A stretch of 64,000 nucleotides of DNA from a virus. Taxonomy: Duplodnaviria > Caudoviricetes. The DNA is taken from positions 5,344 through 69,343 of IMG/VR virus record IMGVR_UViG_3300000968_000002; one strand, 5' to 3'. Under the pieces are notes generated by a model. It saw only the letters and a program-made list of their open reading frames with translations. It did not search any database and was not told the DNA's origin. Shown here piece by piece: positions 1 to 64,000 of the stretch. Position numbers and translations under genes: made by a program. Within the stretch, counting starts at the first letter, position 1, and every line of letters begins with the position of its first letter.

Positions 1-364
1 AATCTTTTAAAAACCGCATATCAAAATCGGCGTTGTGCGCGACAATGTAATCCGGTTCAGGCGCATCGACCGAAATCCTTTTTACATCAAGAACAGCCGC
101 AGCCGGGTCCGGGGACTCTTGAACCATATCTTTTGTAATATGGTGGATTGCCGAAACCTCGGGCGGAATATCGGCCTCGCAGAAGGCGAGAGACGAGGCA
201 TGAATAAAACTATCGGTTTCGATAACCTCATGTCCCATTGCCTCCGTATGAAAATAAGACGGAGCGGACATTCCAATCGCGCCAATCTCGAGGAGTTTCG
301 CTTCCTCATCTATTCCCGTCGTTTCGGTGTCGACCACCATGATTTGAACCGTCTGATCATCCAT
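1..364 (-). CDS. DEDDh 3'-5' exonuclease (DnaQ/ExoX-like), partial, runs off the left edge
   Basis: Not in the ORF track; manual translation from ATG 364 gives VVDTETTG...IPPEVSAIHHITKDMV...YIVAHNADFDMRFL (ExoI and ExoII motifs). Confidence 0.85.
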   Translation of the reverse strand, partial: MDDQTVQIMVVDTETTGIDEEAKLLEIGAIGMSAPSYFHTEAMGHEVIETDSFIHASSLAFCEADIPPEVSAIHHITKDMVQESPDPAAAVLDVKRISVDAPEPDYIVAHNADFDMRFLKD

Positions 365-1496
365 TAGTTTTCTCCTTTTTGGGTCCTGCAATTCCTAAAA
401 TATCCGTCAGATGCGTCCCGGCTATATCCGGGAGATTGCCGTCCTCGGCATCTTGCATCAGTTGATCGTATTTGTATTTCGTATGGCCGACAGTTTCAGG
501 TCCGTCAGAGTAACCCCTCCAGCGCCCTTCTTTGAGACACTCGGAAATCAAATCGAGAGCCTTGCGATTTTGACGAGCTCCCAGCCATAACGTGTTGTTG
601 TTGAGCGGCGCGACTTGCGGGACGTAAGGCTCAACCTTCTCCTGACAAACCAGAACAGCCGTATCGATAACCTTCCCGAGAACGCGCGCAATCCCTTCCA
701 TCCCGAGAGCAAGCTGCATATCATATCCGTAATCACTAATAGCTTTACTGATCTTTCGCGGGTGAGCTGAAACTGTCGTCTTGTAATCCGCAAGGATCGA
801 ATCCGTCGGCACCACATCAGGGCGTATCTTTACCCATATGCCGGTCTCAGGGTCTTGCCATGCAATCGTTGTCTCGATCTCCCCTTCGAGAATACCTTTC
901 TGAACCATTGGGTCTTTAGATAGCTCAAGTGCCATTTTGCGAAATATCTCGATATCATCTTCACCGACGATCGTCAGGCCTGCCCAATCGGCGCAAAACT
1001 TCCACGCCTTTTTATATGCCGCAAATCCTGTGTATTCACGCTTGTGCTTATCGATATAAGCCTTTTTCTTCACCACCCGGGTTTTGATCTTGCCCGTCTC
1101 TTTGTCTATGACAGGCTTTCCGAGGCGCATGACGTCGACGGTTTCCTCCCACTCTGTAAGCTTCACGCCCTCGTTGGTGTTAAAATTCTTGAATTTATGA
1201 ATGGCAAACTCATTAGAGGGTAAGTCACGCTCAAGTAAAAACGCGTGAACCGCCTTCCCAAATCTCAAGGCCTCGCTCGTTTGGTGAGGTATTCGGTCCG
1301 GGTTGTGGACACAATGCGCCCAATAATGCTTAGGTGATTTTTCAAGAATACGCCTCAAGCCAGTACTCGAAACCGAATGTCCGGGAAAAAGGTCCGGGTC
1401 TCCGTGATATCTTTCGATCGGGACGTTATACACTCCCGGGCGAGTGATTTGCTCGTCGGGACCGATAGTCCTAACGCGAGAAATAAGTGCGTTCAT
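357..1496 (-). CDS. Exonuclease VIII / RecE C-terminal-like PD-(D/E)XK nuclease (DUF3799-like)
   Basis: SVSSTGLR..SPKHY, GKAVH, KIRPD..ADYKT, YGYDMQLA motifs. Confidence 0.85.
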   Translation of the reverse strand: MNALISRVRTIGPDEQITRPGVYNVPIERYHGDPDLFPGHSVSSTGLRRILEKSPKHYWAHCVHNPDRIPHQTSEALRFGKAVHAFLLERDLPSNEFAIHKFKNFNTNEGVKLTEWEETVDVMRLGKPVIDKETGKIKTRVVKKKAYIDKHKREYTGFAAYKKAWKFCADWAGLTIVGEDDIEIFRKMALELSKDPMVQKGILEGEIETTIAWQDPETGIWVKIRPDVVPTDSILADYKTTVSAHPRKISKAISDYGYDMQLALGMEGIARVLGKVIDTAVLVCQEKVEPYVPQVAPLNNNTLWLGARQNRKALDLISECLKEGRWRGYSDGPETVGHTKYKYDQLMQDAEDGNLPDIAGTHLTDILGIAGPKKEKTNG

Positions 1497-1562
1497 AAAT
1501 AAGCCTCACAATGGATTCGCAGCTTGCTTTTCAAGGAAATGAAGAACTTTATCAAGTCGAAA

Positions 1563-1578
1563 TCTCGTTTTTTTGAGA
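1563..1578. promoter_or_regulatory. Dyad box TCTCG-TTTTTTT-GAGA between divergent -35 hexamers
   Basis: 7 bp from TTGACG (1586-1591, +) and 7 bp from TTGATA (1550-1555, -); member of an 11-copy family. Confidence 0.7.
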
Positions 1579-1621
1579 TTTTTCGTTGACGCAGCCGATC
1601 TTTTCGCTATCGCTTTCCGGC

Positions 1622-1870
1622 ATGAAAGCTGCATACACCCTACTCGACCGAGCCCGTAAGTTAATCAAAGATAGCGACGGAAAAATCACAATCGCTAAGA
1701 TCGCACAACGATCTGGCGTTAATGACGGATGGCTCCGGCGTCTGTTGGAACCTGGCACCAAGCACAAAACCCTCGACTATCTCAAAAAGCTCGAGACAAC
1801 TGTCGGTGAGTTTGAGGTTGAGGCGGCACAAAAGATCGAGGCCAATAAGGCCAAGACGCAGGACGGCTAA
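1622..1870 (+). CDS. Cro/CI-type HTH transcriptional regulator, probably leaderless
   Basis: ITIAKIAQRSGVNDGWLRRLL helix-turn-helix; ATG 1622 preferred over TTG 1586, which is the -35 hexamer. Confidence 0.6.
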   Translation: MKAAYTLLDRARKLIKDSDGKITIAKIAQRSGVNDGWLRRLLEPGTKHKTLDYLKKLETTVGEFEVEAAQKIEANKAKTQDG

Positions 1871-1915
1871 TGGCGGAAATCCGTTCTGGTGGGTAATTTC
1901 CGCTGGAGAAACTAA

Positions 1916-2434
1916 ATGGCGAAATCCATCGATGATCCCGAGTCCCGGGATGAAATCAAAAGCCCCTCTAACCAAGTATCTGACGAGGAATTTCGTTCCT
2001 ACGTCCGGCAAGAGGTCGCTTTAAGGAAAGTGGTCGCTGACGCAAATCAGAAGCGCAGCACTTTCCGCAAGACTATCAAGGCTAATGGCGTAATGCTTGG
2101 TGAGTTTGACGAGATTATCAAAATGCTCGATCGACCTCGCGAGGAAGTCAAAGAGTCCTTTGCTATCCGGGAGCGTTACGCTCGGATGATGAAACTTCCC
2201 GTCGGGACTCAAACTGACATGTTTGAAGACGACGGAACAAGAAAACAAGCCAAGCCGGAAATGGGACACCATATCGCGTTCTCAAAAGGCTATCAGGCAG
2301 GCGTGCTCGGCAAAGAGGCCAAGGTCCCGGAGGAAAGTCTCGACTTTAATCAGGATTGGATGAAGGGCTGGAAAGCTGGTCAAGACAGCATCAGCATGGA
2401 CTTTGTTAAATCTGTTGAGGACGCTAAGTCGTGA
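1916..2434 (+). CDS. GapR (DUF2312)-like protein with C-terminal RMF-like motif
   Basis: FRSYVRQEVALRKVV...IKANG...IIKMLDRPREE...YARMMKL pattern; C-terminal KGYQAG...DWMKGWKAG. Confidence 0.5.
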   Translation: MAKSIDDPESRDEIKSPSNQVSDEEFRSYVRQEVALRKVVADANQKRSTFRKTIKANGVMLGEFDEIIKMLDRPREEVKESFAIRERYARMMKLPVGTQTDMFEDDGTRKQAKPEMGHHIAFSKGYQAGVLGKEAKVPEESLDFNQDWMKGWKAGQDSISMDFVKSVEDAKS

Positions 2435-2988
2435 AAACTGCGATCGCGATCGATCCATCAGTCGCGAACACAGGATATTGCAGGGGGCCGGTCGATGGAT
2501 CAGGCCCCCTTGTTATTGACAGCTTTGGGATCGACAAAGCTTTTTCAGGAGATGTCGGTGAGCAGCTCTTTGACTTCGATAAGAAAATGGCTCCTCGTTT
2601 AACCGGCGTGGACTTAATTTTTTTCGAGAAACCTATCAGGCCTTTCGGTAAGATGGCAAACCTCAACATACTGCGCCCGCTTTACAGTATTTCCGGGCAT
2701 ATCGAGTTTATGGCTCGCCAGCGCGGGATTAAGTGTTTTGAAGTCGACAACGGAAAGCATAAAAAACTCATCTACGGTAAAGGTGGGACAAAACCTCAAA
2801 ACACTGTAGAGCTGGCCGGAGCTTGGGGTTTTGAGTGCAAAAATGCTGACGAGGCGGATGCCTGCGGGATCTGGCTTTATTCAATCCAAAAGGTTTATGA
2901 GGAGTTTTTCCCTCAATACCTCAAGACGAAAGAAGCCTCACCGATCGTCCCGTTCATCCCAAAGCCTAAAAAGAAAAAATCTAAATAA
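2431..2988 (+). CDS. ruvC: RuvC-like Holliday junction resolvase
   Basis: IAIDPSVANTGY, FFEKP, NADEADACGI acidic catalytic motifs. Confidence 0.8.
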   Translation: MKTAIAIDPSVANTGYCRGPVDGSGPLVIDSFGIDKAFSGDVGEQLFDFDKKMAPRLTGVDLIFFEKPIRPFGKMANLNILRPLYSISGHIEFMARQRGIKCFEVDNGKHKKLIYGKGGTKPQNTVELAGAWGFECKNADEADACGIWLYSIQKVYEEFFPQYLKTKEASPIVPFIPKPKKKKSK

Positions 2989-3085
2989 CACAACAGGCGG
3001 ACTTCTTGTCCGCTTGCCAGCAGGCGCGAACTTGACTATCGCCCCTCCTTATTCTTGCGAATACCAACAGACAGGAGACTTTCCA

Positions 3086-4594
3086 ATCAAAACGATTCCA
3101 CACAATTTCGGCGTAGAGCAGGCTTTGCTCGGTGCTTTGATTTTCGATAACAAACAGGTCGACCAGCTTTCCGATAAACTATCAGAGCTCTCGTTTTACG
3201 GGGAACAGCATATTTTAATTTGGCGTGCGCTTGTTGCAATCCGCCGGGATGGAGGGATCGCAGATGGTGAGACCTTGATCGATTTTTTTAATCGCGAGGA
3301 TAAACTCAAAGACATCGGAGGTGAGGAGTATCTCGCTAAAATGGTAAATCGCGCGGCACTTGAGGCAGAGCTCGATGAATACGCCTCTATCCTGCTCGAC
3401 CTTCAAAACCGGCGTGGGCTTATCCACATGGCTCAAACCGTTGAGGCTAGCGCTATTAAACCCGAAATCGGTCAGAACGCATCTGACATAGCATCCTCAG
3501 CACAAAAAACCCTTTCCTCAATCATGCTTGGAACCTCCGTAAAACCACCGACTCAAGTGCATGATGGAATCCGCGCCTATGCTAAAAAAGTCAAAGAAGG
3601 CAAGGAGGCTGGGACGCAGCCATTTCTTAAAACAGGGATTGCCCCTCTCGATCGTCGTCTTGGTGGGGGGTTGTTTTCACCAGACCTTATTATTCTTGCG
3701 GGACGTCCGTCGATGGGAAAATCAATGTCAGCCATTAAAATCGCTGACGGTGTGGCTCGGCAGCCTTCTCTAAAAAAAGAGGGTAAGGGCGCAAGTGTTT
3801 TAATCCATAGCCTTGAGATGAGTGACGAGCAGATCAACGGTCGCTTAATGACCTCGAATGAGCATGAGGTTTACGGCATAAGGCGATCCTCTCGCAATAT
3901 GCGCAATTTCCAAATCAAAGATGAGCACCTTGACGCAATGGTCGAACACTCCGTTCACATTGGCGATATTCATATCGATGACCGGGAGGCTGTCACAATA
4001 AGAGATATCAGAATCCGCGCGCTAGATCATATTCGTCGCATTGGATATCTCGACATGATCTTGATCGATTATATTCAAATCATGGGAACAAGCCCTGAGG
4101 ATGCGAAAAAGAACCGAGTTGAGCAAATTTCAATTATGACGCAAGGCCTTAAGAACTTAGCCAAAGAGTTAGAAATTCCTGTCGTTGCTCTCGCTCAATT
4201 ATCCCGTCAAGTCGAGCAGAGAGATGATAAGCGTCCGCAGCTTTCAGACCTCCGGGATAGTGGCTCGATCGAGCAAGATGCTGACGTCGTGATCTTTGTC
4301 TATCGTGAGCATTATTACCTAAAGAGAAGTGAGCCTAAGCACGGATCTGACAAGCATGAAGCTTGGAAAGCCAATATGGCTAAGACAGAGCACAAAATCA
4401 CATATATTGCAGGAAAGCAGAGATTTGGGCCTGTAGGGTCAGAGGATGCATGGTGCGACCTAATGACCGGATATGTGGGTCACATGAACCCTAACGATGA
4501 ATTTGGGTCAGCTCGTGCAAACAATCCTCAATGGAACACTCGGGAGGGTTTTGTGCTTGAAGACAAGAGAGCCGAAAACAGAATTCCATTTTAA
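3086..4594 (+). CDS. dnaB: Replicative DNA helicase DnaB (start uncertain: ATC 3086 or TTG 3032)
   Basis: PHNFGVEQALLG N-terminus, Walker A AGRPSMGKS, IDYIQ, LSRQVEQRDDKRPQLSDLRDSGSIEQDAD. Confidence 0.95.
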   Translation: MKTIPHNFGVEQALLGALIFDNKQVDQLSDKLSELSFYGEQHILIWRALVAIRRDGGIADGETLIDFFNREDKLKDIGGEEYLAKMVNRAALEAELDEYASILLDLQNRRGLIHMAQTVEASAIKPEIGQNASDIASSAQKTLSSIMLGTSVKPPTQVHDGIRAYAKKVKEGKEAGTQPFLKTGIAPLDRRLGGGLFSPDLIILAGRPSMGKSMSAIKIADGVARQPSLKKEGKGASVLIHSLEMSDEQINGRLMTSNEHEVYGIRRSSRNMRNFQIKDEHLDAMVEHSVHIGDIHIDDREAVTIRDIRIRALDHIRRIGYLDMILIDYIQIMGTSPEDAKKNRVEQISIMTQGLKNLAKELEIPVVALAQLSRQVEQRDDKRPQLSDLRDSGSIEQDADVVIFVYREHYYLKRSEPKHGSDKHEAWKANMAKTEHKITYIAGKQRFGPVGSEDAWCDLMTGYVGHMNPNDEFGSARANNPQWNTREGFVLEDKRAENRIPF

Positions 4595-4601
4595 AATCAA
4601 T

Positions 4602-4634
4602 GAACCCCGCGTCTGAATTAACAGGGCGGGGTTC
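4602..4634. terminator. GC-rich hairpin after dnaB with no U-tract (weak terminator or processing site)
   Basis: GAACCCCGC...GCGGGGTTC inverted repeat. Confidence 0.4.
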
Positions 4635-4741
4635 TGCGAATACCATCGACACGGGTTTGACTTCCGTGGAGAGGCCCGATCGCTATAGCAACCGATTTCG
4701 CCTCATAAAAGTAAAAACGAACAAATAGACCGGAAAAAAAC

Positions 4742-5632
4742 ATGCCAATTCATAATTTTGACACTGAAATCGCAATGCAAGTCGGGGTTAATGCTGCCAC
4801 AATATACCAAAATTTCTGCTTCTGGCTTGATAAAAACAGAGCCAATGAAAAGCACTTTTACGAAAAGACATACTGGACTTACAACTCTGTGAGAGCGCTA
4901 TCCGAGCTGCATCCTTACTTGACACCAAGTCAGGTCAGGACTGCAATGGACAAGCTCATCGAGCACGAGCTACTTATAAAAGGGAATTTCAATAAGAAAG
5001 GATATGACCGCACCCTTTGGTATTCTGCTCCACTCCATTTGCTAAAAATACAAAATGGAAGTGTTGAAAATAACACACCAATACCAGATAAAAAACCAGA
5101 TAAAAAACCAGATATTACCCCCTTACCCCCTAAAGGGGATGATATCGATGAAAATGATATCGTTGATTTCTCCGATGAACGCCTTGATGCAAAAGTTCAG
5201 ATTCCCTTCCTTGATAAATTTATCCCGGATAGAGCTCTAAAGGATTTTGCGATTTACGATCTCAAGCTTACAGCCGATGAGTTCAGGGATGCGATGACCC
5301 TTTGTACAGAATACTGGCGCGGGAGAGCCAAGCGCGCCAACGGAAAGAAAACTCCTCGAGGCTGGAAAGCTGCTATCAAGAGCTGGCTCCGTAAGGACGC
5401 CGTGAGCCTAAAAGCCAAATGGCGCCCGGCTCCTGTTGACCTTCGGGAGCAAACGGAAAGCACAAAAGTCGATCCGAGCTCTGTCTCTGATGATATTTGG
5501 GAGTATGACGTGCGGATTTTCCGGGACGAGGGAACGTGGCGCGGCACCGGTCCTGCGCCCGATCAAGATGGATGCCTAGCTCCCAAGAGTATTTTACAAT
5601 CTTACGGTTATGATGTAACTGCGAATCAGTGA
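4742..5632 (+). CDS. Phage replication initiator (lambda O / replisome organiser-like)
   Basis: N-terminal FDTEIA..VGVNAA..YWTYNS wHTH-type block, PDKKPDKKPD linker, PLPPKG motif, position after dnaB. Confidence 0.65.
   Translation: MPIHNFDTEIAMQVGVNAATIYQNFCFWLDKNRANEKHFYEKTYWTYNSVRALSELHPYLTPSQVRTAMDKLIEHELLIKGNFNKKGYDRTLWYSAPLHLLKIQNGSVENNTPIPDKKPDKKPDITPLPPKGDDIDENDIVDFSDERLDAKVQIPFLDKFIPDRALKDFAIYDLKLTADEFRDAMTLCTEYWRGRAKRANGKKTPRGWKAAIKSWLRKDAVSLKAKWRPAPVDLREQTESTKVDPSSVSDDIWEYDVRIFRDEGTWRGTGPAPDQDGCLAPKSILQSYGYDVTANQ
5083..5114 (+). repeat. 12-bp tandem repeat ACCAGATAAAAA x2.7 (candidate origin iterons)
   Basis: Copies at 5083, 5095 and 5107 inside the initiator gene. Confidence 0.6.
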
Positions 5633-5656
5633 CTACGCATCGACATTGGGTAGCGG

Positions 5657-6211
5657 GTGATTAAGTGGACGCGAGATGAATTAAATCTTGCAGTCCGGTT
5701 AACCAGCACGCTCGGCTTTTCATTCGAAAAAGCTAGCAGGATTATGGTCCGGCATGGGTTTTCGCAGCGCTTACCATCAGAAATCTCCAAAAAGATAGAA
5801 ACTGATGCGCCTCGAGCTTGGAGCACCTTGCAAGCAGCTCAAGAAAAACGACAATCAGTTAAACTTTGCGGAATAAACGCGCCGATTCCTCGCAGGCGCT
5901 TTCAAACCATATCTGCCGATCTTGTTAGGTTTATTCAGTCTTTGCCCGAGGGAGAAAGCCTTGAGGAGATATGCTGGAGCGCCAGAAATGCAGGCTTTGA
6001 CGTCAATCTCACAGATATAGACCTCACGACAAAGACGGCAGGATATAAACCTCGAGTCCTAAATATCATTGGAATCGAGTATGACGAAGCTATCATGCAA
6101 GACCTTTGCCTTTGGCCTGCCTCGGAAAGCAACGCCTGCGGACGCGATCGAGAAGTGGGCAGATATTGCGGCGCTCATAGCGTCCGGGCCTTGGGAAGCC
6201 TACCCTATTAA
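5657..6211 (+). CDS. GcrA-like cell-cycle regulator
   Basis: N-terminal KWTRDEL helix; C-terminal CLWP...CG...YCGAH resembling GcrA CKWP..FCG..YCxxH. Confidence 0.6.
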   Translation: MIKWTRDELNLAVRLTSTLGFSFEKASRIMVRHGFSQRLPSEISKKIETDAPRAWSTLQAAQEKRQSVKLCGINAPIPRRRFQTISADLVRFIQSLPEGESLEEICWSARNAGFDVNLTDIDLTTKTAGYKPRVLNIIGIEYDEAIMQDLCLWPASESNACGRDREVGRYCGAHSVRALGSLPY

Positions 6212-6849
6212 CGCCCGGCTCTCTCGGCTGCCTCTTGGCTGTTTTTTTCCTTGTGAGCAGCTTTCGTTATTGCCCGGAGGTTATCTGGACCCCAAAATTT
6301 TATGAACTCAATAAGGGGAAGGTGGTTGAAATCTCTATAAACCTGATAAAGCGGTATTATGTGATCGATATCAAAATTTGTATGCTCACCTAAAGGTTCT
6401 CCTGATAGCGCGCAGATCCCGTTTTGTTTTTCGAAAAAGTTTTTCCAAAAATCGTGTGGATTTTGCATAAGCGTTAAACCGATATTGCAGGGAACATGCC
6501 AATATCCTCGAGCGCTTTTACCTTTCCCATCCCAATCCTCATGCCACCCGAGGTTATACCGGACACCGCCACACATTGGGCAGCCAAGGTGACTGTATGG
6601 GCTTTTGGGTGGCTCGCGGAACATTGGCTTAAACTTCGTTTGTGTCCATCGACCGTTGATCGTATGAAATCTCCCGACGCCCTTCATGCGCGGCCATTCA
6701 AATTTTGGAGGCTCCGATTGCTCGCTCATCATTTTATGCATCAAGAGCCAGGCTTCAAACGGACGTCGAAACCAGTATCTTTGAACGCGCATAGACGGCG
6801 TGTCGAAACTTTTGGCCGGCAGGGACTTGACGATCTCGGGAGTTTTCAT
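6208..6849 (-). CDS. HNH endonuclease-like protein
   Basis: CPMCGG, CALSG, DIDHIIPL...NLRAITKAAHKEKN. Confidence 0.7.
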   Translation of the reverse strand: MKTPEIVKSLPAKSFDTPSMRVQRYWFRRPFEAWLLMHKMMSEQSEPPKFEWPRMKGVGRFHTINGRWTQTKFKPMFREPPKSPYSHLGCPMCGGVRYNLGWHEDWDGKGKSARGYWHVPCNIGLTLMQNPHDFWKNFFEKQNGICALSGEPLGEHTNFDIDHIIPLYQVYRDFNHLPLIEFIKFWGPDNLRAITKAAHKEKNSQEAAERAGR

Positions 6850-6955
6850 CCTTGTTTAATGGCACAGAATATATTTTTTTCAAAAAAAACTTGCTGTTGT
6901 CCGTGAACTTAGACTATCGACCTTCTCGCGAATACAAATCTAAGAGGAGCTTTAT

Positions 6956-8218
6956 ATGAGCTATGACTTACAAAAACCCGTCTGGTTTCAAAACGACGGA
7001 GAAATCGATCCCCTTGTTGTGACGACAATGGGCGTGAATATAAAACCTAAAGACAGCTCAATCGGACATTTTGGGACGGGTCTGAAATTTGCGATCGCTA
7101 CAATCTTGAGAGCGGGCGGACGTATAGAGATTTTTTCCGGGCTTAAGCCTATCAATATCAGAACAGAGGATGTTGAGATCAGAGGAGAGCCATTTTCTCT
7201 CGTTGTCGTGAATGAGCAAGCGACGGGCTACACGACGAAACTAGGCCGCAATTGGCAAATGTGGATGGCCTATCGAGAGATTCACAGTAACGGTTTAGAT
7301 GAGCCAAACTTTCAAGTTTCTCATAGCGAAAGCCCGGCGCCAGAGTCAGGTAAGACTTTGATAAAGGTTTATTCTGATGAATTTCAGTCAGAGTATTACA
7401 AGCGAGGCAGAACTTTCCTTTCTAGCGACCCGATTACCTCCACACGGTCTGTTGAAATACATTCTGGTGGAGGAAAAGAGATTTATTATCGCGGTGTAAT
7501 TGTTGGTGTTTTGGAGACACCTTCTCTCCATACGTTCAACTTTTTACAGTCTATTGAGCTCACCGAGGATAGAACGATAAAAAATATCGGGGTCGCTCGA
7601 GGTATTGCTGAGGACGCGATCTCGAGGAATATCGACAATCAAGATATTATCGAAAAAACCATTACGGCTCCAAAAGAAAATTGGGAGCACGGATTCATTT
7701 ACACAGAAATTTTTAACAGCTCGGAGTTTACCTCCTGTCTTCGCTCTCTTTTAGAGAGACCCGATATCGACAAAAACGAGCTCGGGTATAGCGTCAAGGG
7801 TCATGTTGATAGAATACAAAGGTCACTTATAGGTGAGGCTCACGAGATAGAGCTCAATTCTGAAAATCAGGCAGATTTGGATTTTGCCATTCAAACTATT
7901 CGAGATATGGGACTCCCACTTAAAGAGTTTCCGATTGTACCAGTTGAGACCCTCGGTCGAGGCGTGATGGGGCAAGCTAAAGACGGGAAGGCTTTTCTCG
8001 CCCGGGGCGCGTTCCAAAACGGCAGGAAGTATCTGACAGTTACACTTCTCGAGGAGTGGCTTCACTTAACAACGGGATTCACAGATTATTCTCGAGCGTT
8101 TCAGGATTGGTGCATTAACGAGCTGGTTTCCCTTCATGGTCGAAAAAACGACATTGAGATTTTAACTGCGCCTCCAGCCACTATTGAGACACCCACTGAC
8201 GAGGAAATCCCCTTTTAG
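6956..8218 (+). CDS. GHKL (HSP90/MORC-like) ATPase with acidic IPF tail
   Basis: NDGEI, MGVNIK..IGHFGTGLKFA GHKL motifs; C-terminal LEEWLH and DEEIPF. Confidence 0.65.
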   Translation: MSYDLQKPVWFQNDGEIDPLVVTTMGVNIKPKDSSIGHFGTGLKFAIATILRAGGRIEIFSGLKPINIRTEDVEIRGEPFSLVVVNEQATGYTTKLGRNWQMWMAYREIHSNGLDEPNFQVSHSESPAPESGKTLIKVYSDEFQSEYYKRGRTFLSSDPITSTRSVEIHSGGGKEIYYRGVIVGVLETPSLHTFNFLQSIELTEDRTIKNIGVARGIAEDAISRNIDNQDIIEKTITAPKENWEHGFIYTEIFNSSEFTSCLRSLLERPDIDKNELGYSVKGHVDRIQRSLIGEAHEIELNSENQADLDFAIQTIRDMGLPLKEFPIVPVETLGRGVMGQAKDGKAFLARGAFQNGRKYLTVTLLEEWLHLTTGFTDYSRAFQDWCINELVSLHGRKNDIEILTAPPATIETPTDEEIPF

Positions 8219-9909
8219 TGCCAAGAATATCGGAGGGCTTCAAAGACCAGCTCCGGGATATGATTCCCGTGAGCCGAGTCGCAGAGAAGCACGTTAAACT
8301 TAAAAGAGCAGGTCGTGAGATGGTTGGCCTCTCTCCATTTACAAATGAAAAAACACCGTCGTTTTACTGCATAGACGGAAAGCAATTCTTTAAGTGCTTC
8401 TCGAGTGGTAAATCTGGCGACGTTTTCACTTTGATAATGGAGCTCGAAAACCTTTCTTTCCCGGAGGCTGTAGAGTCGCTTGCAAATATGGCAGGCCTCG
8501 AGCTCCCAAAATATACCGAGCGTGAGCGTGAGAAAGACAGCGAGAGAAAAATTCTGTTTAAAGCCTGCGAGGAGATACAGCGTGTTTTCTGCGAGCGTCT
8601 TGCTCACGAGGAGGGGCGCGTGGCTCGAGAGTATTTAGAGCGGCGCGGGATTTCGGTCGAGCATCAAAAAAGGTGGGGGCTTGGATATGCTCCTGCTCAA
8701 TTTGACTCCATTCCGAAATACCTTAAGGGCTTCAAGCAGTCTATTCTTGAAAAGGCCGGATTGATTAAGGTGAACGATCGCGGGCCTTTTGGCTTCTATC
8801 GAGATCGATTGACGATTCCGATCCGAGACAGGCAAGGGCGCGTGATATCGTTTTCCTCCCGAGCTTTATCTCCTGATGTGAAGGCGAAATACCTCAACGG
8901 ACCCGAGACTGAAATCTTTAACAAGTCCCGGACGTTATTCGGAGCCGATATCGCAAAAGTCGAGATTGCTAAAGATCGAAAGCTGGGAGGTCTAATCTTA
9001 ACCGAGGGATGCCTTGATGTGATCGCTATGGATCAAGCCGGGCTGTCGCACAGTGTTGCACCACTAGGAACCTCAATAACGCCAGAGCACCTCAATATGC
9101 TTTGGAGATACGGGCCAGAGCCCGTTATTTGTCTTGATGGAGACGCCGCAGGAGCTCGCGCGACAATAAAGCTGATTAAGATGGCCCTTCCTAAAATTGG
9201 CGAGGGCAGGACTTTGCTTTTTGCTCGCTTGCCTCGAGGCCAAGACCCGGATGATGTATTGCGACAACGAGGGGCAAAAGGCCTCCGGGATGTGGTTAGG
9301 CAGACAACAGCTATGCCCCGGATGATTTGGGAGCACGAAAAAGGTATCGAGGCTCTCGACACGCCCGCGCGCCGATCTGGTTTTCAGGCTCGCCTCAAAG
9401 AATACGCAGCCCTGATAAAAGACAAAGAGACCGCTCGTCACTACCGAGACTCCTTTTTTCGCTGGAACCGGGATCTGTATCGTCGTGGGGACAAGCAGAG
9501 AGGAGAGAGCCTCAAGAGTGGAAGCGTTATAGCCCACCGAGGAATTGGACTTCTCGTGCGCTGTATAGACACCCCGGAACTTTTAGATCATGCGATTGAT
9601 AGTATTATGATGGCGGATAGCTGGGGGAGGGAGGCGAAAGAAATCACACGAATTATTCTCGACCTTTACCGATCAGATATAAAGATCAACCGGGAAGTGA
9701 TAATCGACACCCTGCTTATCGAAATGCAGGCTGACGCAGCCGAGGCCATTGAGAGCTACCCCAAGATGGAGCCGATAAAGCCTGGCTCTCATAAATGGGA
9801 ACAAGTTATAACCGGACTGCAAATGGTAAACCGACCCAAAGATCAACCCAAAACGCTCGCAGAAGCTATCCGGGAGCAGAGGTTTTCTCGAGGAATCTCG
9901 AAAAAATAA
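8218..9909 (+). CDS. dnaG: DNA primase DnaG
   Basis: SPFTNEKTPSF, KYLNGPETEIFNKSRTLFG, TOPRIM EGCLDV and CLDGDAAG, GQDPDD. Confidence 0.95.
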   Translation: MPRISEGFKDQLRDMIPVSRVAEKHVKLKRAGREMVGLSPFTNEKTPSFYCIDGKQFFKCFSSGKSGDVFTLIMELENLSFPEAVESLANMAGLELPKYTEREREKDSERKILFKACEEIQRVFCERLAHEEGRVAREYLERRGISVEHQKRWGLGYAPAQFDSIPKYLKGFKQSILEKAGLIKVNDRGPFGFYRDRLTIPIRDRQGRVISFSSRALSPDVKAKYLNGPETEIFNKSRTLFGADIAKVEIAKDRKLGGLILTEGCLDVIAMDQAGLSHSVAPLGTSITPEHLNMLWRYGPEPVICLDGDAAGARATIKLIKMALPKIGEGRTLLFARLPRGQDPDDVLRQRGAKGLRDVVRQTTAMPRMIWEHEKGIEALDTPARRSGFQARLKEYAALIKDKETARHYRDSFFRWNRDLYRRGDKQRGESLKSGSVIAHRGIGLLVRCIDTPELLDHAIDSIMMADSWGREAKEITRIILDLYRSDIKINREVIIDTLLIEMQADAAEAIESYPKMEPIKPGSHKWEQVITGLQMVNRPKDQPKTLAEAIREQRFSRGISKK

Positions 9910-9990
9910 GATTTTCTGTTGACCTCAGCATATCTTCACCGTAAATCAAAATCGTCAGGGCAATAGAGCCCACTACGGAGACACAAAATG
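9896..9990 (+). promoter_or_regulatory. Early promoter/leader copy 1: dyad box, TTGACC-N12-CACCGTA, GGGC-AATAGA-GCCC hairpin, RBS
   Basis: Aligns with copies at 39967-40064 and 16146-16240. Confidence 0.8.
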
Positions 9991-10200
9991 ATCACTCGAT
10001 ATAAAAACACAATAGCCAATCAAGACCTTTTGAAAACTCATAGATTTCCCGAGTTTTGCGAAGGGTCATCTTTAACCTCAGATTATATTCTTCACGACGA
10101 CAAACTTGGTGTTTTTCTTTTTGCCAACGAAGAAGACTTCGCATCTTACGGAATTGGAAACGATACAGTTGGATATGATAAATATGAGATAGCGGCGTAA
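9988..10200 (+). CDS. Hypothetical early protein
   Basis: Strong RBS (GGAGA), first gene after conserved leader. Confidence 0.6.
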   Translation: MITRYKNTIANQDLLKTHRFPEFCEGSSLTSDYILHDDKLGVFLFANEEDFASYGIGNDTVGYDKYEIAA

Positions 10201-10370
10201 TGTCGCCCGAGGAGTTCAAAAAACACAGTAGTCGTGTTCGCAAGCTTGAAGCGCTTGCAGAGCGCGGCGCAACGGCAGGCGAGCGTCAAGCCGCAGAAGC
10301 CGCTCTCGATCGTATTGAACCATCGTGGAGATTGACGGACGAGGAAATCCTTTCAGATTTGGGAATTAAA
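10200..10370 (+). CDS. Small DUF2786-like protein (56 aa)
   Basis: Below track cutoff; RVRKLEALAERGATAGERQAAEAAL; TAATG overlap with upstream gene. Confidence 0.55.
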
Positions 10371-10372
10371 AC

Positions 10373-10624
10373 ATGAAAAGAGATCGTGGAGAACGGATTT
10401 CATGGGAAGCCTTCAAGGCCCTACGGGAAAGCACTGGACTTAATGTTGATGAGGCTGCGGAGGTCCTTGGTGTCGGTCGAGACGCTATTCGAATATGGGA
10501 AGGCGATAAAAAACGTCGCGACAATCGACGCGCTCACCCGAGCGCTGTCGCCTATCTCCGCTGTATAGATCAAAACCCCGAGCTCATTCCCCCTCACTGG
10601 CCCGAGCGACTTCTTAAGGACTAA
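10373..10624 (+). CDS. XRE-family HTH protein
   Basis: LRESTGLNVDEAAEVLGVGRDAIRIWEG. Confidence 0.8.
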   Translation: MKRDRGERISWEAFKALRESTGLNVDEAAEVLGVGRDAIRIWEGDKKRRDNRRAHPSAVAYLRCIDQNPELIPPHWPERLLKD

Positions 10625-10626
10625 TC

Positions 10627-10857
10627 ATGCAACCCTATAAGCACGAAAATTTAGACGTTTGGGTTTTTCGCGATATTGGCGAGGAGCTGCCGGAAACTTT
10701 CCCGTGGGATCAAAAAGTCATCCCTCATGTTGGCGATCATATTGTTTTTCTTCTCGATGAATATGTCGTCGTAAAGCGAACCTTTACAATGGACGGAATT
10801 GTCTCTCCGATATCCGGCAGGCTTTCAATCTATGTCGAGCTGATAAACGAGGGATGA
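10627..10857 (+). CDS. Hypothetical protein
   Basis: Fills operon, tight coupling to neighbours. Confidence 0.5.
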   Translation: MQPYKHENLDVWVFRDIGEELPETFPWDQKVIPHVGDHIVFLLDEYVVVKRTFTMDGIVSPISGRLSIYVELINEG

Positions 10858-11462
10858 CCCACTACACTCGCTTTGAGGATATCCCGCTTTTTCATTACGA
10901 TATTATCAAGGCGGACCCGGCGTGGCTTTTTAAGTTGCGCTCAGAAAAGGGTGAGGACAAATCCCCTCAGGCTCAATACTCATGCATGACAATCGATGAA
11001 ATTCGAGCCTTGCGCGTCGGTGATCTTGCCGCTTCGAGCGGCTGTATACTTTGGCTCTACTGCACAAACCCAATGCTGATCGAGGGAATTTCGACCCTAA
11101 AGGCTTGGGGATTCAAATATGTTAGCGCCGGATCGTGGGCGAAAAAATACCCGGATAAAAAGCTTAAATGCGGCTGCATTCGAAAAGGCAAATACAGATG
11201 GGGTCCGGGATATACGCTGCGATCAACAAACGAGCCCTATCTTATCGGTCGAATTGGGGAGCCAAAAACGGTGAACAATACTCCATCAGGGTTTGACGGT
11301 GTGGCTCGTGAGCACTCTCGGAAACCGGAGGAAGGGTATGCAATAGCAGAACGTATGCTGGTCAGGCCAAACCCGAGACGACTTGATCTCTTTAGTCGTC
11401 AATCTCGCCCGGGGTGGGATAGTTTTGGTGACGAGATCGAAAAGTTTGAAAACACGGCTTGA
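10854..11462 (+). CDS. MT-A70 family N6-adenine methyltransferase
   Basis: DIIKADPAW (DPPW variant), LWLYCTN, WGFKY, HSRKPE, LDLFSR. Confidence 0.9.
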   Translation: MTHYTRFEDIPLFHYDIIKADPAWLFKLRSEKGEDKSPQAQYSCMTIDEIRALRVGDLAASSGCILWLYCTNPMLIEGISTLKAWGFKYVSAGSWAKKYPDKKLKCGCIRKGKYRWGPGYTLRSTNEPYLIGRIGEPKTVNNTPSGFDGVAREHSRKPEEGYAIAERMLVRPNPRRLDLFSRQSRPGWDSFGDEIEKFENTA

Positions 11463-11501
11463 AATTCTCGATTTTATGAGATAGCCCGATAATGCGAATA
11501 C
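11459..11501 (+). promoter_or_regulatory. Promoter TTGAAA-N17-TAGCCC with dyad box in the spacer, followed by GCGAATAC
   Basis: Box TCTCGATTTTATGAGA at 11466-11481. Confidence 0.55.
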
Positions 11502-11512
11502 ACGGAGGCTTT

Positions 11513-11938
11513 ATGCCAATTAAGACAAAAACCGGGACTCAGCCCGCACCAGAGGTTTTACATCGGATTTTTGGCCAGCCCGGACGTGCGACTTTCCGGG
11601 ATGTTCTCAATGGGTACGGTCTTAATTTCATCAACGATAGAGTCATGCACTCAATGTCCGGGCGATTGGTTTACCCCATCGACGGAGGGTGGCCTCGATC
11701 GAATGTCGACCCACTTCCTCCGGGACAGGCTCGCCTTGGTGTATGGAGGCGTTTGCGGTGGGTTATTCAAGAGCAGAGAGATCATGCCGAGCGCCAGAGG
11801 GTTCTTGCTGATAGGTATGCTGATGATCGCGACAACCCTAGCCCGTTTAATCCTCACAGGCCTCGCACGCCTATCGATATAGAGGACAGCGATATTGTCC
11901 CTTCCATCGACCGCGACACCAGCCCTCTATTCAACTAA
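11513..11938 (+). CDS. Hypothetical protein
   Basis: GGAGG RBS before ATG 11513. Confidence 0.55.
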   Translation: MPIKTKTGTQPAPEVLHRIFGQPGRATFRDVLNGYGLNFINDRVMHSMSGRLVYPIDGGWPRSNVDPLPPGQARLGVWRRLRWVIQEQRDHAERQRVLADRYADDRDNPSPFNPHRPRTPIDIEDSDIVPSIDRDTSPLFN

Positions 11939-11948
11939 GGAAATCAAA

Positions 11949-12401
11949 ATGAGTAAATTTCCATTTGACGGAAAAGCAATCTCGGTTCGCCAGCCTTGGG
12001 CTTGGGCTTTAATCCACTCTCACAAGCATTTTGAAAACCGATCTCAGAGATGGACCAGCCTCGACCAGACGAGAGTTTGTATTCATGCTTCTGCCGGAAT
12101 GAGCCAAAGAGAATATGAAGAGGCACGGGATTTTATGATTTCTATCGGGGTCACAAACGTTCCTCGACCAGATGAGTTAATTCGGGGTGCCGTTATTGGA
12201 TCTGTCTATGTTGAGAGAATTGTGAGCGATAGCGACGATCCGTGGTTCTTTGGACCTTACGCCCTTGAGGTCTCGACACCATACGCTCGAGAACCGAAAG
12301 GCCTGACAAAAGGAGCTCTTGGTGCTTTCAAATGGAAAGAAACCAGTGAGCCGCTCCTTGAGCCTAAGCCTTGGATGAAAAAATGGAGCACACCTAAATG
12401 A
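11949..12401 (+). CDS. ASCH domain protein
   Basis: KAISVRQPWAWALI...KHFENRS...IHAS, GAVIGSV, KGALG. Confidence 0.85.
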   Translation: MSKFPFDGKAISVRQPWAWALIHSHKHFENRSQRWTSLDQTRVCIHASAGMSQREYEEARDFMISIGVTNVPRPDELIRGAVIGSVYVERIVSDSDDPWFFGPYALEVSTPYAREPKGLTKGALGAFKWKETSEPLLEPKPWMKKWSTPK

Positions 12402-13531
12402 GTTTTTCGTGGTCACCGCAGCAAGACGACGCCCTCTCGAGAGTTGAGGCGTGGCTTATAAAAGCCTCCAAGGTCAAAGATTTTTCCAAGAGCTCTGTTC
12501 CGCAAGTTTTCTATCTTGCTGGTTACGCCGGGACAGGGAAAACAACTCTTGCTAAATACCTCGTTAAAAAACGCCGCCCGGTCTATGGCGCCTTATCCGG
12601 GAAAGCTGCCGTGATGATGATGAAGGCGGGCTGCGACGGCGCGAGCACGCTTCACTCTTTGATTTACAACGCTGTCCGTCACAAAGTCACAGGTAAGTAT
12701 AAATTTATTTTCAATGCAGACAGTCAATGCTCACGAGCTGGTGTGATCGTTGTCGATGAGGTCTCAATGGTTGGTGATAAAATTGGCTCTGACCTTTTGC
12801 GTTTCAATAAACCGATCCTTGTCCTTGGTGATCCCGCACAACTTCCTCCGATCAAATCAGGCGGTTTCTTTACCGATCGAGAACCGGACATTATGCTGAC
12901 GGAAATACATCGACAAGCTGAGGGAAATCCAATCATTCAACTTGCAACAATGGTTAGAAATGGTGAGCGTCCGAGATATGGGCAGTATGGAAATTCATCT
13001 GTAATTGATACATCCGGGATAACTTCCGATCGAATTATACAGGCTGACCAGGTTCTGGTTGGCAGAAACATAACGCGGCATAATTACAATGGACGGATTC
13101 GAGAGCTTAACAATATAGACGACAAAATGCCTATTGTCGGTGATCGTCTCGTGTGCCTTAAAAACGATCACCAAAAAGGTATATTTAATGGAGGGATTTA
13201 TCGCGTCGAGGAGGTTGGTGCTCCAGATGAAGATGCGCGCCGATGCGTCAGACTTGTCGTCCGATCCGAGGACTTCCCGGAGGCTGACTTTGTTGAAGCA
13301 ACTGTCCGAAAGGAGTTTTTCACCGGAGGATATCAAGACATTTTTTGGAAAGAGCTTATGGGCTTGCAGCAGTTCACTTACGGTTACGCCCTAACGGTTC
13401 ATAAAAGCCAAGGCAGCCAGTGGGATGACGTCGTTCTTTTCGATCAATCCGGGGCGTTTGGCGATACGTGGGCTAGGCATTTATACACTGGAATTACTCG
13501 AGCAGCGGAAGTATTGACTATCGTGATATGA
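12398..13531 (+). CDS. SF1B helicase (Dda/RecD2-like)
   Basis: GYAGTGKTT, VDEVSM, GDPAQLPP, LTEIHRQ, YALTVHKSQGSQW. Confidence 0.92.
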   Translation: MSFSWSPQQDDALSRVEAWLIKASKVKDFSKSSVPQVFYLAGYAGTGKTTLAKYLVKKRRPVYGALSGKAAVMMMKAGCDGASTLHSLIYNAVRHKVTGKYKFIFNADSQCSRAGVIVVDEVSMVGDKIGSDLLRFNKPILVLGDPAQLPPIKSGGFFTDREPDIMLTEIHRQAEGNPIIQLATMVRNGERPRYGQYGNSSVIDTSGITSDRIIQADQVLVGRNITRHNYNGRIRELNNIDDKMPIVGDRLVCLKNDHQKGIFNGGIYRVEEVGAPDEDARRCVRLVVRSEDFPEADFVEATVRKEFFTGGYQDIFWKELMGLQQFTYGYALTVHKSQGSQWDDVVLFDQSGAFGDTWARHLYTGITRAAEVLTIVI

Positions 13532-13992
13532 AGACAAAACACGGACTGACTAAAAGAATTGAGAATGGAAGGCGTATCGATTCTCCCGAGTGGAGAATTT
13601 ATAACGCGATGAAGACCCGGTGCCTCAACCCAAACTCCAGCCGTTATAAAGACTACGGAGGCCGTGGGATAACAATATGTGACCGATGGCTAAATGGAGA
13701 CGGCAGTCTCTCCGGGGTTGAGTGCTTTATTCAAGACCTTGGGCCTCGCCCATCTAAAAAACACAGCCTAGATCGAGAAGATAATGACGGGAATTATGCT
13801 CCCGGAAACTGCAAATGGGCAACCGTTAAGGAGCAAAACCGAAACTCAAGAAACAACAGAATGGTTACAGTAAAAGGTCAAAAAATGATCCTTATTGAGG
13901 CGGTCGAAAGGTTCTCCTCTGCAAAATATCAAACTGTAGTTATGAGGATACATAGAGGATGGTCCGACGAGGACGCTATTCTTAAGGCTTAA
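13528..13992 (+). CDS. HNH homing endonuclease
   Basis: YNAMKTRC..YGGRGITICDRW..SLDREDNDGNYAPGNCKWAT..QNRN. Confidence 0.85.
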   Translation: MKTKHGLTKRIENGRRIDSPEWRIYNAMKTRCLNPNSSRYKDYGGRGITICDRWLNGDGSLSGVECFIQDLGPRPSKKHSLDREDNDGNYAPGNCKWATVKEQNRNSRNNRMVTVKGQKMILIEAVERFSSAKYQTVVMRIHRGWSDEDAILKA

Positions 13993-14051
13993 ATTTGCAC
14001 ATTTCAAAAATAATGATAAGGCTTCACCTGTCCTAAACAGAGGTGAAGCAT

Positions 14052-14693
14052 ATGTCCGACGGTTGGCCTGCAACGAACATCGAAATGCGGGAGGTCAGTT
14101 CCCTTAAGGAGCTCGAGACAAACGCCCGAATTCATTCGGACTCTCAAGTGGAAAAACTTGCCAATCTTATCACGAAATTTGGATGGACGCAGCCAATCCT
14201 TATCGATGAGGACAGCGTGATCCTTGCCGGTCACGGACGGCTCCTTGCAGCCAAACACCTCGATCTCAAAGAGGTTCCGGTTATGGTCGCGCGTGGATGG
14301 AGCGAGGCAGAGAAGCGAGCCTATGCAATCGCTGATAACAAAATCTATGAATTCGGCTCTTGGGATCAAGGCATTCTCGGGTCCGAAACGCTCGAGATTA
14401 CAGATATGGGATTCGATATCGTGGACCTTGATATCGGCTTAAGCGTCTTCGAGGGGGAGCTTGTCGATAACCCGCTCGGAGAATGGGCAGGGATGCCGGA
14501 GTATGAGAGCAAAGACAAAACCGCGTTTCGCAGCCTTCAAATCCACTTTCACGATCAAGAGGGTGTCGATAAGTTTGCAGAGCTAACCGGGCAGCCAATC
14601 ACAAAGAAAACCCGATATCTATGGTTCCCGGAAATCAAGATCGACCGATATGCAGACAAAGCCTATGAGGACGACGGCAATGAAGAAGAATAA
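14052..14693 (+). CDS. ParB/Srx N-terminal domain protein
   Basis: NARIHSDSQVEKLANLITKFGWTQPILID..ILAGHGRLLAA. Confidence 0.85.
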   Translation: MSDGWPATNIEMREVSSLKELETNARIHSDSQVEKLANLITKFGWTQPILIDEDSVILAGHGRLLAAKHLDLKEVPVMVARGWSEAEKRAYAIADNKIYEFGSWDQGILGSETLEITDMGFDIVDLDIGLSVFEGELVDNPLGEWAGMPEYESKDKTAFRSLQIHFHDQEGVDKFAELTGQPITKKTRYLWFPEIKIDRYADKAYEDDGNEEE

Positions 14694-15606
14694 CTATCCT
14701 CAATTCCCGCTCTACATTCCGAGCAAGGGCCGCTCTCAATACATGATTACCAGCAAGGCTCTTTCCGCTATGGGTGTCCGGCATACCGTCGTTTGCGAGC
14801 CTGATGAGGTTGACGACTATACTGCGGCCGCAGAGGGTTTGCTTTGCGATATCCTACCGATGGATATGGATTACAAATCTCGATATGAGCTCTGCGACGG
14901 CTTAGGCCTCACTCGATCGACCGGTCCCGGGCCTGCGCGCAATTTTATTTGGGAGCACTCGATCTCGCAGGGTCATGATTGGCATTGGGTAATGGACGAC
15001 AACATTCGAAAGTTTTTCCGCCTGAATAGAAATCTTAAAGTCCCGGCAAACTCTCCCGCTATCTGGCGAGCAATGGAGGACTTTGCTCTGCGTTTCAGCA
15101 ACGTCGCAATGGCTGGGCCTAACTATTTCATGTTTGCCGCCCGGAAAACAAAGCAGCCGCCCTTCGTTCTCAACACCCGGATTTACTCCTGCAACCTTAT
15201 CCGCAACGATGTGCCGTTCAGATGGCGCGGGAGATACAACGAAGACACAATCCTCTCGGTCGACCTTTTGAAAGCCGGATATTGCACCATTCAGTATAAC
15301 GCCTTTTTACAAGAGAAAATGGGGACGCAGGTTCTCGCAGGAGGAAACACTGACGAGTTCTATCACGTTGAGGGCGAGCAGACCGAGGGCAAGCGCTACA
15401 CCGACACAGGAACGCTAGCCAAGAGCCGGATGATCGTTGACGTTCACCCGGACGTTTCTCGCGTTGTGGAACGCTTTAAGCGAATCCATCACTATGTCGA
15501 TTACGGAAAGTTCAAGGGGAATAAACTTAGGCGGATCGGAGAACGCCCACCCAAAGGCTCGGTGAATAATTACGGCATGAAGCTTGTTAAGCTCGAGGAT
15601 AGATAA
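14680..15606 (+). CDS. GREB1/TET-associated (TAGT)-like GT-A glycosyltransferase
   Basis: PLYIPSKGR, WVMDDN, RIYSCNLIRND, WRGRYNEDT motifs. Confidence 0.7.
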   Translation: MKKNNYPQFPLYIPSKGRSQYMITSKALSAMGVRHTVVCEPDEVDDYTAAAEGLLCDILPMDMDYKSRYELCDGLGLTRSTGPGPARNFIWEHSISQGHDWHWVMDDNIRKFFRLNRNLKVPANSPAIWRAMEDFALRFSNVAMAGPNYFMFAARKTKQPPFVLNTRIYSCNLIRNDVPFRWRGRYNEDTILSVDLLKAGYCTIQYNAFLQEKMGTQVLAGGNTDEFYHVEGEQTEGKRYTDTGTLAKSRMIVDVHPDVSRVVERFKRIHHYVDYGKFKGNKLRRIGERPPKGSVNNYGMKLVKLEDR

Positions 15607-15667
15607 GGGCGTCCGACTAAGCTGGATCATTTAAGGCTCGCGGCGATGAAAGCAAACCCCCTTAATT

Positions 15668-15889
15668 TTAAGGCGAAACGTAATCCGACGGCACATGAGC
15701 TGTCATACCTGTTTTCGATACCGCATAGATCAAAGCTTTAGGATCGTCTCCCGCGTCCTCGCGGGCAGTCTCGAGACTTGGGAACTCCCTGCGGTCTCTG
15801 TTGCCTTTCCCTTTAAACCGAAAAGTTGTGAACAGAGACGCGGTCTCGATGATTTTGAGATCGCGATCGGTAAGAGGGCTTTTCTTCAT
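15668..15889 (-). CDS. Hypothetical protein
   Basis: Second gene of a minus-strand early unit. Confidence 0.55.
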   Translation of the reverse strand: MKKSPLTDRDLKIIETASLFTTFRFKGKGNRDRREFPSLETAREDAGDDPKALIYAVSKTGMTAHVPSDYVSP

Positions 15890-15893
15890 AGCC

Positions 15894-16148
15894 TTAACTC
15901 CGAGTTACCTCGACAAGGAAAGCGTCTATCTCCTCAAGCCTCAACCGCCCGCAGTCACAAAGTATAACACCTGTTTTAGCGTGCTTAACGATAGTTTGTC
16001 CGTCAACACGGGCTCCTATCAAGAAGAAACGGAAGGCCTCCTCTACGTTGTTTCGGCAGAAAGTTGCGACGATATCTCCGTCTGCGTCAAAAACCTTAAT
16101 AATATTACGAGTGGTGGAATTGAAAGTCCAAGTTTGGGTGTGTCTCAT
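15894..16148 (-). CDS. Hypothetical early protein
   Basis: ATG 16148 follows GGAG RBS of the conserved leader. Confidence 0.6.
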   Translation of the reverse strand: MRHTQTWTFNSTTRNIIKVFDADGDIVATFCRNNVEEAFRFFLIGARVDGQTIVKHAKTGVILCDCGRLRLEEIDAFLVEVTRS

Positions 16149-16240
16149 GTCTATCTCCATTTGTGGGCTCGATTGCCCTGACGAGATACTCTTTAGGGTG
16201 AGGCTGCCGAGGCAGCAACACTTTTCTTTATTTTTCGAGA
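16146..16240 (-). promoter_or_regulatory. Early promoter/leader copy 3
   Basis: TCTCGAAAAATAAAGA-N6-TTGCTG-N12-CACCCTA...TCGTCAGGGCAATCGAGCCCAC..GGAG..ATG. Confidence 0.8.
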
Positions 16241-16243
16241 CCG

Positions 16244-16909
16244 CTATCGAGGCACGATCGGAGACGTGACCTCATACTCCTCGCCATCATACCAGTTCAG
16301 GTCTGCGCATCCCGATCGCACAAGCCACTGATTGAGGTTGTTTCCATTTTTCCAAATGATAACCAAAGGCCTGCCAAACTTCCCGGAAGCGTCACCGATC
16401 GTTTGAACGATAACCCTCGGGCCTCCGTCCTCAACCCACTTGATCGGCGCGTCCGGGACAACATTTAAGCCATCCGGGCGCAACAGATTGTGATATTTGA
16501 CCCTTCGAGGGTAGTGGCTCGGGTTTCCTCCAAGCCATCCGATCATAAGGTCTCGGCACTCGAATCCGGTTTTAACATGTGTCGAGCCTATCGATCGCCC
16601 GCGAAATCTTTTCGATCGAGACTTCTTGATCTCAAACGCATTCGTCCCGGCAAGCCTGACGTTTAGGTCGCGCCGCCAAAAATCAAACCCTACATCGAGA
16701 TCGATATTTAGCGTGTCGGAATCGTAAACCTCTTTGACGATCGCGGTGTAGGTGTATTGAGGAGCCTCGATCGACTCCGGGTCTCCCGGGAGCACGTCTT
16801 GATATCCTGCCCACGGAATAGGTGCTGTGCTTTGAGCTTGAGCCGCAGGAGTGAGATTGAAAGCCAAAAGGCTTAAAATCAGCAGTAAAGTGACCTTGAT
16901 ATTTTTCAT
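16244..16909 (-). CDS. Thermonuclease (SNase)-like protein with Sec signal peptide
   Basis: VYDSDT, VRLAGTNAFE, GKFGRPL, NLNQWLVRSG; N-terminal MKNIK-hydrophobic-AQA. Confidence 0.8.
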   Translation of the reverse strand: MKNIKVTLLLILSLLAFNLTPAAQAQSTAPIPWAGYQDVLPGDPESIEAPQYTYTAIVKEVYDSDTLNIDLDVGFDFWRRDLNVRLAGTNAFEIKKSRSKRFRGRSIGSTHVKTGFECRDLMIGWLGGNPSHYPRRVKYHNLLRPDGLNVVPDAPIKWVEDGGPRVIVQTIGDASGKFGRPLVIIWKNGNNLNQWLVRSGCADLNWYDGEEYEVTSPIVPR

Positions 16910-17367
16910 GACGGTTTCTCCTCGTCAGCGGTTTCGCAAACCTTGCCTGCATTCAAGCGCTCAAGGCAAGCCAAAGCATCGACGCGCTCGATAGCGCTTT
17001 TCTCTCGTTCCTTTTCCCGGGCGTCCTCAACTTTATTGATCTCATTAACGAGATCGGTGAACGCAATATCGAGGTTTTCAAAGTCAGCGAGACAAAGGTC
17101 TGCGATCTGACCGCTAGCGTTGTGCGTTCCCTTGCTGCGGATATCCCGCGAGGACAGGCTTAAGAGGTTGCTCGGAGGCCGGTTTTTGAATGGTTCCTTG
17201 ATTTTCTCTGACGACTTTGTTGCACTCGGAAGGTCGACGGCTACATATTTTGTCGAGACGGTCTGCGAGTTGTGACCGCACGCCGTCAGGAGCGATAGCG
17301 AGGCCAGATAGATCGCCAGCCGCAGCAGCAGCGTCTTGAGCCTCTTTAAGCTGTTTAGAGAGTTCAT
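16906..17367 (-). CDS. o-spanin (Rz1-like lipoprotein)
   Basis: Lipoprotein signal with lipobox LLTAC; overlaps 3' end of the i-spanin candidate. Confidence 0.7.
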   Translation of the reverse strand: MNSLNSLKRLKTLLLRLAIYLASLSLLTACGHNSQTVSTKYVAVDLPSATKSSEKIKEPFKNRPPSNLLSLSSRDIRSKGTHNASGQIADLCLADFENLDIAFTDLVNEINKVEDAREKEREKSAIERVDALACLERLNAGKVCETADEEKPS

Positions 17368-17674
17368 CGTTTTCTTTCCTTCTGGCATAGCTCGCAGCTT
17401 CCGCTCGCTTTGCTCTTTGAGTTGCTTGGGCCTCACGCTCTTGCGCGCGAGCTATTGCGGCTGCATCTAAACGCTCGGCTTTGACGTCGAGATCGAATGC
17501 GGTCTTGAGCGCCTTGATTTCGGCCTGCGCCTCTTTTTCAATCCGGGAGTTTTCTTTCTCAAGCCAGTCTGTGTTTTTGTCTCCCGAGCCCTTCACATAG
17601 CCAACAGTGACAAGCGCTCCCATAAGGAGCGCCTGTGCAATGCCGAGACCGGCGATAGCTTTCATCGAGAGCAC
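17114..17674 (-). CDS. i-spanin (Rz-like)
   Basis: Single N-terminal TM helix then Ala/Glu/Lys-rich coiled coil. Confidence 0.7.
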   Translation of the reverse strand: MLSMKAIAGLGIAQALLMGALVTVGYVKGSGDKNTDWLEKENSRIEKEAQAEIKALKTAFDLDVKAERLDAAAIARAQEREAQATQRAKRAEAASYARRKENDELSKQLKEAQDAAAAAGDLSGLAIAPDGVRSQLADRLDKICSRRPSECNKVVRENQGTIQKPASEQPLKPVLAGYPQQGNAQR

Positions 17675-17675
17675 G

Positions 17676-17828
17676 CTATCTCAATTCTGTTTGCGTGCTG
17701 TCTGTGTTTCCGCCGCTGCCGGCACCTGAGCCAGATTCCCGAGAGGGAGAGCTCTTGCGAGCCTTAAGCTTGGTGTAGATAAAATATCCAGCGCCCGCGA
17801 GAACGATGAGTAAAACGATGTATTCCAT
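17676..17828 (-). CDS. Small single-TM membrane protein (50 aa)
   Basis: AAGGAG RBS, MEYIVLLIVLAGAGYFIYTKLK then Gly/Ser tail. Confidence 0.7.
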   Translation of the reverse strand: MEYIVLLIVLAGAGYFIYTKLKARKSSPSRESGSGAGSGGNTDSTQTELR

Positions 17829-17862
17829 TGGTGTGCTCCTTGAAGGTTGAGCCCTACCCCTA

Positions 17863-18609
17863 TCACACAAGTTTAGGTTTGTCTGCACTGACGATTCTGA
17901 TCCAAAGATCGCCCCGGTCTGCGATAGGTGCAAACTTCTTATAAAACGGCTTATAAGTCTTTCTCGACTCAGAAAGAACAACAGACTTATGACGCCATCC
18001 GCCAACGAGCGGACAGCCGAGCGTGTCTTTCGGCCAGTTTCCCGGATGCAACTGAATATAAGTATAGCCCGGAACGTCGATAAGCTCGAGGATGCCATAT
18101 CGATGCCAGTCTCCATCATCAAGATATCGCAGACGCTCTCGCTCGGCTCGACCTCGATCGTGACGCACACCAATTTTATACAAGCCCGCACTGATTGCGG
18201 TTTTCCCATAGACTTTAACTGCCTCTGGATTATCGCGATCGCACATCTCGACAATTTCATCGAAGTTAGAGTGATCGTCTTTAAGGTCAGGCAGGCGGCT
18301 TACGTCCTCGCAAACCCAACAGACATGACGCCCTTGATCGTCAACAAGCTCACCGATCTGACCATATTCAGTTTCCATTGCCCCACGATAGAGGGTCAGT
18401 CCGGGCTTGGGTTTTTCCGGTGCTCTCGGGATCGGAGCCACCGGGGCAGCTTTTTCGACGTCATTTTGCGGAAATTTCCCACCGTGAGGCGTTTTTTCGA
18501 CTTTTTCCGTGTTATCGGGGCCGGGCTTTTGCTCCTGCCTCTTAGAGGAGCTCTCATGCGCCTTCGCTATTATCGCGAAAAGTGTGGCTAAATTTCCCCA
18601 CCCTTGCAC
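17863..18609 (-). CDS. DUF5675-family endolysin candidate (L,D-transpeptidase-like)
   Basis: TAISAGLY, VPGYTYIQLHPGNWPKDTLGCPLVG; position in lysis cassette; start uncertain (GTG 18609). Confidence 0.7.
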   Translation of the reverse strand: MQGWGNLATLFAIIAKAHESSSKRQEQKPGPDNTEKVEKTPHGGKFPQNDVEKAAPVAPIPRAPEKPKPGLTLYRGAMETEYGQIGELVDDQGRHVCWVCEDVSRLPDLKDDHSNFDEIVEMCDRDNPEAVKVYGKTAISAGLYKIGVRHDRGRAERERLRYLDDGDWHRYGILELIDVPGYTYIQLHPGNWPKDTLGCPLVGGWRHKSVVLSESRKTYKPFYKKFAPIADRGDLWIRIVSADKPKLV

Positions 18610-18611
18610 AA

Positions 18612-19253
18612 TTACACCAATGGGGGATTGTCGGTGAAGACGTCCCACACCGAGGCAAGGCTATGAAACTCTGCAAACTGATCAATATCTCCATCCTGAT
18701 CTTTATCAAAAGGGCTCGACTGACCGACAAGAACCCCGAGAGGAACTCTGTCGTTTAGAGCGATAATAGGACCGCCAGACATGCCCGGGACGACTGGCTG
18801 GTATAAAAGGCCGGCAGGCGTGTCGAAAGACGGGACCGGAGACGGCAGCTCATCGATTTCAACAATCCAAGTCGGGGTGCTATATTCAGCATCACCCGCA
18901 ATCTCTTTTCTGTGCCAGTAAATCGTGCCAACTCGCGCAACCACCTCAACCGTCCCATTCGGAATGCCAAAGATCACAACGGGCTCACCCTCGATCGGCT
19001 CCCGAGGTCGCTCAATTTGAGAAAGCCCTGATCCATAAACCGCAACGTCGATTAAACCCGGGGCAACTTTTGGATTTTCCGAGATGAAGGGCGGAACCGT
19101 TCCCTCCTGCATATCGAGAACGTGCTTTGCGGAAAACCATGTGTCCGGGATGCCTTCCCAGCGCCAATAAGAGCCTGGCGCTTGTGAATTTTTGCCTTCG
19201 TGAAAATAAGGGCGCACATTTACTTTTGCATCACGCGGGGAAAAAATTGTCAT
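18612..19253 (-). CDS. Trypsin-like serine protease
   Basis: Triad motifs SAKHV, IDVAV, PGMSGGP; DKDQDGD near C-terminus. Confidence 0.8.
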   Translation of the reverse strand: MTIFSPRDAKVNVRPYFHEGKNSQAPGSYWRWEGIPDTWFSAKHVLDMQEGTVPPFISENPKVAPGLIDVAVYGSGLSQIERPREPIEGEPVVIFGIPNGTVEVVARVGTIYWHRKEIAGDAEYSTPTWIVEIDELPSPVPSFDTPAGLLYQPVVPGMSGGPIIALNDRVPLGVLVGQSSPFDKDQDGDIDQFAEFHSLASVWDVFTDNPPLV

Positions 19254-19262
19254 TTGAAAATC

Positions 19263-19643
19263 CTATTCAGCTTCTGATGCAAAAATGCAAAAATGAGGCC
19301 TTTTTTGCCCCGGCCACCTCAATAGCTTAATTTCAAGATTGAGGTTCACAACGCTCCCCTCCCCACAAATGAACTCACATTGAGTTAACCCATTAAATTT
19401 CCCACTTTCAATATCATCAGCCACCCAATCAATCCGGTCTGTATGGATATGATCCTGACTTGCAGTGATTATCGGAGCGATATTTGTTCCGGTTAATGTA
19501 GAGGCTGCTCGCTTAAGCAGCTCACAAAACCCCTGTGATATGTACCCGATTTTGTTGTCTGAATTTATATGAACAAGCGCCACGTCGCTTGATGCCAGTG
19601 TGGCGCTAGCAATTGCCATTTTTATCAAAAGATTTTCATCCAT
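19263..19643 (-). CDS. Stand-alone PAS domain protein
   Basis: VALVHINSDNKIGYISQGFCELL..LTGTNIAPII..EFICGEGSVVNLNLEIK PAS pattern. Confidence 0.75.
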   Translation of the reverse strand: MDENLLIKMAIASATLASSDVALVHINSDNKIGYISQGFCELLKRAASTLTGTNIAPIITASQDHIHTDRIDWVADDIESGKFNGLTQCEFICGEGSVVNLNLEIKLLRWPGQKRPHFCIFASEAE

Positions 19644-19647
19644 CGGA

Positions 19648-20061
19648 TTAGTCCTGATTTGTTGTCCCCACGGCTACGGTCCCACCGAGAGCCTCGAGCA
19701 GCGCTTTATGGCGTGCATTTTCTTCTGTAAGCTTTAAAATAGCATCGCGCATTTTGACCATTTCCTCCTCTAGGGCTTTCTGCCTTGCAGCAAAAGCCTG
19801 AGTTAGGTCTATACGTACTTTTTCCCGATCAGCAACCACGCGAGCAGTTTCTTGACGAGCAGGGACAACCATGCCCCGATAAGTGAATGCGACCGATGCA
19901 ATAACGGCTGCGACTGCTAAAAGAGCAACACCTCCCGGACCGCTTAGGACTGTAGAGAAGTCTCCAAGCTTACCGGAGTTTTGCAAAATCAGTGTCAGAA
20001 TAGCCATTCCGGTTACGCCGCCGCCAACAAGTAAGCTGCCGTTTCCTGAATTTTCGCTCAT
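19648..20061 (-). CDS. Holin candidate (2 TM plus C-terminal coiled coil)
   Basis: Two hydrophobic segments; first gene of the lysis cassette. Confidence 0.55.
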   Translation of the reverse strand: MSENSGNGSLLVGGGVTGMAILTLILQNSGKLGDFSTVLSGPGGVALLAVAAVIASVAFTYRGMVVPARQETARVVADREKVRIDLTQAFAARQKALEEEMVKMRDAILKLTEENARHKALLEALGGTVAVGTTNQD

Positions 20062-20131
20062 AACTAGCCCTTATAAAAAACCGCAACCCGTAATTACGCC
20101 TGTAACAATGGCTTAGATGTCTGTCACCCAT

Positions 20132-20156
20132 AAAAAACGCGCCATATGTAGGCGCG
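20132..20156 (-). terminator. Rho-independent terminator after tail operon
   Basis: CGCGCC-N7-GGCGCG followed by T6 on minus strand. Confidence 0.75.
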
Positions 20157-20181
20157 AATTTAATAATCTATATGAACAAGA

Positions 20182-20502
20182 TTAGATGTCTCCAGTCTTC
20201 TCGTCCACTAAGGGTGTGCCGTTTTTCTCAGCAAGCCTTTGCTTCGCTGCGTCTAAGGCCGGGCCAAGGCGAAAATTCATTATTTGGCGCAGCTCTTTAA
20301 GTTCCTTAAGAAGGGGAGCTGACGGGCTTTTGATGTTCTCGATTGCATAATCAAGATCCACAATAGCAGGAGCGGCCTTCGTCATCACGGACTCTGTGAC
20401 CTCGATCATATCCTCAAGGAGAGCGGTCTCCATTTCATCTTGCTTCTTTTGAGCATCCTCAGCGAGAGCGTCTATTTTTTTTTGAAAATCTGACTTTGAC
20501 AT
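20182..20502 (-). CDS. Hypothetical helical protein (tail region)
   Basis: Co-oriented ORF after the tail fibre chaperone. Confidence 0.55.
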   Translation of the reverse strand: MSKSDFQKKIDALAEDAQKKQDEMETALLEDMIEVTESVMTKAAPAIVDLDYAIENIKSPSAPLLKELKELRQIMNFRLGPALDAAKQRLAEKNGTPLVDEKTGDI

Positions 20503-20512
20503 ATTGCTTTCC

Positions 20513-20827
20513 TTATTTTGGCACCTCGGGGAATATCACGTCTTTTGGTTTCTCACAAGATTCCGTTATGTCTCGAAGTTTGTTTCGATAACTATCACAC
20601 ACCACGAGCTCTTTTTTAGTCTTGCGAGCCCTCCATGATACATTGTCCATATAATCTGTTTGAGCGAGCAGTATATTTCTTTGAGCCCTAACCTCAGCCC
20701 ATCCAGCCTCATGTCTCTTTGATTTTTTTTGAGCCGCAACTATCCGGCAGTGATCGCACCTCTTCTTTTTATCAAAGACAAATGAAGGCCTATCTCTGCC
20801 GCATTTACATCTAACCGTTTTCATGTT
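20513..20827 (-). CDS. Tail fibre assembly chaperone with N-terminal CxC/CxxC
   Basis: WAEVRAQRNILLAQTDY..YRNKLRDIT..VIFPEVP. Confidence 0.75.
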   Translation of the reverse strand, partial: NMKTVRCKCGRDRPSFVFDKKKRCDHCRIVAAQKKSKRHEAGWAEVRAQRNILLAQTDYMDNVSWRARKTKKELVVCDSYRNKLRDITESCEKPKDVIFPEVPK

Positions 20828-20832
20828 GAGCC

Positions 20833-23800
20833 TTAACTGTTTTGAGGCAAAATCGTGACCGTGCAAGTTTGCCCACTTGGAGTAGCGCTTGATGTTCCTG
20901 ATTGCGCTGTATTCGAGTACGATGTTCTGAAAAAACTAATACTCTGTATATTGGTGTTATTAGGCCCAATAGAAACACCAAATTCTTGATCTGATGTTTG
21001 CCCTATCGGCCCACCAAAAGTTTTTAAGAAGGTATGCGAAACCTCTATAACAGGATTGTTTTGCGTCGTCGTTACTGAGTCGAACCAAGCTGATGACCCT
21101 ATCGATGTCCAAATTCCTGACGATGCAGGCCGGACAAAGAACTCAAGATGACCTTGTGATGACGCGGTTTCTGGCTCTGATGGCGTGCCGTTTCCGATAT
21201 ACTGGGCTTGGAAGGTTACATCAAAAGCATAACTCCCATTCGTAGCATCCAGAGCTGAAGGTTTGTGAACAACTTCATCTGGCTCAGCGCCTACACCCGG
21301 CGTTGAATTTCCTGTTATATGATTTGATGTAGAGCCGGGAGTCGTCACTTTAGCTCGCAACGTTGCCCCTGTGCTGGATAAATTTATTAACCCGACATCA
21401 TATATCTGACCAGCTCCCAAGGGAGCCAATCCTGTGGTGTCTATCGTGAAAGCGGGTATATTAAACAAATCACTGCCGAAATTAAAACTTTCTCCATCAG
21501 AAAGCCCCGACACCTGAAAGCTTTGCAGTGCAACCGGAACCCTTCTTGTTCCAACAAGAACAGCACCTAAGGCCGCTATGTCTCCATAAAATGTTGCGTT
21601 TGTTCCAACAACATCCATCGCTCTTTGATAAACGCCGTCAACTGCATTATAGAGCGCAATCTGATCTGCGCCGAAGGCCACTGTAGATGCCGCCACACCA
21701 CCGGGTGTTAAATCGGCCTGCGCGACGATGAATGCTTCCGCGCCGGGAACCGCTGGCTCAACAGACCAATGGGCCTGCAGACGTCCTGTATTTTCCGCGA
21801 TAGTAGCGGAATTTACTGTGACACTGGCCTCTAACGAACTAACTCTGCCTGAGGCAATCTCAGCAGGCGTGGCCCGGCGTAAGCCAAACTTGTGCCATGT
21901 GATATTATTCTCAATGTTGAAGCTTCCCGCGTGGCCGTTCCAATGCGATTGTATGAAAAAACGAATCCTATCGAGGAGCCCGTGATTGAAATGGAAAAGA
22001 TCGCCATATTCATACGTTCTCCCAACAACTCCCTGCCCCTCAAGACTTCCTGAGCTTGAGGGCGTGTTCGGAAAGCTCATTACATTTTGCAAGCCAAGGA
22101 ATTGACCAGCAGCGCTAAATCCTTGCGCATACAATCCGCCACCATTTAAGGTCCCGGAGTTCAATGTGATCTGACACTCCATTACGAACCAGCCGGAGCT
22201 CAACCCGTCTAAGTCAACTCTAATTCCTGTGCTTTGACCAGCCACGCCAGTAAGGTTCATAGCATTGTCTGAAACCTGTCCGTCGACACGCGTGGCGCCT
22301 GTCGCGTTTATCCAGTTGGTATATCCGGGTGGAATTCCGCCTGTATAAACAACGAGGTTTGAGTTTGGATTTAGATGATTGGATGATAAAGCCGCTGTCT
22401 GCTCTAAAATTGTCTGAGCTGAAACAGCGTCCGCATTCGCCGCAGCCGCGCTCGCGCTTGCGTTTGAGGCGTGTCCTGCAGCAGCCGTTACTTGTAGGCC
22501 GACAGCGAGTTGAGCTGCCGATGCCGCACCAGCAGAAACCGCAGCCGCATCGCGGAAAACTAAAGCATCGCCTCTGGCGTTCTCCGCATCCACTCTAAAG
22601 CCATCAGCGGCTTGAGCATGTCCATCAGCAGCATCCCTAAAAACTAATGCTTGAGAAGCCGAGGCCACAGATGCAGCAGCGTTTAATTCAGAGGTTTTCG
22701 CCTGCGTTGAGTTTACGATTTCTAAGCGGTAAATCTCGAAAGTCCCGCCCGTTAGATTGTTGTGGTTTGGCAAATAAGCTCCACGAACAAATCGCCGTCC
22801 TAAATCCCAATCAGCCTGTGTAACCGTATATTCTCTCGTGTCCTGAACCGCATCCGTGCCGTTGAATAAGGTCAGATCAATTATATCAGCCCCGATAGTT
22901 TGATGGTTTCCATCTACAAAATTAAATCCTAGCCGGGACCTCGCTGTGGCCAGACCTGTTTTTTCGGCCATAAGTGCGGAAACCGTGAACGTATCGCCGA
23001 CAGATATCGGGAGTGCCTCTTTGTGCAAAACCCAGTCTCGTATGTCGCCCGTTCTAATCGCCCACCCATCTGATGTGCTAACCAAAGTATGAGCAGGAGC
23101 TTGAATAACCCCGCGCGACGTATCTGGAGATGAGTTAAAGTTGTCTGTAAAATAGTCATTCGCAAACTGAAATGTGGACGGGAGCCTAGTCCTGATCTGA
23201 TTTATTGTGTCATTTTGAGCTGCTATAGCGGCAATCGATGCAGTTTGAGACACCTCTGCAAAACCATCAGCGTCATCCGCGAAATCTGATGCTGATGTAG
23301 CAGCATTTGTCGCCACAGTTCGCGCGTTCTCGGCTGCTGTCTGAGCCGCTTGAGCGATACCAGCGCTTGCAGCGCTCGAGGCTGTATTGCCAAAAACGAC
23401 TAAGAGCTCTGCAACCCCGGCTGTATTTGTCGCGAGCGCGCTAGCGCTCAATGCATCTAAATCTTGGAGCGTTTGCGGCCTTCCCTGTGTTCTCTCCCAT
23501 AGGGGTTGAGCGAGATCATCCTCAGTAACGATAATGGCTACCGGAGTAGACTTTGTGTCCATATATGACGTGCGGACAAAATACTCTCCAGCCTCTGTAA
23601 TTACTTGCTCTCGACGGCTCGACGTTCCAATCAACTGAGCCGCTTGGATGTCCCCAACAGAGCCTCTATAAATTTCATAGACATAAGGACGAAAATCTGC
23701 CGGAGCATACCAAGAAAGCCAGGTTTGTAATGCTTCGTTATCAGCATTCACTTCGAGGTTTAATATTGGCGGCAAGGTTTGAGTTCCTGCGTCAACATTA

Positions 23801-26562
23801 AACTCTTTTACCGTCCATCCTCCCACTAAGCCGAGAGAGCCGATAGGGCGAACTCTAACTCGCATAGTTCCGCTTGGGACAGGGATTAAATCTCGGCTTA
23901 GTTCCTCACTTCCATCTAAAGGGGTAAACCCTGTATCTGAAAAAGAATATTCCACATCATATCTGAGAGCTCGAGCATCATTTATGGCAGACCAGCTTAT
24001 CAAAACACTAGGCACACTGCTGTCGCCGTCAATTTGCTGATATTCCAATATCGTAATGTTTTCAGGGTCAACTAAAGGCAATGGGCCTGAGGGTAAATTG
24101 CTCGTTGAAAGAGGTAAGACATTTGCCCCATTTTCAACGCGCGGCCAGCTTGTTTCATCATATCGTCTAAGCCTTAATCGCCGCCCGCCTTTTATATCGG
24201 TGACCTGTATAACTCTAAACTCTTGAAGTGCGACCTGATCTGTCTCGAGAGCCCACGGCGCATTAGGGTTAGGCGAAACGTCAAACGCGCTAGCAAGCTC
24301 AAGGGTGGCTGTAACTCCGGCGCTTGATGTCACAACTCGACTGGCTAAAACACCATCTGGCTGATGGGCGTGGATCGTATAGGTCCTTCCTGCCTCAATC
24401 GTGACGTTTCTATCGAGCGTAACAGTTGAGCCAGACACGGAGGCAATTCTCCCCCCCATACTGTTGACAGTTTTCCTTGGGTCATGAATTTTAGCCACGA
24501 CTCCCGGGTGAATATGGCTGACCTGCCGTCCTGCTTCAATTGTAGCGGACTCTCCAAGGAAGTTTTGCTCCTCCATTAACCACAGACCCAAACGATTAGC
24601 CTCACCGGCTGTTGCCGCTCCGGCCGCAGTAACACTATTCGGCTCAAATCCTATTTTTCTTACAAGGGAGGGGTCCCGAATTGTCTCCGGTTTTGGCTCA
24701 TAAAAATCATCGATATCGTTCCACCAAACAGTGACAGCACTAAATTGCCTGTCTGTCGACGCAGAGTCGTAAACAATACCTCGCTCACTGATGTTTGCCG
24801 GGACAAGCAAGATTTTATCAGCCTCGAGAACGGGCCTCTCTTGAAATAAAGAAAGACCACTTGAGCCCCAAAATGCGTGCGATCTAAATGTCGTCGCCAT
24901 TTGACGAATTAAAGTTAAGGCCTGAACACGATTGCTAATCTCCATCGAGATCGTATGCCTGAATTCAGTTCCGCCCCTTCCGTCAGGAACAAGCTGGCTG
25001 TTATAGATGGAGGCCGCATAAAAATCCCAAACCGAAACGCGTCCACCAAGAAAAGAGCCTGCTCCGAAAAAGTCGTTTGTGACAACATCGTGCAAAGCCC
25101 ACGCTGGATCATTGCAGAAAGCCTCCTTGAAAGTAACGCCATCCCAAACTCCTGAATATGTGCGCGCGACAGGGTCAAAGTTTACAGGGACAGGCATGAC
25201 GCGACCGCGCCACCTTAGCGTAATTCTTGGGTCTCCACTTCCGAGAAGCTTGGCATTAATAGAAATCCCTACATAAGCGATTCCTGGCCAATAGAATTTC
25301 TGATCAATCGTCTCTGTGACGAAATCGAGAAAAGTCTCATTTTGTAATGTCGAAGAATTACTATCGGGCGTAAGGCGCGTGACGCGAATATCCCAAGGAG
25401 CCCCGCCCTCAGGAAGCGGGATGCGATATCCACGCTGATATTTTGAGCTATTTTTACCGCTAAAACGAGCCGGGTTCACAACTGACGCGTACCCACCTCC
25501 ATTCGATTGTAGTTCAATACTGAGGTTTACGGTCGTTCGCTCGAGGGCGTTGTCTTCTGTGTCTAATTGGCTGAGCTGCGGAATACCAATCACTACATTT
25601 GCCGAGTCCACAAGGTCGTCTGTAATCGTGTAAACGATAGAACCGGAGGTGGCCGTCACCTCTCGCCCATCGACAACGCTAGCGCTTGATGACTCAAAGC
25701 CCGGAATGTGGTCTTGATCTTCATCACCTGTACGAATTTCAATCGCAAAGCCGGTAATGTTTTCCACTCCGTTTGCGTCAACAACGGGTGTGTCATTTAC
25801 ATAAACGTCTTGAAGTCCATTAACGAGGCCTACCTGCTTTCCAACTCCAACAAGGCCTAAGATTTTAGCAATTGCATTTGATACAAGCGTGTCAGGATCT
25901 TCTCTAAACGAGCCACCGCCGCCGCCGCCGCCTTTACCGCCGCCTTTTTCGTATTCAGGCGCAGCCCATCCAGACGTCCATAAAACATTTCTGAATATAT
26001 TTGAACCGCCCTGATTTGAGGAGTCTCCACCCCATGAGTGAGATGTTGTGTCTGAGATTTCGACCTGACTAGATACAACGTGAATACTGGTAAAGACGTC
26101 ACCGTAAATCAGGGATAAGGGATGCCCCTCAGATACTCTTTGCTGAGGTCGATCAATGATGCCGGACGAGACACCTTCTCTCTCAAGGTCGTTAGAGTCC
26201 AGTCCTGCGGGCAGTGGTGCGAAAAGTGCCGCCCCAACAAAGGCACCAATAATGCCAATTCCAGCGACAAGTAAGATTGTCTCTACGCCAGACTGTAACC
26301 CCTCGGGGATAATATGAACCGTGTCACAATCCCCAAGTGGAAACTTCAAGGTCTCAGGCGCTACAGACTTCCGCTCAACACCTTTCCCTTTGGTTTTCCA
26401 TATTTTCCAGCTTCCATTGAGGGTAACGGATCGAGTTTCCGGGAACATGGCCCATAGAGCCGCAAAAATATCTCTTGGAGTATTGACGCCTAAAGAGATT
26501 TCACTCTCACCGACGATCTCTGCTATGCGTCCATAAAGCCTGATTTTACGAAGTGCTGTCAT
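20833..26562 (-). CDS. Tail tip protein: lambda gpI-like N-terminus fused to gpJ central fibre
   Basis: KIRLYG..V.TPR...AL (gpI-like), GGGKGGG linker, conserved J core (EAFCNDPAW, WNDIDDFYEP), FN3-like and Ala-rich distal regions. Confidence 0.9.
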   Translation of the reverse strand: MTALRKIRLYGRIAEIVGESEISLGVNTPRDIFAALWAMFPETRSVTLNGSWKIWKTKGKGVERKSVAPETLKFPLGDCDTVHIIPEGLQSGVETILLVAGIGIIGAFVGAALFAPLPAGLDSNDLEREGVSSGIIDRPQQRVSEGHPLSLIYGDVFTSIHVVSSQVEISDTTSHSWGGDSSNQGGSNIFRNVLWTSGWAAPEYEKGGGKGGGGGGGSFREDPDTLVSNAIAKILGLVGVGKQVGLVNGLQDVYVNDTPVVDANGVENITGFAIEIRTGDEDQDHIPGFESSSASVVDGREVTATSGSIVYTITDDLVDSANVVIGIPQLSQLDTEDNALERTTVNLSIELQSNGGGYASVVNPARFSGKNSSKYQRGYRIPLPEGGAPWDIRVTRLTPDSNSSTLQNETFLDFVTETIDQKFYWPGIAYVGISINAKLLGSGDPRITLRWRGRVMPVPVNFDPVARTYSGVWDGVTFKEAFCNDPAWALHDVVTNDFFGAGSFLGGRVSVWDFYAASIYNSQLVPDGRGGTEFRHTISMEISNRVQALTLIRQMATTFRSHAFWGSSGLSLFQERPVLEADKILLVPANISERGIVYDSASTDRQFSAVTVWWNDIDDFYEPKPETIRDPSLVRKIGFEPNSVTAAGAATAGEANRLGLWLMEEQNFLGESATIEAGRQVSHIHPGVVAKIHDPRKTVNSMGGRIASVSGSTVTLDRNVTIEAGRTYTIHAHQPDGVLASRVVTSSAGVTATLELASAFDVSPNPNAPWALETDQVALQEFRVIQVTDIKGGRRLRLRRYDETSWPRVENGANVLPLSTSNLPSGPLPLVDPENITILEYQQIDGDSSVPSVLISWSAINDARALRYDVEYSFSDTGFTPLDGSEELSRDLIPVPSGTMRVRVRPIGSLGLVGGWTVKEFNVDAGTQTLPPILNLEVNADNEALQTWLSWYAPADFRPYVYEIYRGSVGDIQAAQLIGTSSRREQVITEAGEYFVRTSYMDTKSTPVAIIVTEDDLAQPLWERTQGRPQTLQDLDALSASALATNTAGVAELLVVFGNTASSAASAGIAQAAQTAAENARTVATNAATSASDFADDADGFAEVSQTASIAAIAAQNDTINQIRTRLPSTFQFANDYFTDNFNSSPDTSRGVIQAPAHTLVSTSDGWAIRTGDIRDWVLHKEALPISVGDTFTVSALMAEKTGLATARSRLGFNFVDGNHQTIGADIIDLTLFNGTDAVQDTREYTVTQADWDLGRRFVRGAYLPNHNNLTGGTFEIYRLEIVNSTQAKTSELNAAASVASASQALVFRDAADGHAQAADGFRVDAENARGDALVFRDAAAVSAGAASAAQLAVGLQVTAAAGHASNASASAAAANADAVSAQTILEQTAALSSNHLNPNSNLVVYTGGIPPGYTNWINATGATRVDGQVSDNAMNLTGVAGQSTGIRVDLDGLSSGWFVMECQITLNSGTLNGGGLYAQGFSAAGQFLGLQNVMSFPNTPSSSGSLEGQGVVGRTYEYGDLFHFNHGLLDRIRFFIQSHWNGHAGSFNIENNITWHKFGLRRATPAEIASGRVSSLEASVTVNSATIAENTGRLQAHWSVEPAVPGAEAFIVAQADLTPGGVAASTVAFGADQIALYNAVDGVYQRAMDVVGTNATFYGDIAALGAVLVGTRRVPVALQSFQVSGLSDGESFNFGSDLFNIPAFTIDTTGLAPLGAGQIYDVGLINLSSTGATLRAKVTTPGSTSNHITGNSTPGVGAEPDEVVHKPSALDATNGSYAFDVTFQAQYIGNGTPSEPETASSQGHLEFFVRPASSGIWTSIGSSAWFDSVTTTQNNPVIEVSHTFLKTFGGPIGQTSDQEFGVSIGPNNTNIQSISFFRTSYSNTAQSGTSSATPSGQTCTVTILPQNS

Positions 26563-26602
26563 AAGTGAGCCTGTAGCAGCATTTTTATATCGTGAGCAAT
26601 TC

Positions 26603-27406
26603 CTAAGACTTAAGCCTCAGATACATTGGTGTATGCTTCAATCTCCGGCTAAGGGCTGCTTTCCCTGAAATATTCGTTGCCGAGTAACCTTCCCCGGCAG
26701 AGGCGTGGTGATAAATTGTGTCATTGCCGAGAAAGACAGCCGCATGATTGTAGGTCTCCCCTACAAAAAGGCGTTTGTTTTTTTTCGATCTCGTTGGCAT
26801 TTTAAACATTATCGCATCGCCGCGACGGACCTCACTTCCGCTAATTCTATAAAACCCAAATGGCTCGAAATGATCTTCGTAAATATTAAGGTCATTACTC
26901 CACCAGTCCCAATCTCGAGCCAAAGGAGGGAGCTCAACGCCTCCACCCTCGATAGCATACCAGTCCCGTATCGCTTCATAACAGTCAGTAACGCCGTGTT
27001 GAAATGCCCGGCCATCGAGAGGCAGCCTTTCGAGCTGATCTCCCCATAGGGACACGGGAGAGCAAGCCGTTCCCTGATAGCAAGCCAACACTCCATGAGG
27101 GATTGCGAGGTCGATCTGACTCTGCATATCCCTCCCGGATGGATAAAATGGTCCATTTGGGTGACTGTGAATTACGCAATCTATTTCATTATCAGCCTGC
27201 ATATTGAAAAAAACCTCAGGGTCTGGCTTTGCTGATCCGTTTGGGTCCTCACTCACATTCTTGATTGGAACGTATTTCCCTTTTGAAATAACACCTATCG
27301 ACTCCTGTGGGTTTTCAGGGTCAACCATAAACGCCTCGCAGGCGTGCTTTTGAGCGTCTTTCATTATCTCAGGCGGCATAAGCTCGGATCGACTAATTCG
27401 TGTCAT
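26603..27406 (-). CDS. Tail assembly protein K-like (JAB/MPN plus NlpC/P60)
   Basis: VIHSHPNG..PSGRD JAB motif; HGVTDCY and NHAAVF. Confidence 0.9.
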   Translation of the reverse strand: MTRISRSELMPPEIMKDAQKHACEAFMVDPENPQESIGVISKGKYVPIKNVSEDPNGSAKPDPEVFFNMQADNEIDCVIHSHPNGPFYPSGRDMQSQIDLAIPHGVLACYQGTACSPVSLWGDQLERLPLDGRAFQHGVTDCYEAIRDWYAIEGGGVELPPLARDWDWWSNDLNIYEDHFEPFGFYRISGSEVRRGDAIMFKMPTRSKKNKRLFVGETYNHAAVFLGNDTIYHHASAGEGYSATNISGKAALSRRLKHTPMYLRLKS

Positions 27407-28119
27407 CGTCTCAGGTCTCCCACTGAAACAAAGCCAAGATAAGGCAGTTTATTTCCTGCTCCGTGACGGTTTACGCACCCTTGAACGTCTTGAGCGCAAG
27501 AGTCCTCAGATGGAGAAGTCACTGGCTCATTATCCTCATTGAAGTAATTATCACCTCTGTAAGGACAGGTTCCATTAATGAATTCTCCATTATCAAAAAC
27601 CCTGTACGAAAATTGACAAGGCCCCTTGATAGCTTGGATGCGCGGAAGGTTTGCATTTGGACGGTCAATGGCCGCCCTTAACTCCCACTGAATAGCTTCA
27701 ATATTGTTGATTTTGCCTGCTGCGGAAACTCGATTGATTACATAGTGCTCTGGCGGATCGTGCTGCGTGGGATCTGCATCTGGCTGACCGTCGAGATATC
27801 GTTCATATGTCACAATTCTTCGAAATGGAGCTCCTGCAAACTGGTTGTTGTTGTCCACCAATGGAGTGAATACATTTCCTGTATTTGCGAGGGCGAATGT
27901 TGGTCTGGCCATGCGACCTTGTGCGCTTATACTCCACCCGCCGGTTTGTATAGGCCAAGGGAAATAAACGTCTCCTCCGAATGAAACTTCATGGTTTGCA
28001 TTTTCGTCACCTTCGTGAACGCGTGTATAGCCTAAACCGTACTCTCTTAAGTCAATCTCAAACAGAACATATCTCCTGCCGAGATTGAGCTGCTGTTCAT
28101 GTGAAATAATTGTGGTCAT
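27403..28119 (-). CDS. Minor tail protein L-like
   Basis: LFEIDL, PWPIQTGG, RPTF.LAN, four C-terminal Cys. Confidence 0.9.
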   Translation of the reverse strand: MTTIISHEQQLNLGRRYVLFEIDLREYGLGYTRVHEGDENANHEVSFGGDVYFPWPIQTGGWSISAQGRMARPTFALANTGNVFTPLVDNNNQFAGAPFRRIVTYERYLDGQPDADPTQHDPPEHYVINRVSAAGKINNIEAIQWELRAAIDRPNANLPRIQAIKGPCQFSYRVFDNGEFINGTCPYRGDNYFNEDNEPVTSPSEDSCAQDVQGCVNRHGAGNKLPYLGFVSVGDLRR

Positions 28120-28122
28120 AAT

Positions 28123-28494
28123 TTAACCGTGATCGAATACCTGATGAACAGGAATTGACAAGCTCGAATTATCAAAGCCCTGAAAAGCCCCACGGAGAAC
28201 TCCGGGACGCGGGCGCCACTTCAATTCTTCTGTCTGACCCTCGGGAGTCCAAAGGATGAAGTCTCCACCAAGGCCCATAAAGTATGTGCGGAGCTGCTCA
28301 TATTGATCGATTGTAATATCGATCCAATTCCAAACCGCTGTCTGTCTTTGCGCGTTTACCGGCTTTTGTTCAACAGAGGCGTAATTGTCTCCCATTACAA
28401 ACTCCTCGTTTCCAAGGTCTTGTGCCTGTGAGAAATTGTCTGAGAGCTCAAGTCTGAGATCGTTATAAAAAACTGTTGGAAAAGTTCTAGCCAT
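28123..28494 (-). CDS. Distal tail protein M-like
   Basis: MGDNY, FILWTPEG; between tape measure and L. Confidence 0.75.
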   Translation of the reverse strand: MARTFPTVFYNDLRLELSDNFSQAQDLGNEEFVMGDNYASVEQKPVNAQRQTAVWNWIDITIDQYEQLRTYFMGLGGDFILWTPEGQTEELKWRPRPGVLRGAFQGFDNSSLSIPVHQVFDHG

Positions 28495-31400
28495 TTGCCA
28501 CTCTTTCATAAATGACCCCGCCCGGGAGGTTTGTTTCTTCTCGGATCACTGTTTCAATGAATGCACGTCCCGCAGCTTCTCCAGCCTCACGTCCTTGAGC
28601 TTCTGCGTTGTTTCCTCCGCCATTCACCTCAACATTAATTTGCTGAACAGTAATGGTTGATCCACCTCGATTTCCTCCGCTTCGATCGTTGGCCGCAAAA
28701 CCTCCCGCGTTTGAAGGTGGACCGCCAACTCGACCGCCGTTCATGAATTTATTGCGAGTAAAGCTTTCGTCATTGATTTGTCCATCATTGATAGCGTTCA
28801 GAAGTCTCAAGCTCTGCTGTGCATTATCAGCCTGAACAACAAACTCGTCACGAGAAAGCATGGCCGCAATACTGTCTGATTTTCGAGAACCGGCTCCACG
28901 CACAACGCCATCAAATCTTTCACCAACTTGACCGCCATCCATAAGCTTAAGGCGCACGGATTGAATGTTGCTGACGATCGAGGCTGTGGCCGCAGCCACG
29001 GTTGCGATAGCAGGTAGGTTTGCCGGGAACGGTATGGCTGCAGCCTGCGCAAGTCCGGTTTGAATAGCAACAATCGATTGCGCGATTGCCGCAGCCTTTT
29101 GTGCGGCAAATGATGCCTTATACAAAGCTGATTGCTCACCCACGGTTGAGGCTAAAATATCAGTTATTGAACTAAATGTGCTTTCAGCGGCAGCAAGTTG
29201 AACTTGAGCGCCTTTTCTTAAAATTTCCTCCTGCCTTTCTCCACTTTGCTTAAAGAGTTCCTCTTTTCGGAGTAGAAATTCTTCCTCTTGAAGAATTTCA
29301 GCATCTCTTAGCTCTCTTAAAACATTAAGCCTCTCTTGAGCGTTGTCACGCTCCTGCTGCAACTCATCTTGAACACCTAAGGACTCCCCGGAGAAGCCGC
29401 CGAATTCATTTGGATTTTGCCCTAATCCACCCCCCTCTTGAGCGCGAGTTTGATTTTCAATATCAATTCTATTCTGCTCAAATGCTGACGGCTCCAGGTT
29501 TCCTCCATTCGAGTTTAAGAATCGATCAATCTCACGCCCTTGATTGGCGAGTGAGTTTTCCTGCAAAGCACGGTTATACTCACCCAAGGAGAGAGCCCCG
29601 TCACGATATAGATCGTTTAAAGTGTTTTGTGTCCGGATAGCCTCTTCGGCAGGAGAGCGAGCATCCTCAAGTATTCTGCGACGACGATCGAGCTCATCGT
29701 TTAACTCAATAGCGCTGCGAATCCACTGAGCCTCTGTGTCGGTAAGCTCTCTTTGCAACTGATTTTCGAGACGTAAAATCTCTGTGGCAATTTCAGCCTC
29801 GATTCCGATCTGTTGATATAGCTCTGCTTGCTGAGCCAAAGAGTCGAGGCGGTCGTTAATTACGGAGCTGTCTCTTAGTGCCTGATTTTCCGCAACAAGA
29901 GACCGCACGCGATCCTCCTCGGCAGGAGTTAACCTGCGCAAGATTTCGCGCTCAAGCTCAAGAACGGCAGATCGAGCCTCTGCCTCTCGAGTGTTTAGAG
30001 ACAGGAGGGAGTTTTCCTCCGTCATAGACTTTACACGATCCTCAATGGCCTGCGCATCAAGAAGCGTCTGCTGACGAGCGATCTCTGCAACCACGAGATT
30101 TCTTTCACGTCCATCTTTAAGATCACGCTCAAGGTCTTTCTCAAAATCGAGAAGCTTGTTCCGGGCCTCGCGAGCGCGCTCGTTAAGTCCAAGCGCCTCA
30201 GTTTCTTTTTGAAGGGCGCGCAGGCGCTCCTCGAAATCAGGTGAGCTGGCTCCGTTATCGTTATCACCGCCGCCTCCACCGCCGCCGCCTTCATCTCTTT
30301 CTGTTGGCTTGTTGAGTTGATTAATAGCATCCTCAAGTCCGAGAATTTCGTTTAGGTCTTCTTTTCTTTGCGCATTGAACTCAAGAATTTTCACCTGATT
30401 TTCAGTCAGCGTTTCGCCTTCTTTTTGAAGCTCGATAATAAGATCAATTTGGTTCTCAAGCTCGGAGTTAGCTTCTGCTAAAAATTCTGCCTCATCCCGT
30501 CTCTCTCTTACAATCCGGGTGTTGTTTCCTCGATTGATCTCGCGTCGAGTCGTCCGAGAGACACCAGTAAGTCGAGACAACTCCTCTTGATCGTTCCCTG
30601 ATTGCGTAGCTTTTGCAACCGCGAGCTGAGCCCGCAAAGATGCCTCATAAGACCTTTGCAGGTCTTTATTTCTGGCAAGTCGCTTAGATATAGCATCGAT
30701 CTCAAGTCGAGCAGCCTCTTGCGCGGAACTTCCTGTCTCAAGAATGGCCTCAGATAAATCCTCATTACGTGAAGCTAAGAGCTCTGTATCTCTCTGGATG
30801 GCGCTCGCATTGCTTCGATAATCCGCTAAAATTCCAGCAGTTCTTTGAATTTCATCTCCGGTGTCTTTGGTTTTGTCTCTCAGCAAGACGTAAGCGCCAG
30901 CTATAGCGGCAATTCCAAGCAAGATAGGGTTTGCTGCCGCAAAAGCGAGAAGGCTAGCGCCAAGGCCGCGTGCTGCTGTCTGCGCGGCAATCATAGCGAC
31001 AGTTGTCCCTCTAAGGGCTGCTGTCTTGGCCAGAAACGCTGTTGTGCTTGCGTGGGCTTGAGTAATCAACGGAACAAACGCCGGAGCAGTTGCTTGAGCG
31101 GACAGGGCTATAAGGGCAAAAAGAAGAATATCTGCATTATCAGCAGCAAATCTAAATGCTGTTGCCAATCCGTCAAACGTGGCCGTTAGAGCGTCTGTCG
31201 CGCCAGCGTTGCCAATTGAGAGGATAAGTCCCTCAAGAGCAGATCGAGCAGAAAGAATGGCGCCATTTAGGTTGTCGTCCATCGTCTCTGCAATACGCTC
31301 GGCAGTTCCTCCCGCGTTCTCGAGACTGCGCGTCATCTCATCCAATGCGCTCCGGGCTCCATCAGATCGACCCGCGACTTGCAGCAGGACCTCTGCCGCC

Positions 31401-32248
31401 GGGCCTCCTCTATCTCCAAAAATCTCGAGAGCCTGTGAGGTTGTAAGGCCTCGCTCGCTCAATAGAGATAGGGCGCTAGAAAGCCCGACACTACTAACCT
31501 TCACGTCGTCCGTTGTAATTCCGAGGCTTCTTAAAATTCTAGCCGCCTCTTTGGATGGGTTCTCGAGGCCCGTCAGAACTCGTCTCAAGCCCGTGCCTGC
31601 GCTTGATCCCTGAATACCAGCGTCAGATAGAGCTCCGATTGCAGCCGTCGTCTCCTCCAGTCCAACACTTAGACCGCTAGCAATAGGCGCGACAAACGAC
31701 ATTGCATTACCAAGCTGTTGAACGTTTGTGTTGCTGGAGTTTGCTGCAAGAGCGAAAACGTCAACAACGCGCCCGGTCTGATCTACCTCAAGCCTCATGC
31801 CCTGCAATGCGTTTGATGCGATATCGGCCGCAGAGCCAAGCCCAAGCCCGCCAGCCTGAGCCAGGTTGAGCGTTCCTCCGATTGCTCCAAGTACCTGATC
31901 TGCATCAAAACCCGCGCGCGCGAGGAAAGCCATGCCCTCTGCTGCCTGTGAGGCGCTAAATCGTGTCGTCCGCCCTAACGTCTCGGCTGTTGCCTGTAAT
32001 GCTACAAATTGGGTTTCTGTGGCCTGCGTGATCGCTTTAACGGTAGACATTTGCTGAGAGAAATCAGCAAGAAGTGTTACCGATCGAGAAATCGCAACCG
32101 ATACACCTGCCCCCGCGAATAGTGCGAGCATTGTCTTTTGTAGAGCACTGGCCTCAGTTCTAACTCCACGAAGCTCTCGCCTGACCCGCTGCGAGCCTGC
32201 TGCTGCGTTTCTAGGATCGACCCGAACATCAATAGGATATGAAGGCAC
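28487..32248 (-). CDS. Tape measure protein (TP901 family)
   Basis: TTRFSASQAAEG..LARAGF, NTNVQQLGNAM..VAP, GIQGSSAGTGLR; long helical composition. Confidence 0.95.
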   Translation of the reverse strand: MPSYPIDVRVDPRNAAAGSQRVRRELRGVRTEASALQKTMLALFAGAGVSVAISRSVTLLADFSQQMSTVKAITQATETQFVALQATAETLGRTTRFSASQAAEGMAFLARAGFDADQVLGAIGGTLNLAQAGGLGLGSAADIASNALQGMRLEVDQTGRVVDVFALAANSSNTNVQQLGNAMSFVAPIASGLSVGLEETTAAIGALSDAGIQGSSAGTGLRRVLTGLENPSKEAARILRSLGITTDDVKVSSVGLSSALSLLSERGLTTSQALEIFGDRGGPAAEVLLQVAGRSDGARSALDEMTRSLENAGGTAERIAETMDDNLNGAILSARSALEGLILSIGNAGATDALTATFDGLATAFRFAADNADILLFALIALSAQATAPAFVPLITQAHASTTAFLAKTAALRGTTVAMIAAQTAARGLGASLLAFAAANPILLGIAAIAGAYVLLRDKTKDTGDEIQRTAGILADYRSNASAIQRDTELLASRNEDLSEAILETGSSAQEAARLEIDAISKRLARNKDLQRSYEASLRAQLAVAKATQSGNDQEELSRLTGVSRTTRREINRGNNTRIVRERRDEAEFLAEANSELENQIDLIIELQKEGETLTENQVKILEFNAQRKEDLNEILGLEDAINQLNKPTERDEGGGGGGGGDNDNGASSPDFEERLRALQKETEALGLNERAREARNKLLDFEKDLERDLKDGRERNLVVAEIARQQTLLDAQAIEDRVKSMTEENSLLSLNTREAEARSAVLELEREILRRLTPAEEDRVRSLVAENQALRDSSVINDRLDSLAQQAELYQQIGIEAEIATEILRLENQLQRELTDTEAQWIRSAIELNDELDRRRRILEDARSPAEEAIRTQNTLNDLYRDGALSLGEYNRALQENSLANQGREIDRFLNSNGGNLEPSAFEQNRIDIENQTRAQEGGGLGQNPNEFGGFSGESLGVQDELQQERDNAQERLNVLRELRDAEILQEEEFLLRKEELFKQSGERQEEILRKGAQVQLAAAESTFSSITDILASTVGEQSALYKASFAAQKAAAIAQSIVAIQTGLAQAAAIPFPANLPAIATVAAATASIVSNIQSVRLKLMDGGQVGERFDGVVRGAGSRKSDSIAAMLSRDEFVVQADNAQQSLRLLNAINDGQINDESFTRNKFMNGGRVGGPPSNAGGFAANDRSGGNRGGSTITVQQINVEVNGGGNNAEAQGREAGEAAGRAFIETVIREETNLPGGVIYERVANG

Positions 32249-32251
32249 AAC

Positions 32252-32608
32252 TTACTCCGTTTCAGGTTTCTTTTTACCTTTTCCACGGAATGTAGCACGC
32301 GATTGGTCTCTTTGGTAGCCCGCGTGCATGGCTTGAATACAATCCCAAAAAATAGGCCACATGCGCTTATGCCGGCCACTTGCTTTAAATCGCTTTCGCG
32401 CAATGCTCCACCGGATTTGACCGTCCGGGGATCTGTCTGTGAACAAGTCCCAATAGGCCCGAAAAAGCCAAAGTGTTCCACGTGGAACATCTGGCCTCTC
32501 AAGATACCAGTCAGGGAGGGGGCGTCCTTTAGTGATTGCGCCCTTTACTTGCCTTTTGTTTCGGCTGTAGCGCCCTTCCCATTCGATGACTCGCCCGAGA
32601 GCTTTCCC
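32252..32608 (-). CDS. Tail chaperone T segment, reached by -1 frameshift (G-T fusion)
   Basis: -1 frame open from slippery site to stop at 32252: GKALGRVIEWEGRY..PLPDWY..RAYWDLFTDR. Confidence 0.8.
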   Translation of the reverse strand, partial: GKALGRVIEWEGRYSRNKRQVKGAITKGRPLPDWYLERPDVPRGTLWLFRAYWDLFTDRSPDGQIRWSIARKRFKASGRHKRMWPIFWDCIQAMHAGYQRDQSRATFRGKGKKKPETE

Positions 32609-33144
32609 AGCGTCTCATCCTCCTCGTTCTTGCGCTCCTGCTCGATCGCCTCATCAAGACTATCGAGGTCAAACTCATCAAGATCATCGAGATCGGATAG
32701 ATCAAATTCATCTGCTTCGTCTTCGATTTTTGGGCGGTCCGGGAGGAAGTTAGCGCTACTGCGAATCCAGCCTCGAAGTGAGTCCTGATAACGAACAGGC
32801 ATTGCGACGAGAAAATCAAAGCAGTCTGACTTTGTGAATTTTACCGGATCGCCTTTAGTGTCAACGACGCCGGTCCAACCTGTAGCACAATATTTAGCAA
32901 ACATAGCCATATCTTCACGGCGCGCGCGCTTCATTTCTTTTTTGGGGTTAACCTTCCCCTTGCGGTTTGCGTCCTTACCTTTTTTTTGTGCAAATAAGAG
33001 TGAGGCGTCCGCATAGTCATCATTTCCCTCAAGTGCCGGGAGAAACATAATCTCGACCACGCCCGCGATAAGTTCAAACTTGAATGGCTTTGGTGTTTTG
33101 TTGTCGACCTCAAGGCCTTTAATAAGGTGGTCAAATTTAGACAT
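32545..33144 (-). CDS. Tail assembly chaperone G
   Basis: Between tail tube and tape measure; TGWTGV..G..VKFT motif. Confidence 0.8.
   Translation of the reverse strand: MSKFDHLIKGLEVDNKTPKPFKFELIAGVVEIMFLPALEGNDDYADASLLFAQKKGKDANRKGKVNPKKEMKRARREDMAMFAKYCATGWTGVVDTKGDPVKFTKSDCFDFLVAMPVRYQDSLRGWIRSSANFLPDRPKIEDEADEFDLSDLDDLDEFDLDSLDEAIEQERKNEEDETLGKLSGESSNGKGATAETKGK
32602..32608 (-). other. Programmed -1 frameshift site G GGA AAG
   Basis: Same heptamer as lambda G/T, in the X XXY YYZ register of the G frame. Confidence 0.85.
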
Positions 33145-33210
33145 GTGGAGCTCCGAGAGTTGCTTTTCGCCTCTCTGCCCCGAAATATGTGCCTTGTCTA
33201 GTCAGTCTCG

Positions 33211-33249
33211 AAAAATAGAAAACCCTCGCTTGGTGGGTTCAAGCGAGGG
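33211..33249 (-). terminator. Rho-independent terminator after tail tube gene
   Basis: CCCTCGCTTG/CAAGCGAGGG stem then T-rich run. Confidence 0.8.
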
Positions 33250-33294
33250 CGCGACGATAAATCTGCTAATGTGGGACTAGCTGATTTATATCAT

Positions 33295-34806
33295 CTAGGC
33301 AGCACAAGGCTTTTTCGGTAAGAGCGGAAAGACTGTAATCGCCAAACAAGCCCCGTCACGATCCTCATTGTAAGCGTAGCCAGTTGTTGAAATCGTAACA
33401 CTTTCATTTTCCGGGAAGCTCCGATCGCCGCCCTCGAGGCCAAGCCTCGGAATATGAAAATACATTCCGCCGTCATCATTCCAAATCGGGAACCGGAGCG
33501 AGAGCTCGCCATCACAAGCAATCGTTTCGATAATGTCCGAATTGCTAAAGATTGCAGTATATTCCGCCGAAACCTCGAGGTTCCCGATATTGATCTGGCT
33601 CGGGACAAGTGTTCCTCGAACCTTCCGGGCGGCTGCGCCATTGGCAATCGTTAAGGTGAAGTCATCGAAATCAGTCATCAGATTTGAGCCATCATCTTTT
33701 TTGATAGCAAACTGAACAAGGTCAACATTTGTTGCAAACTCGGCTGTTGAGTTTAGCGGGGCAGCATCAGTATGACCGTTTTGAGCGATTGTGCTGGGGC
33801 GAGTTGTCTCTGTGCCGACAAAGCCGAATGTAACACTGGCGAACTCATCCTCCAGCGCGATACTCATGGAGTCGCAGGCGTTGTCTTTTGCATATTCATA
33901 CTTCGTCACATCAGGGTCTGTGAACTCTGTTGATAAGCCAAAGGTGTAGAAAACGCGCTCAAAGTTCACATCTCCGATCGGATAGTTTCGGAGGTAAGGG
34001 CCAAACAGAATGTCGATTTGAGTGTCTGCTCCCGCATCCGCAGCATATGTCCGGTCACGATTGTAAAGCGTTATCTTGTTGGCAGCAATCTCTTGGACTT
34101 GCGCAAATCCGTGAGTGTCCTCCTCGGCAAACCCATTCACGTCGTCCGTTCCGCCGATGTAAATTGCCTGATCTACAACAAGGCCAAGAGTGGTGAGATC
34201 AAGCGTGGTTGATATCAGGTTTCCATCTGCGTCAATCGCAAGATCACCAGCCGCACCGCGCACACCAGCGATATATGCATCGACGCGACGATTTGCCGGG
34301 ATCGACTCTGCGGTAAGGCCTGTCAGAGTGATCGCTGTAGCCCCTGCTGCGACCGCCGCACCGAGAAGGAACTCGCCCCGGGTTGTCTGGTTCGCTACGG
34401 ACCGCAGACCTTTGAGGGCAAAGATAGTGGTGGCCCCTCCAGATTGGATTGTCGCGGCCACGGATGCACTAACAGGATCGACCGTAATGGTGTCTGCCGC
34501 AATACCAGTCACACGCATTGAAGCCGGGCCTGTGGCTTTTCCGTAAAGGAAGGCTCCACCAAACTCGAGCATTGAATCCACATCGAGATTTGCAGCAAAC
34601 TCAACACCACTGTCTTTAGCCGTGACACGTTTCTGACGAGGGTTTCGGTTTCGGCTAATCCGTGTGGGCTCTGACTTGGTGTAAGTCTCGCCAAATTGAG
34701 AGAGCTCTGATCGCTCCATCACTCGGAACTTTGCAGGGTCCGCGAGGGGCTGCTTAAATCCTGTTTGCCTCGTGTATACGAGTTCTGTGCTGTTTGTATC
34801 GGTCAT
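33295..34806 (-). CDS. Major tail tube protein
   Basis: Position; SEPTRISRNRN, FTLTIAN, SAEYTAIF tube-family motifs. Confidence 0.8.
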   Translation of the reverse strand: MTDTNSTELVYTRQTGFKQPLADPAKFRVMERSELSQFGETYTKSEPTRISRNRNPRQKRVTAKDSGVEFAANLDVDSMLEFGGAFLYGKATGPASMRVTGIAADTITVDPVSASVAATIQSGGATTIFALKGLRSVANQTTRGEFLLGAAVAAGATAITLTGLTAESIPANRRVDAYIAGVRGAAGDLAIDADGNLISTTLDLTTLGLVVDQAIYIGGTDDVNGFAEEDTHGFAQVQEIAANKITLYNRDRTYAADAGADTQIDILFGPYLRNYPIGDVNFERVFYTFGLSTEFTDPDVTKYEYAKDNACDSMSIALEDEFASVTFGFVGTETTRPSTIAQNGHTDAAPLNSTAEFATNVDLVQFAIKKDDGSNLMTDFDDFTLTIANGAAARKVRGTLVPSQINIGNLEVSAEYTAIFSNSDIIETIACDGELSLRFPIWNDDGGMYFHIPRLGLEGGDRSFPENESVTISTTGYAYNEDRDGACLAITVFPLLPKKPCAA

Positions 34807-34828
34807 GATCTAAGGTCTCCTGATCTCG

Positions 34829-35275
34829 CTATTTCTTTTGCCTGTAATGGAAAAACACTTCACATAAAAGCACATTATATCGACCCGTTTCATCAAGGCC
34901 CGCTTCACGGCAGCCAACCCGGGGGAAAGACGAGTCGATTCCGTCTATATTCCTACCCTCAAACATACGCTCGAGAGCCTCTGTCAATTCATCCATTCTA
35001 GCGCTTCCGATATCAATCGGGAGGGAAACTTTAATGGTTATCGTTCCTGTGCGGACATACCTACGGTGGTTTTTTCCGCCATGTGACCGTTGATAGCTTG
35101 GTGCGTGCTGTATTTCTACTTTCGCCCACTCCGGCAGACCGATGAACTTAGCCGTTGGCTTCATTGGGTACGCAACCGGAACCCGCATCGGCTTCTCAAA
35201 TTCATCCCGGATTCGGTTGAGGACCTTCTTTTTAAAGTCGTTCCTGACGCTTACCTGTGTGCCGCTAGTGCTCAT
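34829..35275 (-). CDS. Tail terminator-like protein
   Basis: Position upstream of tube; RTGTITIKVSLP.DIG pattern. Confidence 0.65.
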   Translation of the reverse strand: MSTSGTQVSVRNDFKKKVLNRIRDEFEKPMRVPVAYPMKPTAKFIGLPEWAKVEIQHAPSYQRSHGGKNHRRYVRTGTITIKVSLPIDIGSARMDELTEALERMFEGRNIDGIDSSFPRVGCREAGLDETGRYNVLLCEVFFHYRQKK

Positions 35276-35680
35276 TTACAGACCTGATCTCTTTGCTGCG
35301 ACCGCTTTCGCAATACTAAACTGAACAAATCCAGCAGGCGCCTGCTTGCTGTGACCGTCATTCAATCGACCTATATATGGCACATTATTGCTTACGAAAA
35401 TAGGTCCTTGATCTATCCGGTAAGATGCAGCGATCGAAAAAAGCTGACTTTCCGCAGACGAGGCCAATGAGGAGGCCAAACCGCTTGTGGTTTCTACGTC
35501 CTTAAGATTGGCGCGATATGGAGTTGTGACCTGCGGAATCCAGTTCGCTCGCGCCCAGCCGAGATCAAGAGGTGTTGCCTCTATCAACTCGGCAGAGACC
35601 TCGAAGACAAGCCCCGTGATCTCTCTGGCAATAAACCGATCCATACCATCAAGAACAACCTCGAGAGGATCGCGCGGCAT
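35276..35680 (-). CDS. Neck/tail completion protein (HK97 gp10-like)
   Basis: TPLDLGWARANW, SNNVPYIGRLNDGHSKQAPAGFV. Confidence 0.8.
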   Translation of the reverse strand: MPRDPLEVVLDGMDRFIAREITGLVFEVSAELIEATPLDLGWARANWIPQVTTPYRANLKDVETTSGLASSLASSAESQLFSIAASYRIDQGPIFVSNNVPYIGRLNDGHSKQAPAGFVQFSIAKAVAAKRSGL

Positions 35681-36280
35681 TTACTCTTCTTCTGACCCAC
35701 TTTTGCCAGTAAGAACAAGCTCTGCCAGAACGGCTGCGATCTTGTTTATACCTAGCCGGCCATTGACTGTGCCGCCACGAGACCTGATCTGCTCGATAAG
35801 GATCGCTTTTTCTGCATCTTGAGCAGCGGTAACGGAGCCATCTTCACCAACAACAAGCATCGCCTTAGCAGCTTCGTCGTCAATCAAGTTTTCATCCTGA
35901 ATATCGATATTGATAAACATAACCTTTTTTAGTCCTTCGCGTTGAGCAGCCTCATCAGCAAACTCAACCTCATCGAGACCGTGCATCTCAAGAAGCTCTG
36001 CGAGCTCCTCTGCGCTCAATGCGTCAACATCGACGGACAAGCCCTCTGTTTCGTCAGATTGCTTTGTCTGAATAGGGTTGAATTCATCGAGATAAACAAC
36101 TCTGCCAGTGCGATACCAAAGAGCGCGAGTTTGCAATGTTGTGCATTCCCGATCGATAGGCTCGCCCGGGTGAAAGGTCTTGCCTGCGGTGTTGATATTC
36201 CGACGGCGTGGTGTGAGATCGCGCTCGTCGTCAAACTGTCTGCGAGATGAATTTCCGATTTCTCTTTTGCGGCGTGTCAT
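35681..36280 (-). CDS. Hypothetical head-neck protein
   Basis: Co-oriented ORF after capsid gene. Confidence 0.55.
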   Translation of the reverse strand: MTRRKREIGNSSRRQFDDERDLTPRRRNINTAGKTFHPGEPIDRECTTLQTRALWYRTGRVVYLDEFNPIQTKQSDETEGLSVDVDALSAEELAELLEMHGLDEVEFADEAAQREGLKKVMFINIDIQDENLIDDEAAKAMLVVGEDGSVTAAQDAEKAILIEQIRSRGGTVNGRLGINKIAAVLAELVLTGKSGSEEE

Positions 36281-36302
36281 AAGTATTGTCCTTGTGGTTA
36301 CT

Positions 36303-36334
36303 AAAAAGCCCCGCGAGCATAACCCGCGAGGCTT
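36303..36334 (-). terminator. Rho-independent terminator after major capsid gene
   Basis: 12-bp stem with G-U pairs, TTATG loop, T-run. Confidence 0.75.
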
Positions 36335-36358
36335 GAATTGTCATCCCTGTTCCGAGTC

Positions 36359-37381
36359 TTACAGGGTGCCGGTATTTTCAAAGAAGACCCCGAGATCGGC
36401 ACTCACCTGATGATAGGCTTGCGCGTCATCGATGATATGGAAATCTGCAAGGCGCAGGCGATCGTCGTGGCGGCGCATACGCATTCCGATATCGGAATAA
36501 ATATCGACCACGAAGTTATAACCCGCAGCAGGGACACGCTTGCCGACACGAGGTGGTGTGTATGAGAATAGGCAGCCGTTAGCTGTGATAAACTCGTTTG
36601 CCACAGCATTCTCTTCATCCGTCGTGCGTGCCGCTGTATTTTGAACGGCATAGCTGACGTGAATGTATTCAACCTCAAACAAACGCTTAAGGTCTTCGAT
36701 GCTGGCCTTTGCTGGTCCGCCCGGAGTTTGTCCGCGATCGAGACGATCAAGGATGCCCGGATGCTCAAGCAGGACGTCTTTCGTGTATTCGTCCATCGTA
36801 AGTGTATTGAGCTTAACGCCTGTCAGCAAAATACAGCGAGTGCGTTCACGACGAATGTCCTTGATTGGATCGGAAGCGTCGTCTGACCATTGAGTGAACT
36901 GAACGTCTGACGGAGCAGTTCCTGCAGCGATACCGGTCAGATCCCGAGTCCAAACACCAGCTTTGAAATAGGTGGTGAAGAAATCGATCTCCCGGCGCAG
37001 CTTGCCTTGGAAATTCAAGAACATTACCGCGTCCGTGTCCCACTCAAGGATGTCGTCCATATCATACTCGTCCTCGTCGGTCTGCGCGACCATCAAGGCA
37101 AAGATTTTCGCCAAGAACGCTGTTTTCTCATAATCGAACTGACCGAGCGTTGGCGCAGCTCCGCGAGCGCGTTCTTGCATTTGCGAGCGGTTAAAATCGC
37201 TCGAAGGGATGCTGTAATAAAAGTCTGTGAAGTTTTTGACTTTTACCATTGGGAAAACCTTATCCGCAACGAAAGCATCGTCGTCTTGGAAATTGGAAAT
37301 CAAAATATTTGTCAAACCAGTGTCGGTATGTGTCCGAGAACGGACCCGAGATGGTGAGACTGCTTTTTTTACCTGAAACAT
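36359..37381 (-). CDS. Major capsid protein (lambda gpE-like HK97 fold)
   Basis: DTGLTNI..FVADKVFP.V.V, RARGA, SDPIKDI, PAAGYNF; position. Confidence 0.85.
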   Translation of the reverse strand: MFQVKKAVSPSRVRSRTHTDTGLTNILISNFQDDDAFVADKVFPMVKVKNFTDFYYSIPSSDFNRSQMQERARGAAPTLGQFDYEKTAFLAKIFALMVAQTDEDEYDMDDILEWDTDAVMFLNFQGKLRREIDFFTTYFKAGVWTRDLTGIAAGTAPSDVQFTQWSDDASDPIKDIRRERTRCILLTGVKLNTLTMDEYTKDVLLEHPGILDRLDRGQTPGGPAKASIEDLKRLFEVEYIHVSYAVQNTAARTTDEENAVANEFITANGCLFSYTPPRVGKRVPAAGYNFVVDIYSDIGMRMRRHDDRLRLADFHIIDDAQAYHQVSADLGVFFENTGTL

Positions 37382-37431
37382 GTTTTAGGGTCCTTCTGAG
37401 TTCAGCTTAGGATGAATGCCGTTTCCGACGA

Positions 37432-37827
37432 TTAAGCCGTGCCTTTGAATGCGAAGGTGATGCCAATGACCTCACCAACGGCACCCGCCGCCACAACTGC
37501 TTTGCCGAGAATGGCATTTCCGGCAGCCGCGACAACCGCGACACCATCTGCGCCGGAGGCGACAAGATCGCCCACGGCAATTACTCCACCAGCCTCGACC
37601 GGAATGATCGCGCCAGTGGGTTGAGCGCCTTGGATTGGAGCATTTTCGGACTCCGCTGTTCCAAGGCTTACAAAATCAGCAACCTCGCCTGCTGCCGTAT
37701 AGACAGACTGACCGCTCGAGTTAGTTGAGAGAAAGCGATTAGCTTTCTGTGGAGCCGCTGCTGTTGCTGGCCCCGAAAAGACAGTGACGCTTGTCGCGTT
37801 GTCTAAGTTTGACTTGTGCTGGGTCAT
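37432..37827 (-). CDS. Head decoration/cement protein (DUF2190-like)
   Basis: VEAGGVIAVGDLVASGADGVAV..ILGKAVVAAGAVGEVI. Confidence 0.75.
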   Translation of the reverse strand: MTQHKSNLDNATSVTVFSGPATAAAPQKANRFLSTNSSGQSVYTAAGEVADFVSLGTAESENAPIQGAQPTGAIIPVEAGGVIAVGDLVASGADGVAVVAAAGNAILGKAVVAAGAVGEVIGITFAFKGTA

Positions 37828-37889
37828 GATTTTCTCCGTCTATGCCCTAAATGAAATCCGCCGGGGCGGTGTGTAAGCTTTACGCTCGG

Positions 37890-39104
37890 CTATTCAGCCA
37901 TGCGTACTTTGTTGTATAGATCGCGACCTGGCCCACTCTGAGTTACCGCAACATAGGCTTTCTCGAATGAGACGCCTTCTGCTTTAGCGTGGTTTTTAGC
38001 CAGATCGTTGAGCTGATCCTCATAACCCTTTGCATCGGATTTTGAGATTGCGCCTGACGGAGCAAAGTCTCCACCGAGGGCGTCGTTACCAGCTTTCAGC
38101 GCTGCGTATGCGCCCTTGCGGATATCCTCGTCCTCGATTCCCTCGAAGGCGCGCATGATACCCTTGCGGACGTCTTCGCTACCCGGAAGCTTGTCAAACT
38201 CGGCTGACCGCTTCTCAATCCTAGCATCCAGCGCCGCGACCTTGGCTTTTGCGAGTTCTTCACGCTCATTATCGCGATCGCGAGCCATCTTGACCATCCG
38301 AGGGTCGTCTGACTTGCGGAACTCGTCGCCATTGATAGCCGTGTAAACAACCGGATCACCGTCTTTGGCTTTCGAGATAAGGCTCGCGCGCTTGTCTTCG
38401 TCCGCCTTCAAGAAAGCGGCTTTAGCATCATCATCCGGGAGACTGTCATAATGAGCCTTGTTAATCGCGTTCAAACTGTTGACGGCAGTCAATGTCGCAA
38501 CGCTCTTTTCGAGGTCCGCCATTTTCTTCTTGTTCTCGTCTTCCTCCTCCTCGTCATTCATTTTCTCGAGGGTTTTGGCTAGATCACCAGTGAGAGCGCC
38601 AACAACGTCATGAGTTTGAGCTGCCTTGACGATATCGATCGCCTCTGCATCTCCCCAGCTCGATTCTGTATCGAACTTCGTGATTGCCGCGAGCGTCAAA
38701 GCTGCGCTTGCTAGCAAGGATTTTTTAATTTTGGACGCCATTGCAGTTTCTCCGTTTGGTGTCTGTTGAGTGGATTTCGAAATTTCCTCTATATCGTGCA
38801 TGTGACCTAAAGATTCGCCAATGACAACCCTTCCATTTTCATCGCGTGTCCAAGGGTGCGAATGCTCCTCGCCCGGGGAACCGGAAACCCAGCTTGTCTG
38901 ACCGCCATCAAGATAGTTCCCTTCCCAATCATGCTGATCGACAATATGCTGATGCCCATCGACAGCAGTCGTCATTTTCACTGTCTTTACAATGACTTCA
39001 CCGCCTCGAGACTTGATAATGGCCTTCCTCGCTGGCTTTTGAGCGGGCTCATCGACGGCGCTGATTTCGTCCAGCGTCATGCTTCTAATGATTTGCTTTC
39101 CCAT
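37890..39104 (-). CDS. Scaffold protein with N-terminal protease-like strand and His-rich insert; probable internal start at 38741
   Basis: LDEISAVDEPA at N-terminus, GHQH/HSH/HMH, charged helical C-terminus; GGAG RBS before ATG 38741. Confidence 0.7.
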   Translation of the reverse strand: MGKQIIRSMTLDEISAVDEPAQKPARKAIIKSRGGEVIVKTVKMTTAVDGHQHIVDQHDWEGNYLDGGQTSWVSGSPGEEHSHPWTRDENGRVVIGESLGHMHDIEEISKSTQQTPNGETAMASKIKKSLLASAALTLAAITKFDTESSWGDAEAIDIVKAAQTHDVVGALTGDLAKTLEKMNDEEEEDENKKKMADLEKSVATLTAVNSLNAINKAHYDSLPDDDAKAAFLKADEDKRASLISKAKDGDPVVYTAINGDEFRKSDDPRMVKMARDRDNEREELAKAKVAALDARIEKRSAEFDKLPGSEDVRKGIMRAFEGIEDEDIRKGAYAALKAGNDALGGDFAPSGAISKSDAKGYEDQLNDLAKNHAKAEGVSFEKAYVAVTQSGPGRDLYNKVRMAE

Positions 39105-39961
39105 TATACGTCCTCAAGCTCGTGAGCCATGCCACCAATGGAAAAGCCCTTATATGTTCCATCCTCGAATTTTTCTAAAATTGAGGGCTCTGTCGGTTTT
39201 AACGCGACCAGAAGGCCGGATTTCTTGATTTTTATATCGAGGGACTTGGCGATCTCCGTCGTCATAGGGAACAAAAACGGATAGCCACCGATGCTCTCGT
39301 TTCCGAAATCTCCGTGGCCGTGCATGTCCTTGGCAAAGTTTACCTGTGCAAAATCAAGAGCTGCCTTGAGCATTACGTCCTCCGGGATATGCTGATCCTG
39401 TAGGTCGAAATAATCCTCGCCATCGACCTTGCAAACCATCCCATAACCGAAAACAAGGCCTAGCTTTTTGTCGACCTTGGCAATCGAGGAGGTCTTAAAT
39501 GCTTTGTTCAGTTTCTTTTCCGTCACGTTTTCTTTCCATTTTTCCTTGAGCGGCTCGAAGATTTCCGGGCCTAGCTCTATCTCACCCATGTATGCAGGGA
39601 TTTCGGAACCGTCAACAGCATCCATTTCGTAAGTTATCGTGACGTGAGATTGATAAGTCGGGTATGCCCAATGCGCTCCGAGCTCCTTGAGTTCTTGCCA
39701 GCGCGCGGAAAGATGCGCGTCTTTGAACGCAAGAACGAAAGCGCCCTCATCCCCGAGAGGCTTAAGTTCCCGAGTCTCGTCTGCCGGGACTGTATAGGGA
39801 ACCTTCATCGTGTCCGCATCCGTTACCTCGACCGGCTCCCGGGAAAAGGCGATCGTGACGTGCATGTCATCCCCGAGCGTGGTCTTAATCCCGTGCGACT
39901 TTGCCCACGAATCGATCTCCTGCCAGTTCAATACTTGACGGCGTGCATAGAGTGTTTTCAT
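39104..39961 (-). CDS. Acb1-like 2H phosphoesterase fused to XkdF-like prohead serine protease
   Basis: HVTIAFS (H34) and HVTITY (H106); C-terminal LGLVFG..DLQDQ..KDMH..GTYKGFSIGG. Confidence 0.8.
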   Translation of the reverse strand: MKTLYARRQVLNWQEIDSWAKSHGIKTTLGDDMHVTIAFSREPVEVTDADTMKVPYTVPADETRELKPLGDEGAFVLAFKDAHLSARWQELKELGAHWAYPTYQSHVTITYEMDAVDGSEIPAYMGEIELGPEIFEPLKEKWKENVTEKKLNKAFKTSSIAKVDKKLGLVFGYGMVCKVDGEDYFDLQDQHIPEDVMLKAALDFAQVNFAKDMHGHGDFGNESIGGYPFLFPMTTEIAKSLDIKIKKSGLLVALKPTEPSILEKFEDGTYKGFSIGGMAHELEDV

Positions 39962-39966
39962 TATTT

Positions 39967-40064
39967 TCTCGATTTTTTGAGATTTTGTGTTGCAATGCCA
40001 CTGTGCGCACCGTAGACCACAATTGTCAAAGGGCAATCGAGCCCACTTACGGAGACACAAAATG
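39967..40064 (+). promoter_or_regulatory. Early promoter/leader copy 2
   Basis: TCTCGATTTTTTGAGA-N7-TTGCAA-N12-CACCGTA...GGGCAATCGAGCCCACTTACGGAGACACAAAATG. Confidence 0.8.
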
Positions 40065-40253
40065 AGCAATTTCAAAGAAAATCCAGTTTATAAACAGGTC
40101 CTCAAGGACTCCCTTGGTGGGATCATGTACGACGTCTCGAACAGAGGCAAATACGACGCTGACGAGCTCCTTGCAGAGATGGAGGCTTTCGGGATCAACC
40201 GCCTCGACGGGATCGCTAAGGGCGCATACGACTTCCTCAAAGAGGAGGCGTAA
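40062..40253 (+). CDS. Hypothetical early protein
   Basis: ATG ends the conserved leader. Confidence 0.65.
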   Translation: MSNFKENPVYKQVLKDSLGGIMYDVSNRGKYDADELLAEMEAFGINRLDGIAKGAYDFLKEEA

Positions 40254-40254
40254 G

Positions 40255-40497
40255 GTGGAAGCCACTACAAAATTCAAGGTAGGTCAGACTTATTGGGGTC
40301 GATTTATCACGGACGCGGACAGCAGGGTCGAGGCTAAAATCGAGCGCCGGACAGCTAAATCCGTGTGGATTGCGGATATGTTTTCCGGCGATATCGAGCG
40401 CCGTAAAATCTACGTTTTAGATGGTGTTGAGCGTTTCGCCATGAACAGCAGCTTGCGGATATCCTCCGCTCGCATCTCACTTTTTGCGGGAGAGTAA
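40255..40497 (+). CDS. Hypothetical protein
   Basis: GTG after GGAGG; fills operon. Confidence 0.55.
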   Translation: MEATTKFKVGQTYWGRFITDADSRVEAKIERRTAKSVWIADMFSGDIERRKIYVLDGVERFAMNSSLRISSARISLFAGE

Positions 40498-40498
40498 A

Positions 40499-41011
40499 AT
40501 GAAACTTGAACTTAAAGCCATCGAATACTCGGAACGATTATCAGAGGAGACTTATTGCTTTTCGGCAAAGCTATATGTCGACGGAAAGCCTTTTGCGATC
40601 GTCAGCAATCGCGGTCACGGAGGTTGTACCGACGTCGATCCGATCAACTTTGAGATGGAGCATGTTGGCGCGTGGCGGACTCACCTCGAGGAGGTTGAGG
40701 CCTATATCAAGGCGAACTTTCCCGCGACGACATACGAAGACGTCGTGATCCATACGGACCTTGAGATTTGGGCAAGCGATCAAATTACGGAGCACCTCTA
40801 TCGCAAGGAAATGAAAACCGCGTTTCGCTCAAAGGTCCTGTTCTACGTCAAGGGAAGCGTGCGCTATTTCGCCAAAAAGCAAAAAGGGCGGACGTTCCCG
40901 CAAGAGCAGATTGTCGAGCACGTCCGTTCTCGCCACGGAGATGACGTCAAGATTTTGAACCTACTGCCCGAGGCGGAAGCTCTTGAGCTTTGGAAAGCTA
41001 ACGCGGCATGA
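40499..41011 (+). CDS. Hypothetical protein
   Basis: Coupled ORF with GGGAG RBS. Confidence 0.6.
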   Translation: MKLELKAIEYSERLSEETYCFSAKLYVDGKPFAIVSNRGHGGCTDVDPINFEMEHVGAWRTHLEEVEAYIKANFPATTYEDVVIHTDLEIWASDQITEHLYRKEMKTAFRSKVLFYVKGSVRYFAKKQKGRTFPQEQIVEHVRSRHGDDVKILNLLPEAEALELWKANAA

Positions 41012-41202
41012 GCCGCATCAAGATCATCTGCGGGACCTGTTCCTCCGAGAACGTGTCTCGAGACGGAGCCGCAAGATGGTGTGTCGATAGTCAGCAATGG
41101 GAGCTATCCACGGTTTACGATTCGGCAGACTGTCACGACTGCGGCACGGAGCGTCGTCTCGCAGAGCTACCTATCGACCCTCCAAAAGAGAAATCACTAT
41201 GA
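41008..41202 (+). CDS. Small zinc-ribbon protein
   Basis: CGTC and CHDC pairs; ATGA overlaps at both ends. Confidence 0.6.
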   Translation: MSRIKIICGTCSSENVSRDGAARWCVDSQQWELSTVYDSADCHDCGTERRLAELPIDPPKEKSL

Positions 41203-42536
41203 AACCTGCGAATACCACCCTCGGGGCAATCCGGGACCCGCGCGATCTTGTTGAGGAATACCTCGAGAAGCTCGCAAAAATACCAGATACGATAAAGGCC
41301 TATGAGGAGGCCGGAGAAAAGATCAATCAGGTCTGCACCGTCTCTGGCGCCTTTGGGAGACGCGATATCTTTGACCGGCAAGGGCGCGTGAGCAAAGAGA
41401 CGATGGAGAAAGCTCTCCTCGGGAGCGCTTGGTGGGCGGCATTTAAATGGTGCAATATGAACATTCTCGCGACCGCTGCGGATAAAAAGAAATTCGATCA
41501 AGATATGCAAAACCCGCCTCCGTTCACGGTTGAGAACCTCGTCGGGACGTTTGGACCATATCTTGCGGACCCGCGCGAGGCGATCCTTCGAGGGCTTGCT
41601 GAGGCATTTATCACTCTCGATCCGGCTTATAAGTCGCACAGCAAGGTCAAAGTCGGAGTGAAGGGCCTCCCCAAGCGGGTCATTATCAACAACGCTCGGA
41701 GCGAGTGGTCTCGCTTGGGAGGCTGGGGATGGCAGCGCGCAGAGGATATGCTCAACGCTCTCCAAGTTTTTGATGGTGACGGGCTTGTCGATCGGGATAT
41801 CCTGTATTCCATTCAAAGAGGCGATCGTGAGACCTATCGCGGCCTGACCTTTAAGTTTTTCAAGAACGGAAATCTTCACGTTCACTTTAGCGAGCACGCC
41901 TGCCTCCAAATCAATCGAGGGCTTGCGGAATACTATGGCGACGTTCTCCCGGACGTGGAGCCTGATAAGGACGACCTCAAGGCAGACCCTCGCGCGCGCG
42001 ATCTCGCCAAAGATTTGCAGTATTATCCGACGCCGGTGAAGGTCGCGCGAGAGGTCTTGACAGAAAGTCGTATCTACGGAGTGCAAAAGGTTCTCGATCC
42101 TCAATGTGGATGCGGCCGCTTGCTGGATGCTGTTGCTTATCGAGAAAAAGAACGTGCAAAAGGCTGGAGCCGCACGGAGCACAAAAAGATATCCCTTCAC
42201 GCGATCGAATATCACGCCGGGCGCGTCCGAGAGGCTCGAGCAAAAGGTTACACGGTCATGCAGGCGAACTTTCTCGAGGTCGAGCACAACCACCTCAAGC
42301 CTTACGATCTCGTGTTTATGAACCCGCCTTTCTACGGACGTCACTATCTCAAGCACGTCATACACGCCCTCAAGTTTGTGAAGCCCGGAGGAAAGTTGAT
42401 CTCTATCCTGCCCGCAACAGCGCATTACGATCACCAAGAGCTCCCGGGAGATTATAGCTGGCACGATCTACCCGTGGGCTCGTTCTCTGAATCCGGAACG
42501 CGAGTTCCCACTGGATATGCAATCTGGTTAGTTTGA
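41199..42536 (+). CDS. DUF4942-domain class I SAM-dependent (amino) DNA methyltransferase
   Basis: FFKNGNLH (DUF4942), QYYPTP, VLDPQCGCG, MNPPF. Confidence 0.85.
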   Translation: MKPANTTLGAIRDPRDLVEEYLEKLAKIPDTIKAYEEAGEKINQVCTVSGAFGRRDIFDRQGRVSKETMEKALLGSAWWAAFKWCNMNILATAADKKKFDQDMQNPPPFTVENLVGTFGPYLADPREAILRGLAEAFITLDPAYKSHSKVKVGVKGLPKRVIINNARSEWSRLGGWGWQRAEDMLNALQVFDGDGLVDRDILYSIQRGDRETYRGLTFKFFKNGNLHVHFSEHACLQINRGLAEYYGDVLPDVEPDKDDLKADPRARDLAKDLQYYPTPVKVAREVLTESRIYGVQKVLDPQCGCGRLLDAVAYREKERAKGWSRTEHKKISLHAIEYHAGRVREARAKGYTVMQANFLEVEHNHLKPYDLVFMNPPFYGRHYLKHVIHALKFVKPGGKLISILPATAHYDHQELPGDYSWHDLPVGSFSESGTRVPTGYAIWLV

Positions 42537-42554
42537 CTTGAAAAGACCCTCGTT

Positions 42555-42570
42555 TCTCGAATAATCGAGA
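42555..42570. promoter_or_regulatory. Dyad box TCTCGAATAATCGAGA overlapping a probable -10
   Basis: Most symmetric family member; TTGACT/TTGAAA lie upstream. Confidence 0.65.
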
Positions 42571-42620
42571 CATGTTAATTCACTTCAAAAGGCACTTCCG
42601 CCAAGATCAAGGAGATCAAT

Positions 42621-42878
42621 ATGAAGAAACCTAAGAAGGCAGCCCCTAAAAAAGCTGCTGCAAAAAAACCAAGGAAGCCTAAAAAGCCTTTCGCTCCGGG
42701 CGAGGGCGATCTCGTTATGCTTAAGTCAGGCGGCCCATCCATGACGGTTGCCATCCGTGTAGGTCCTGCCCCGCAAGGCATTAAAGAAACGGATGTTTTG
42801 TGCATGTACTTCGTAAGAGATGAGATGAAGAGTATGTACTTTTCGCCTAAATTATTAAGGCCAGCAGAAATCATTTAA
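42621..42878 (+). CDS. YodC/DUF2158-like protein with Lys/Ala/Pro-rich N-terminal tail
   Basis: GDLVMLKSGGPSMTV, CMYF, F...LL. Confidence 0.8.
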   Translation: MKKPKKAAPKKAAAKKPRKPKKPFAPGEGDLVMLKSGGPSMTVAIRVGPAPQGIKETDVLCMYFVRDEMKSMYFSPKLLRPAEII

Positions 42879-42887
42879 CAACCTCAA

Positions 42888-42918
42888 AGCTTCCGGCAAT
42901 CGGGCTGGAAGCTGTTTT
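42888..42918 (+). terminator. Probable terminator
   Basis: AGCTTCCGGC/GCTGGAAGCT stem then GTTTT. Confidence 0.55.
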
Positions 42919-42932
42919 ACAGAAAGACCGAA

Positions 42933-43427
42933 ATGTCCTCACTCAATAAGGTAATGCTGATTGGTAATCTTGGGAACGATCCCGAGGTCAGATCCTTTGG
43001 TAATGGCGGAAAGGTTGCGAACTTCTCTCTCGCGACGTCCGAAAAATGGAAAGACAAGAACACCGGAGACCGCAAGGAAAAGACCGAGTGGCACCGCGTT
43101 GCTGTCTTTGGAGAGGGGCTCGTCAATGTTGTCGAGCGCTACGTTAAGAAGGGCTCAAAGCTCTATATCGAAGGCAAGCTGCAAACCCGGAAGTGGCAAG
43201 ACCGCGACGGGAACGACAAATACACCACGGAGATCGTCTTGCAAGGGCCAGGCTGTAAACTCACGATGCTAGGCAGCAAAGATGACAACAACGGAGGTGG
43301 TGGCCGGGATTACGGTAGCGGTGGACGATCTGGTGGCGGTGGCTACGGAGGCGGAAGCTCCTCGGGCTCGTCTAACTCAAACGATCGAGGCAGAGACTTT
43401 GATCTCGATGACGAGATACCGTTTTAA
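42933..43427 (+). CDS. ssb: Single-stranded DNA-binding protein
   Basis: [38 protein letters not shown] tail. Confidence 0.97.
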
Positions 43428-43672
43428 TGGTCGACGTGACGTCCATCACGCTCCCGGGGCTTGGCTTGGCGCTCTGCTCCGGGATTTCTTTCGGGATTTC
43501 TCTCGTTGCAGGCGTCCGGTTTTATAGGCTTTATGGACACTTAGAGCCTGACGAGGTTGAGGACGAGTTTTTCGAGAATATACCCGTGAAAGACCTTCAT
43601 CTTTTTGAGATATCGATGGTAGCTCTCGCCTTTGGCATCATCTTTATTCTTCTCGCGATATTCACCCAATAA
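43427..43672 (+). CDS. Two-TM membrane protein
   Basis: Two hydrophobic segments around an acidic loop. Confidence 0.6.
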   Translation: MVDVTSITLPGLGLALCSGISFGISLVAGVRFYRLYGHLEPDEVEDEFFENIPVKDLHLFEISMVALAFGIIFILLAIFTQ

Positions 43673-43708
43673 AAAAGCCGCGTAAGGCCCCCACCCTACG
43701 CGGCTTTT
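43671..43708. terminator. Bidirectional rho-independent terminator
   Basis: AAAAGCCGCGTA...TACGCGGCTTTT between convergent genes. Confidence 0.85.
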
Positions 43709-43728
43709 CGTTTTCCTATGGCAAGGAA

Positions 43729-44427
43729 TTACATCTCTTTAAGCTGGTTATATCGACGCCGCAAGTCCTCTGGCTTTGCCTGACCGCCAAAAAACACCAC
43801 AATATCATCCATCGATTTGCCGCTCGTTATCATTCTTTCGAGGTGCTCGTCGGACTCGACTGTCGGCTTGTAGCGCCCGTTTCCATAATAATCGAAAACG
43901 ATCCCGCTCGGATTATTTGACGCGATCGCCTTCCGGGCCTTTGGCTGCCTTGGTTTTTTGGCAACGATCTCGTTCTCGCCCTTATCCAATATCAAGATGA
44001 GCGCGCCGTCGCGGACGGTCCGATCCTTAAGGTCCGGCGTTCCGCTATAGGCCCCAATTCCCATATCGGTCATCCGGGTAAAGTTTACGACCATTCCGAA
44101 ATCCTTGGGGTTTTCGTCATGCGCCCGAGCCCCGACGGTGTTCTTTTTCACAACCGTTTTTGTCGGTGTCCCGGATTTGCTAATCTTAAGAGCGATACTT
44201 TCATCGAGGTCAGCGCCTTGCAGCTTCATAAAGTCGCCCTCTTTGATATCCATTTCCTTGACCATCTCCGGGCGGATCAAGAGCTTAATCTGAACGCCGG
44301 TCGAGACCTTCTTGACCCCGACTTTAATCGGCTGATCTCTCTCGCCTGCTTCGATATCGTCAAACTCTAAGTCATCAAAGATCGCAAATGGATCTTCTGC
44401 TTGTGTCTCGTCGTGGTCTTCGTTCAT
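43729..44427 (-). CDS. Hypothetical protein, possible AbrB-like regulator
   Basis: QIKLLIRPEMVKEMDIKEGDFMKL resembles AbrB swapped hairpin; short helical C-terminal domain. Confidence 0.5.
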   Translation of the reverse strand: MNEDHDETQAEDPFAIFDDLEFDDIEAGERDQPIKVGVKKVSTGVQIKLLIRPEMVKEMDIKEGDFMKLQGADLDESIALKISKSGTPTKTVVKKNTVGARAHDENPKDFGMVVNFTRMTDMGIGAYSGTPDLKDRTVRDGALILILDKGENEIVAKKPRQPKARKAIASNNPSGIVFDYYGNGRYKPTVESDEHLERMITSGKSMDDIVVFFGGQAKPEDLRRRYNQLKEM

Positions 44428-44549
44428 GGGTTTTCTCCTCGGGGTTTCGGACTGTTTGCACCAAGACGATCGAGCGAGCAAGTCGAAATCATTATTTTTA
44501 GAGAATTAAGCTGCTTCCCTATTTTTGACTTTGCCACTATAGGGAGAAC

Positions 44550-44975
44550 ATGGGCAACGTTTTGAAATTCACATCTAAAATAAGCTTTCTAGCTTCACCT
44601 GATGGAGTTGAGGAGCCGTGGTTAACCGGCCAGTCTTTTCGATGGCTTCTTGATTATAACGATCAATCGAAAGGTGAGATCGTTGTCCCGGCAGAGTTTC
44701 CTTTCGATGGAGCGAGCGTTCCGCCCATCCCTTTCGTCCGTATTTTCTTTCCTCGGGTTCATCCTGCCTATATGCAATCGGCTGCTTTGCATGATTGGTG
44801 CCTCAAGCACGAGCGCAGCCGATTCTCGAGAGAGCAAATCGATAAGATATTCAGAGAGGCTCTTGAGGCTCAAAAAAACCCCGGATGGCGCATCCGAGGT
44901 ATGTATCTCGGGGTTTCCTTATTTGGAAAGCTGTCCGAGGGAGATGATTACTACAGTCTTTCTATAAAGAATTGA
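44550..44975 (+). CDS. DUF1353 family protein
   Basis: FPFDGASVP, AALHDWCL, DKIFREAL, MYLGVSLFG. Confidence 0.85.
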   Translation: MGNVLKFTSKISFLASPDGVEEPWLTGQSFRWLLDYNDQSKGEIVVPAEFPFDGASVPPIPFVRIFFPRVHPAYMQSAALHDWCLKHERSRFSREQIDKIFREALEAQKNPGWRIRGMYLGVSLFGKLSEGDDYYSLSIKN

Positions 44976-45390
44976 GGACCTCGAGCGGAATCCCAAGCTG
45001 AGAAAGCTCCCGAATAGCTAGGCTCCGTCCTCCTTTGAATGTTGCAATAGCAGACGCATCATCTTGAGCCATCGCAACTGCCGTTTTGAACCGGCTTTCA
45101 AGACCGTCCACTTTTGCTCTAATATCTCGAACTGCATTTGCTTTCGCTATAACTATCTCAGCGAGCTGTTGAGGAGTCTCACCGCGGAATCGTTCATTAG
45201 CCTCCCTTTCAAACGCCCGAAGGATAAACTCATCCGGGTCATCAGCTCTTTTATAGAGCAGGATTGCAGCGTCTTTTGCCTTATCCACCAATCCGGCTAT
45301 CTTAATTCCATCATCAGATTGCATGATAATTATGCGGACATCAGATGCAAATTTTGCAACGGCGGAAAGCGCTTCCTGCTTAGTCTTCAC
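44962..45390 (-). CDS. Fibre assembly chaperone-like protein
   Basis: EANERFRGETPQQLAEIVIAKA..VDGLE resembles tail fibre chaperones; GTG start with GGAG. Confidence 0.45.
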   Translation of the reverse strand: MKTKQEALSAVAKFASDVRIIIMQSDDGIKIAGLVDKAKDAAILLYKRADDPDEFILRAFEREANERFRGETPQQLAEIVIAKANAVRDIRAKVDGLESRFKTAVAMAQDDASAIATFKGGRSLAIRELSQLGIPLEVLNSL

Positions 45391-45392
45391 GG

Positions 45393-45992
45393 CTATTTTC
45401 TCCGAGGAATGGACATAAGCCAACTATAAGAAATAAGCATATAATCAGTCGCTGTATTTGGTCTTGGGTCTACGTTCACAGGCTTAAAGTAAATTCTTAT
45501 ATCTCCATCAGCCGGTGCGACATAATCGCCAAGAGGGAAAGATCGCCTGATGTAATCGTTCACCGGGCCTGTATTTGCGGTAACGCCTGGTCCACCAGCT
45601 TTCCAAAAACCGCGCCATAGCTGCGCGTGACCATCCTCACTGTCATTGTCTAATCCTATCGAGTCCCAGCGGTTTAGACCGCTTCGATAGCTTATAGATA
45701 TTTCCATGTCGGTGACTGTATTTACATCTGTAATCCGCCCGAAAATATCCAATTCATGCAGGACTGTTCCGGCGCGAACATAATCACCTCTATGCTCCCA
45801 CTCCCGAATAGGCTCGGAGGCAGTGCCTCCGCTTTCTAAAAATTGATAATATGTAGTCCCGAAGTTGTCATCAGCATTCGTGACCCAGCGTGCGTCATTG
45901 TAGCAATAAACACGGCCTGACCCATTGATGACGTTTGTGCTGTACTTAAAAGCACTCACGCCATCCTTGACGATATCAACTAGGGACTTCAT
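45393..45992 (-). CDS. Putative virion fibre/beta-sandwich protein
   Basis: Co-oriented in structural cluster. Confidence 0.45.
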   Translation of the reverse strand: MKSLVDIVKDGVSAFKYSTNVINGSGRVYCYNDARWVTNADDNFGTTYYQFLESGGTASEPIREWEHRGDYVRAGTVLHELDIFGRITDVNTVTDMEISISYRSGLNRWDSIGLDNDSEDGHAQLWRGFWKAGGPGVTANTGPVNDYIRRSFPLGDYVAPADGDIRIYFKPVNVDPRPNTATDYMLISYSWLMSIPRRK

Positions 45993-46001
45993 TTTCTTGT
46001 A

Positions 46002-46655
46002 TTATGCGAGGATGATCGCCTTATACGCGTTTGCTGCTGGAGCGATTTGAAAAGAAACGTCAATTGTATTTACGCCCGTGCGAAGAACATCTGCTATCAC
46101 AGTTTCACCCGTTGCAACCTCAACAATTTGAACAACGGCATTTAGCGTATTCAAGTTATGCGTGACAGTACTCAAGACATTAGCGCCAAGCAATTCATCG
46201 TGTCTTTTGATCGAGAGGATGTTCGCGATATCGCCCTGATTGTCCTTAATAAGCTGGGTGAATTCAGCGATCGTATCGACGGTGGCGTCAACAGCGCTGT
46301 TTGTGAAGGCAGCCATGACGCGCGAGTCGATCACACCTACTAAGTCTGTGATGTCTGCGGCCGCATGAGTATGAGAGGCTAAAGCAAAAGCTGACGCCTC
46401 CATACCATCGAGCAAGTCAGCATCGAGAGATGAGCCCGCTCCGTCAACAGCAAGTAATGCAGCGAGGATTTCTCCACCTGTCATATGTGAGCCGAGGTCA
46501 GCCCATACAGTGCCGTTGGCAAAACGGACGATATTGTTTGTTGTGTTGTAGTAAATTCGGCCTTGAGTAGCCACAGCAGGATCGCTTGGAAGCTTCTCCA
46601 GTACTAGGTTCATGATTGAGTTCAGAACCATATTTAAGGGACTTAAATGTTTCAC
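46002..46655 (-). CDS. Putative virion fibre protein
   Basis: GRIYYNTT, GAGSSLDADLLDG, SHTH, THNLNT motifs seen in fibres. Confidence 0.6.
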   Translation of the reverse strand: MKHLSPLNMVLNSIMNLVLEKLPSDPAVATQGRIYYNTTNNIVRFANGTVWADLGSHMTGGEILAALLAVDGAGSSLDADLLDGMEASAFALASHTHAAADITDLVGVIDSRVMAAFTNSAVDATVDTIAEFTQLIKDNQGDIANILSIKRHDELLGANVLSTVTHNLNTLNAVVQIVEVATGETVIADVLRTGVNTIDVSFQIAPAANAYKAIILA

Positions 46656-46669
46656 GGTGTTCTCCTTGG

Positions 46670-46999
46670 TTAATCCGCTCTGGCCTTACCTGCGATCGGC
46701 TCGCTGAAAGTGATAGTCGTTTGATTTACGCTATCGTGAAAAATATTTCCGATAACCTGCTCACCGGTTCCGTCGGTAATAGTTATGTCTGCTATGTGGC
46801 CTAAGTTATGGGTGATTGTCCATACAGATAATGCTTCCGTCTGATTATGAACAAATGGCCTTGAGCTAACCGAGGCTGGGACTAGAAAAAAGGGCGTTAA
46901 TCTGGCGTTTAAAGATTTGTCATCTTCGCAGAAATCAAGGTTTCCACCTGACTTTGCGTGCAGATTCGCCTTTAGTGTGTATTTAGGGCTTAGAGCCAT
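46670..46999 (-). CDS. Putative virion structural protein
   Basis: FVHNQ..WTITHNLG..TITFSEPIAGKA repeat type shared with the neighbouring gene. Confidence 0.55.
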   Translation of the reverse strand: MALSPKYTLKANLHAKSGGNLDFCEDDKSLNARLTPFFLVPASVSSRPFVHNQTEALSVWTITHNLGHIADITITDGTGEQVIGNIFHDSVNQTTITFSEPIAGKARAD

Positions 47000-47322
47000 T
47001 AGGTAGCGCTCCCGGTCACTCCAGTGTAAATCTCGATCGTTTCTATATCTGTCGAGACCTTAATCCCGCTCGGGTCTGTGAGTTGAATATCGATATAAGC
47101 GAGACCTTCCGGCCATCCCGATGTATCGAGCTCAGAGATTGTTGCCACGCGCTCAGCCGCATTAATCCATGAAAAAGCCAAGGTCGCAATTCTGCGATTG
47201 TCTTTATCAGCTATCCAGCTCGCCCCGGTCCATCCCGTGAGGTCTTGAACTGCATTCCCATTGGAGTCGCTGACCTCCATTGTCCCGGAATAGCTAAAGC
47301 TGTCGCCTTTTTTGAACCGCAT
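46999..47322 (-). CDS. BppU N-terminal-like structural protein
   Basis: KKGDSF, DTSGWP.G.AYIDIQ..DPSG..STD pattern. Confidence 0.55.
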   Translation of the reverse strand: MRFKKGDSFSYSGTMEVSDSNGNAVQDLTGWTGASWIADKDNRRIATLAFSWINAAERVATISELDTSGWPEGLAYIDIQLTDPSGIKVSTDIETIEIYTGVTGSAT

Positions 47323-47431
47323 GGGGAACCTCCTGTCTCATGCTCCTGTATGGCAGAGTGGAGGTTTTGGGAAGGGCTTTAAAATAAGCTTATGCCGTGA
47401 ATAAGCACAGTTCTGGCGGTTGCAGCCAATC

Positions 47432-48397
47432 TTACCTTATTCGGATTGTCTCAACACAGCGGCAGTTGATTACATTAGCTGCAACAGCAGAACGGTCTCC
47501 CGGGTGAGCAATTCTCCCGAGAGAGTTAGTATAGACCTCACCGTGGCGGATAATAACTCCGTTCAGCTCGTCATGAGGAATCCTCTGTCTCCCGTCTTGG
47601 CCAGTATTCCATCGACGCCGGATTGAGTCCACCTCCACCGCCCCGCTCCCGATAGCTTGCTGCAGGGCGTTTCTTCGTCCTCCGTGAACGCTATGAAGGG
47701 CCTCTGTGCGAGCGATATCTTGAGAACGTCGTCTAAGAGCTCCCCTGCGATACCTCTCCACCATACGGTCGATCTCGTCCGGGGATAAGCGGGTCTGCTC
47801 CCGGATGGCGCGACGAATACGCGGGTCTGAACGCTTGTCCCGGAGCTCGCGCGTCAAAGCCTCGCGCTGAAACTGCCTCGCGACGTCATCCTCACCTATT
47901 CGCTCTAAAAGGCGTCTAAAGTTCCTGACCGCACCCTCTTGGTGCTCGGTTAAGCCTATGGCGCCACGGAATTGCCGGGCAACATCTCGTGGGCCTAAAC
48001 CCTCGCGCACACCCTCGAGAATTGCAGATCGGACAGCCCGTGTCTGCTTCTCTGAAAAATCATTTATAAACTCGAGCCGGTTTTGTCGCATGAGATCGAC
48101 CGCTTGCTGGTTTGTAATATCAAATCCAATTGTCGCGACACTGCCTGACTGGATATATGTCGCAGTCGCGCGCCCGGCTTCAATAAAGGCCTGCTGGTTT
48201 GCGTTTGCCGTACTGATAGCAATTTGCTCAACAGCCTCAATTGCATCAAGGAGCCTGTTCTCCCGGATAAGTCGCTCGAGACGCCCGATGTCGAGATCGT
48301 TCAGGAGCTCGTTGATCGCAATATCAAAAAAACGCCCGATCCGGCGCTCTTGTTGTGCAAGCAATCGTCTAACACTTTCGACGGATTCCCACTCCAT
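47432..48397 (-). CDS. Head morphogenesis protein (Mu gpF / SPP1 gp7-like)
   Basis: IARTE, W.TGQDGRQR..H..LNG, HPGD, NVINCRC. Confidence 0.9.
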   Translation of the reverse strand: MEWESVESVRRLLAQQERRIGRFFDIAINELLNDLDIGRLERLIRENRLLDAIEAVEQIAISTANANQQAFIEAGRATATYIQSGSVATIGFDITNQQAVDLMRQNRLEFINDFSEKQTRAVRSAILEGVREGLGPRDVARQFRGAIGLTEHQEGAVRNFRRLLERIGEDDVARQFQREALTRELRDKRSDPRIRRAIREQTRLSPDEIDRMVERYRRGALRRRSQDIARTEALHSVHGGRRNALQQAIGSGAVEVDSIRRRWNTGQDGRQRIPHDELNGVIIRHGEVYTNSLGRIAHPGDRSAVAANVINCRCVETIRIR

Positions 48398-48400
48398 TGA

Positions 48401-48784
48401 CTAACGCCTAACGTGAAGGCTGTAGGTCGCGGCTGCGGGGTCTCGATCGAGAAGGGATAAAACAAGAAACTTTACATCCTCCCCATTGTCTTCAATCGTG
48501 AGCTGATCTCCTTTTTCAGGAATAATCCCAAGAGGAAGGCTTCCTCCGATAATAGTGACCTTGCGATCGTCAGCCAAGGCCTCAACTTTCCGCAGGTCTT
48601 GGACAGATAAAGACTCCGTAAACCCTCGGCAGGGGTGATCGTAATTAATAGACCGAGGCGCTGCGGTTAGATCATCCGTATCACCTCGCTCAACCCGACG
48701 ACGTAAAGTGGCCGGCAGGACACCTTCGCTCACGTTGTCGTGGATAATCCCGGCAATATCGACACCGAATAGCTCGTTTCCCAT
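48401..48784 (-). CDS. Head closure protein
   Basis: LFGVDIA, PEKGD, DPAAATY; position. Confidence 0.65.
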   Translation of the reverse strand: MGNELFGVDIAGIIHDNVSEGVLPATLRRRVERGDTDDLTAAPRSINYDHPCRGFTESLSVQDLRKVEALADDRKVTIIGGSLPLGIIPEKGDQLTIEDNGEDVKFLVLSLLDRDPAAATYSLHVRR

Positions 48785-48875
48785 CTCTAATCCTTGTTAC
48801 TTGGTGTTCTAGGCCTGTTACTTGGTGTTTGAGGGCTCAAAAATATAGCTCGAGCCCGCTTATTATAATTTCGGC

Positions 48876-49400
48876 CTATGAGTAAGGCCTGTTTAATCCG
48901 TTCTTGCAAGGCTCTTTACAGCGCGGCTGCCCTGCTCCTCCGTCAAATGGTGCCGTAAGAGCTGATAGAGCCTCGTCATCAGATAAACCTCCAGCCCCGT
49001 TTAATAGCTCTCGCAGATCCCGAAAAACGCGAGAGGGGAGGATTTCAGCGGCTTTAGCGGTGAAAAACTCCACCTCTGCGCTCCCGGCTCTAACGCGCCT
49101 AATATTTGCCCCCGATCCAAGCGTGTCGAGAATCCTCGGGTTTACAGCGATATTTGCAGCGAAAATTATGGTGGCGTCAGTAACGGCTTGAGCGGGCGAG
49201 GACGCAGAAGGGACACCGTCTTTCCACGAAAGGTTCTCAAGATAGCGAGTTGCAGAGATAAGAGCTCTCTCTTTTGCCCCTGATGCTGTTAACCCCTCCC
49301 ATGAGGCATAGAGATACGCGTCCGCAGCAAGATACTCATCTGCCGCACTCACGCTTGCGTATGAGTTATATGATGCGCCGGATAAAACAATCTGAACCAT
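48876..49400 (-). CDS. Head-tail adaptor
   Basis: YNSYASVSAADEY, ALISATRYL, VRAGSAEVEF. Confidence 0.75.
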   Translation of the reverse strand: MVQIVLSGASYNSYASVSAADEYLAADAYLYASWEGLTASGAKERALISATRYLENLSWKDGVPSASSPAQAVTDATIIFAANIAVNPRILDTLGSGANIRRVRAGSAEVEFFTAKAAEILPSRVFRDLRELLNGAGGLSDDEALSALTAPFDGGAGQPRCKEPCKNGLNRPYS

Positions 49401-50867
49401 TTACTCCTCCTCGTCGTTTTCTTTGTTGTTAGGGTCATCCTCGAATGGATTAGGCGATCCTCTTCGGGGGCCTCCCGCGTCCGGGTCTCGAGGGTCAAGA
49501 GAGCCTGCCTCAGGGATTATGTCGTCAGGCCTTACGGGAGCTCCCATTTCGTTTCGAGCCCAATCAATAATTGGGTCCTCGGGGTCAAGACCACCAGAGG
49601 CCGCAGATAGGTCACGAATTCCAGCGAGGAGGTCTATGATGTCCTGCATCTTAGGGGCCTCATACCCGAGACTAGGGAGGCTGTCCTCATCCCATCCGTT
49701 CAAGCGGGCGATTTGGCGCAATAGGTCACGCTTATATACAAAAGCGAGATACTCGAGCGTGCTCTCAACAGCGAGCATGAATGCGTCCATTTTGGTTTTG
49801 GAGAGAGCCAGGCTTCCGGCGCCATCTTCACCCAAGAGCAAAAATGAGCTCGCGAGGCCTAGCGCAACGTCATTTCTCGATCGAGTGATCGCCGTCTGTA
49901 GGTCTGTTTGCGCGATACCGTCACCACGCAGGAGCTCAACAGAGTATTGAAAGCTCGTGGATGGCTTCCCGTCCCGGTCTTGATAAGTCGTGCTGTCTAG
50001 CAACATACCAGAGCTATCCTTGCGCTCGTGGTTGCTGATAAAACCTCGCAGGACCTCGACCTTTTTGTTTGCGTCGTCAGCCGTCATGGAACCGGCAGCA
50101 ACAGCCCTCCGCATCTCCTCAAGGGGAGCTCGCAAGATTGGGATTCCCCGTAAGTCGTTTGTGAACCCAACGCTCTCGAGCTCATAATAGTTCTCGAGAC
50201 GCTCTGTAGTCGTGAATATCTGCCGCAGAAGGCCTAACCCCTCGGGGCTATCGTTTAATGCGTCGTCCACGCAATAGATCAAGCGACGGCGCTCGATCGG
50301 CAAGAGCTCGCCATCATTCGGGTTTCTCTGCTCTACACCGACAATCTGTCCGCGATCGTCAATGTCCCAGCGCTCAATCGTATGCTGCGCCCGGGGCTCA
50401 ATGTCCGCAATCCCGATCGTGCCGTCACCGAGTCGCTTTGCGGTCCACTCTTGAAGGCCGAAACCGTAGAATACATACATCCCTGATCGCCTAACGATTT
50501 GAGGCCACGCGGTCTCCATTTTATCGAGGATGCTCTCGATTGCTTCCGCTTGGCGCGCGGATTCGGCATCACCCTCGATCGGAATAGGTGTCCATTTCGT
50601 CTTTTGGAGCGTTGAAAGAAAGACCCGCATCCCGCTCGAGACCACGAGATGATTGGCGATAATCTCGCTAAAGGTCTCATATTTATGCTTGCGACGGAGC
50701 TTAGGATTGTCCTCGTGCTCCCCAATATAGCCGTGCGAGTGCTGAAATCCCGGCTTACCTTGGCGAGTTGTGGGTCCGCCAGAGGCCCGGCGTCTACGGC
50801 CTCTCCCAAAAGAGAAACGCTTTCCGAGCTCACCAAAGCTCCAGCTCATATTATTGTTGTCCGCCAT
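49401..50867 (-). CDS. Portal protein (DUF935 / Mu gp29-like)
   Basis: YGFGLQEW, DSPEGLGLLR, GSLALS; size and position. Confidence 0.85.
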   Translation of the reverse strand: MADNNNMSWSFGELGKRFSFGRGRRRRASGGPTTRQGKPGFQHSHGYIGEHEDNPKLRRKHKYETFSEIIANHLVVSSGMRVFLSTLQKTKWTPIPIEGDAESARQAEAIESILDKMETAWPQIVRRSGMYVFYGFGLQEWTAKRLGDGTIGIADIEPRAQHTIERWDIDDRGQIVGVEQRNPNDGELLPIERRRLIYCVDDALNDSPEGLGLLRQIFTTTERLENYYELESVGFTNDLRGIPILRAPLEEMRRAVAAGSMTADDANKKVEVLRGFISNHERKDSSGMLLDSTTYQDRDGKPSTSFQYSVELLRGDGIAQTDLQTAITRSRNDVALGLASSFLLLGEDGAGSLALSKTKMDAFMLAVESTLEYLAFVYKRDLLRQIARLNGWDEDSLPSLGYEAPKMQDIIDLLAGIRDLSAASGGLDPEDPIIDWARNEMGAPVRPDDIIPEAGSLDPRDPDAGGPRRGSPNPFEDDPNNKENDEEE

Positions 50868-50908
50868 ATTCGGTTCTCCTCCCCTATGCCTATGGAGGAA
50901 AAACGGTC

Positions 50909-50945
50909 AAAAAAAAAGCCCGCAGGTCTAAAACGACACAATGGG
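50909..50945 (-). terminator. Possible terminator upstream of portal
   Basis: GCCC...GGGC with T8 on minus strand; short stem. Confidence 0.4.
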
Positions 50946-51064
50946 CAAGGTATTAGGTGAATGATGGTGTCCCCTAGAGAGAGACAATCTTTCTATTTCA
51001 CAGGATTGTTAGAAGGTCAAGAGTGCGCCAGTTATAGGTAAGTAAAGGGCTTGCAGGCGCATGA

Positions 51065-51529
51065 TTAAGTCTCTCCGCAACCACGCCCCACCTGCCCTTG
51101 ATTATCCTTAGAAACGAAATCTTTCCAATGAACCCATCCTTTAGGACAATGAAATCCCCAATCACGAATTCTTGGGCCTGTAACAAATAAGGTCCATACA
51201 TTCTTCGGTGTGTCATCAGTACCTCTAATTGACCCGACTATAAGTCGGTGTGCCGCTTTTGCTTTTCGGAAGTAAGGACGCCAAGGTTTTAACTGCCTCA
51301 TAACATGAACTACCCCCTTAGAGTTTTTGATTTTTCTCAACTCAAACAGACTTCCTTTCAAAACAAAAGACATTGAGACCCAAGGGTGGTCATGCAGCGC
51401 CCTATCGTCATCATCTCTACGAATATTATGCAAGTAGATATTAAAAAACTTATTGCGAGGAATTATCCACCAACGACGAATGTATGGGTCATTGGGCTCA
51501 CCAATTATAAAATCAGGCTCTCTTTTCAT
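51065..51529 (-). CDS. Cupin-like phage protein
   Basis: YLHNI..DDDRALHDHPW.S.SFVLKG, AHRL, WTLFVTG. Confidence 0.7.
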   Translation of the reverse strand: MKREPDFIIGEPNDPYIRRWWIIPRNKFFNIYLHNIRRDDDDRALHDHPWVSMSFVLKGSLFELRKIKNSKGVVHVMRQLKPWRPYFRKAKAAHRLIVGSIRGTDDTPKNVWTLFVTGPRIRDWGFHCPKGWVHWKDFVSKDNQGQVGRGCGET

Positions 51530-51855
51530 CTTTCAATCTCCGATAAATTACTTGCGATCATTTTTAAAAACAAAACCCCTTTGCCGGTCCTCCCGACAAT
51601 AATCGACCTCCGATCGCGCGCGTCCGGGAGGCGCTGAATAAGATCCATCTTGCAGAGCGTATCTATCGCCCGGCAGACTGCCGCCTTTTTGATCTTGAGG
51701 TATTTTGATAATCCACGAACCGTATGCTGCTCTTCACCTAAGTAAACCGTCAGGAGAATCGATAGGTTTCGGATTGTAATTTGGGGTGGAAGCGTCCGTG
51801 TAATTCCGAGGAGAGATAGCTCCAGCGACCGGAGACGGTCGATATCGCTAATCAC
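51526..51855 (-). CDS. MarR-family transcriptional regulator
   Basis: HTVRGLSKYLKIKKAAVCRAIDTL..LIQR..D.RDRRS..V.RT.KG. Confidence 0.9.
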   Translation of the reverse strand: MISDIDRLRSLELSLLGITRTLPPQITIRNLSILLTVYLGEEQHTVRGLSKYLKIKKAAVCRAIDTLCKMDLIQRLPDARDRRSIIVGRTGKGVLFLKMIASNLSEIER

Positions 51856-52192
51856 GACTTGAGACCTTTCTAACCTTTAGGAAGCGACTGCTTCTATAAA
51901 GAACCCATCGCCTTTCGTATCTAAACGGAACCTTTCTGCGGTTGAATAACTTACAAGCATCCGCCGTTCCCATTATTGGCCGGATTTGACGCCTTCCGAG
52001 TTTATATACTTTAGGCATTTCTGAATCCTGTAAAAGGAGGACAAGTGCAAACTAAAAACCTACGTGCAAGCTTAGGTCTCCTGCAAAGAGGTGAAACGCA
52101 CTTCCGGCGCTCGCACAAAGCCATATAGGGAAACTTGTAGTTCCCTGCTCCGCCATGTTTGACGACCTGAACCTGTCCAACAACACTCACTT

Positions 52193-52753
52193 TTACCTCA
52201 CTCGAGACTGAACGAAAGACCGCCACGACGCCCGAACATCTATAATCCGATATTTAGGCGGAAACGTAATAGGGTAAAATCCCTCCATCGGGATATCGGA
52301 GTCGATCATACACCAACGGACCCAATGTGGCCATTGGAGGCGCACATAAAACGTGAATTTGAATATCATTTCTCCGATACGCATCTCTGACCGTTTTTTC
52401 GGGAAAGCGCTAAACCGGAACGCATATCTTAAACTCGATAGCTCCTTGCCCACGAATATACGGAAGGGGAAAAAGTCGTGCGGCGTGCGACCTGTCCACT
52501 TCCGGGCATCGAAGGTCCGCTCTTTTATGAATGCCTCGCCTTTATACTCATCAAGAACAATCATCTCGAAATCAGTTTCATGGCGAGAAGCTGGAACGCT
52601 TGTGAAGGCTTTGATCTCAAACCAGCCCTCATCGAGATCATAAGCTGAGACTGATGGGACCATCTTTCCGCCATAAGCATAGAATCGGACCATGTTCTGA
52701 AACTCGGGCTTACCCTGCTTCTCGGAATTGTATTTCCTTGGGATTTCGATCAT
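52193..52753 (-). CDS. Hypothetical protein
   Basis: Long coupled ORF. Confidence 0.55.
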   Translation of the reverse strand: MIEIPRKYNSEKQGKPEFQNMVRFYAYGGKMVPSVSAYDLDEGWFEIKAFTSVPASRHETDFEMIVLDEYKGEAFIKERTFDARKWTGRTPHDFFPFRIFVGKELSSLRYAFRFSAFPKKRSEMRIGEMIFKFTFYVRLQWPHWVRWCMIDSDIPMEGFYPITFPPKYRIIDVRASWRSFVQSRVR

Positions 52754-53301
52754 CAGCCTTCCTCCATCTTTGGCGGCGCGATTGGGAACCTAGTACAGAC
52801 ATGCGTTGGCTGGCTGTCTCTAGCCCCTTCGTGGATAGTGTCGCAATTTGGACACCAATCCCAACTTTTAAACTGACCGCTTTCATCATCAAAATTCACG
52901 GAACGGACACCACTAATATTCCAATCTGCGTCTATCCAATTAGCACTAAAGCCCCATTGCGCGCTATGCTTATCGCTATCCTCAATCTTCACCCACCTTT
53001 CCGATTGGCTTTGCAGGCGGGTGATGATGAAACGAAGTTCGGCTTCTTCGATATGAATTGTTGAAGGTCTTTTCAGATGCTCTCTTGGACTTTCGTATAA
53101 TAATCGCAACCGCTCAACCAGCTCATCATCCTCAACCTTAGAGGCAGCGAAAGCGGCTAGGGCTTGTTCAATCGCCTCGGCCCAGACGAGTTTGTCAGGC
53201 ATGTTGTCTTTCAAATACCTGAGCAATGTTAGCAAAGCGGTTTCCTGCATAAGGTCACCAAGAGTTTCATTTTCTGCCAGTCTATCATTTGGTGTGGTCA
53301 T
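52753..53301 (-). CDS. Hypothetical protein
   Basis: Coupled ORF, C-terminal CPNC. Confidence 0.55.
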   Translation of the reverse strand: MTTPNDRLAENETLGDLMQETALLTLLRYLKDNMPDKLVWAEAIEQALAAFAASKVEDDELVERLRLLYESPREHLKRPSTIHIEEAELRFIITRLQSQSERWVKIEDSDKHSAQWGFSANWIDADWNISGVRSVNFDDESGQFKSWDWCPNCDTIHEGARDSQPTHVCTRFPIAPPKMEEG

Positions 53302-53507
53302 GAATGTGAAACCTTTCTTAAAATATCTATCGCGTAAAAGCTTTCCGGGTCAGAGGCGTGCTCTGCCATAGACCTAATATCGCCTTCATTCATATCAGAC
53401 TGTATGATTACAGCCTCGGTCTCAGTGGGGATGCGATCGATAAACCACTGCATTGCAGCCGCCTCCGGGTGTGGCTTTGGCTTTTTGGGCTCATCAACAA
53501 AGATCAT
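53298..53507 (-). CDS. Hypothetical protein
   Basis: ATG 53507 just after upstream stop. Confidence 0.45.
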   Translation of the reverse strand: MIFVDEPKKPKPHPEAAAMQWFIDRIPTETEAVIIQSDMNEGDIRSMAEHASDPESFYAIDILRKVSHS

Positions 53508-53511
53508 CGAC

Positions 53512-53823
53512 TTAAAAGACACAGCCGCACTCCATTTCAGGGTCAGGATTGCCGCAAAAACCACATTTATGTACTGGCTTAGGAGCGGGTTTCGATTGGA
53601 TATAGGCATCGACAGCGAGGGCGAGAACGTTGTTCCCCTTCACAATCTCATGCGTTGCAGCGTTATAGGCCTTGATGTAGGACTCGATCCAAAGCTCCCG
53701 GACAAACGCAGGAGGGCGGCCATCGATACCGTTCTCACGATAATAGGCGGAAAGGGCCTCCTCGGCTCTTATGGAGAGAGCTTCCCGGACCGCCTCAACG
53801 TCGCCAATGCTGTAGATATCCAT
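53512..53823 (-). CDS. Hypothetical protein with C-terminal CxxC
   Basis: TAATG coupling; CGFCG..CGC. Confidence 0.5.
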   Translation of the reverse strand: MDIYSIGDVEAVREALSIRAEEALSAYYRENGIDGRPPAFVRELWIESYIKAYNAATHEIVKGNNVLALAVDAYIQSKPAPKPVHKCGFCGNPDPEMECGCVF

Positions 53824-53996
53824 TAGAGCAGGCTCTTGACGTAGATATTCATCAAGTCGCGCGCAACAACAGGAATGCCCTCAATATCGAGCTCGACCTC
53901 CCCTTCGGGAACCCTCCCATTGTCTTCGTCGTTAGCTAAATAGACCTTGCCAGATTGCTTATCGACACGGATAGAAAAGTTTTCATCCAGCTTCAT
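53823..53996 (-). CDS. Hypothetical protein
   Basis: GAGGAG RBS before ATG 53996. Confidence 0.5.
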   Translation of the reverse strand: MKLDENFSIRVDKQSGKVYLANDEDNGRVPEGEVELDIEGIPVVARDLMNIYVKSLL

Positions 53997-54513
53997 GGTC
54001 GCACTCCTCGACAATAAACTCTGGCTGGCCACCCTCGATGTACTCGATGACCTTAGAGATATCTCTCCCTCTAAGCTCGGTTACAAGCCAGCGATCTCCA
54101 TCAAGGGGATAGTGATAGATGTTTGGGGCGGCATAGCCCGCAGAGACAACAACTGCACCATCACTGATATAAAGATTTGTTTTTATCGGATTTGAAAACT
54201 CAAGACTGCAAGCCTCCATTGCATCCCTTAAAACATTGCAAGGTCCATAATCGCAGGAAAGGCGATAGTCATAGTGATCGGTCTCCGGGTTCCACTCCGG
54301 TCTCTTTGGTGTCATAAGCCTTTGGAATAAGGCCTCCTCAAACCTATCCATATCATCCTCGGGGGCAGTCTTCTCGACCATTGCCATAAGACCTTCGCTC
54401 ATTACCCCTTGAGGTGATCGATCTCCATTGTCTTTATTCGGGTTGACGCAAAGACGTCTCCATACTTGAGCCGCTCGACGGCATAATACGGGATTCGGTT
54501 TCTGTTGTGACAT
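53983..54513 (-). CDS. Hypothetical protein
   Basis: AGAGGA RBS before ATG 54513. Confidence 0.6.
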   Translation of the reverse strand: MSQQKPNPVLCRRAAQVWRRLCVNPNKDNGDRSPQGVMSEGLMAMVEKTAPEDDMDRFEEALFQRLMTPKRPEWNPETDHYDYRLSCDYGPCNVLRDAMEACSLEFSNPIKTNLYISDGAVVVSAGYAAPNIYHYPLDGDRWLVTELRGRDISKVIEYIEGGQPEFIVEECDHEAG

Positions 54514-54668
54514 AAGGTCCTCTATATGGTTTCGCATTTGGAGCGGGGTCGAGATCGGAAGCCTCAAACTGGAACGGGGCGCATTGTTCCAGCATCATCC
54601 TAATCCCCGCGTGTATAGTCTGTCCCACTGTCAAGCGTCTCATTCCGCTTTGTCAAAAGGTCTTACAC

Positions 54669-55028
54669 CTATCCTCTGTAGCCTCGTCCGAAATCTCTAT
54701 AAGTTTTTCTTCTGTGGCAATTCGCGCACCTAACTTCGCATTTTTCAATCTCTGACTTTACAGAATTTAAGGAGTAATTACCTGAAACGGAATCCCCTAT
54801 ATTAAAGCGCTTGTCAAAATGAGACATATGATCGAACTCTAAAACAATCGGATCAGGCTCACCGCAATCAATGCACGGATTGGACCTTAAATGTGAAAGA
54901 ATATAAGCTCTAACCTTAGATGCTGTAACTTTATTGTGCTCCTTAGCTCTAGCCTTGTAGGCAGGTTTGTTTTTTTGATAATGACGTCGAGAGGCCTCGC
55001 GGCGCTTTTCTATGTCCTTATACGGCAT
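54669..55028 (-). CDS. HNH endonuclease
   Basis: CIDCGE..LEFDH..KCEVRCANCHR. Confidence 0.9.
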   Translation of the reverse strand: MPYKDIEKRREASRRHYQKNKPAYKARAKEHNKVTASKVRAYILSHLRSNPCIDCGEPDPIVLEFDHMSHFDKRFNIGDSVSGNYSLNSVKSEIEKCEVRCANCHRRKTYRDFGRGYRG

Positions 55029-55032
55029 GAAA

Positions 55033-55063
55033 TCTCGATAAATAGAGATTAGGGTGTGGTCAA
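55033..55063 (-). promoter_or_regulatory. Promoter TTGACC-N17-TATCGA overlapped by dyad box; leaderless HNH transcript
   Basis: Box TCTCGATAAATAGAGA at 55033-55048; -10 ends 6 nt before ATG 55028. Confidence 0.6.
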
Positions 55064-55067
55064 GGAT

Positions 55068-55106
55068 AAAAAGAAAAAGCCCGTCCCATTGCAGCGGTGA
55101 CGGGCT
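55068..55106 (-). terminator. Rho-independent terminator after terL
   Basis: AGCCCGTC/GACGGGCT stem plus T-rich run. Confidence 0.75.
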
Positions 55107-55273
55107 CCCCTATCGATTTATTGTTTCCCCGATAAGGCTTTGCGCGAGGGCTGGCGGCGTATTCCGCTGCGCCTCTCTCTGTATTCCGTGCTCGCTGGAA
55201 AGATACATTTGCCAATCTCAATGCCGATACGCTACACGACAACAGCAAGCCAAATTTCGTTAGATTAATCCTC

Positions 55274-56944
55274 TTAAAACGTCAAGCCAGACGTCGGATC
55301 GTCCGGGTTTTCTTTTGCTTTCTTCTTTGCGTCTCGTTCCTCTTTAGGTGCAAAAGCACTTACATCGTCAAGGCTTGGATCGCTATTCCCCTCGAAAAGC
55401 TCAATATCCACAGGTCCGCTTGTCATAGTGGGGCGTATTCGCAAGACCTCGGAGAACATCCGGGAGGTCGCATCGACCTGATCCATAAACTTGCCGCGCG
55501 GGAAGGTCTTGAGCTCTGCAATGAACTCCTTATTCCACGGCGCGCGCAAAATCCTAATGCGGCCGACATTGCAATGCGCCGCGAGAGGGAGTGCGCGGTC
55601 CTCCTTGGAGCTTTCCTCCCGGGAAAAGCGATAGTCATATCCGATCATCTGCCGGGAAAGCTTATCAACCTGGCTCAAACCCGCAGATCCCGGGTCTTGT
55701 GGTAGCGACTGCCTAACCGTGTGACCATCCGTCTTTACCGTCGCAATGATCTTTTGTTCAGCGTCATAGATTTTCTCTCTCCAGCGCCTTACGTCGGTGA
55801 TATAGAGGATATCGTCTTTCCATAATCCGCCGCGCACGCCAGCCGTATAGGGAGAGGTTTTCTTCTTGGAGCCCGCGATATCCCAGCCCCGGCATTGCTT
55901 AAGCCCGTCCGGGACGCTATCCACGATCTCGATATGCCCGACCTTGAACATACCACCGCCCTTGGGAGCGGGTCTTTGTTGCATCTGGCCCGCGACGGCA
56001 TACTCGCCTCCAAAACTCATCATCCCGCGCTCAAGGCTGTCGACGGACTTCTCAGGGAAACGGTCCTCAAAGAGGAGTTCCCCTTCCTCGGTGCGAGGAT
56101 CGACAAATCCGATTGCATTAGGCTCGGGAGGCTCGGGCTCAAGCTCAACGCCATTGACCATCACGGGCTCGGGATGCTCAAACCGCATAGGCAGGATCAA
56201 GGAGACCCAATCCCCTCCGAGGGTTTCTTCGATATGTCCGCTCACATCAGCTTCGTGGATTCGCTGCATGATAAGCACACGTTTTGCGGTTTCAGGGTCT
56301 TGCACTCGATTATATAGCTCATTCGTAAACCACTCGACCGTCGCTAGCCGGTCTGCCTCGGATTCCGCGCCTTGGACAGAGTGAGGGTCATCGATAATAA
56401 TCCGATCACCACGATAGCCGGTTACGCCGCCTCTGGCGCCAACGCAGAACCGGAAGCCCGTCGCGTCCGTGTGATATTCGGACTGCGTGTCCTTTTCCAA
56501 TCGAGAGAGCGAGAAGCGATCGCCAAACATCTCGCGATAGCGTGTTGATCGGATAAGACGCCGAGCCTTCATGTTATCCCGGGTCGCGAGGCCTTCCTTG
56601 TATGACGTCAAGATATACCGGAGGTGAGGCATATTGCGCGGCCCCCACTCCCAAGAGGGCCAGAATACCGCCGTCAGCATCGATTTCATCATCCCGGGCG
56701 GGACGTTCATCTTGAGATTGTCGATCTGATTGTTTGAGACAGCCTCGAGATGCTCGCACATCGCGTCTAAGGCCCATCCCCACTTGAGCTTAACGACAGG
56801 CTCGAGAACCGGCCAGAACGTGCGGCAGAAGTCCGCTAGGTGATCTTGGCAGAGAGACTTCTCGAGGATAGCCCGCAGGCGCTTTGGATTTTGAGCCCCA
56901 AAGTCGATTATGGCCTTTTGTGTGATTAGGTCCGCTGCCTGCAT
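55274..56944 (-). CDS. terL: Terminase large subunit
   Basis: NVPPGMMKS Walker A, IIIDDP Walker B, IMQRIHEAD, YAVAGQMQQRP, WDIA, MDQVDA nuclease motifs. Confidence 0.95.
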   Translation of the reverse strand: MQAADLITQKAIIDFGAQNPKRLRAILEKSLCQDHLADFCRTFWPVLEPVVKLKWGWALDAMCEHLEAVSNNQIDNLKMNVPPGMMKSMLTAVFWPSWEWGPRNMPHLRYILTSYKEGLATRDNMKARRLIRSTRYREMFGDRFSLSRLEKDTQSEYHTDATGFRFCVGARGGVTGYRGDRIIIDDPHSVQGAESEADRLATVEWFTNELYNRVQDPETAKRVLIMQRIHEADVSGHIEETLGGDWVSLILPMRFEHPEPVMVNGVELEPEPPEPNAIGFVDPRTEEGELLFEDRFPEKSVDSLERGMMSFGGEYAVAGQMQQRPAPKGGGMFKVGHIEIVDSVPDGLKQCRGWDIAGSKKKTSPYTAGVRGGLWKDDILYITDVRRWREKIYDAEQKIIATVKTDGHTVRQSLPQDPGSAGLSQVDKLSRQMIGYDYRFSREESSKEDRALPLAAHCNVGRIRILRAPWNKEFIAELKTFPRGKFMDQVDATSRMFSEVLRIRPTMTSGPVDIELFEGNSDPSLDDVSAFAPKEERDAKKKAKENPDDPTSGLTF

Positions 56945-56985
56945 TCCCTTGAGTTATGCCGAAAAAGGGAAAACCGCAAGGTGCT

Positions 56986-57240
56986 CTATATTCCGGCATC
57001 TCGCTCGAAAACCGTTTGTGCGATCTTATCAAACTCCGTGGAGACCGCTTTGACGTGGTTTCGGTAATCCCGATCGTTCATATTAGGGTTGTCTCTCAAG
57101 ACCCTTTCAAGGCGTCTCGCCTCGGTCTTGTCCTCGCGGTTTGCGAGTTTCCAATGTGGCCCGCAGATATACAGCAGCCAATCCTTTCGGCTCCGTCTCG
57201 AGCATCCAAAGACGAGACACTCCGTCCCTTTGTCACTCAC
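56986..57240 (-). CDS. Hypothetical Cys-containing protein
   Basis: CLVFGC..ICGPHW. Confidence 0.5.
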   Translation of the reverse strand: MSDKGTECLVFGCSRRSRKDWLLYICGPHWKLANREDKTEARRLERVLRDNPNMNDRDYRNHVKAVSTEFDKIAQTVFERDAGI

Positions 57241-57509
57241 TCAAAAACCTCTATCGGGAGGAAGGCTCTGCTGACTACTTCGTCTCTTAAAGGAAAAAGC
57301 TCCCGAATAAATCGTGGCAAGGTGTCGTGCATCGCGATAACAAGGCGTGCCTTATATGCGCTAACAAGGGCGAACTGAAAGTGTGTTGTAGCAGGAACGA
57401 CCGCCCGGAACTTAAAGTCATGCACCAAGACGGGCGAATAATACCGCTTAATGATATCATCGATGATCGCCTCTCGGAGATACTCGTCTGCGGTCAAATT
57501 ACTCTGCAT
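57237..57509 (-). CDS. Hypothetical protein
   Basis: Coupled ORF. Confidence 0.5.
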   Translation of the reverse strand: MQSNLTADEYLREAIIDDIIKRYYSPVLVHDFKFRAVVPATTHFQFALVSAYKARLVIAMHDTLPRFIRELFPLRDEVVSRAFLPIEVFE

Positions 57510-57948
57510 CGGGATTATCCACTATCACAACCACGGGTTTTTTGTCGTTAAGGCCTCGGATTGAACCACCGCTCGCAAGTGTGACCGGAATCCCAAACTT
57601 AGCGGAAACCTCCTCTTGCAGCTTTTTATGAGCCTGATTGATAACCATCTCACCCCTTGAGAGGATAGGCGCATAACCTTTGTCTATGATGAGGCCGCCG
57701 ATCAATCGGTCCCGTCTTTCATCCCACGGTCCATAAGTGATCTCAACGTCGCTCGGTGTGTTGATATATAGACCCTTGATAGATCGTCGCGGGCTAACCC
57801 GATTGATTACATCATCAAGGCGTACTCCCTGCAGGCCAAGGTTCTCAGCAGTAGCAAAGTTTAACGGGTGTCCTGTTATGACAACCTCTCTTTTTATATT
57901 CGTGACTACTGACGGGCGAGGCTCTCGCGTAGCTTTAATTCTGTTCAT
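57499..57948 (-). CDS. Hypothetical protein
   Basis: GAGGAG RBS before ATG 57948. Confidence 0.5.
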   Translation of the reverse strand: MNRIKATREPRPSVVTNIKREVVITGHPLNFATAENLGLQGVRLDDVINRVSPRRSIKGLYINTPSDVEITYGPWDERRDRLIGGLIIDKGYAPILSRGEMVINQAHKKLQEEVSAKFGIPVTLASGGSIRGLNDKKPVVVIVDNPDAE

Positions 57949-58111
57949 CGCGCAGCTCCTCGACCTTTTCATCAAAAGAGACCTTGATCTCTGCCAGAAA
58001 CTCGATCGTCCTCTCGGTCTCAAGGATAGCAAAGAGAAAAGAAACCAAAACAATAATGCCGAGCATATCCCAAAAAAAACTACTCCCGCTGCGATTGCTT
58101 AGATTACTCAT
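57935..58111 (-). CDS. Small single-TM protein
   Basis: FFWDMLGIIVLVSFLFAIL; GAGGT RBS. Confidence 0.5.
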   Translation of the reverse strand: MSNLSNRSGSSFFWDMLGIIVLVSFLFAILETERTIEFLAEIKVSFDEKVEELRDEQN

Positions 58112-58715
58112 CGACCTCACCTCCGCTCTCCTCAGCATCGAGAGCTGCAACAAGACGACGCTTCCGATCGGAGTCCATCGTCGCGACCTCCTCGGGCGAT
58201 AGGTCCTTGACATCCTTAACGACCTCCGTCCTGCCTTCAAACTCGTGCTTGTCTTTCCAGCTATCGGGATTGAGGTTTTTAAGCATAAACTTGAGCGCTG
58301 TGACGTTCCCGGGAAGCTTCCCTGATGCGGTTTGACGCATAACGCTGACGGTCCAAGCCTCGCTAAGTTCCTTTGCACAAGCCATTGCGGCCAAGAACTC
58401 GGGGTTTTGCACTCCCCAATTTGTGAGCGTTTGACGCGCCTGCTTTAGCCGCGCAGCTATTTCATATTTGTGAAACCCTTGAAATCCAAGGAAAACCGCC
58501 ACGAGACAGAACGCCGGATGATATCCTGACCGCCTTCCGTCACCCCCGTATTCCGGGACCGCAGAAAAATCGATATCTTTGAGGAAATCCCATCCGTCAT
58601 CCTGCAGGAACCACTCTCTTGCGTCCCGCACGAGATCGCGCACTGATCGAGGCTTGCTCTCGAGGTTCCGCTCTCCCCCTTTAGGTGTCTTTTTCTTTCG
58701 GCTTAAGGCTGGCAT
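58104..58715 (-). CDS. terS: Terminase small subunit
   Basis: YHPAFC, EIAARL..TLTNW..NPEF, ALKFMLKN..PDSWKDK; upstream of terL. Confidence 0.8.
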   Translation of the reverse strand: MPALSRKKKTPKGGERNLESKPRSVRDLVRDAREWFLQDDGWDFLKDIDFSAVPEYGGDGRRSGYHPAFCLVAVFLGFQGFHKYEIAARLKQARQTLTNWGVQNPEFLAAMACAKELSEAWTVSVMRQTASGKLPGNVTALKFMLKNLNPDSWKDKHEFEGRTEVVKDVKDLSPEEVATMDSDRKRRLVAALDAEESGGEVDE

Positions 58716-58784
58716 GTGATCTCCTTGGGTTAAGTGACCGTTATCTTATATTTTCGGGATTGGCAATCTTGCCCAGCTTTATCA

Positions 58785-59603
58785 TCACTCGAACAGGTCC
58801 CTTTCCGGCATGGAATTTGCGGCCGCTTGATTGAGCCAGATACACTCGACCGTTGGTTTTGCCGCATCTCCATACGCCTTGCGATCTATGCGCTTCCAGT
58901 CAGAGAACAGATCGTCATACAGATCGGACGAGTAACCAGACAGGATCACCATGCCCTTGAGCCCCTTTAGTGTCCGGGCAAGGACTTCGTGATCCTCCCC
59001 CTTATCCATATCATTTGCGTAAGTGCCGGTTTTGCTCCGGGTTGATCTTAAATAAGGAGGATCGACATAATGAAGCGTATCGACGCCATCAAAATGCAGA
59101 ATAACCTCGATCGCATCTCTGTTCTCGATCACCGGTCCTATCATTCTTTCAGACAAAGCCTGTATTCTGTCCGGATATCTCGACCAGTCCGCAGCAGGCG
59201 TGCTCCCTGATCGATTGCTGTCCCGGCGAAATCCCGTAACTCGACCGATGCTGTCCGCCCCTCTCCCCATAAAGGACCTGACAACAAGTCGACGGGCTGC
59301 CTCAAGGGGATCGGGGCTTTTTGTATAGGACTGCTCAAACTCAACCCGACTAAACGGCGTCTGCCTCAACACTCTCTCGAGTTCGTCAGGCGATTCCCTC
59401 AATATCTTGAAGAACGAGACGACCTCAAGATTGAGATCATTATACACCTCTGCATAACTTCTCGGCTTTCTAAGCAATACGGACGCGCCACCGCCATAGG
59501 GCTCGACATAAACACGGTGTTTTGGAAAATGTGATATCAGCCAGGGAGCAAGCATCCACTTCCCTCCGTAATACCTAAGTGCCATTTTTACCTTATCTGC
59601 CAT
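58785..59603 (-). CDS. Dam-like (D12 class) N6-adenine DNA methyltransferase
   Basis: YYGGKW, YVEPYGGGASV, EVYNDL, YVDPPY. Confidence 0.93.
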   Translation of the reverse strand: MADKVKMALRYYGGKWMLAPWLISHFPKHRVYVEPYGGGASVLLRKPRSYAEVYNDLNLEVVSFFKILRESPDELERVLRQTPFSRVEFEQSYTKSPDPLEAARRLVVRSFMGRGADSIGRVTGFRRDSNRSGSTPAADWSRYPDRIQALSERMIGPVIENRDAIEVILHFDGVDTLHYVDPPYLRSTRSKTGTYANDMDKGEDHEVLARTLKGLKGMVILSGYSSDLYDDLFSDWKRIDRKAYGDAAKPTVECIWLNQAAANSMPERDLFE

Positions 59604-59604
59604 A

Positions 59605-59871
59605 TTAACCGAATATCTCCACCCGTATCGAGAAGTGAGGCAGTCCGTCGATATAGGTCACGGTCACGCCTTCAAATTCATGCGCTCGACTGGCTAACTC
59701 CTTGAGGTGATCCTTTGCTTGATTGATAATAAGCCGATTCACCGTTCCCCGGGTTAGCCACGCAAGCGTCCATCGATATCGGTGAAGCGTTTCCTCGTTC
59801 TGATCTATACGCCGGTGAAGGTGCTGAGCGTAATCGAGTATTAGCTTTTCAGGGTAAATCACAGCATCCAA
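59605..59871 (-). CDS. Hypothetical protein
   Basis: Coupled ORF. Confidence 0.5.
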   Translation of the reverse strand: MDAVIYPEKLILDYAQHLHRRIDQNEETLHRYRWTLAWLTRGTVNRLIINQAKDHLKELASRAHEFEGVTVTYIDGLPHFSIRVEIFG

Positions 59872-60374
59872 ACGGGGCTAATAGGGCCCTCAAACACGAC
59901 AAGGCTCTCGGGCTCCGAAAGCGCGGTGAATACATAATTCTGAACCCACTCCTTGAGCCTCTTGTCTCGCTTAACATCCGGGCGGATTACCACGAGAGAA
60001 AAACGATGGCCCGCGAGCATACCTCCGGGATTAAGATACATCTGCGTTTCCGTGCGCTCGGGCCTTGGCATATTGGTGACGATTAAGATCATCCCTCTAT
60101 CCCTCAACACTTTTTCTAAGCGTGATCGCGTGCCGACGCATAAGCTTGTGAAAAAACGACCAGACTCCACTTGAGCCTTGGTAGCGTCTTTCTTGGAAAC
60201 GACCGCAACCGCACGAGCGTGCTCTCTCGAAAGATAATCAATTGCGTTCATAAGGCCAATCAGAACAATATCGGGATCGCCTTCCGATCTAACCTTAAGG
60301 CCTGTGATGTATTTCTTGATTAGAGCGTCCTCGTTTTCAGCAAATTCTTTCAGCTCTTTTCCATTCAACTCCAT
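59859..60374 (-). CDS. Hypothetical protein
   Basis: Coupled ORF (TAATG overlap). Confidence 0.55.
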   Translation of the reverse strand: MELNGKELKEFAENEDALIKKYITGLKVRSEGDPDIVLIGLMNAIDYLSREHARAVAVVSKKDATKAQVESGRFFTSLCVGTRSRLEKVLRDRGMILIVTNMPRPERTETQMYLNPGGMLAGHRFSLVVIRPDVKRDKRLKEWVQNYVFTALSEPESLVVFEGPISPVWML

Positions 60375-61186
60375 TAGAGATTCCTTCCCATAACTACGTC
60401 GCTAACGCGGTCGAGGAACTTGCGCTCAATTTTGGCCTGATGCCTTTCCGCCTGCTTCGGCGCAGAAAAAGGAGAGTTCATCTTTATACTGACGTCAGCA
60501 TATCCGTCCTGCAGATCGTTCCACGCCTCCTCAATAAGGGCGAACTTGTTGACCTTAAACTCTGGAGGGTCGAGATAGGTCATCTTGCACTCATGGAGTA
60601 AATCCTCCCGGGATTGGTGCGTAAATAGCTCGCCAATTTCCGCCATAGCGTAAATGATTGCATTCTGAACAAACGCCGGGCTGTGCTCGGTCAGGCTCTC
60701 GTTTTGTTTGATAAGTCCGTCCCGTTCAAACCGGAGCTCCTCGAACTCGCGCCAGACGCTAAACACGCTCTTGCCCTTACCAAAGTGCATAGTGACGAGC
60801 TTCTCCATCTGCGCAAGCCTATACCCGCGATAATACATCTCCTCGTCGTCTGCGCTAGATTGCTCGATATGCTCATCGAGAGCCCGGATCATATCAATCA
60901 TGGCCTCACGCCCTCCAAAGGAGCAAGACGTGGGCTCTCCATCCATTTTGCCAAAGTGACGGAGGGCATCCTCTTTGGTTTTACAGACCTCACCGCAATG
61001 AAAACAGGCCCACGGACCGAGCTCCCCCATACTGTTGCGTGGATCATACTCAAGCCCGCAGGTCTCCGAGTGAGCGAGCATGATGGCTTCTTTTTGCTTT
61101 AACTCTGCCTCGAGGCTCTCAACGTAATCCCGAGTTGTGTCGGGCCATTCCCCGCGCTCAACGTCAGACGGCTCTATGATATCCAT
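60374..61186 (-). CDS. Hypothetical protein with C2H2-like motif
   Basis: CFHCGEVC..ALRHFG; TAATG overlap with HIRAN gene. Confidence 0.55.
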   Translation of the reverse strand: MDIIEPSDVERGEWPDTTRDYVESLEAELKQKEAIMLAHSETCGLEYDPRNSMGELGPWACFHCGEVCKTKEDALRHFGKMDGEPTSCSFGGREAMIDMIRALDEHIEQSSADDEEMYYRGYRLAQMEKLVTMHFGKGKSVFSVWREFEELRFERDGLIKQNESLTEHSPAFVQNAIIYAMAEIGELFTHQSREDLLHECKMTYLDPPEFKVNKFALIEEAWNDLQDGYADVSIKMNSPFSAPKQAERHQAKIERKFLDRVSDVVMGRNL

Positions 61187-61593
61187 TATGCGACCTCCTC
61201 GGGCTGTAAAACTTTGGTTTTCTTTCGCTTGAGCATGTTTGTAAGTGCGGCGCACTCATCGGCTTCTTGCTCGGCTTTTCGAATAGGATCAAACGTCATG
61301 CTTTTGAAAACGCCCTCATCTCGGCGCACCTTCCCATCGATCCAAACCGAAAACATCTCGCCTTCATCGATATAGGCCGCGAGCGAGGCAGATTGAATCC
61401 TCTCAACAAATCCGATAAATGTTCCATCAACCGTCAAAATTCGGATTGCTGCTCCGTCATAAGGATTCGATGGCTCGCGCTCATAAAGTAAAGGGGAGCC
61501 TGATTTGAGAGCTGCCGCAGCCGCTTGAGCTGCCTCCGGACGAAACCCGACGCCCCTTAAAGCAACGCCTTTAAATGTGGGGATTTTTGTCAT
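61186..61593 (-). CDS. HIRAN domain protein
   Basis: LRGVGFR, L.YEREPSNPYDGAAIRI, IGFV. Confidence 0.85.
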   Translation of the reverse strand: MTKIPTFKGVALRGVGFRPEAAQAAAAALKSGSPLLYEREPSNPYDGAAIRILTVDGTFIGFVERIQSASLAAYIDEGEMFSVWIDGKVRRDEGVFKSMTFDPIRKAEQEADECAALTNMLKRKKTKVLQPEEVA

Positions 61594-61771
61594 CTTGTCC
61601 TCAATTATTGCAAGCGGGCTTTATCCTGTAAGGTCTGTGGGACGGACCTCGGGATTATAAACATTCAGGACAAAGCCCGCTCTAATACGCCTTTCTCTTG
61701 CGTTTCCCGGTTTCCGAGATTAGCGCATATTCTGTATTCGCAACGATCGGTAAAAAGTGAACCCACCCGAC

Positions 61772-61799
61772 CGTCAAGGGTTTTCTTTATTTTTCGGGA
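61772..61799 (-). promoter_or_regulatory. Dyad box plus TTGACG promoter upstream of HIRAN operon
   Basis: TCCCGAAAAATAAAGA-N6-TTGACG-N12-CAC. Confidence 0.65.
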
Positions 61800-62378
61800 T
61801 TATCCCGTGATATCCTTTATGGCCTGATCTCTCGCGGCGTTGATTTCCGCCATCGCTTCCGTCGTTCCTCCCGCATCCGGGTGCGCTTTCTTGGCGAGCT
61901 CCTTGGCTTTAGCCTTGACCTGATCCACCCTCGCGCTCCTCGGAAGGCCAAGAACCTCGCTCCAGTGACGGTGGCTAGATGGCGCCGGGAGGGCTTTAAA
62001 GCCTTCAAAAGACGCACGGACGATTTCAATCCCCCCGTGACGCATTTCCGTCCGCCGGGCCTCAAGAATATGGTGGATGGCTTGTAGATTGCATTGCAGC
62101 TTGGAATATCGATCGACCGCAATACAAACCTGGCGCTCATCCCAATGGAAATACACCGCGACACCGGGATCTGTCGGGCTATTCACGCCGAGCGTTACGT
62201 TTGAGCTAATAACAACGTGCGTTACCTTCTTGTTGGTGTCCCGACCGAACATCTCGAGGCTTTTTCTCACGTTCTTGATCGCGACCGGGAGCCCGGTCTT
62301 AAATTGCGAGCCCATAGGTCTCGAGGCTCTTTTTCGCCCGTAAGGCCAAGTGAGCGGATAGGCTGTAGGTTCAGACAT
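61800..62378 (-). CDS. J-domain (DnaJ-like) phage protein
   Basis: C-terminal WSEVLGL..KELAKKAHPDAGG..AMAEINAA with HPD motif. Confidence 0.9.
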   Translation of the reverse strand: MSEPTAYPLTWPYGRKRASRPMGSQFKTGLPVAIKNVRKSLEMFGRDTNKKVTHVVISSNVTLGVNSPTDPGVAVYFHWDERQVCIAVDRYSKLQCNLQAIHHILEARRTEMRHGGIEIVRASFEGFKALPAPSSHRHWSEVLGLPRSARVDQVKAKAKELAKKAHPDAGGTTEAMAEINAARDQAIKDITG

Positions 62379-62556
62379 GGTTGTCCCCTTGTTCTATAAC
62401 TTCATGGTGTCCGGCTTTGCACTTCTTGCAGGTCTCTCCAATGGCCCGGACGGGCTCCATGCAGAGGCATTCAAAATGAGTTCCAAATCCCTTAGAGCAG
62501 GCACAGCCGATAAAGATATCGGCTTTCGATATCGGCTCAATCGCGCTCATCTTCAT
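62371..62556 (-). CDS. Small Cys-rich protein
   Basis: CAC, CLC, CKKC. Confidence 0.45.
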   Translation of the reverse strand: MKMSAIEPISKADIFIGCACSKGFGTHFECLCMEPVRAIGETCKKCKAGHHEVIEQGDNHV

Positions 62557-62682
62557 CTCGCTTTGCAGTATTTAAGTTTTTAGGAAAGTCCTTGATGATG
62601 AAATATATCAACACGGACATGGCGACAAAAAACAACAAAGCAAATACTGATGGCCACGTCGGATCGGTTAGGCAATTTTCCA

Positions 62683-64000
62683 TTAAGCTGCTCTCATATA
62701 TTCTTGATTGTTGGACCGTATTAGCGCGATTGCAGGTGGCGGGCTTACGGCGTTCCCTGCCTTTGCGACCTGTGAGACCTTCGTCATCTCGCCCGTCATG
62801 ATATCGTAATCCTCCGGAAAGCCTTGAGCGTTAAAGAGCTCGCGAGGCGTTAGCATACGCAAGCCAATGTCCCGGATTCGGAATTGCTGACCGTTTACAT
62901 CGACAACTCCAAAACGCGCACCATGCTTCCGTGCGTCAAGAGGTCCAATCGCCGGGAGGCCGGGCTCTCCCCTGCCGAGATAATCCATCAGGAAGGTGCA
63001 AACCTCGAGCTCTCGAGCGGTTTGCGCCAAATGCTCCGCAAGATCGACCTGAACCGCACCCTGCTGTGTTCCTCTATTGGTGATCGTGGAAAGGGGCGAG
63101 TCCGCGCGCCGTCCGATCGTCCCTGTATTATGCTGCGCAATCCACGCAGAGGTAAGGGCGAGACTTCCTCCCTTGGGTTTTGCCGTGACGGTCCGCAATG
63201 GCTCATGCGCAGGCATACAGCCTTGCTTTTTAGATGAGTGTGCGACGTGTTGAATCATCGGCGCTACAATCCCGAAACGATCTTTCGTTGTGACCGAGTG
63301 AAGTGGGTCGCTTATCTTTTGCCCGCTAACGTCGCTCCCGTAATACTTGGTGAGCAACGGAGCCACCAAAGCAAAACGAGATGCGCCGACCATAACGGTG
63401 TCGAGGGGAACTCCGAGCCTCTGACCCTTTGAGTTCTCGTTGAATTTCGTCAGCATTGGCGAGATCAAGGCGCTTTTACCTCCACCTCCACCAGCCGTTA
63501 CAGACCCGAGCGGGCGCGTGATATCATTCTCAGGACGTCCGCCGGTTGAGGCGCTGAACTGCCGATCGATAAACGGAGCGATTTGCGTCGATACAAGGGC
63601 AGACTTCCCCTTCGATGTTATTGCGCTAAGGGGAGAATTTGCTTTTCTACCCCGGCTTTGCCCATAGGCATCGTCAATAACTGGTGCAACAAGCGCGCTG
63701 CCGAGCTGCGACGTAATCGTCTGCAAGGGCTCCCTCAAGGATTGCCCTCTAAAGTATTTGTAAGCGTGGTTTACCTTCACGATAAAAGGCTCCGGGGCGT
63801 CGATCACAAACTTACGGAGCCCGACGGCTATCCGGCGCATAGTGTTATGAGCGAGAGGTCGCTTCCGATCGAATATCGACGGGCATTCGTGCGACCAGTC
63901 GATAATATCTGCCGCAGTCCTCCAAGGCTCAAGAGGCCCCTCACCTAATCGAGGCGCTGCTTTCGGGTCTCCGTGTGTTGGGATGGGCCAGGTTATCGGC
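62683..64000 (-). CDS. C5-cytosine DNA methyltransferase, partial (5' end beyond window), with repeated TRD-like inserts
   Basis: Frame open to the edge: PWRTAADIIDW..RKRPLA; C-terminal RMLTPRELFNAQGFP..AGNAVSPP (motifs IX-X). Confidence 0.9.
   Translation of the reverse strand, partial: PITWPIPTHGDPKAAPRLGEGPLEPWRTAADIIDWSHECPSIFDRKRPLAHNTMRRIAVGLRKFVIDAPEPFIVKVNHAYKYFRGQSLREPLQTITSQLGSALVAPVIDDAYGQSRGRKANSPLSAITSKGKSALVSTQIAPFIDRQFSASTGGRPENDITRPLGSVTAGGGGGKSALISPMLTKFNENSKGQRLGVPLDTVMVGASRFALVAPLLTKYYGSDVSGQKISDPLHSVTTKDRFGIVAPMIQHVAHSSKKQGCMPAHEPLRTVTAKPKGGSLALTSAWIAQHNTGTIGRRADSPLSTITNRGTQQGAVQVDLAEHLAQTARELEVCTFLMDYLGRGEPGLPAIGPLDARKHGARFGVVDVNGQQFRIRDIGLRMLTPRELFNAQGFPEDYDIMTGEMTKVSQVAKAGNAVSPPPAIALIRSNNQEYMRAA

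What the first reader, a model, noticed from the sequence alone, without database searches (positions are those of the whole stretch)
16244..20061. Lysis cassette with an embedded PAS sensor and serine protease: possible signal-regulated lysis system
Seen: one tightly packed minus-strand unit after a terminator: holin candidate (19648-20061), stand-alone PAS protein (19263-19643), trypsin-like protease with intact H/D/S triad, no signal peptide and a DxDxDG Ca-binding-like motif (18612-19253), DUF5675 enzyme, small TM protein, i-spanin, o-spanin and exported nuclease. Known: canonical cassettes are holin, endolysin and spanins; PAS domains sense ligands, redox, oxygen or light and regulate partners by direct contact. 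Inference: PAS senses host state and gates the holin (via its coiled-coil tail) or the protease, which then activates the holin or endolysin. I know of no characterised lysis module built this way, but could not check novelty.
Basis: partly seen in the sequence, partly recalled or inferred. Interest (0 to 1): 0.9.

Follow-up and report, generated by a model that had tools for sequence, protein, structure and literature searches.

The report
Phage lysis operon with PAS partner
An uncultured phage's cell-bursting operon begins with a holin-like membrane protein that is always paired with a small PAS (sensor-type) protein, often followed by a trypsin-like protease, which suggests an undescribed, still untested way of controlling when the host bursts.

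Summary
Window 16244-20061 (minus strand) is a tightly packed lysis operon of a 69-kb, about 97% complete uncultured phage. It follows a terminator-like hairpin.

Gene order:
- a 2-TM protein with a coiled-coil tail
- a stand-alone PAS protein
- an S1-like serine protease
- a DUF5675 endolysin candidate with an N-terminal extension
- a 50-aa TM protein
- i- and o-spanin
- an exported nuclease

What the checks showed:
- **PAS:** the fold is confirmed (AF2 pLDDT 89; PDB matches are all PAS/LOV/FixL).
- **Protease:** the His/Asp/Ser triad is conserved and the ESM Atlas places it with S1 peptidases.
- **Invariant core:** the 2-TM/coiled-coil plus PAS pair is adjacent in every readable relative, 7 including the window.
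- **Optional part:** the protease is clearly present in 4 of these 7 contexts.
- **Endolysin link:** a bacterial protein fuses the protease domain to DUF5675. Sister phages swap DUF5675 for a T4-type lysozyme but keep the rest.

My reading is a holin (or holin-associated anchor) with a cytoplasmic PAS regulator, plus a protease tied to the endolysin. Sensing, binding and cleavage are all inferred. No cofactor signature was found, and the complex prediction gave no verdict.

Earlier notes of this scan describe similar modules on other DNA. I confirmed one: a fused TM-coiled-coil-PAS protein, a 2-TM protein and a putative peptidase, kept in 22 of 24 IMG/VR loci.

I class it as a new variant of a known kind.

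The parts
20138..20156 (-). Terminator-like hairpin (CGCGCC, 7-nt loop, GGCGCG, then T run) separating the upstream tail-fibre-assembly/106-aa genes from the lysis operon
   Evidence: pattern scan; sequence
19648..20061 (-). 137-aa membrane protein: two Gly/Ala-rich TM segments, then a cytoplasmic, charged coiled-coil tail of about 70 aa. Holin candidate (class II-like topology) or membrane anchor for the PAS protein.
   Evidence: Hydropathy peaks at residues 8-26 and 43-61. No Pfam or PHROG holin family hit. Homologues at 68%, 62-65% and 32% identity, always directly upstream of a PAS gene.
19263..19643 (-). 126-aa stand-alone PAS-fold protein with no output domain, TM segment or signal peptide
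   Evidence: AF2 pLDDT 89.3. Foldseek PDB hits are all PAS/LOV/FixL/DOS. Pfam PAS is below the cut-off for this copy and above it for relatives P0005, P0008 and P0010. The exhaustive HMMER search found only 5 small relative clusters.
18612..19253 (-). 213-aa S1/chymotrypsin-like serine protease with no signal peptide; H44, D69, S159 (GMSGG); DxDxDG-like loop at 183-191
   Evidence: Triad conserved in every homologue that covers those positions. ESM Atlas features 0.97 and structure TM 0.72 to S1 peptidases. Fused to DUF5675 in bacterial protein P0003. 44% identical homologue at the same position in L004.
17863..18609 (-). DUF5675 (YkuD/C82-like) endolysin candidate. It has an N-terminal extension of about 75 aa (from GTG 18609): a short hydrophobic or amphipathic helix, then a Pro/Lys/Glu-rich linker. 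The alternative start GTG 18648 would give a SAR-like 20-residue hydrophobic segment.
   Evidence: PF18925 at 51.1 bits. Sequence and starts. Hydropathy. Sister phages carry a T4-type lysozyme with an analogous N-terminal helix plus linker at this position. DUF5675 is read as C82-like lysin domain in bioRxiv 10.64898/2026.04.11.717860.
17676..17828 (-). 50-aa single-TM protein, a possible second holin, antiholin or pinholin-like factor; absent from sister cassettes L004 and L010
   Evidence: its absence in L004 seen
17114..17674 (-). i-spanin: N-terminal TM segment plus a coiled-coil periplasmic domain
   Evidence: PF10721 DUF2514 at 26.6 bits (cut-off 26) and phrog_312 Rz-like spanin; TM peak
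16906..17436 (-). o-spanin lipoprotein (lipobox L-T-A-C) that overlaps the 3' end of the i-spanin gene; the real start is probably the internal ATG near 17367
   Evidence: Sequence reading; weak phrog_456 Rz-like spanin hit
16244..16909 (-). Exported SNase-like endonuclease with a Sec-type signal peptide; last gene of the operon
   Evidence: phrog_452 endonuclease at 3.7e-12; signal-like N-terminus; conserved at the same position in L004 and L010

Best explanation
This is the late lysis operon of a tailed phage, probably of an alphaproteobacterial host, with a canonical back end and an unusual front end.

Back end: an endolysin (here DUF5675, YkuD/C82-like), a two-component spanin and an exported nuclease.

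Front end, as I read it:
- The 137-aa 2-TM protein sits in the inner membrane, N-in and C-in. Either it is the holin, with the same layout as mycobacteriophage D29 gp11 (two TMDs plus a long C-terminal coiled coil), or it is a holin-associated anchor.
- The translationally coupled PAS protein is its cytoplasmic partner. It probably docks on the coiled-coil tail and modulates when the membrane protein triggers. That would make it a soluble antiholin or co-holin, analogous to P1 LydB or T4 RIII.
- The S1-like protease is an optional add-on, functionally coupled to the endolysin. It either removes the endolysin's N-terminal helix-linker extension or acts as a second envelope or peptidoglycan peptidase after the membrane is breached.
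- Its DxDxDG loop suggests, speculatively, that low cytoplasmic Ca2+ keeps it inactive until then.

Shown: gene content, folds, catalytic residues, conserved adjacency, and the protease-DUF5675 fusion.
Inferred: holin activity, PAS-tail binding, any ligand sensing, the protease substrate and Ca2+ control.
For: Operon identity:
- Spanins, nuclease, DUF5675 and the position after the tail-fibre genes and a terminator.
- Sister phages L004/L005 and L010/L011 keep the same order but carry a Phage_lysozyme endolysin where DUF5675 sits here. This marks that slot as the endolysin slot.
- A synteny-inferred L,D-transpeptidase-like endolysin in a Mu-like Vibrio phage is reported in PMC9239132. DUF5675 is classed as a C82-like lysin domain in the preprint read.

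Holin-like protein:
- It has 2 TMDs and a charged coiled-coil tail.
- It is the first gene of the operon.
- In L004 it is the only non-spanin membrane protein seen in the cassette, although that lysozyme has no TM segment.
- D29 gp11 is a precedent for 2 TMDs plus a coiled-coil tail (PMC9671378).

Pairing with PAS:
- Adjacent and nearly abutting, from 8 nt of overlap to 6 nt of spacer (up to 33 nt in L008 by the gene call), in the window, L004/5, L010/11, L012, L006/7 and L008.
- In L009 a 2-TM/coiled-coil protein with no detectable sequence similarity plays the same part, just after the spanins.
- A holin plus soluble antiholin operon unlinked to the endolysin has a precedent in P1 lydA-lydB (PMC9025707).

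PAS fold.

Protease and endolysin coupling:
- P0003 is a protease domain (43% identity over all 213 aa) fused to DUF5675.
- The endolysins of this lineage all carry an N-terminal helix plus a disordered linker, whatever their catalytic domain.

Analogous fused architecture elsewhere: a 199-aa 1-TM/coiled-coil/PAS-like protein, then a 73-aa 2-TM protein, then a 305-aa protein, kept in 22 of 24 IMG/VR loci.
Against: - There is no match to any holin family. The ESM Atlas gives only unnamed viral clusters at lead-level scores.
- In L008 the pair lies beside a DNA primase and a methyltransferase. On the P0008 contig it ends against a helicase, with no lysis gene adjacent.
- The window has another small TM protein inside the cassette (17676-17828) and an 81-aa 2-TM ORF at 43427-43672 that could be the real holin.
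- In the analogous fused modules the TM-CC-PAS protein sits next to a separate 2-TM holin-like protein. This favours 'anchor or regulator' over 'holin' for the TM-CC part.
- No LOV cysteine motif and no Fα histidine is evident in the PAS alignment. The PAS fold may therefore serve only as a protein-interaction module.
- The protease also occurs outside lysis contexts: in L003 among early, HNH and IS605 genes, apparently without a canonical start, and in L002 as a lone chromosomal gene.
- Four of the seven contexts come from one phage lineage (TM-CC 62-70% identical), so the number of independent observations is small.
Confidence: 0.5

Rival explanations
1. The 2-TM/coiled-coil protein plus PAS is a split form of a membrane-tethered PAS regulator and not a holin. 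It controls a separate holin, for example the 50-aa TM protein at 17676-17828 or a gene elsewhere, or it controls release of the N-extended endolysin, somewhat like the Mu gp25 releasin.
For: - In an unrelated phage group TM, coiled coil and PAS are fused in one 199-aa protein that is followed by a separate 73-aa 2-TM holin-like protein.
- The window has its own extra small TM protein.
- Mu gp25 is a membrane-tethered cytoplasmic protein required for endolysin release (PMC9239132).
- If translation starts at GTG 18648, the window's endolysin N-terminus is SAR-like (KD 1.71 over 19 residues).
Against: - L004 shows no other membrane protein in the cassette, and its lysozyme N-terminus is too short and acidic to span a membrane.
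- There is no sequence similarity between the fused proteins and the window's proteins.
- GTG 18609 is the more likely start, judged by position and by comparison with relatives.
Confidence: 0.25
2. The TM-CC/PAS pair is an autonomous two-gene accessory module unrelated to lysis, for example superinfection exclusion, membrane or energy sensing for host takeover, or a moron. In this lineage it merely sits between the tail and lysis genes.
For: - In L008 the pair forms its own small plus-strand unit between minus-strand genes, next to a primase and a methyltransferase.
- On the P0008 contig it ends against a convergent helicase.
- There is no holin family hit.
Against: - It lies next to an endolysin and/or spanins in the window, L004/5, L010/11, L012 and L009, including one case with a different gene order (spanins first) and a non-homologous TM-CC.
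- It heads the operon after a terminator and is tightly coupled to the downstream lysis genes.
- There are no PADLOC defence hits.
- Holin/antiholin pairs unlinked to the endolysin are known, as in P1, so L008 does not contradict a lysis role.
Confidence: 0.15
3. This rival concerns the protease only. It is a second lytic enzyme rather than a regulator or processing enzyme: a peptidase that attacks peptidoglycan peptides or envelope tethers once it is released to the periplasm, working alongside DUF5675 as in two-domain lysins.
For: - The direct protease-DUF5675 fusion has no linker (P0003), like the two-catalytic-domain lysins I recall from background knowledge.
- In L012 the protease reading frame appears to be preceded by an N-terminal TM segment, and L006 carries a similar N-terminus. 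That would fit an envelope location.
- The DxDxDG loop would fit activation by periplasmic Ca2+ (inference).
- Bacteriolytic chymotrypsin-fold enzymes exist, such as Lysobacter alpha-lytic protease (my own knowledge, not tested here).
Against: - As far as I know, no S1-type catalytic domain is established in phage endolysins.
- The protease is dispensable in L008 and L009.
- The L012 frames are broken, so the TM anchor is uncertain.
Confidence: 0.3

Closest known systems
Phage P1 LydA (holin) / LydB (soluble antiholin) operon
   Same: A small membrane protein is followed by a co-transcribed soluble protein without a TMD that antagonises it. The pair can be encoded away from the endolysin (PMC9025707), as seen for the TM-CC/PAS pair in L008.
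   Different: There is no sequence relationship. LydB belongs to PF16084 and gives no hhalign match to the PAS family. LydA is a Phage_holin_3_3 member, whereas the window protein matches no holin family. LydB is not known to be a PAS protein.
Mycobacteriophage D29 gp11 holin
   Same: Two N-terminal TMDs, N-in/C-in, and a long C-terminal coiled-coil region important for oligomerisation and timing (as summarised in PMC9671378). This is the same layout as the 137-aa protein.
   Different: The host is Gram-positive-like, no PAS partner or protease is described, and no sequence similarity was tested or seen.
Phage T4 lysis inhibition (holin T with antiholins RI and RIII)
   Same: This is the concept of a cytoplasmic (RIII) or periplasmic (RI) protein that binds a holin domain to delay triggering in response to a signal. 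The comparison rests on my own knowledge.
   Different: The protein families, topology (T has one TMD and a large periplasmic domain) and signal (superinfection) are all different.
Phage Mu gp25 releasin with SAR endolysin gp22
   Same: A membrane-tethered protein with a cytoplasmic domain sits in the lysis region and acts on the endolysin's N-terminal segment. A protease model was discussed for it (PMC9239132).
   Different: gp25 is DUF2730 with one TMD and has no PAS partner. The window's endolysin is SAR-like only under the less likely start codon.
Vibriophage VP882 VqmA_Phage
   Same: A phage-encoded PAS-domain protein that links a small-molecule signal to the decision to lyse (PMC8284805, listed).
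   Different: VqmA_Phage is a PAS plus DNA-binding transcription factor that acts on the lysis-lysogeny switch. The protein here is a bare PAS domain inside the lysis operon with no DNA-binding domain.
Fused TM-coiled-coil-PAS / 2-TM / putative peptidase modules of uncultured phages
   Same: The set of parts is the same: membrane anchor, coiled coil, PAS, small 2-TM protein and a putative protease. They are tightly packed next to tail genes and kept in 22 of 24 IMG/VR loci.
   Different: There PAS is fused to the anchor. The third gene is read in the notes as a papain-like peptidase (Pfam gave no hit here). No recognisable endolysin was reported. There is no detectable homology to the window's proteins.

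Membership tests
PAS fold superfamily (Pfam PAS clan) | Five-stranded antiparallel beta-sheet flanked by helices (PAS core) | tested here: met
   The AF2 model has pLDDT 89.3 and the element order H-E-E-H-H-H-E-E-E. 479 PDB matches have E<=0.001; the top ones are all PAS/LOV/FixL/DOS at TM 0.65-0.76.
PAS fold superfamily (Pfam PAS clan) | Score at or above the Pfam PF00989 gathering threshold (22.6 bits) | tested here: inconclusive
   The window copy scores 19.9 bits, below the threshold. Family members P0005 (32.2), P0008 (39.3) and P0010 (25.4) pass it.
Cofactor-binding PAS sensors (LOV flavin, FixL/DOS haem) | LOV cysteine in the NCRFLQ-type motif, or an axial His on the F-alpha helix | tested here: not met
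   Read from alignments A1 and A4. There is no NCRFLQ-like motif, and the F-alpha helix (residues 72-80) has no His. A partly conserved DHxH lies in the low-confidence loop before it. Other ligands are not excluded.
Chymotrypsin-fold serine peptidases (clan PA, Pfam Trypsin_2) | His, Asp and Ser triad in that order, with a GxSGG-type motif around the Ser | tested here: met
   H44, D69 and S159 in GMSGG are conserved in all homologues that cover those positions.
Chymotrypsin-fold serine peptidases (clan PA, Pfam Trypsin_2) | Family-level sequence score and double beta-barrel fold | tested here: inconclusive
   Trypsin_2 scores 14.3 bits against a cut-off of 27.6. My AF2 model was poor (pLDDT 47.9). 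The ESM Atlas's own model aligns with S1 peptidase clusters at TM 0.64-0.72, with feature score 0.97.
Holins | Small size, at least one TMD, a charged cytoplasmic C-terminus, and a position in the lysis cassette | tested here: met
   137 aa, two hydrophobic segments, a charged tail, and first gene of the operon.
Holins | Membership of a described holin family (Pfam or PHROG) | tested here: not met
   No holin family appeared in Pfam, PHROGs or NCBIfam.
Holins | Forms lethal membrane lesions that release or activate the endolysin at a set time | not testable with these tools
   This needs expression and lysis assays.
DUF5675 (PF18925), proposed C82/YkuD-like lysin domain | Pfam score above the gathering threshold; conserved His...Gly-Cys motif | tested here: met
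   51.1 bits against 26.7. H-P-G-N-W-P-K-D-T-L-G-C in the window aligns with H-V-G-N-Y-H-H-D-T-D-G-C in P0003. Muralytic activity was not tested. The structural link to C82 comes from the preprint read.
P1 LydB antiholin family (PF16084) | Sequence homology to LydB | tested here: not met
   hhalign probability 0.8%. LydB matches PF16084 only.
Two-component spanins (Rz/Rz1 type, overlapped) | [quoted passage not shown] | tested here: met
   DUF2514 at 26.6 bits (cut-off 26) and phrog_312. The TM peak is at residues 6-24. The lipobox is LLTAC, and the o-spanin ORF 16906-17436 overlaps the i-spanin gene 17114-17674.
SAR endolysins | An N-terminal weakly hydrophobic, Gly/Ala-rich TMD preceded by basic residues | tested here: inconclusive
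   The feature is present only if translation starts at GTG 18648 (PIGVIVQGWGNLATLFAIIA, KD 1.71). From the likelier GTG 18609 only about 13 hydrophobic residues remain. Relatives have short acidic amphipathic N-termini.

The most novel reading that the evidence does not exclude
The PAS protein is a true ligand, redox or oxygen sensor that acts as a soluble antiholin on the coiled-coil tail. It would tie the moment of lysis to the host's metabolic state. The S1 protease would be a Ca2+-switched enzyme that trims the endolysin's N-terminal tether once the membrane is breached. Together with the fused TM-CC-PAS / 2-TM / peptidase modules of other uncultured phages, this would define a widespread, undescribed class of sensor-and-protease-controlled phage lysis.
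Probability: 0.15. Interest if true: 0.85.

Novelty: new variant of a known kind. Interest (0 to 1): 0.62.

Why it matters
Lysis timing sets phage fitness. The known regulators (lambda S107, T4 RI/RIII, P1 LydB, Mu releasin) are few and idiosyncratic. I found no paper describing a PAS-fold protein as the obligate neighbour of a holin-like protein.

If it binds a ligand, it would be the first direct small-molecule or redox input into the lysis clock, and a natural parts kit for tunable lysis circuits.

The protease-DUF5675 fusion also gives a lead on two poorly understood lysin components: an L,D-transpeptidase-like endolysin and an S1-type peptidase. Both are relevant to hosts rich in L,D cross-links, and to lysin discovery.

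All of this is testable with a handful of clones.

Tried and rejected
- **Complex prediction:** PAS (A1) against the TM-CC tail, residues 60-137 (A3), returned 'no answer' with score 0.01. I do not use it either way.
- **BLAST against GenBank phages:** blastn of the region and tblastn of PAS and protease found no match.
- **IMG/VR scans:** the protease (A2) and TM-CC (A3) alignments found no relatives. The PAS alignment A1 was too divergent to scan.
- **GTDB genome scan with A2:** nothing.
- **Metagenome scan with the closer PAS alignment A6:** one 15-residue match inside an unrelated large bacterial gene, judged spurious.
- **AF2 of the protease on 4 sequences:** pLDDT 47.9, not used for fold search.
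- **PDB profile search with A2:** no peptidase; the best match (E 0.0012) is to a lentiviral Vif chain over 75 residues, read as chance.
- **PADLOC:** no defence family for any of six proteins.
- **hhalign comparisons:** the PAS family against P1 LydB, and the TM-CC and PAS families against the fused L020 protein and the L009 TM-CC, showed no significant similarity.
- **Head-maturation protease:** considered and rejected. I did not re-test that.
- **LOV or haem sensor:** considered and rejected for lack of the motifs.

Full report
**Where the window comes from.** The window is bases 5344-69343 of a 69,343-bp IMG/VR virus record estimated 97% complete. No similar DNA or protein exists among 50,697 GenBank phage records. 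Other first-reader notes on the same genome mention GcrA-like and GapR-like genes. That hints at an alphaproteobacterial host, but I did not test it.

**Anatomy.** The minus strand downstream of a 1909-aa tail fibre gene (20833-26562) carries the following, in order:

| Coordinates | Feature |
|---|---|
| 20513-20866 | tail-fibre-assembly gene (PF16778) |
| 20182-20502 | 106-aa gene |
| 20156-20138 | terminator-like hairpin |
| 19648-20061 | 137-aa membrane protein |
| 19263-19643 | 126-aa PAS protein |
| 18612-19253 | 213-aa protease |
| 17863-18609 (or 18648) | DUF5675 protein |
| 17676-17828 | 50-aa single-TM protein |
| 17114-17674 | i-spanin |
| 16906-17436 | o-spanin, overlapping the i-spanin gene |
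| 16244-16909 | exported nuclease |

Intergenic gaps in the operon run from 0 to 34 nt, or the genes overlap.

**The PAS protein.** Pfam PAS scores 19.9 bits for this copy, under the 22.6 cut-off.
- An exhaustive HMMER search of 1.84 billion representatives found only five small stand-alone relatives of 121-142 aa. Three of them pass the Pfam threshold.
- An AF2 model built on the six-sequence alignment is confident (pLDDT 89.3).
- Its PDB neighbours are exclusively PAS, LOV, FixL and DOS domains (TM 0.65-0.76). The fold is settled.
- I see no LOV cysteine motif and no histidine on the F-alpha helix. A partly conserved DHxH sits in the one low-confidence loop. Nothing can yet be said about a ligand.
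- BFVD holds other uncharacterised stand-alone PAS proteins of uncultured phages. Phage PAS proteins as such are therefore not new.

**The protease.** Family scores are weak (Trypsin_2 14.3 bits) and my AF2 model failed (pLDDT 47.9).
- H44, D69 and S159 (GMSGG) are conserved in every homologue that covers them.
- The ESM Atlas places the protein with S1/Trypsin_2 clusters, both by features (0.97) and by its own structure model (TM 0.72).
- It has no signal peptide or TM segment.
- The DxDxDG-like loop is present in the window, L004 and L012, is a DxNxNG variant in P0004, and is degenerate in P0003.

**Conservation of linkage.** I read every context available for PAS relatives and for relatives of the membrane protein.

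| Context | Arrangement |
|---|---|
| L004/L005 | 147-aa membrane protein (68% id), PAS, protease (44% id), T4-type lysozyme, i/o-spanin, nuclease |
| L010/L011 | same order, after a 1857-aa tail fibre and a 105-aa gene |
| L012 | membrane protein, PAS, a protease broken by frameshifts and apparently preceded by a TM segment, then the lysozyme N-terminus |
| L006/L007 | C-terminal fragment of the membrane protein, PAS, then a TM-containing N-terminus like that in L012 |
| L008 | membrane protein (32% id) and PAS alone, as a small plus-strand unit beside a DNA primase and a methyltransferase |
| L009 | i-spanin, o-spanin, a 120-aa 2-TM/coiled-coil protein with no detectable sequence similarity, PAS, then two unknowns |
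| P0008 contig (no DNA available) | a 115-aa gene, PAS, then a convergent helicase |

- The invariant unit is therefore the 2-TM/coiled-coil protein plus PAS.
- The protease is present in four of seven readable contexts, the window included.
- Lysis genes are adjacent in five of those seven.
- Four of the seven belong to one lineage, so the number of independent observations is modest.

**Protease and endolysin.** A 358-aa bacterial chromosomal protein, P0003, aligns with the whole protease at 43% identity. It continues directly into a DUF5675 domain (87.6 bits), which is 33% identical to the window's DUF5675 over 121 aligned residues. This fusion mirrors the gene order in the window and ties the protease to the endolysin, not to PAS.

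In the sister phages DUF5675 is replaced by a Phage_lysozyme domain. That marks the slot as the endolysin slot.
- All these endolysins, whatever their catalytic domain, start right after the protease stop codon.
- Each begins with a short hydrophobic or amphipathic helix followed by a 50-80-residue Pro/Glu/Gln/Lys-rich linker.
- Within the lysozyme group this extension is conserved in sequence, so it is translated.
- By analogy the window's gene most likely starts at GTG 18609.
- The longest-ORF start, GTG 18648, would create a SAR-like segment but overlaps the protease gene by 37 nt.
- DUF5675 has been read as a C82/YkuD-like lysin domain (preprint). A transpeptidase-like endolysin was inferred by synteny in a Mu-like phage (PMC9239132).

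**What the membrane protein is.** It matches no holin family. Its layout is two Gly/Ala-rich TMDs, a positively charged juxtamembrane stretch and a long helical tail. That is the layout described for the D29 gp11 holin (PMC9671378). In L004 it is the only non-spanin membrane protein seen in a cassette whose lysozyme has no export signal.

A holin plus a soluble antagonist, encoded as a pair that may lie away from the endolysin, is known from P1 lydA-lydB (PMC9025707). LydB itself is unrelated to the PAS family. A complex prediction for PAS and the tail gave no verdict.

**A lead from earlier notes, tested.** Notes from other windows of this scan describe TM-coiled-coil-PAS proteins beside holin-like proteins and papain-like proteases.
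- I back-translated the quoted motif and found 24 IMG/VR contigs.
- In L020 a 199-aa protein (one TM segment, a coiled coil and a PAS-like C-terminus with weak Pfam hits) is followed by a 73-aa 2-TM protein, a 305-aa protein and a tail fibre.
- This trio is kept in 22 of the 24 loci; the other two are cut short.
- There is no detectable homology to the window's proteins. Pfam did not confirm the peptidase here.
- The same set of parts thus recurs in fused form in an unrelated phage group. This supports the idea that the membrane/coiled-coil part and PAS work as one unit.
- It also shows that such a unit can coexist with a separate small 2-TM protein. That keeps the 'anchor or regulator, not holin' rival alive.

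**Verdict.**
There is a conserved PAS partner of a holin-like protein at the head of a real lysis operon, and a likely active S1 protease coupled to the endolysin.
- Sensing, gating and proteolytic activation remain inference, and the protease is not part of the conserved core.
- Literature searches found no description of such a module.
- I class it as a new variant of a known kind (a holin-endolysin-spanin cassette with new accessory proteins). It is of above-average interest because it is cheap to test and has an analogue in other phages.

Noticed in passing
L002:2993-4069 (bacterial contig, Logan ERR13847229): The protease-DUF5675 fusion P0003 is a lone gene in a chromosomal setting, just downstream of pspB/pspC (phage-shock operon) and a DUF2807 gene and upstream of an mnmC-like gene. 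It has no signal peptide. It may be a domesticated lysin or a prophage remnant.
   Followed up: partly
L003:7791-8432: A full-length protease homologue (40% identity over 212 aa by tblastn) lies among early-type genes (HNH endonuclease, IS605 OrfB copies). The first canonical start in frame is only at 8001. The gene may be interrupted or may use an unusual start.
   Followed up: partly
L012:1015-1602 and L006:469-657: In these relatives the gene after PAS begins with an acidic N-terminus and a clear TM segment. In L012 this runs, across two apparent frameshifts, into the protease domain. This may be a membrane-anchored version of the protease, or assembly errors.
   Followed up: partly
window 43427-43672 (+): An 81-aa ORF with two strongly hydrophobic segments lies outside the lysis operon. 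It is another possible holin-like or membrane accessory protein.
   Followed up: no
window 19263-19643 (-), residues 65-69 of the PAS protein: A DHxH motif in the only low-confidence loop of the PAS model is kept in most family members: the first His in 7 of 8 and the second in 6 of 8. It could be a metal or cofactor site.
   Followed up: no
window 16244-16909 (-): The exported SNase-like nuclease closes the lysis operon here and also in L004 and L010 (217-218 aa, phrog_452). It is a conserved 'lysis plus nuclease' arrangement.
   Followed up: partly
P0009 (916 aa) and P0011 (2776 aa), hits: Two long proteins match short stretches of the PAS protein many times (9 and 14 stretches). They are probably multi-PAS or repeat proteins. 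I did not examine them.
   Followed up: no
L015-L038 (IMG/VR contigs): A conserved trio is present in 22 of 24 contigs, often next to tail-fibre genes: a fused 1-TM/coiled-coil/PAS-like protein of about 199 aa, a 2-TM protein of about 73 aa, and a protein of about 305 aa. Pfam gives no family for the 305-aa protein.
   Followed up: partly

Follow-up and report, generated by a model that had tools for sequence, protein, structure and literature searches.

An Acb1-family phosphodiesterase domain fused to an XkdF-type prohead-protease domain in the head operon of an uncultivated phage

Introduction

Why would a phage make an enzyme of an anti-CBASS family as the front half of a head protease? The question is raised by one gene in the window analysed here, a stretch of 64,000 nucleotides (positions 5,344 to 69,343 of IMG/VR record IMGVR_UViG_3300000968_000002) from an uncultivated 69-kb phage. 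To our knowledge, work on Acb1 has so far dealt only with a free enzyme in the cytoplasm. The explanation favoured overall, with moderate confidence, is that the gene encodes a late two-domain protein, combining Acb1 with the head protease, that would be loaded into the capsid.

Results

Gene layout and head operon

The fusion gene (P0001) occupies positions 39104..39961 on the minus strand (ATG at 39961, TAA at 39104-39106) and encodes a protein of 285 amino acids. Residues 1-149 (39515..39961, minus strand) were assigned to an Acb1-family 2H phosphodiesterase domain by Pfam and fold matches, and residues 158-285 (39107..39490, minus strand) to an XkdF-type (Peptidase_S78_2) prohead-protease domain by a Pfam match and a fold match to gp21. 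Between them lies a flexible linker, residues 150-157 (39491..39514, minus strand), in which pLDDT falls below 50 at residues 150-155. The initial annotation had read this gene as an Acb1-like phosphodiesterase fused to the prohead protease, a reading borne out by profile and fold matches, by the conservation of catalytic residues and by where the gene lies; the Acb1 fold is almost certainly intact and truly fused to the XkdF domain. The start codon at 39961 is backed by homologues that begin M-E/K-T-L-Y. No internal start codon was read in the linker, so the protease half would be made only as a fusion with Acb1.

The gene opens the head operon. Its TAA stop and the ATG of the following gene share letters (TAATG); that gene is translationally coupled to it and encodes a scaffold-like protein of 404 aa (PHROG 24785; 37890..39104, minus strand). 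A cement/decoration-like gene of 131 aa (37432..37827, minus strand) comes next and precedes the gene for the major capsid protein (PHROG 1005; 36359..37381, minus strand). A relative at 56% identity shares this gene order, as do Roseobacter RDJL and Rhizobium RHph phages, which have an XkdF-only gene in place of the fusion. A programmed -1 frameshift from the fusion into the next gene was considered and rejected: there is no slippery heptamer at TAATG, and the junction takes the form of an overlap, a 1-nt gap or a 4-nt gap in different relatives.

Upstream, a dyad box (TCTCGATTTTTTGAGA; 39967..39982, read on the plus strand) lies 5 bp from the ATG, exactly where it had been described. It is one of seven intergenic copies with an A/T spacer, and the motif is over-represented in the window, with 17 matches compared with 4.9 +/- 2.2 in shuffles. 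The lack of a clear ribosome-binding site, also remarked on at first reading, was confirmed, since just a weak GAGA is present 5 nt before the ATG. The palindromic TTGCAA at 39990..39995, within the divergent intergenic region of 100 bp, had been put forward as a -35 element usable in either direction; a consensus scan gave no -10 partner on either strand, and this proposal was not upheld. A terminator-like hairpin within the gene (39744-39759) was rejected as being at chance level.

Distribution of the fusion and of its two domains

Fusions of Acb1 to XkdF recur in many metagenomic protein clusters. When 50,697 phage records were searched by tblastn with the fusion, 151 matches were returned, none spanning both halves in one place, a negative result that speaks to the absence of close relatives only, and a megablast search of window positions 30000-45000 against deposited phages gave no match. 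A fold search of BFVD listed candidate two-domain look-alikes among UniProt viral proteins, all at high rmsd: one of 283 aa from an uncultured Caudovirales phage and perhaps others from Caulobacter phage Sansa and actinophages.

The closest Acb1 domains are found at the C-termini of portal proteins of Pam3 and of Pseudomonas phiPSA1, Synechococcus and Rhizobium phages; the portal of cyanophage Pam3 (8hds, E 1.4e-12) is nearer than FBB1 Acb1 (E 1.3e-5). Acb1 also occurs in portal-Acb1-MuF, portal-Acb1-PBECR3 and portal-Acb1-NUDIX-ART proteins, and close relatives are found on polyvalent head proteins too. The XkdF module carries varied N-terminal domains elsewhere (ChaB, ParB-like and others) and itself lies at the C-terminus of every collected XkdF-bearing protein except 10. 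On the XkdF tree, Acb1 must have been gained or lost at least seven times with good support. Standalone Acb1 relatives, 44-46% identical, lie among nucleotide-metabolism genes and not among head genes; the Acb1 domain clearly works unpackaged too, a point against capsid loading. No protease genes were found beside the standalone relatives examined, which gives no indication that this locus underwent fission or fusion recently.

Proposed capsid loading and a possible link to a CBASS trigger

Because this Acb1 clade is also carried by portal and MuF proteins, and XkdF also carries ChaB and ParB-like domains, the denominator that these proteins share is the capsid interior and not the trigger. 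If the protease is made only as a fusion, then each protease molecule that enters the procapsid brings an Acb1 domain with it. By analogy with these relatives, encapsidation of the Acb1 domain appears slightly more probable than its exclusion, and the autoproteolytic release or packaging suggested by the initial annotation is plausible and favoured.

In the proposed course, the fusion would be made alongside the head proteins, would be active already in the late cytoplasm, and would co-assemble into the procapsid through a contact between protease and scaffold, in which the scaffold-like protein, the product of the following gene, would contribute the missing protease strand from its N-terminus. 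Maturation would free a folded 17-kDa Acb1 domain at the linker, and this domain would remain trapped in the head until it entered the next cell with the DNA. A folded domain cannot exit a closed procapsid, unlike the fragments of the HK97 protease, and T4 ejects its internal proteins together with its DNA. Against packaging stands the late appearance of CBASS signals, which leaves no obvious need for an injected enzyme. No virion protein of this kind is listed in the RDJL phage paper, and a literature search found no virion proteome of an XkdF-type relative or of a fusion-carrying phage. The sequence [VI]-x-E after the lid tryptophan was considered as a gp21-type cleavage site (I/L-x-E) and rejected, as proteins that end with Acb1 conserve it just as well: it is present in 14 of 16 Acb1-terminal proteins, and eight of these end one residue later. 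The motif thus marks the end of the domain itself and gives no evidence for cleavage.

The suggestion that prohead proteases act as CBASS triggers is backed by the literature. Escape mutations map to the prohead protease-scaffold proteins of Drexlerviridae under type I CBASS (10.1101/2023.05.21.541620), and the proteolytic activity of T4 gp21 switches on a type II CD-NTase (preprint, 10.64898/2026.03.04.709575). The main idea of the initial annotation, that the fusion serves to tie antidote to trigger, would extend this analogy and competes with the simpler reading of a shared capsid interior. In its strict form, this explanation has no packaged cargo, and each active protease of the late cytoplasm, as a potential CBASS trigger, would be paired 1:1 with a signal-destroying enzyme. 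The Drexlerviridae mutations that allow escape fit such a role, as does a protease that cannot be made without Acb1. However, portal and MuF proteins, which are not proteases, carry Acb1 domains of this clade too, the ChaB and ParB-like domains borne by the XkdF module are unrelated to CBASS, and a diffusible signal needs no tethered enzyme, co-transcription being sufficient; moreover, the trigger data cover T4 gp21 and T1-like proteases only, and not proteases of the XkdF type. As the whole explanation, a cytoplasmic antidote in cis is rather unlikely. Within the favoured capsid-loading explanation a benefit specific to the partner is possible but would be secondary, since protease activity itself can trip CBASS, as with T4 gp21.

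The Acb1 domain

Residues 2-144 match positions 1-143 of the 144 positions of the Pfam Acb1 profile (PF23474) with 112.1 bits (E 2.4e-32) against a curated cut-off of 27 bits; in the genome search the score was 113.9 bits. PHROG 755 also matches the N-terminal half, at E 5e-19. The model of the domain, with pLDDT of about 90, aligned with FBB1 Acb1 (7t27, VIA-align) over 134 of 140 residues at Z 17.1 and rmsd 1.8 A, and other 2H enzymes scored well below this (BCSR5 PDE, Z 12.9; LigT-like, Z 10.1). A Foldseek comparison against Acb1, which had been proposed as a check, returned 7t26 at E 4.6e-8 and TM 0.80.

Both HxT motifs described in the initial annotation, MHVTIAFSR and SHVTITY, are present in the open reading frame, 72 aa apart, and IELGPEIFEPL lies at residues 127-137. 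Upon alignment to the T4 gene 57B product, the first catalytic motif, H34-V-T36 (39854..39862, minus strand), corresponds to H44/T46 of T4 Acb1, and the second, H106-V-T108 (39638..39646, minus strand), corresponds to H113/T115. All 44 fusion homologues compared have H34, T36 and H106, and position 108 is threonine in 42 of these and serine in the other two. Eight of the nine functional residues of T4 Acb1 are kept (Y12/H44/T46/F107/H113/T115/E141/W147 in T4, Y5/H34/T36/Y100/H106/T108/E136/W142 in the fusion). The T4 stacking residue W74 is replaced by K67, with E or K at this position across the clade, and E136, the counterpart of the adenine-contacting E141 of T4, is kept in 22 of the 44 fusions, so the substrate range may differ from that of T4 Acb1. 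The domain includes the C-terminal lid, W142, and the end motif of the clade, W-x3-[VI]-x-E-K.

The Acb1 domain, which looks catalytically intact, probably cleaves cyclic oligonucleotide signals. The most likely substrates would be 3'-5'-linked cyclic di- and trinucleotide immune signals (those of CBASS, possibly cA3), cut by a metal-independent mechanism that uses the HxT/HxT residues. It is also conceivable that "Acb1" is merely a family label and that this 2H domain targets RNA or other phosphoesters rather than CBASS signals, whether in the healing of 2',3'-cyclic phosphate ends, as a Usb1-like RNase or as a 2'-5' oligoadenylate-type phosphodiesterase. The LigT_PEase and 2H-SAK profiles do match weakly, the family is named "RNA ligase" by PHROG 755 and RefSeq, the W74 of T4 Acb1 is not kept, and an RNase role for head-fused 2H domains was weighed by Iyer et al. 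2017 (PMC5512222). The Acb1 profile nevertheless scores 112 bits compared with 17 bits for LigT, and the fit to FBB1 Acb1 far exceeds that to LigT or CPDase (Z of about 10, rmsd 3.6-3.9 A). The lid tryptophan, the adenine-contacting glutamate and three of the four stacking aromatics are retained, and an RNA ligase or kinase partner was not found nearby. An RNA substrate is accordingly considered unlikely.

The XkdF-type domain and its probable split fold

We know of no experimental proof of protease activity for any XkdF-family protein. Pfam PF14550 (Peptidase_S78_2/XkdF) matched residues 158-282 marginally, at 24.4 bits (E 3.2e-5) with a curated cut-off of 24 bits, and relatives scored 31-39 bits. 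PHROG 1530 matched the C-terminal half at E 7e-18; the label "DNA methyltransferase", attached to this PHROG and to proteins of the RDJL phages, was discarded, as the proteins so named are XkdF-only and 132 aa long. The top structural match of residues 156-285 was T4 gp21 (5jbl, chain 10-150), with 111 residues aligned at rmsd 3.4 A and Z 8.0, a Z in the range where unrelated folds can occur, and herpesvirus proteases ranked after it (VZV protease, Z 4.9; HCMV protease, Z 3.8). Past residue 270 the pLDDT of the model is 56-69, and the assemblin-like fold is incomplete at the C-terminus.

Three residues, D186 (39404-39406, minus strand), H214 (39320-39322, minus strand) and S274 in GFSIGG (39140-39142, minus strand), do not vary among 44 sequences, the most distant at 33% identity, and form a candidate catalytic triad in an assemblin/gp21-like fold. 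H214 and S274 are 60 residues apart compared with 55 for H85/S140 of gp21 (residues named in 10.64898/2026.03.04.709575), an equivalence drawn from this spacing and from the alignment ends. The fusion chain ends 8 aa past GFSIGG, 11 residues past S274. In unsplit proteases GFSIGG is followed by a further strand; here this strand is found in the product of the next gene, as L11-Q22 (LDEISAVDEPAQ; 39039..39074, minus strand) of the scaffold-like protein, in which E13, I14, S15, V17, P20, A21 and Q22 are invariant in four phages. The unsplit homologues P0220 and P0233 are natural single-chain Acb1-protease-tail proteins, and the best local match of P0233 to the scaffold-like protein falls on this strand, with E 0.29 when taken alone. 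As these sequences suggest, L11-Q22 probably completes the protease fold or tethers the protease to the scaffold-like protein.

The C-terminal domain could alternatively be a capsid-targeting or scaffold-binding handle without a working protease, the whole protein then being cargo plus an address tag. The Pfam score at threshold and the low pLDDT at the C-terminus are consistent with a handle, as is a domain that stops shortly after the serine, without the strand or strands present beyond this point in gp21, HK97-type and unsplit relatives. Yet the invariance of D186, H214 and S274 speaks against it, as do the conservation of the missing strand, correctly spaced, at the beginning of the next gene and a scan of the window ORFs that gave no other candidate for a head protease. 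A mere handle is hence improbable, and sequence and model together make it quite likely that this domain is the working head protease of the phage.

A broader scheme can be offered only tentatively and is itself doubtful. XkdF-type half proteases might be general capsid-loading adaptors, for which the ~22 N-terminal residues of the scaffold would complete the fold in trans; this would switch the protease on only inside assembling heads and would drag N-terminal cargo into the procapsid, where the cargo would be cut after [VI]-x-E and later injected. Acb1 would be the commonest cargo because protease activity trips CBASS.

The weakest alternative, that a sequencing error or gene-calling artefact merged two neighbouring genes, has nothing found in its favour and a vanishingly small probability, and is refuted by the recurrence of the fusion across independent assemblies: both motif sets are in one chain in 64 of the 120 homologues listed and in many further proteins among 50%-identity representatives, a relative with the same synteny, from a separate 64.5-kb contig, likewise has both halves in one gene, and the GC content of the gene (50.5%) is close to that of the window (49.9%).

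Discussion

Together with its metagenomic relatives, the fusion makes clear that one Acb1 clade is part of proteins of the head interior (protease, portal and MuF), which would imply that phages carry ready-made anti-nucleotide-signalling enzymes in the virion. Activation of CD-NTases by prohead proteases makes the fusion a natural experiment on trigger, cancelling in cis and encapsidation of cargo, and the split protease fold suggests a simple means of confining protease activity to assembling heads. Packaged, head-fused 2H effectors were predicted generally in 2017 (PMC5512222). A description of an Acb1-XkdF, Acb1-protease or Acb1-portal fusion was not found in the papers searched, and the 2017 paper was not found to name the pairing of Acb1 with XkdF.

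Comparison with known systems

The 2017 paper (Iyer, Burroughs, Anand, de Souza and Aravind, J Bacteriol; PMC5512222) describes 2H domains on portal and MuF proteins and assemblin-like peptidases that are always C-terminal, and predicts packaging, injection and degradation of defence nucleotides by polyvalent, head-fused effectors. The fusion shares the syntax of these polyvalent proteins, an effector joined to a head-assembly domain with the peptidase at the C-terminus, and differs from them as a minimal two-domain form rather than a giant multi-effector protein. This architecture and that of the relatives match that prediction, which favours capsid loading.

The portal-Acb1 proteins (Pam3 gp3, 8hds; phiPSA1, Synechococcus and Rhizobium RHEph) contain the nearest Acb1 domains among solved structures and deposited phage records, with identities of 38-46% to the domains of the phiPSA1, Synechococcus and Rhizobium RHEph portals. 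As in the fusion, Acb1 is carried by a protein that faces the capsid interior; in the portals, however, it is C-terminal and present in 12 copies at one vertex, whereas here it is N-terminal on the protease. Among the passages that a term search of the Pam3 paper brought up, none mentions the C-terminal Acb1 domain of the portal.

The T4 gene 57B product and the Acb1 of Erwinia phage FBB1 (7t26/7t27) are anti-CBASS nucleases (Hobbs et al. 2022, PMC9117128). At an identity of about 23-25%, the fusion shares with this family the compact 2H fold, the HxT/HxT tetrad, the lid tryptophan, the adenine-contacting glutamate and three of the four stacking aromatics, and it differs from T4 Acb1 in having K67 in the place of W74. 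Those enzymes are free-standing proteins of 152 aa encoded outside the head module, whereas this Acb1 domain forms the N-terminus of a head protease.

With T4 gp21 and the XkdF proteases, the fusion shares the His...Ser order and spacing and the position of its gene just before the scaffold and capsid genes. In contrast to these proteases, it stops 11 residues past the serine, with the next strand (EISAVDEPAQ) on the following gene product, and it has an enzyme domain at its N-terminus.

Identification of the fused domains

The initial annotation had described an Acb1-like phosphodiesterase fused to a prohead protease, and this fusion proved to be real: the gene encodes an intact Acb1-family enzyme joined to a phage head protease module, the Acb1 half being intact by profile, fold and catalytic residues. 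The open reading frame extends on the minus strand from an ATG at 39961 to a TAA at 39104-39106 (285 residues). This start is backed by homologues that begin M-E/K-T-L-Y; a longer, TTG-initiated reading would overrun the divergent gene starting near 40062. The IMG/VR source record of 69,343 bp, of which the window covers bases 5344-69343, was judged 97% complete, and the GC content of the fusion gene (50.5%) matches that of the window (49.9%).

The Pfam Acb1 profile (PF23474) is covered in full by residues 2-144 at 112 bits (cut-off 27); LigT_PEase scores only 17 bits on this domain. An AlphaFold2 model based on an alignment of 44 full-length homologues (mean pLDDT 86) consists of two well-defined domains connected by a disordered linker (residues 150-155). 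The Foldseek comparison with Acb1 that had been suggested placed phage FBB1 Acb1 first among solved structures for the N-terminal domain (E 4.6e-8, TM 0.80), and alignment of the two with VIA-align gave a Z of 17.1 and an rmsd of 1.8 Å over 134/140 residues. Next, at a clear distance, came a Burkholderia phage phosphodiesterase with a Z of 12.9; LigT-like enzymes scored about 10. Residues reported to be functionally important in Acb1 (Y12, H44/T46, W74, F107, H113/T115, E141 and W147; Hobbs et al. 2022, PMC9117128) were mapped from the T4 gene 57B product, as given in the T4 record. The corresponding residues are Y5, H34/T36, Y100, H106/T108, E136 and W142; W74 is the sole loss, being replaced by K67. 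Across the 44 fusions H34, T36 and H106 are invariant, with T108 conserved in 42, W142 in 38 and E136 in 22. Based upon this mapping and conservation, the Acb1 fold and chemistry are predicted to be intact, and the base pocket may be somewhat unlike that of T4 Acb1.

The C-terminal domain fits Pfam XkdF (PF14550) over residues 158-282 with 24.4 bits, barely at the cut-off of 24, and PHROG 1530 over the same stretch with an E of 7e-18. Among solved structures, residues 156-285 most resemble T4 prohead protease gp21, at a moderate Z of 8.0 (rmsd 3.4 Å, 111 residues); herpesvirus proteases rank next. D186, H214 and S274, the last within the motif GFSIGG, are invariant among homologues with identity as low as 33%, and the His-Ser spacing of 60 is near the 55 of gp21 (H85/S140). 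No second head-protease candidate was found among the window ORFs scanned.

Gene neighborhood and an apparently divided protease fold

The fusion gene (39104-39961) heads a tightly packed minus-strand block. It is followed by the gene for a 404-aa scaffold-like protein (37890-39104), whose start overlaps the fusion stop (TAATG), and then by genes for a 131-aa cement-like protein, the major capsid protein, and the neck and tail. The terminase, portal and MuF-like genes are also on the minus strand, farther upstream. Between them and the head block lie first further minus-strand genes (43.7-46.7 kb) and next a plus-strand cassette (39987-43427) comprising small ORFs, a 479-aa DUF4942 and methyltransferase protein, and SSB. 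The layout recurs, with a similar plus-strand cassette in the same position, in a relative of 56% identity whose 64.5-kb contig is independent of this one. In Roseobacter RDJL and Rhizobium RHph_TM3_3_9 phages the slot is occupied by a protein with XkdF only or another N-terminal domain: RDJL Phi 2 gp60 (L002:3971-4369; 132 aa) matches XkdF alone, and the RHph_TM3_3_9 protein (L001:4629-5366) has an unassigned 120-aa N-terminal domain with a weak ParB-like match. Both are labelled "DNA methyltransferase" by RefSeq and PHROG 1530, a label that looks to be inherited from methyltransferase-XkdF fusions.

In nearly all relatives the chain stops 6-15 residues past GFSIGG. The scaffold-like protein begins LDEISAVDEPAQ, and its conserved stretch (residues 11-22; 39039-39074, minus strand) has a core that is invariant in four phages. 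Two natural unsplit relatives, P0220 and P0233, each with an N-terminal Acb1 domain, continue in a single chain from GFSIGG through 19-20 residues to (A)EVS(L/I)VDxP; across the junction between the fusion and scaffold-like proteins, 8 + 12 residues give an equal spacing. This stretch is the best local match of P0233 to the scaffold-like protein, although alone it is not significant. The protease fold thus appears, from sequence comparison, to be divided over two genes, and the scaffold-like protein may complete or tether the XkdF protease. The junction arrangement varies among relatives and no slippery site was found there, which favors two separate polypeptides over a product of frameshifting. 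The scaffold-like protein also contains His-rich motifs (DGHQHI, EEHSHPW and GHMHDI) conserved in three of the four phages.

Upstream region

The dyad box previously noted 5 bp from the fusion ATG, TCTCGATTTTTTGAGA, is present at 39967-39982 in the 100-bp divergent intergenic region. The pattern TCTCGA-N4-TCGAGA has 17 matches in the window at up to two mismatches, against 4.9 +/- 2.2 expected. Seven 16-bp copies resembling TCTCGA-(A/T)4-TCGAGA, at 1563, 11466, 16225, 33206, 39967, 42555 and 55033, all lie between ORFs, and the one at 55033 is 4 bp from the ATG of a minus-strand gene (54669-55028), mirroring the spacing at the fusion gene. This recurrent dyad is a candidate phage regulatory site. 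The TTGCAA proposed as a -35 element is indeed present (39990-39995), but a consensus scan gave it no matching -10. The sole sigma-70-like site in the divergent region, TTGACG-18-CATTAT (39935-39964, plus strand), is oriented toward the plus-strand cassette. Its -10 element shares bases with the start codon of the fusion gene, and transcription from it is predicted to begin at the dyad box.

Distribution and domain partners

When 1.84 billion representatives were searched exhaustively without a profile, 2,513 matched at E <= 0.001, 104 of them at E <= 1e-30, and many among the matches listed span both domains. The best 120 clusters at 90% identity comprised 64 with both motif sets, 37 with XkdF only and 19 with Acb1 only. 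No deposited phage record had one place matching both halves; searching viral UniProt models by fold does list putative two-domain look-alikes. Among 258 proteins collected, Acb1 was present in 127 of the 182 bearing XkdF, 21 of which also had ChaB. On a FastTree tree of the XkdF module, built from a short alignment, Acb1 presence required 31 changes by parsimony, and well supported branches forced at least seven of them. At its N-terminal side the module was also joined to ChaB, to a ParB-like nuclease or to unnamed domains. Six metagenomic relatives (P0088, P0094, P0102, P0016, P0129 and P0155) illustrate this variety: the XkdF module occurs with a ParB-like nuclease, ChaB alone, or ChaB plus Acb1 with long inserts, and Acb1 relatives occur with DUF7689 or a HiPIP-like domain.

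Portal proteins carry close relatives of the Acb1 domain at their C-terminus. One with a solved structure, the Pam3 portal (8hds), is nearer to the domain (E 1.4e-12) than FBB1 Acb1 is. Further homes were portal-Acb1-MuF, portal-Acb1-PBECR3 and portal-Acb1-NUDIX-ADP-ribosyltransferase proteins, and standalone relatives were found amid nucleotide-metabolism genes. In phage T4 (L008:3592-4411), the free-standing acb1 (57B, still "RNA ligase" in RefSeq) directly adjoins ipI, whose product is an internal head protein injected along with the DNA.

Discussion

The fusion partners of this Acb1 clade are all capsid-interior proteins, and the XkdF module acts like a fixed carrier at the C-terminus, to which exchangeable N-terminal enzymes are attached. 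Because both features follow the domain syntax described by Iyer et al. 2017 (PMC5512222), encapsidation of the Acb1 domain is favored. The protease, producible only as a fusion with Acb1, would enter the procapsid together with the scaffold, and a folded 17-kDa Acb1 domain would be left behind, unable to exit the closed shell. The earlier proposal that the fusion ties the Acb1 antidote to a protease trigger of CBASS draws support from the literature on T4 gp21 (10.64898/2026.03.04.709575) and T1-like protease-scaffold proteins (10.1101/2023.05.21.541620), but leaves unexplained both Acb1 on portal and MuF proteins and the other cargos of the XkdF module; such a tie may be an added benefit. 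Widespread but so far unstudied, the fusion is useful chiefly because one compact protein could serve to examine both the triggering of CBASS by proteases and capsid loading.

In the packaged polyvalent proteins of Iyer et al. 2017 (PMC5512222), 2H domains occur on portal and MuF proteins, assemblin-like peptidases are invariably C-terminal, and head-fused 2H domains were proposed to break down defence nucleotides. The Acb1-XkdF fusion shares this syntax and would represent a widespread minimal form of this predicted kind of packaged counter-defence protein.
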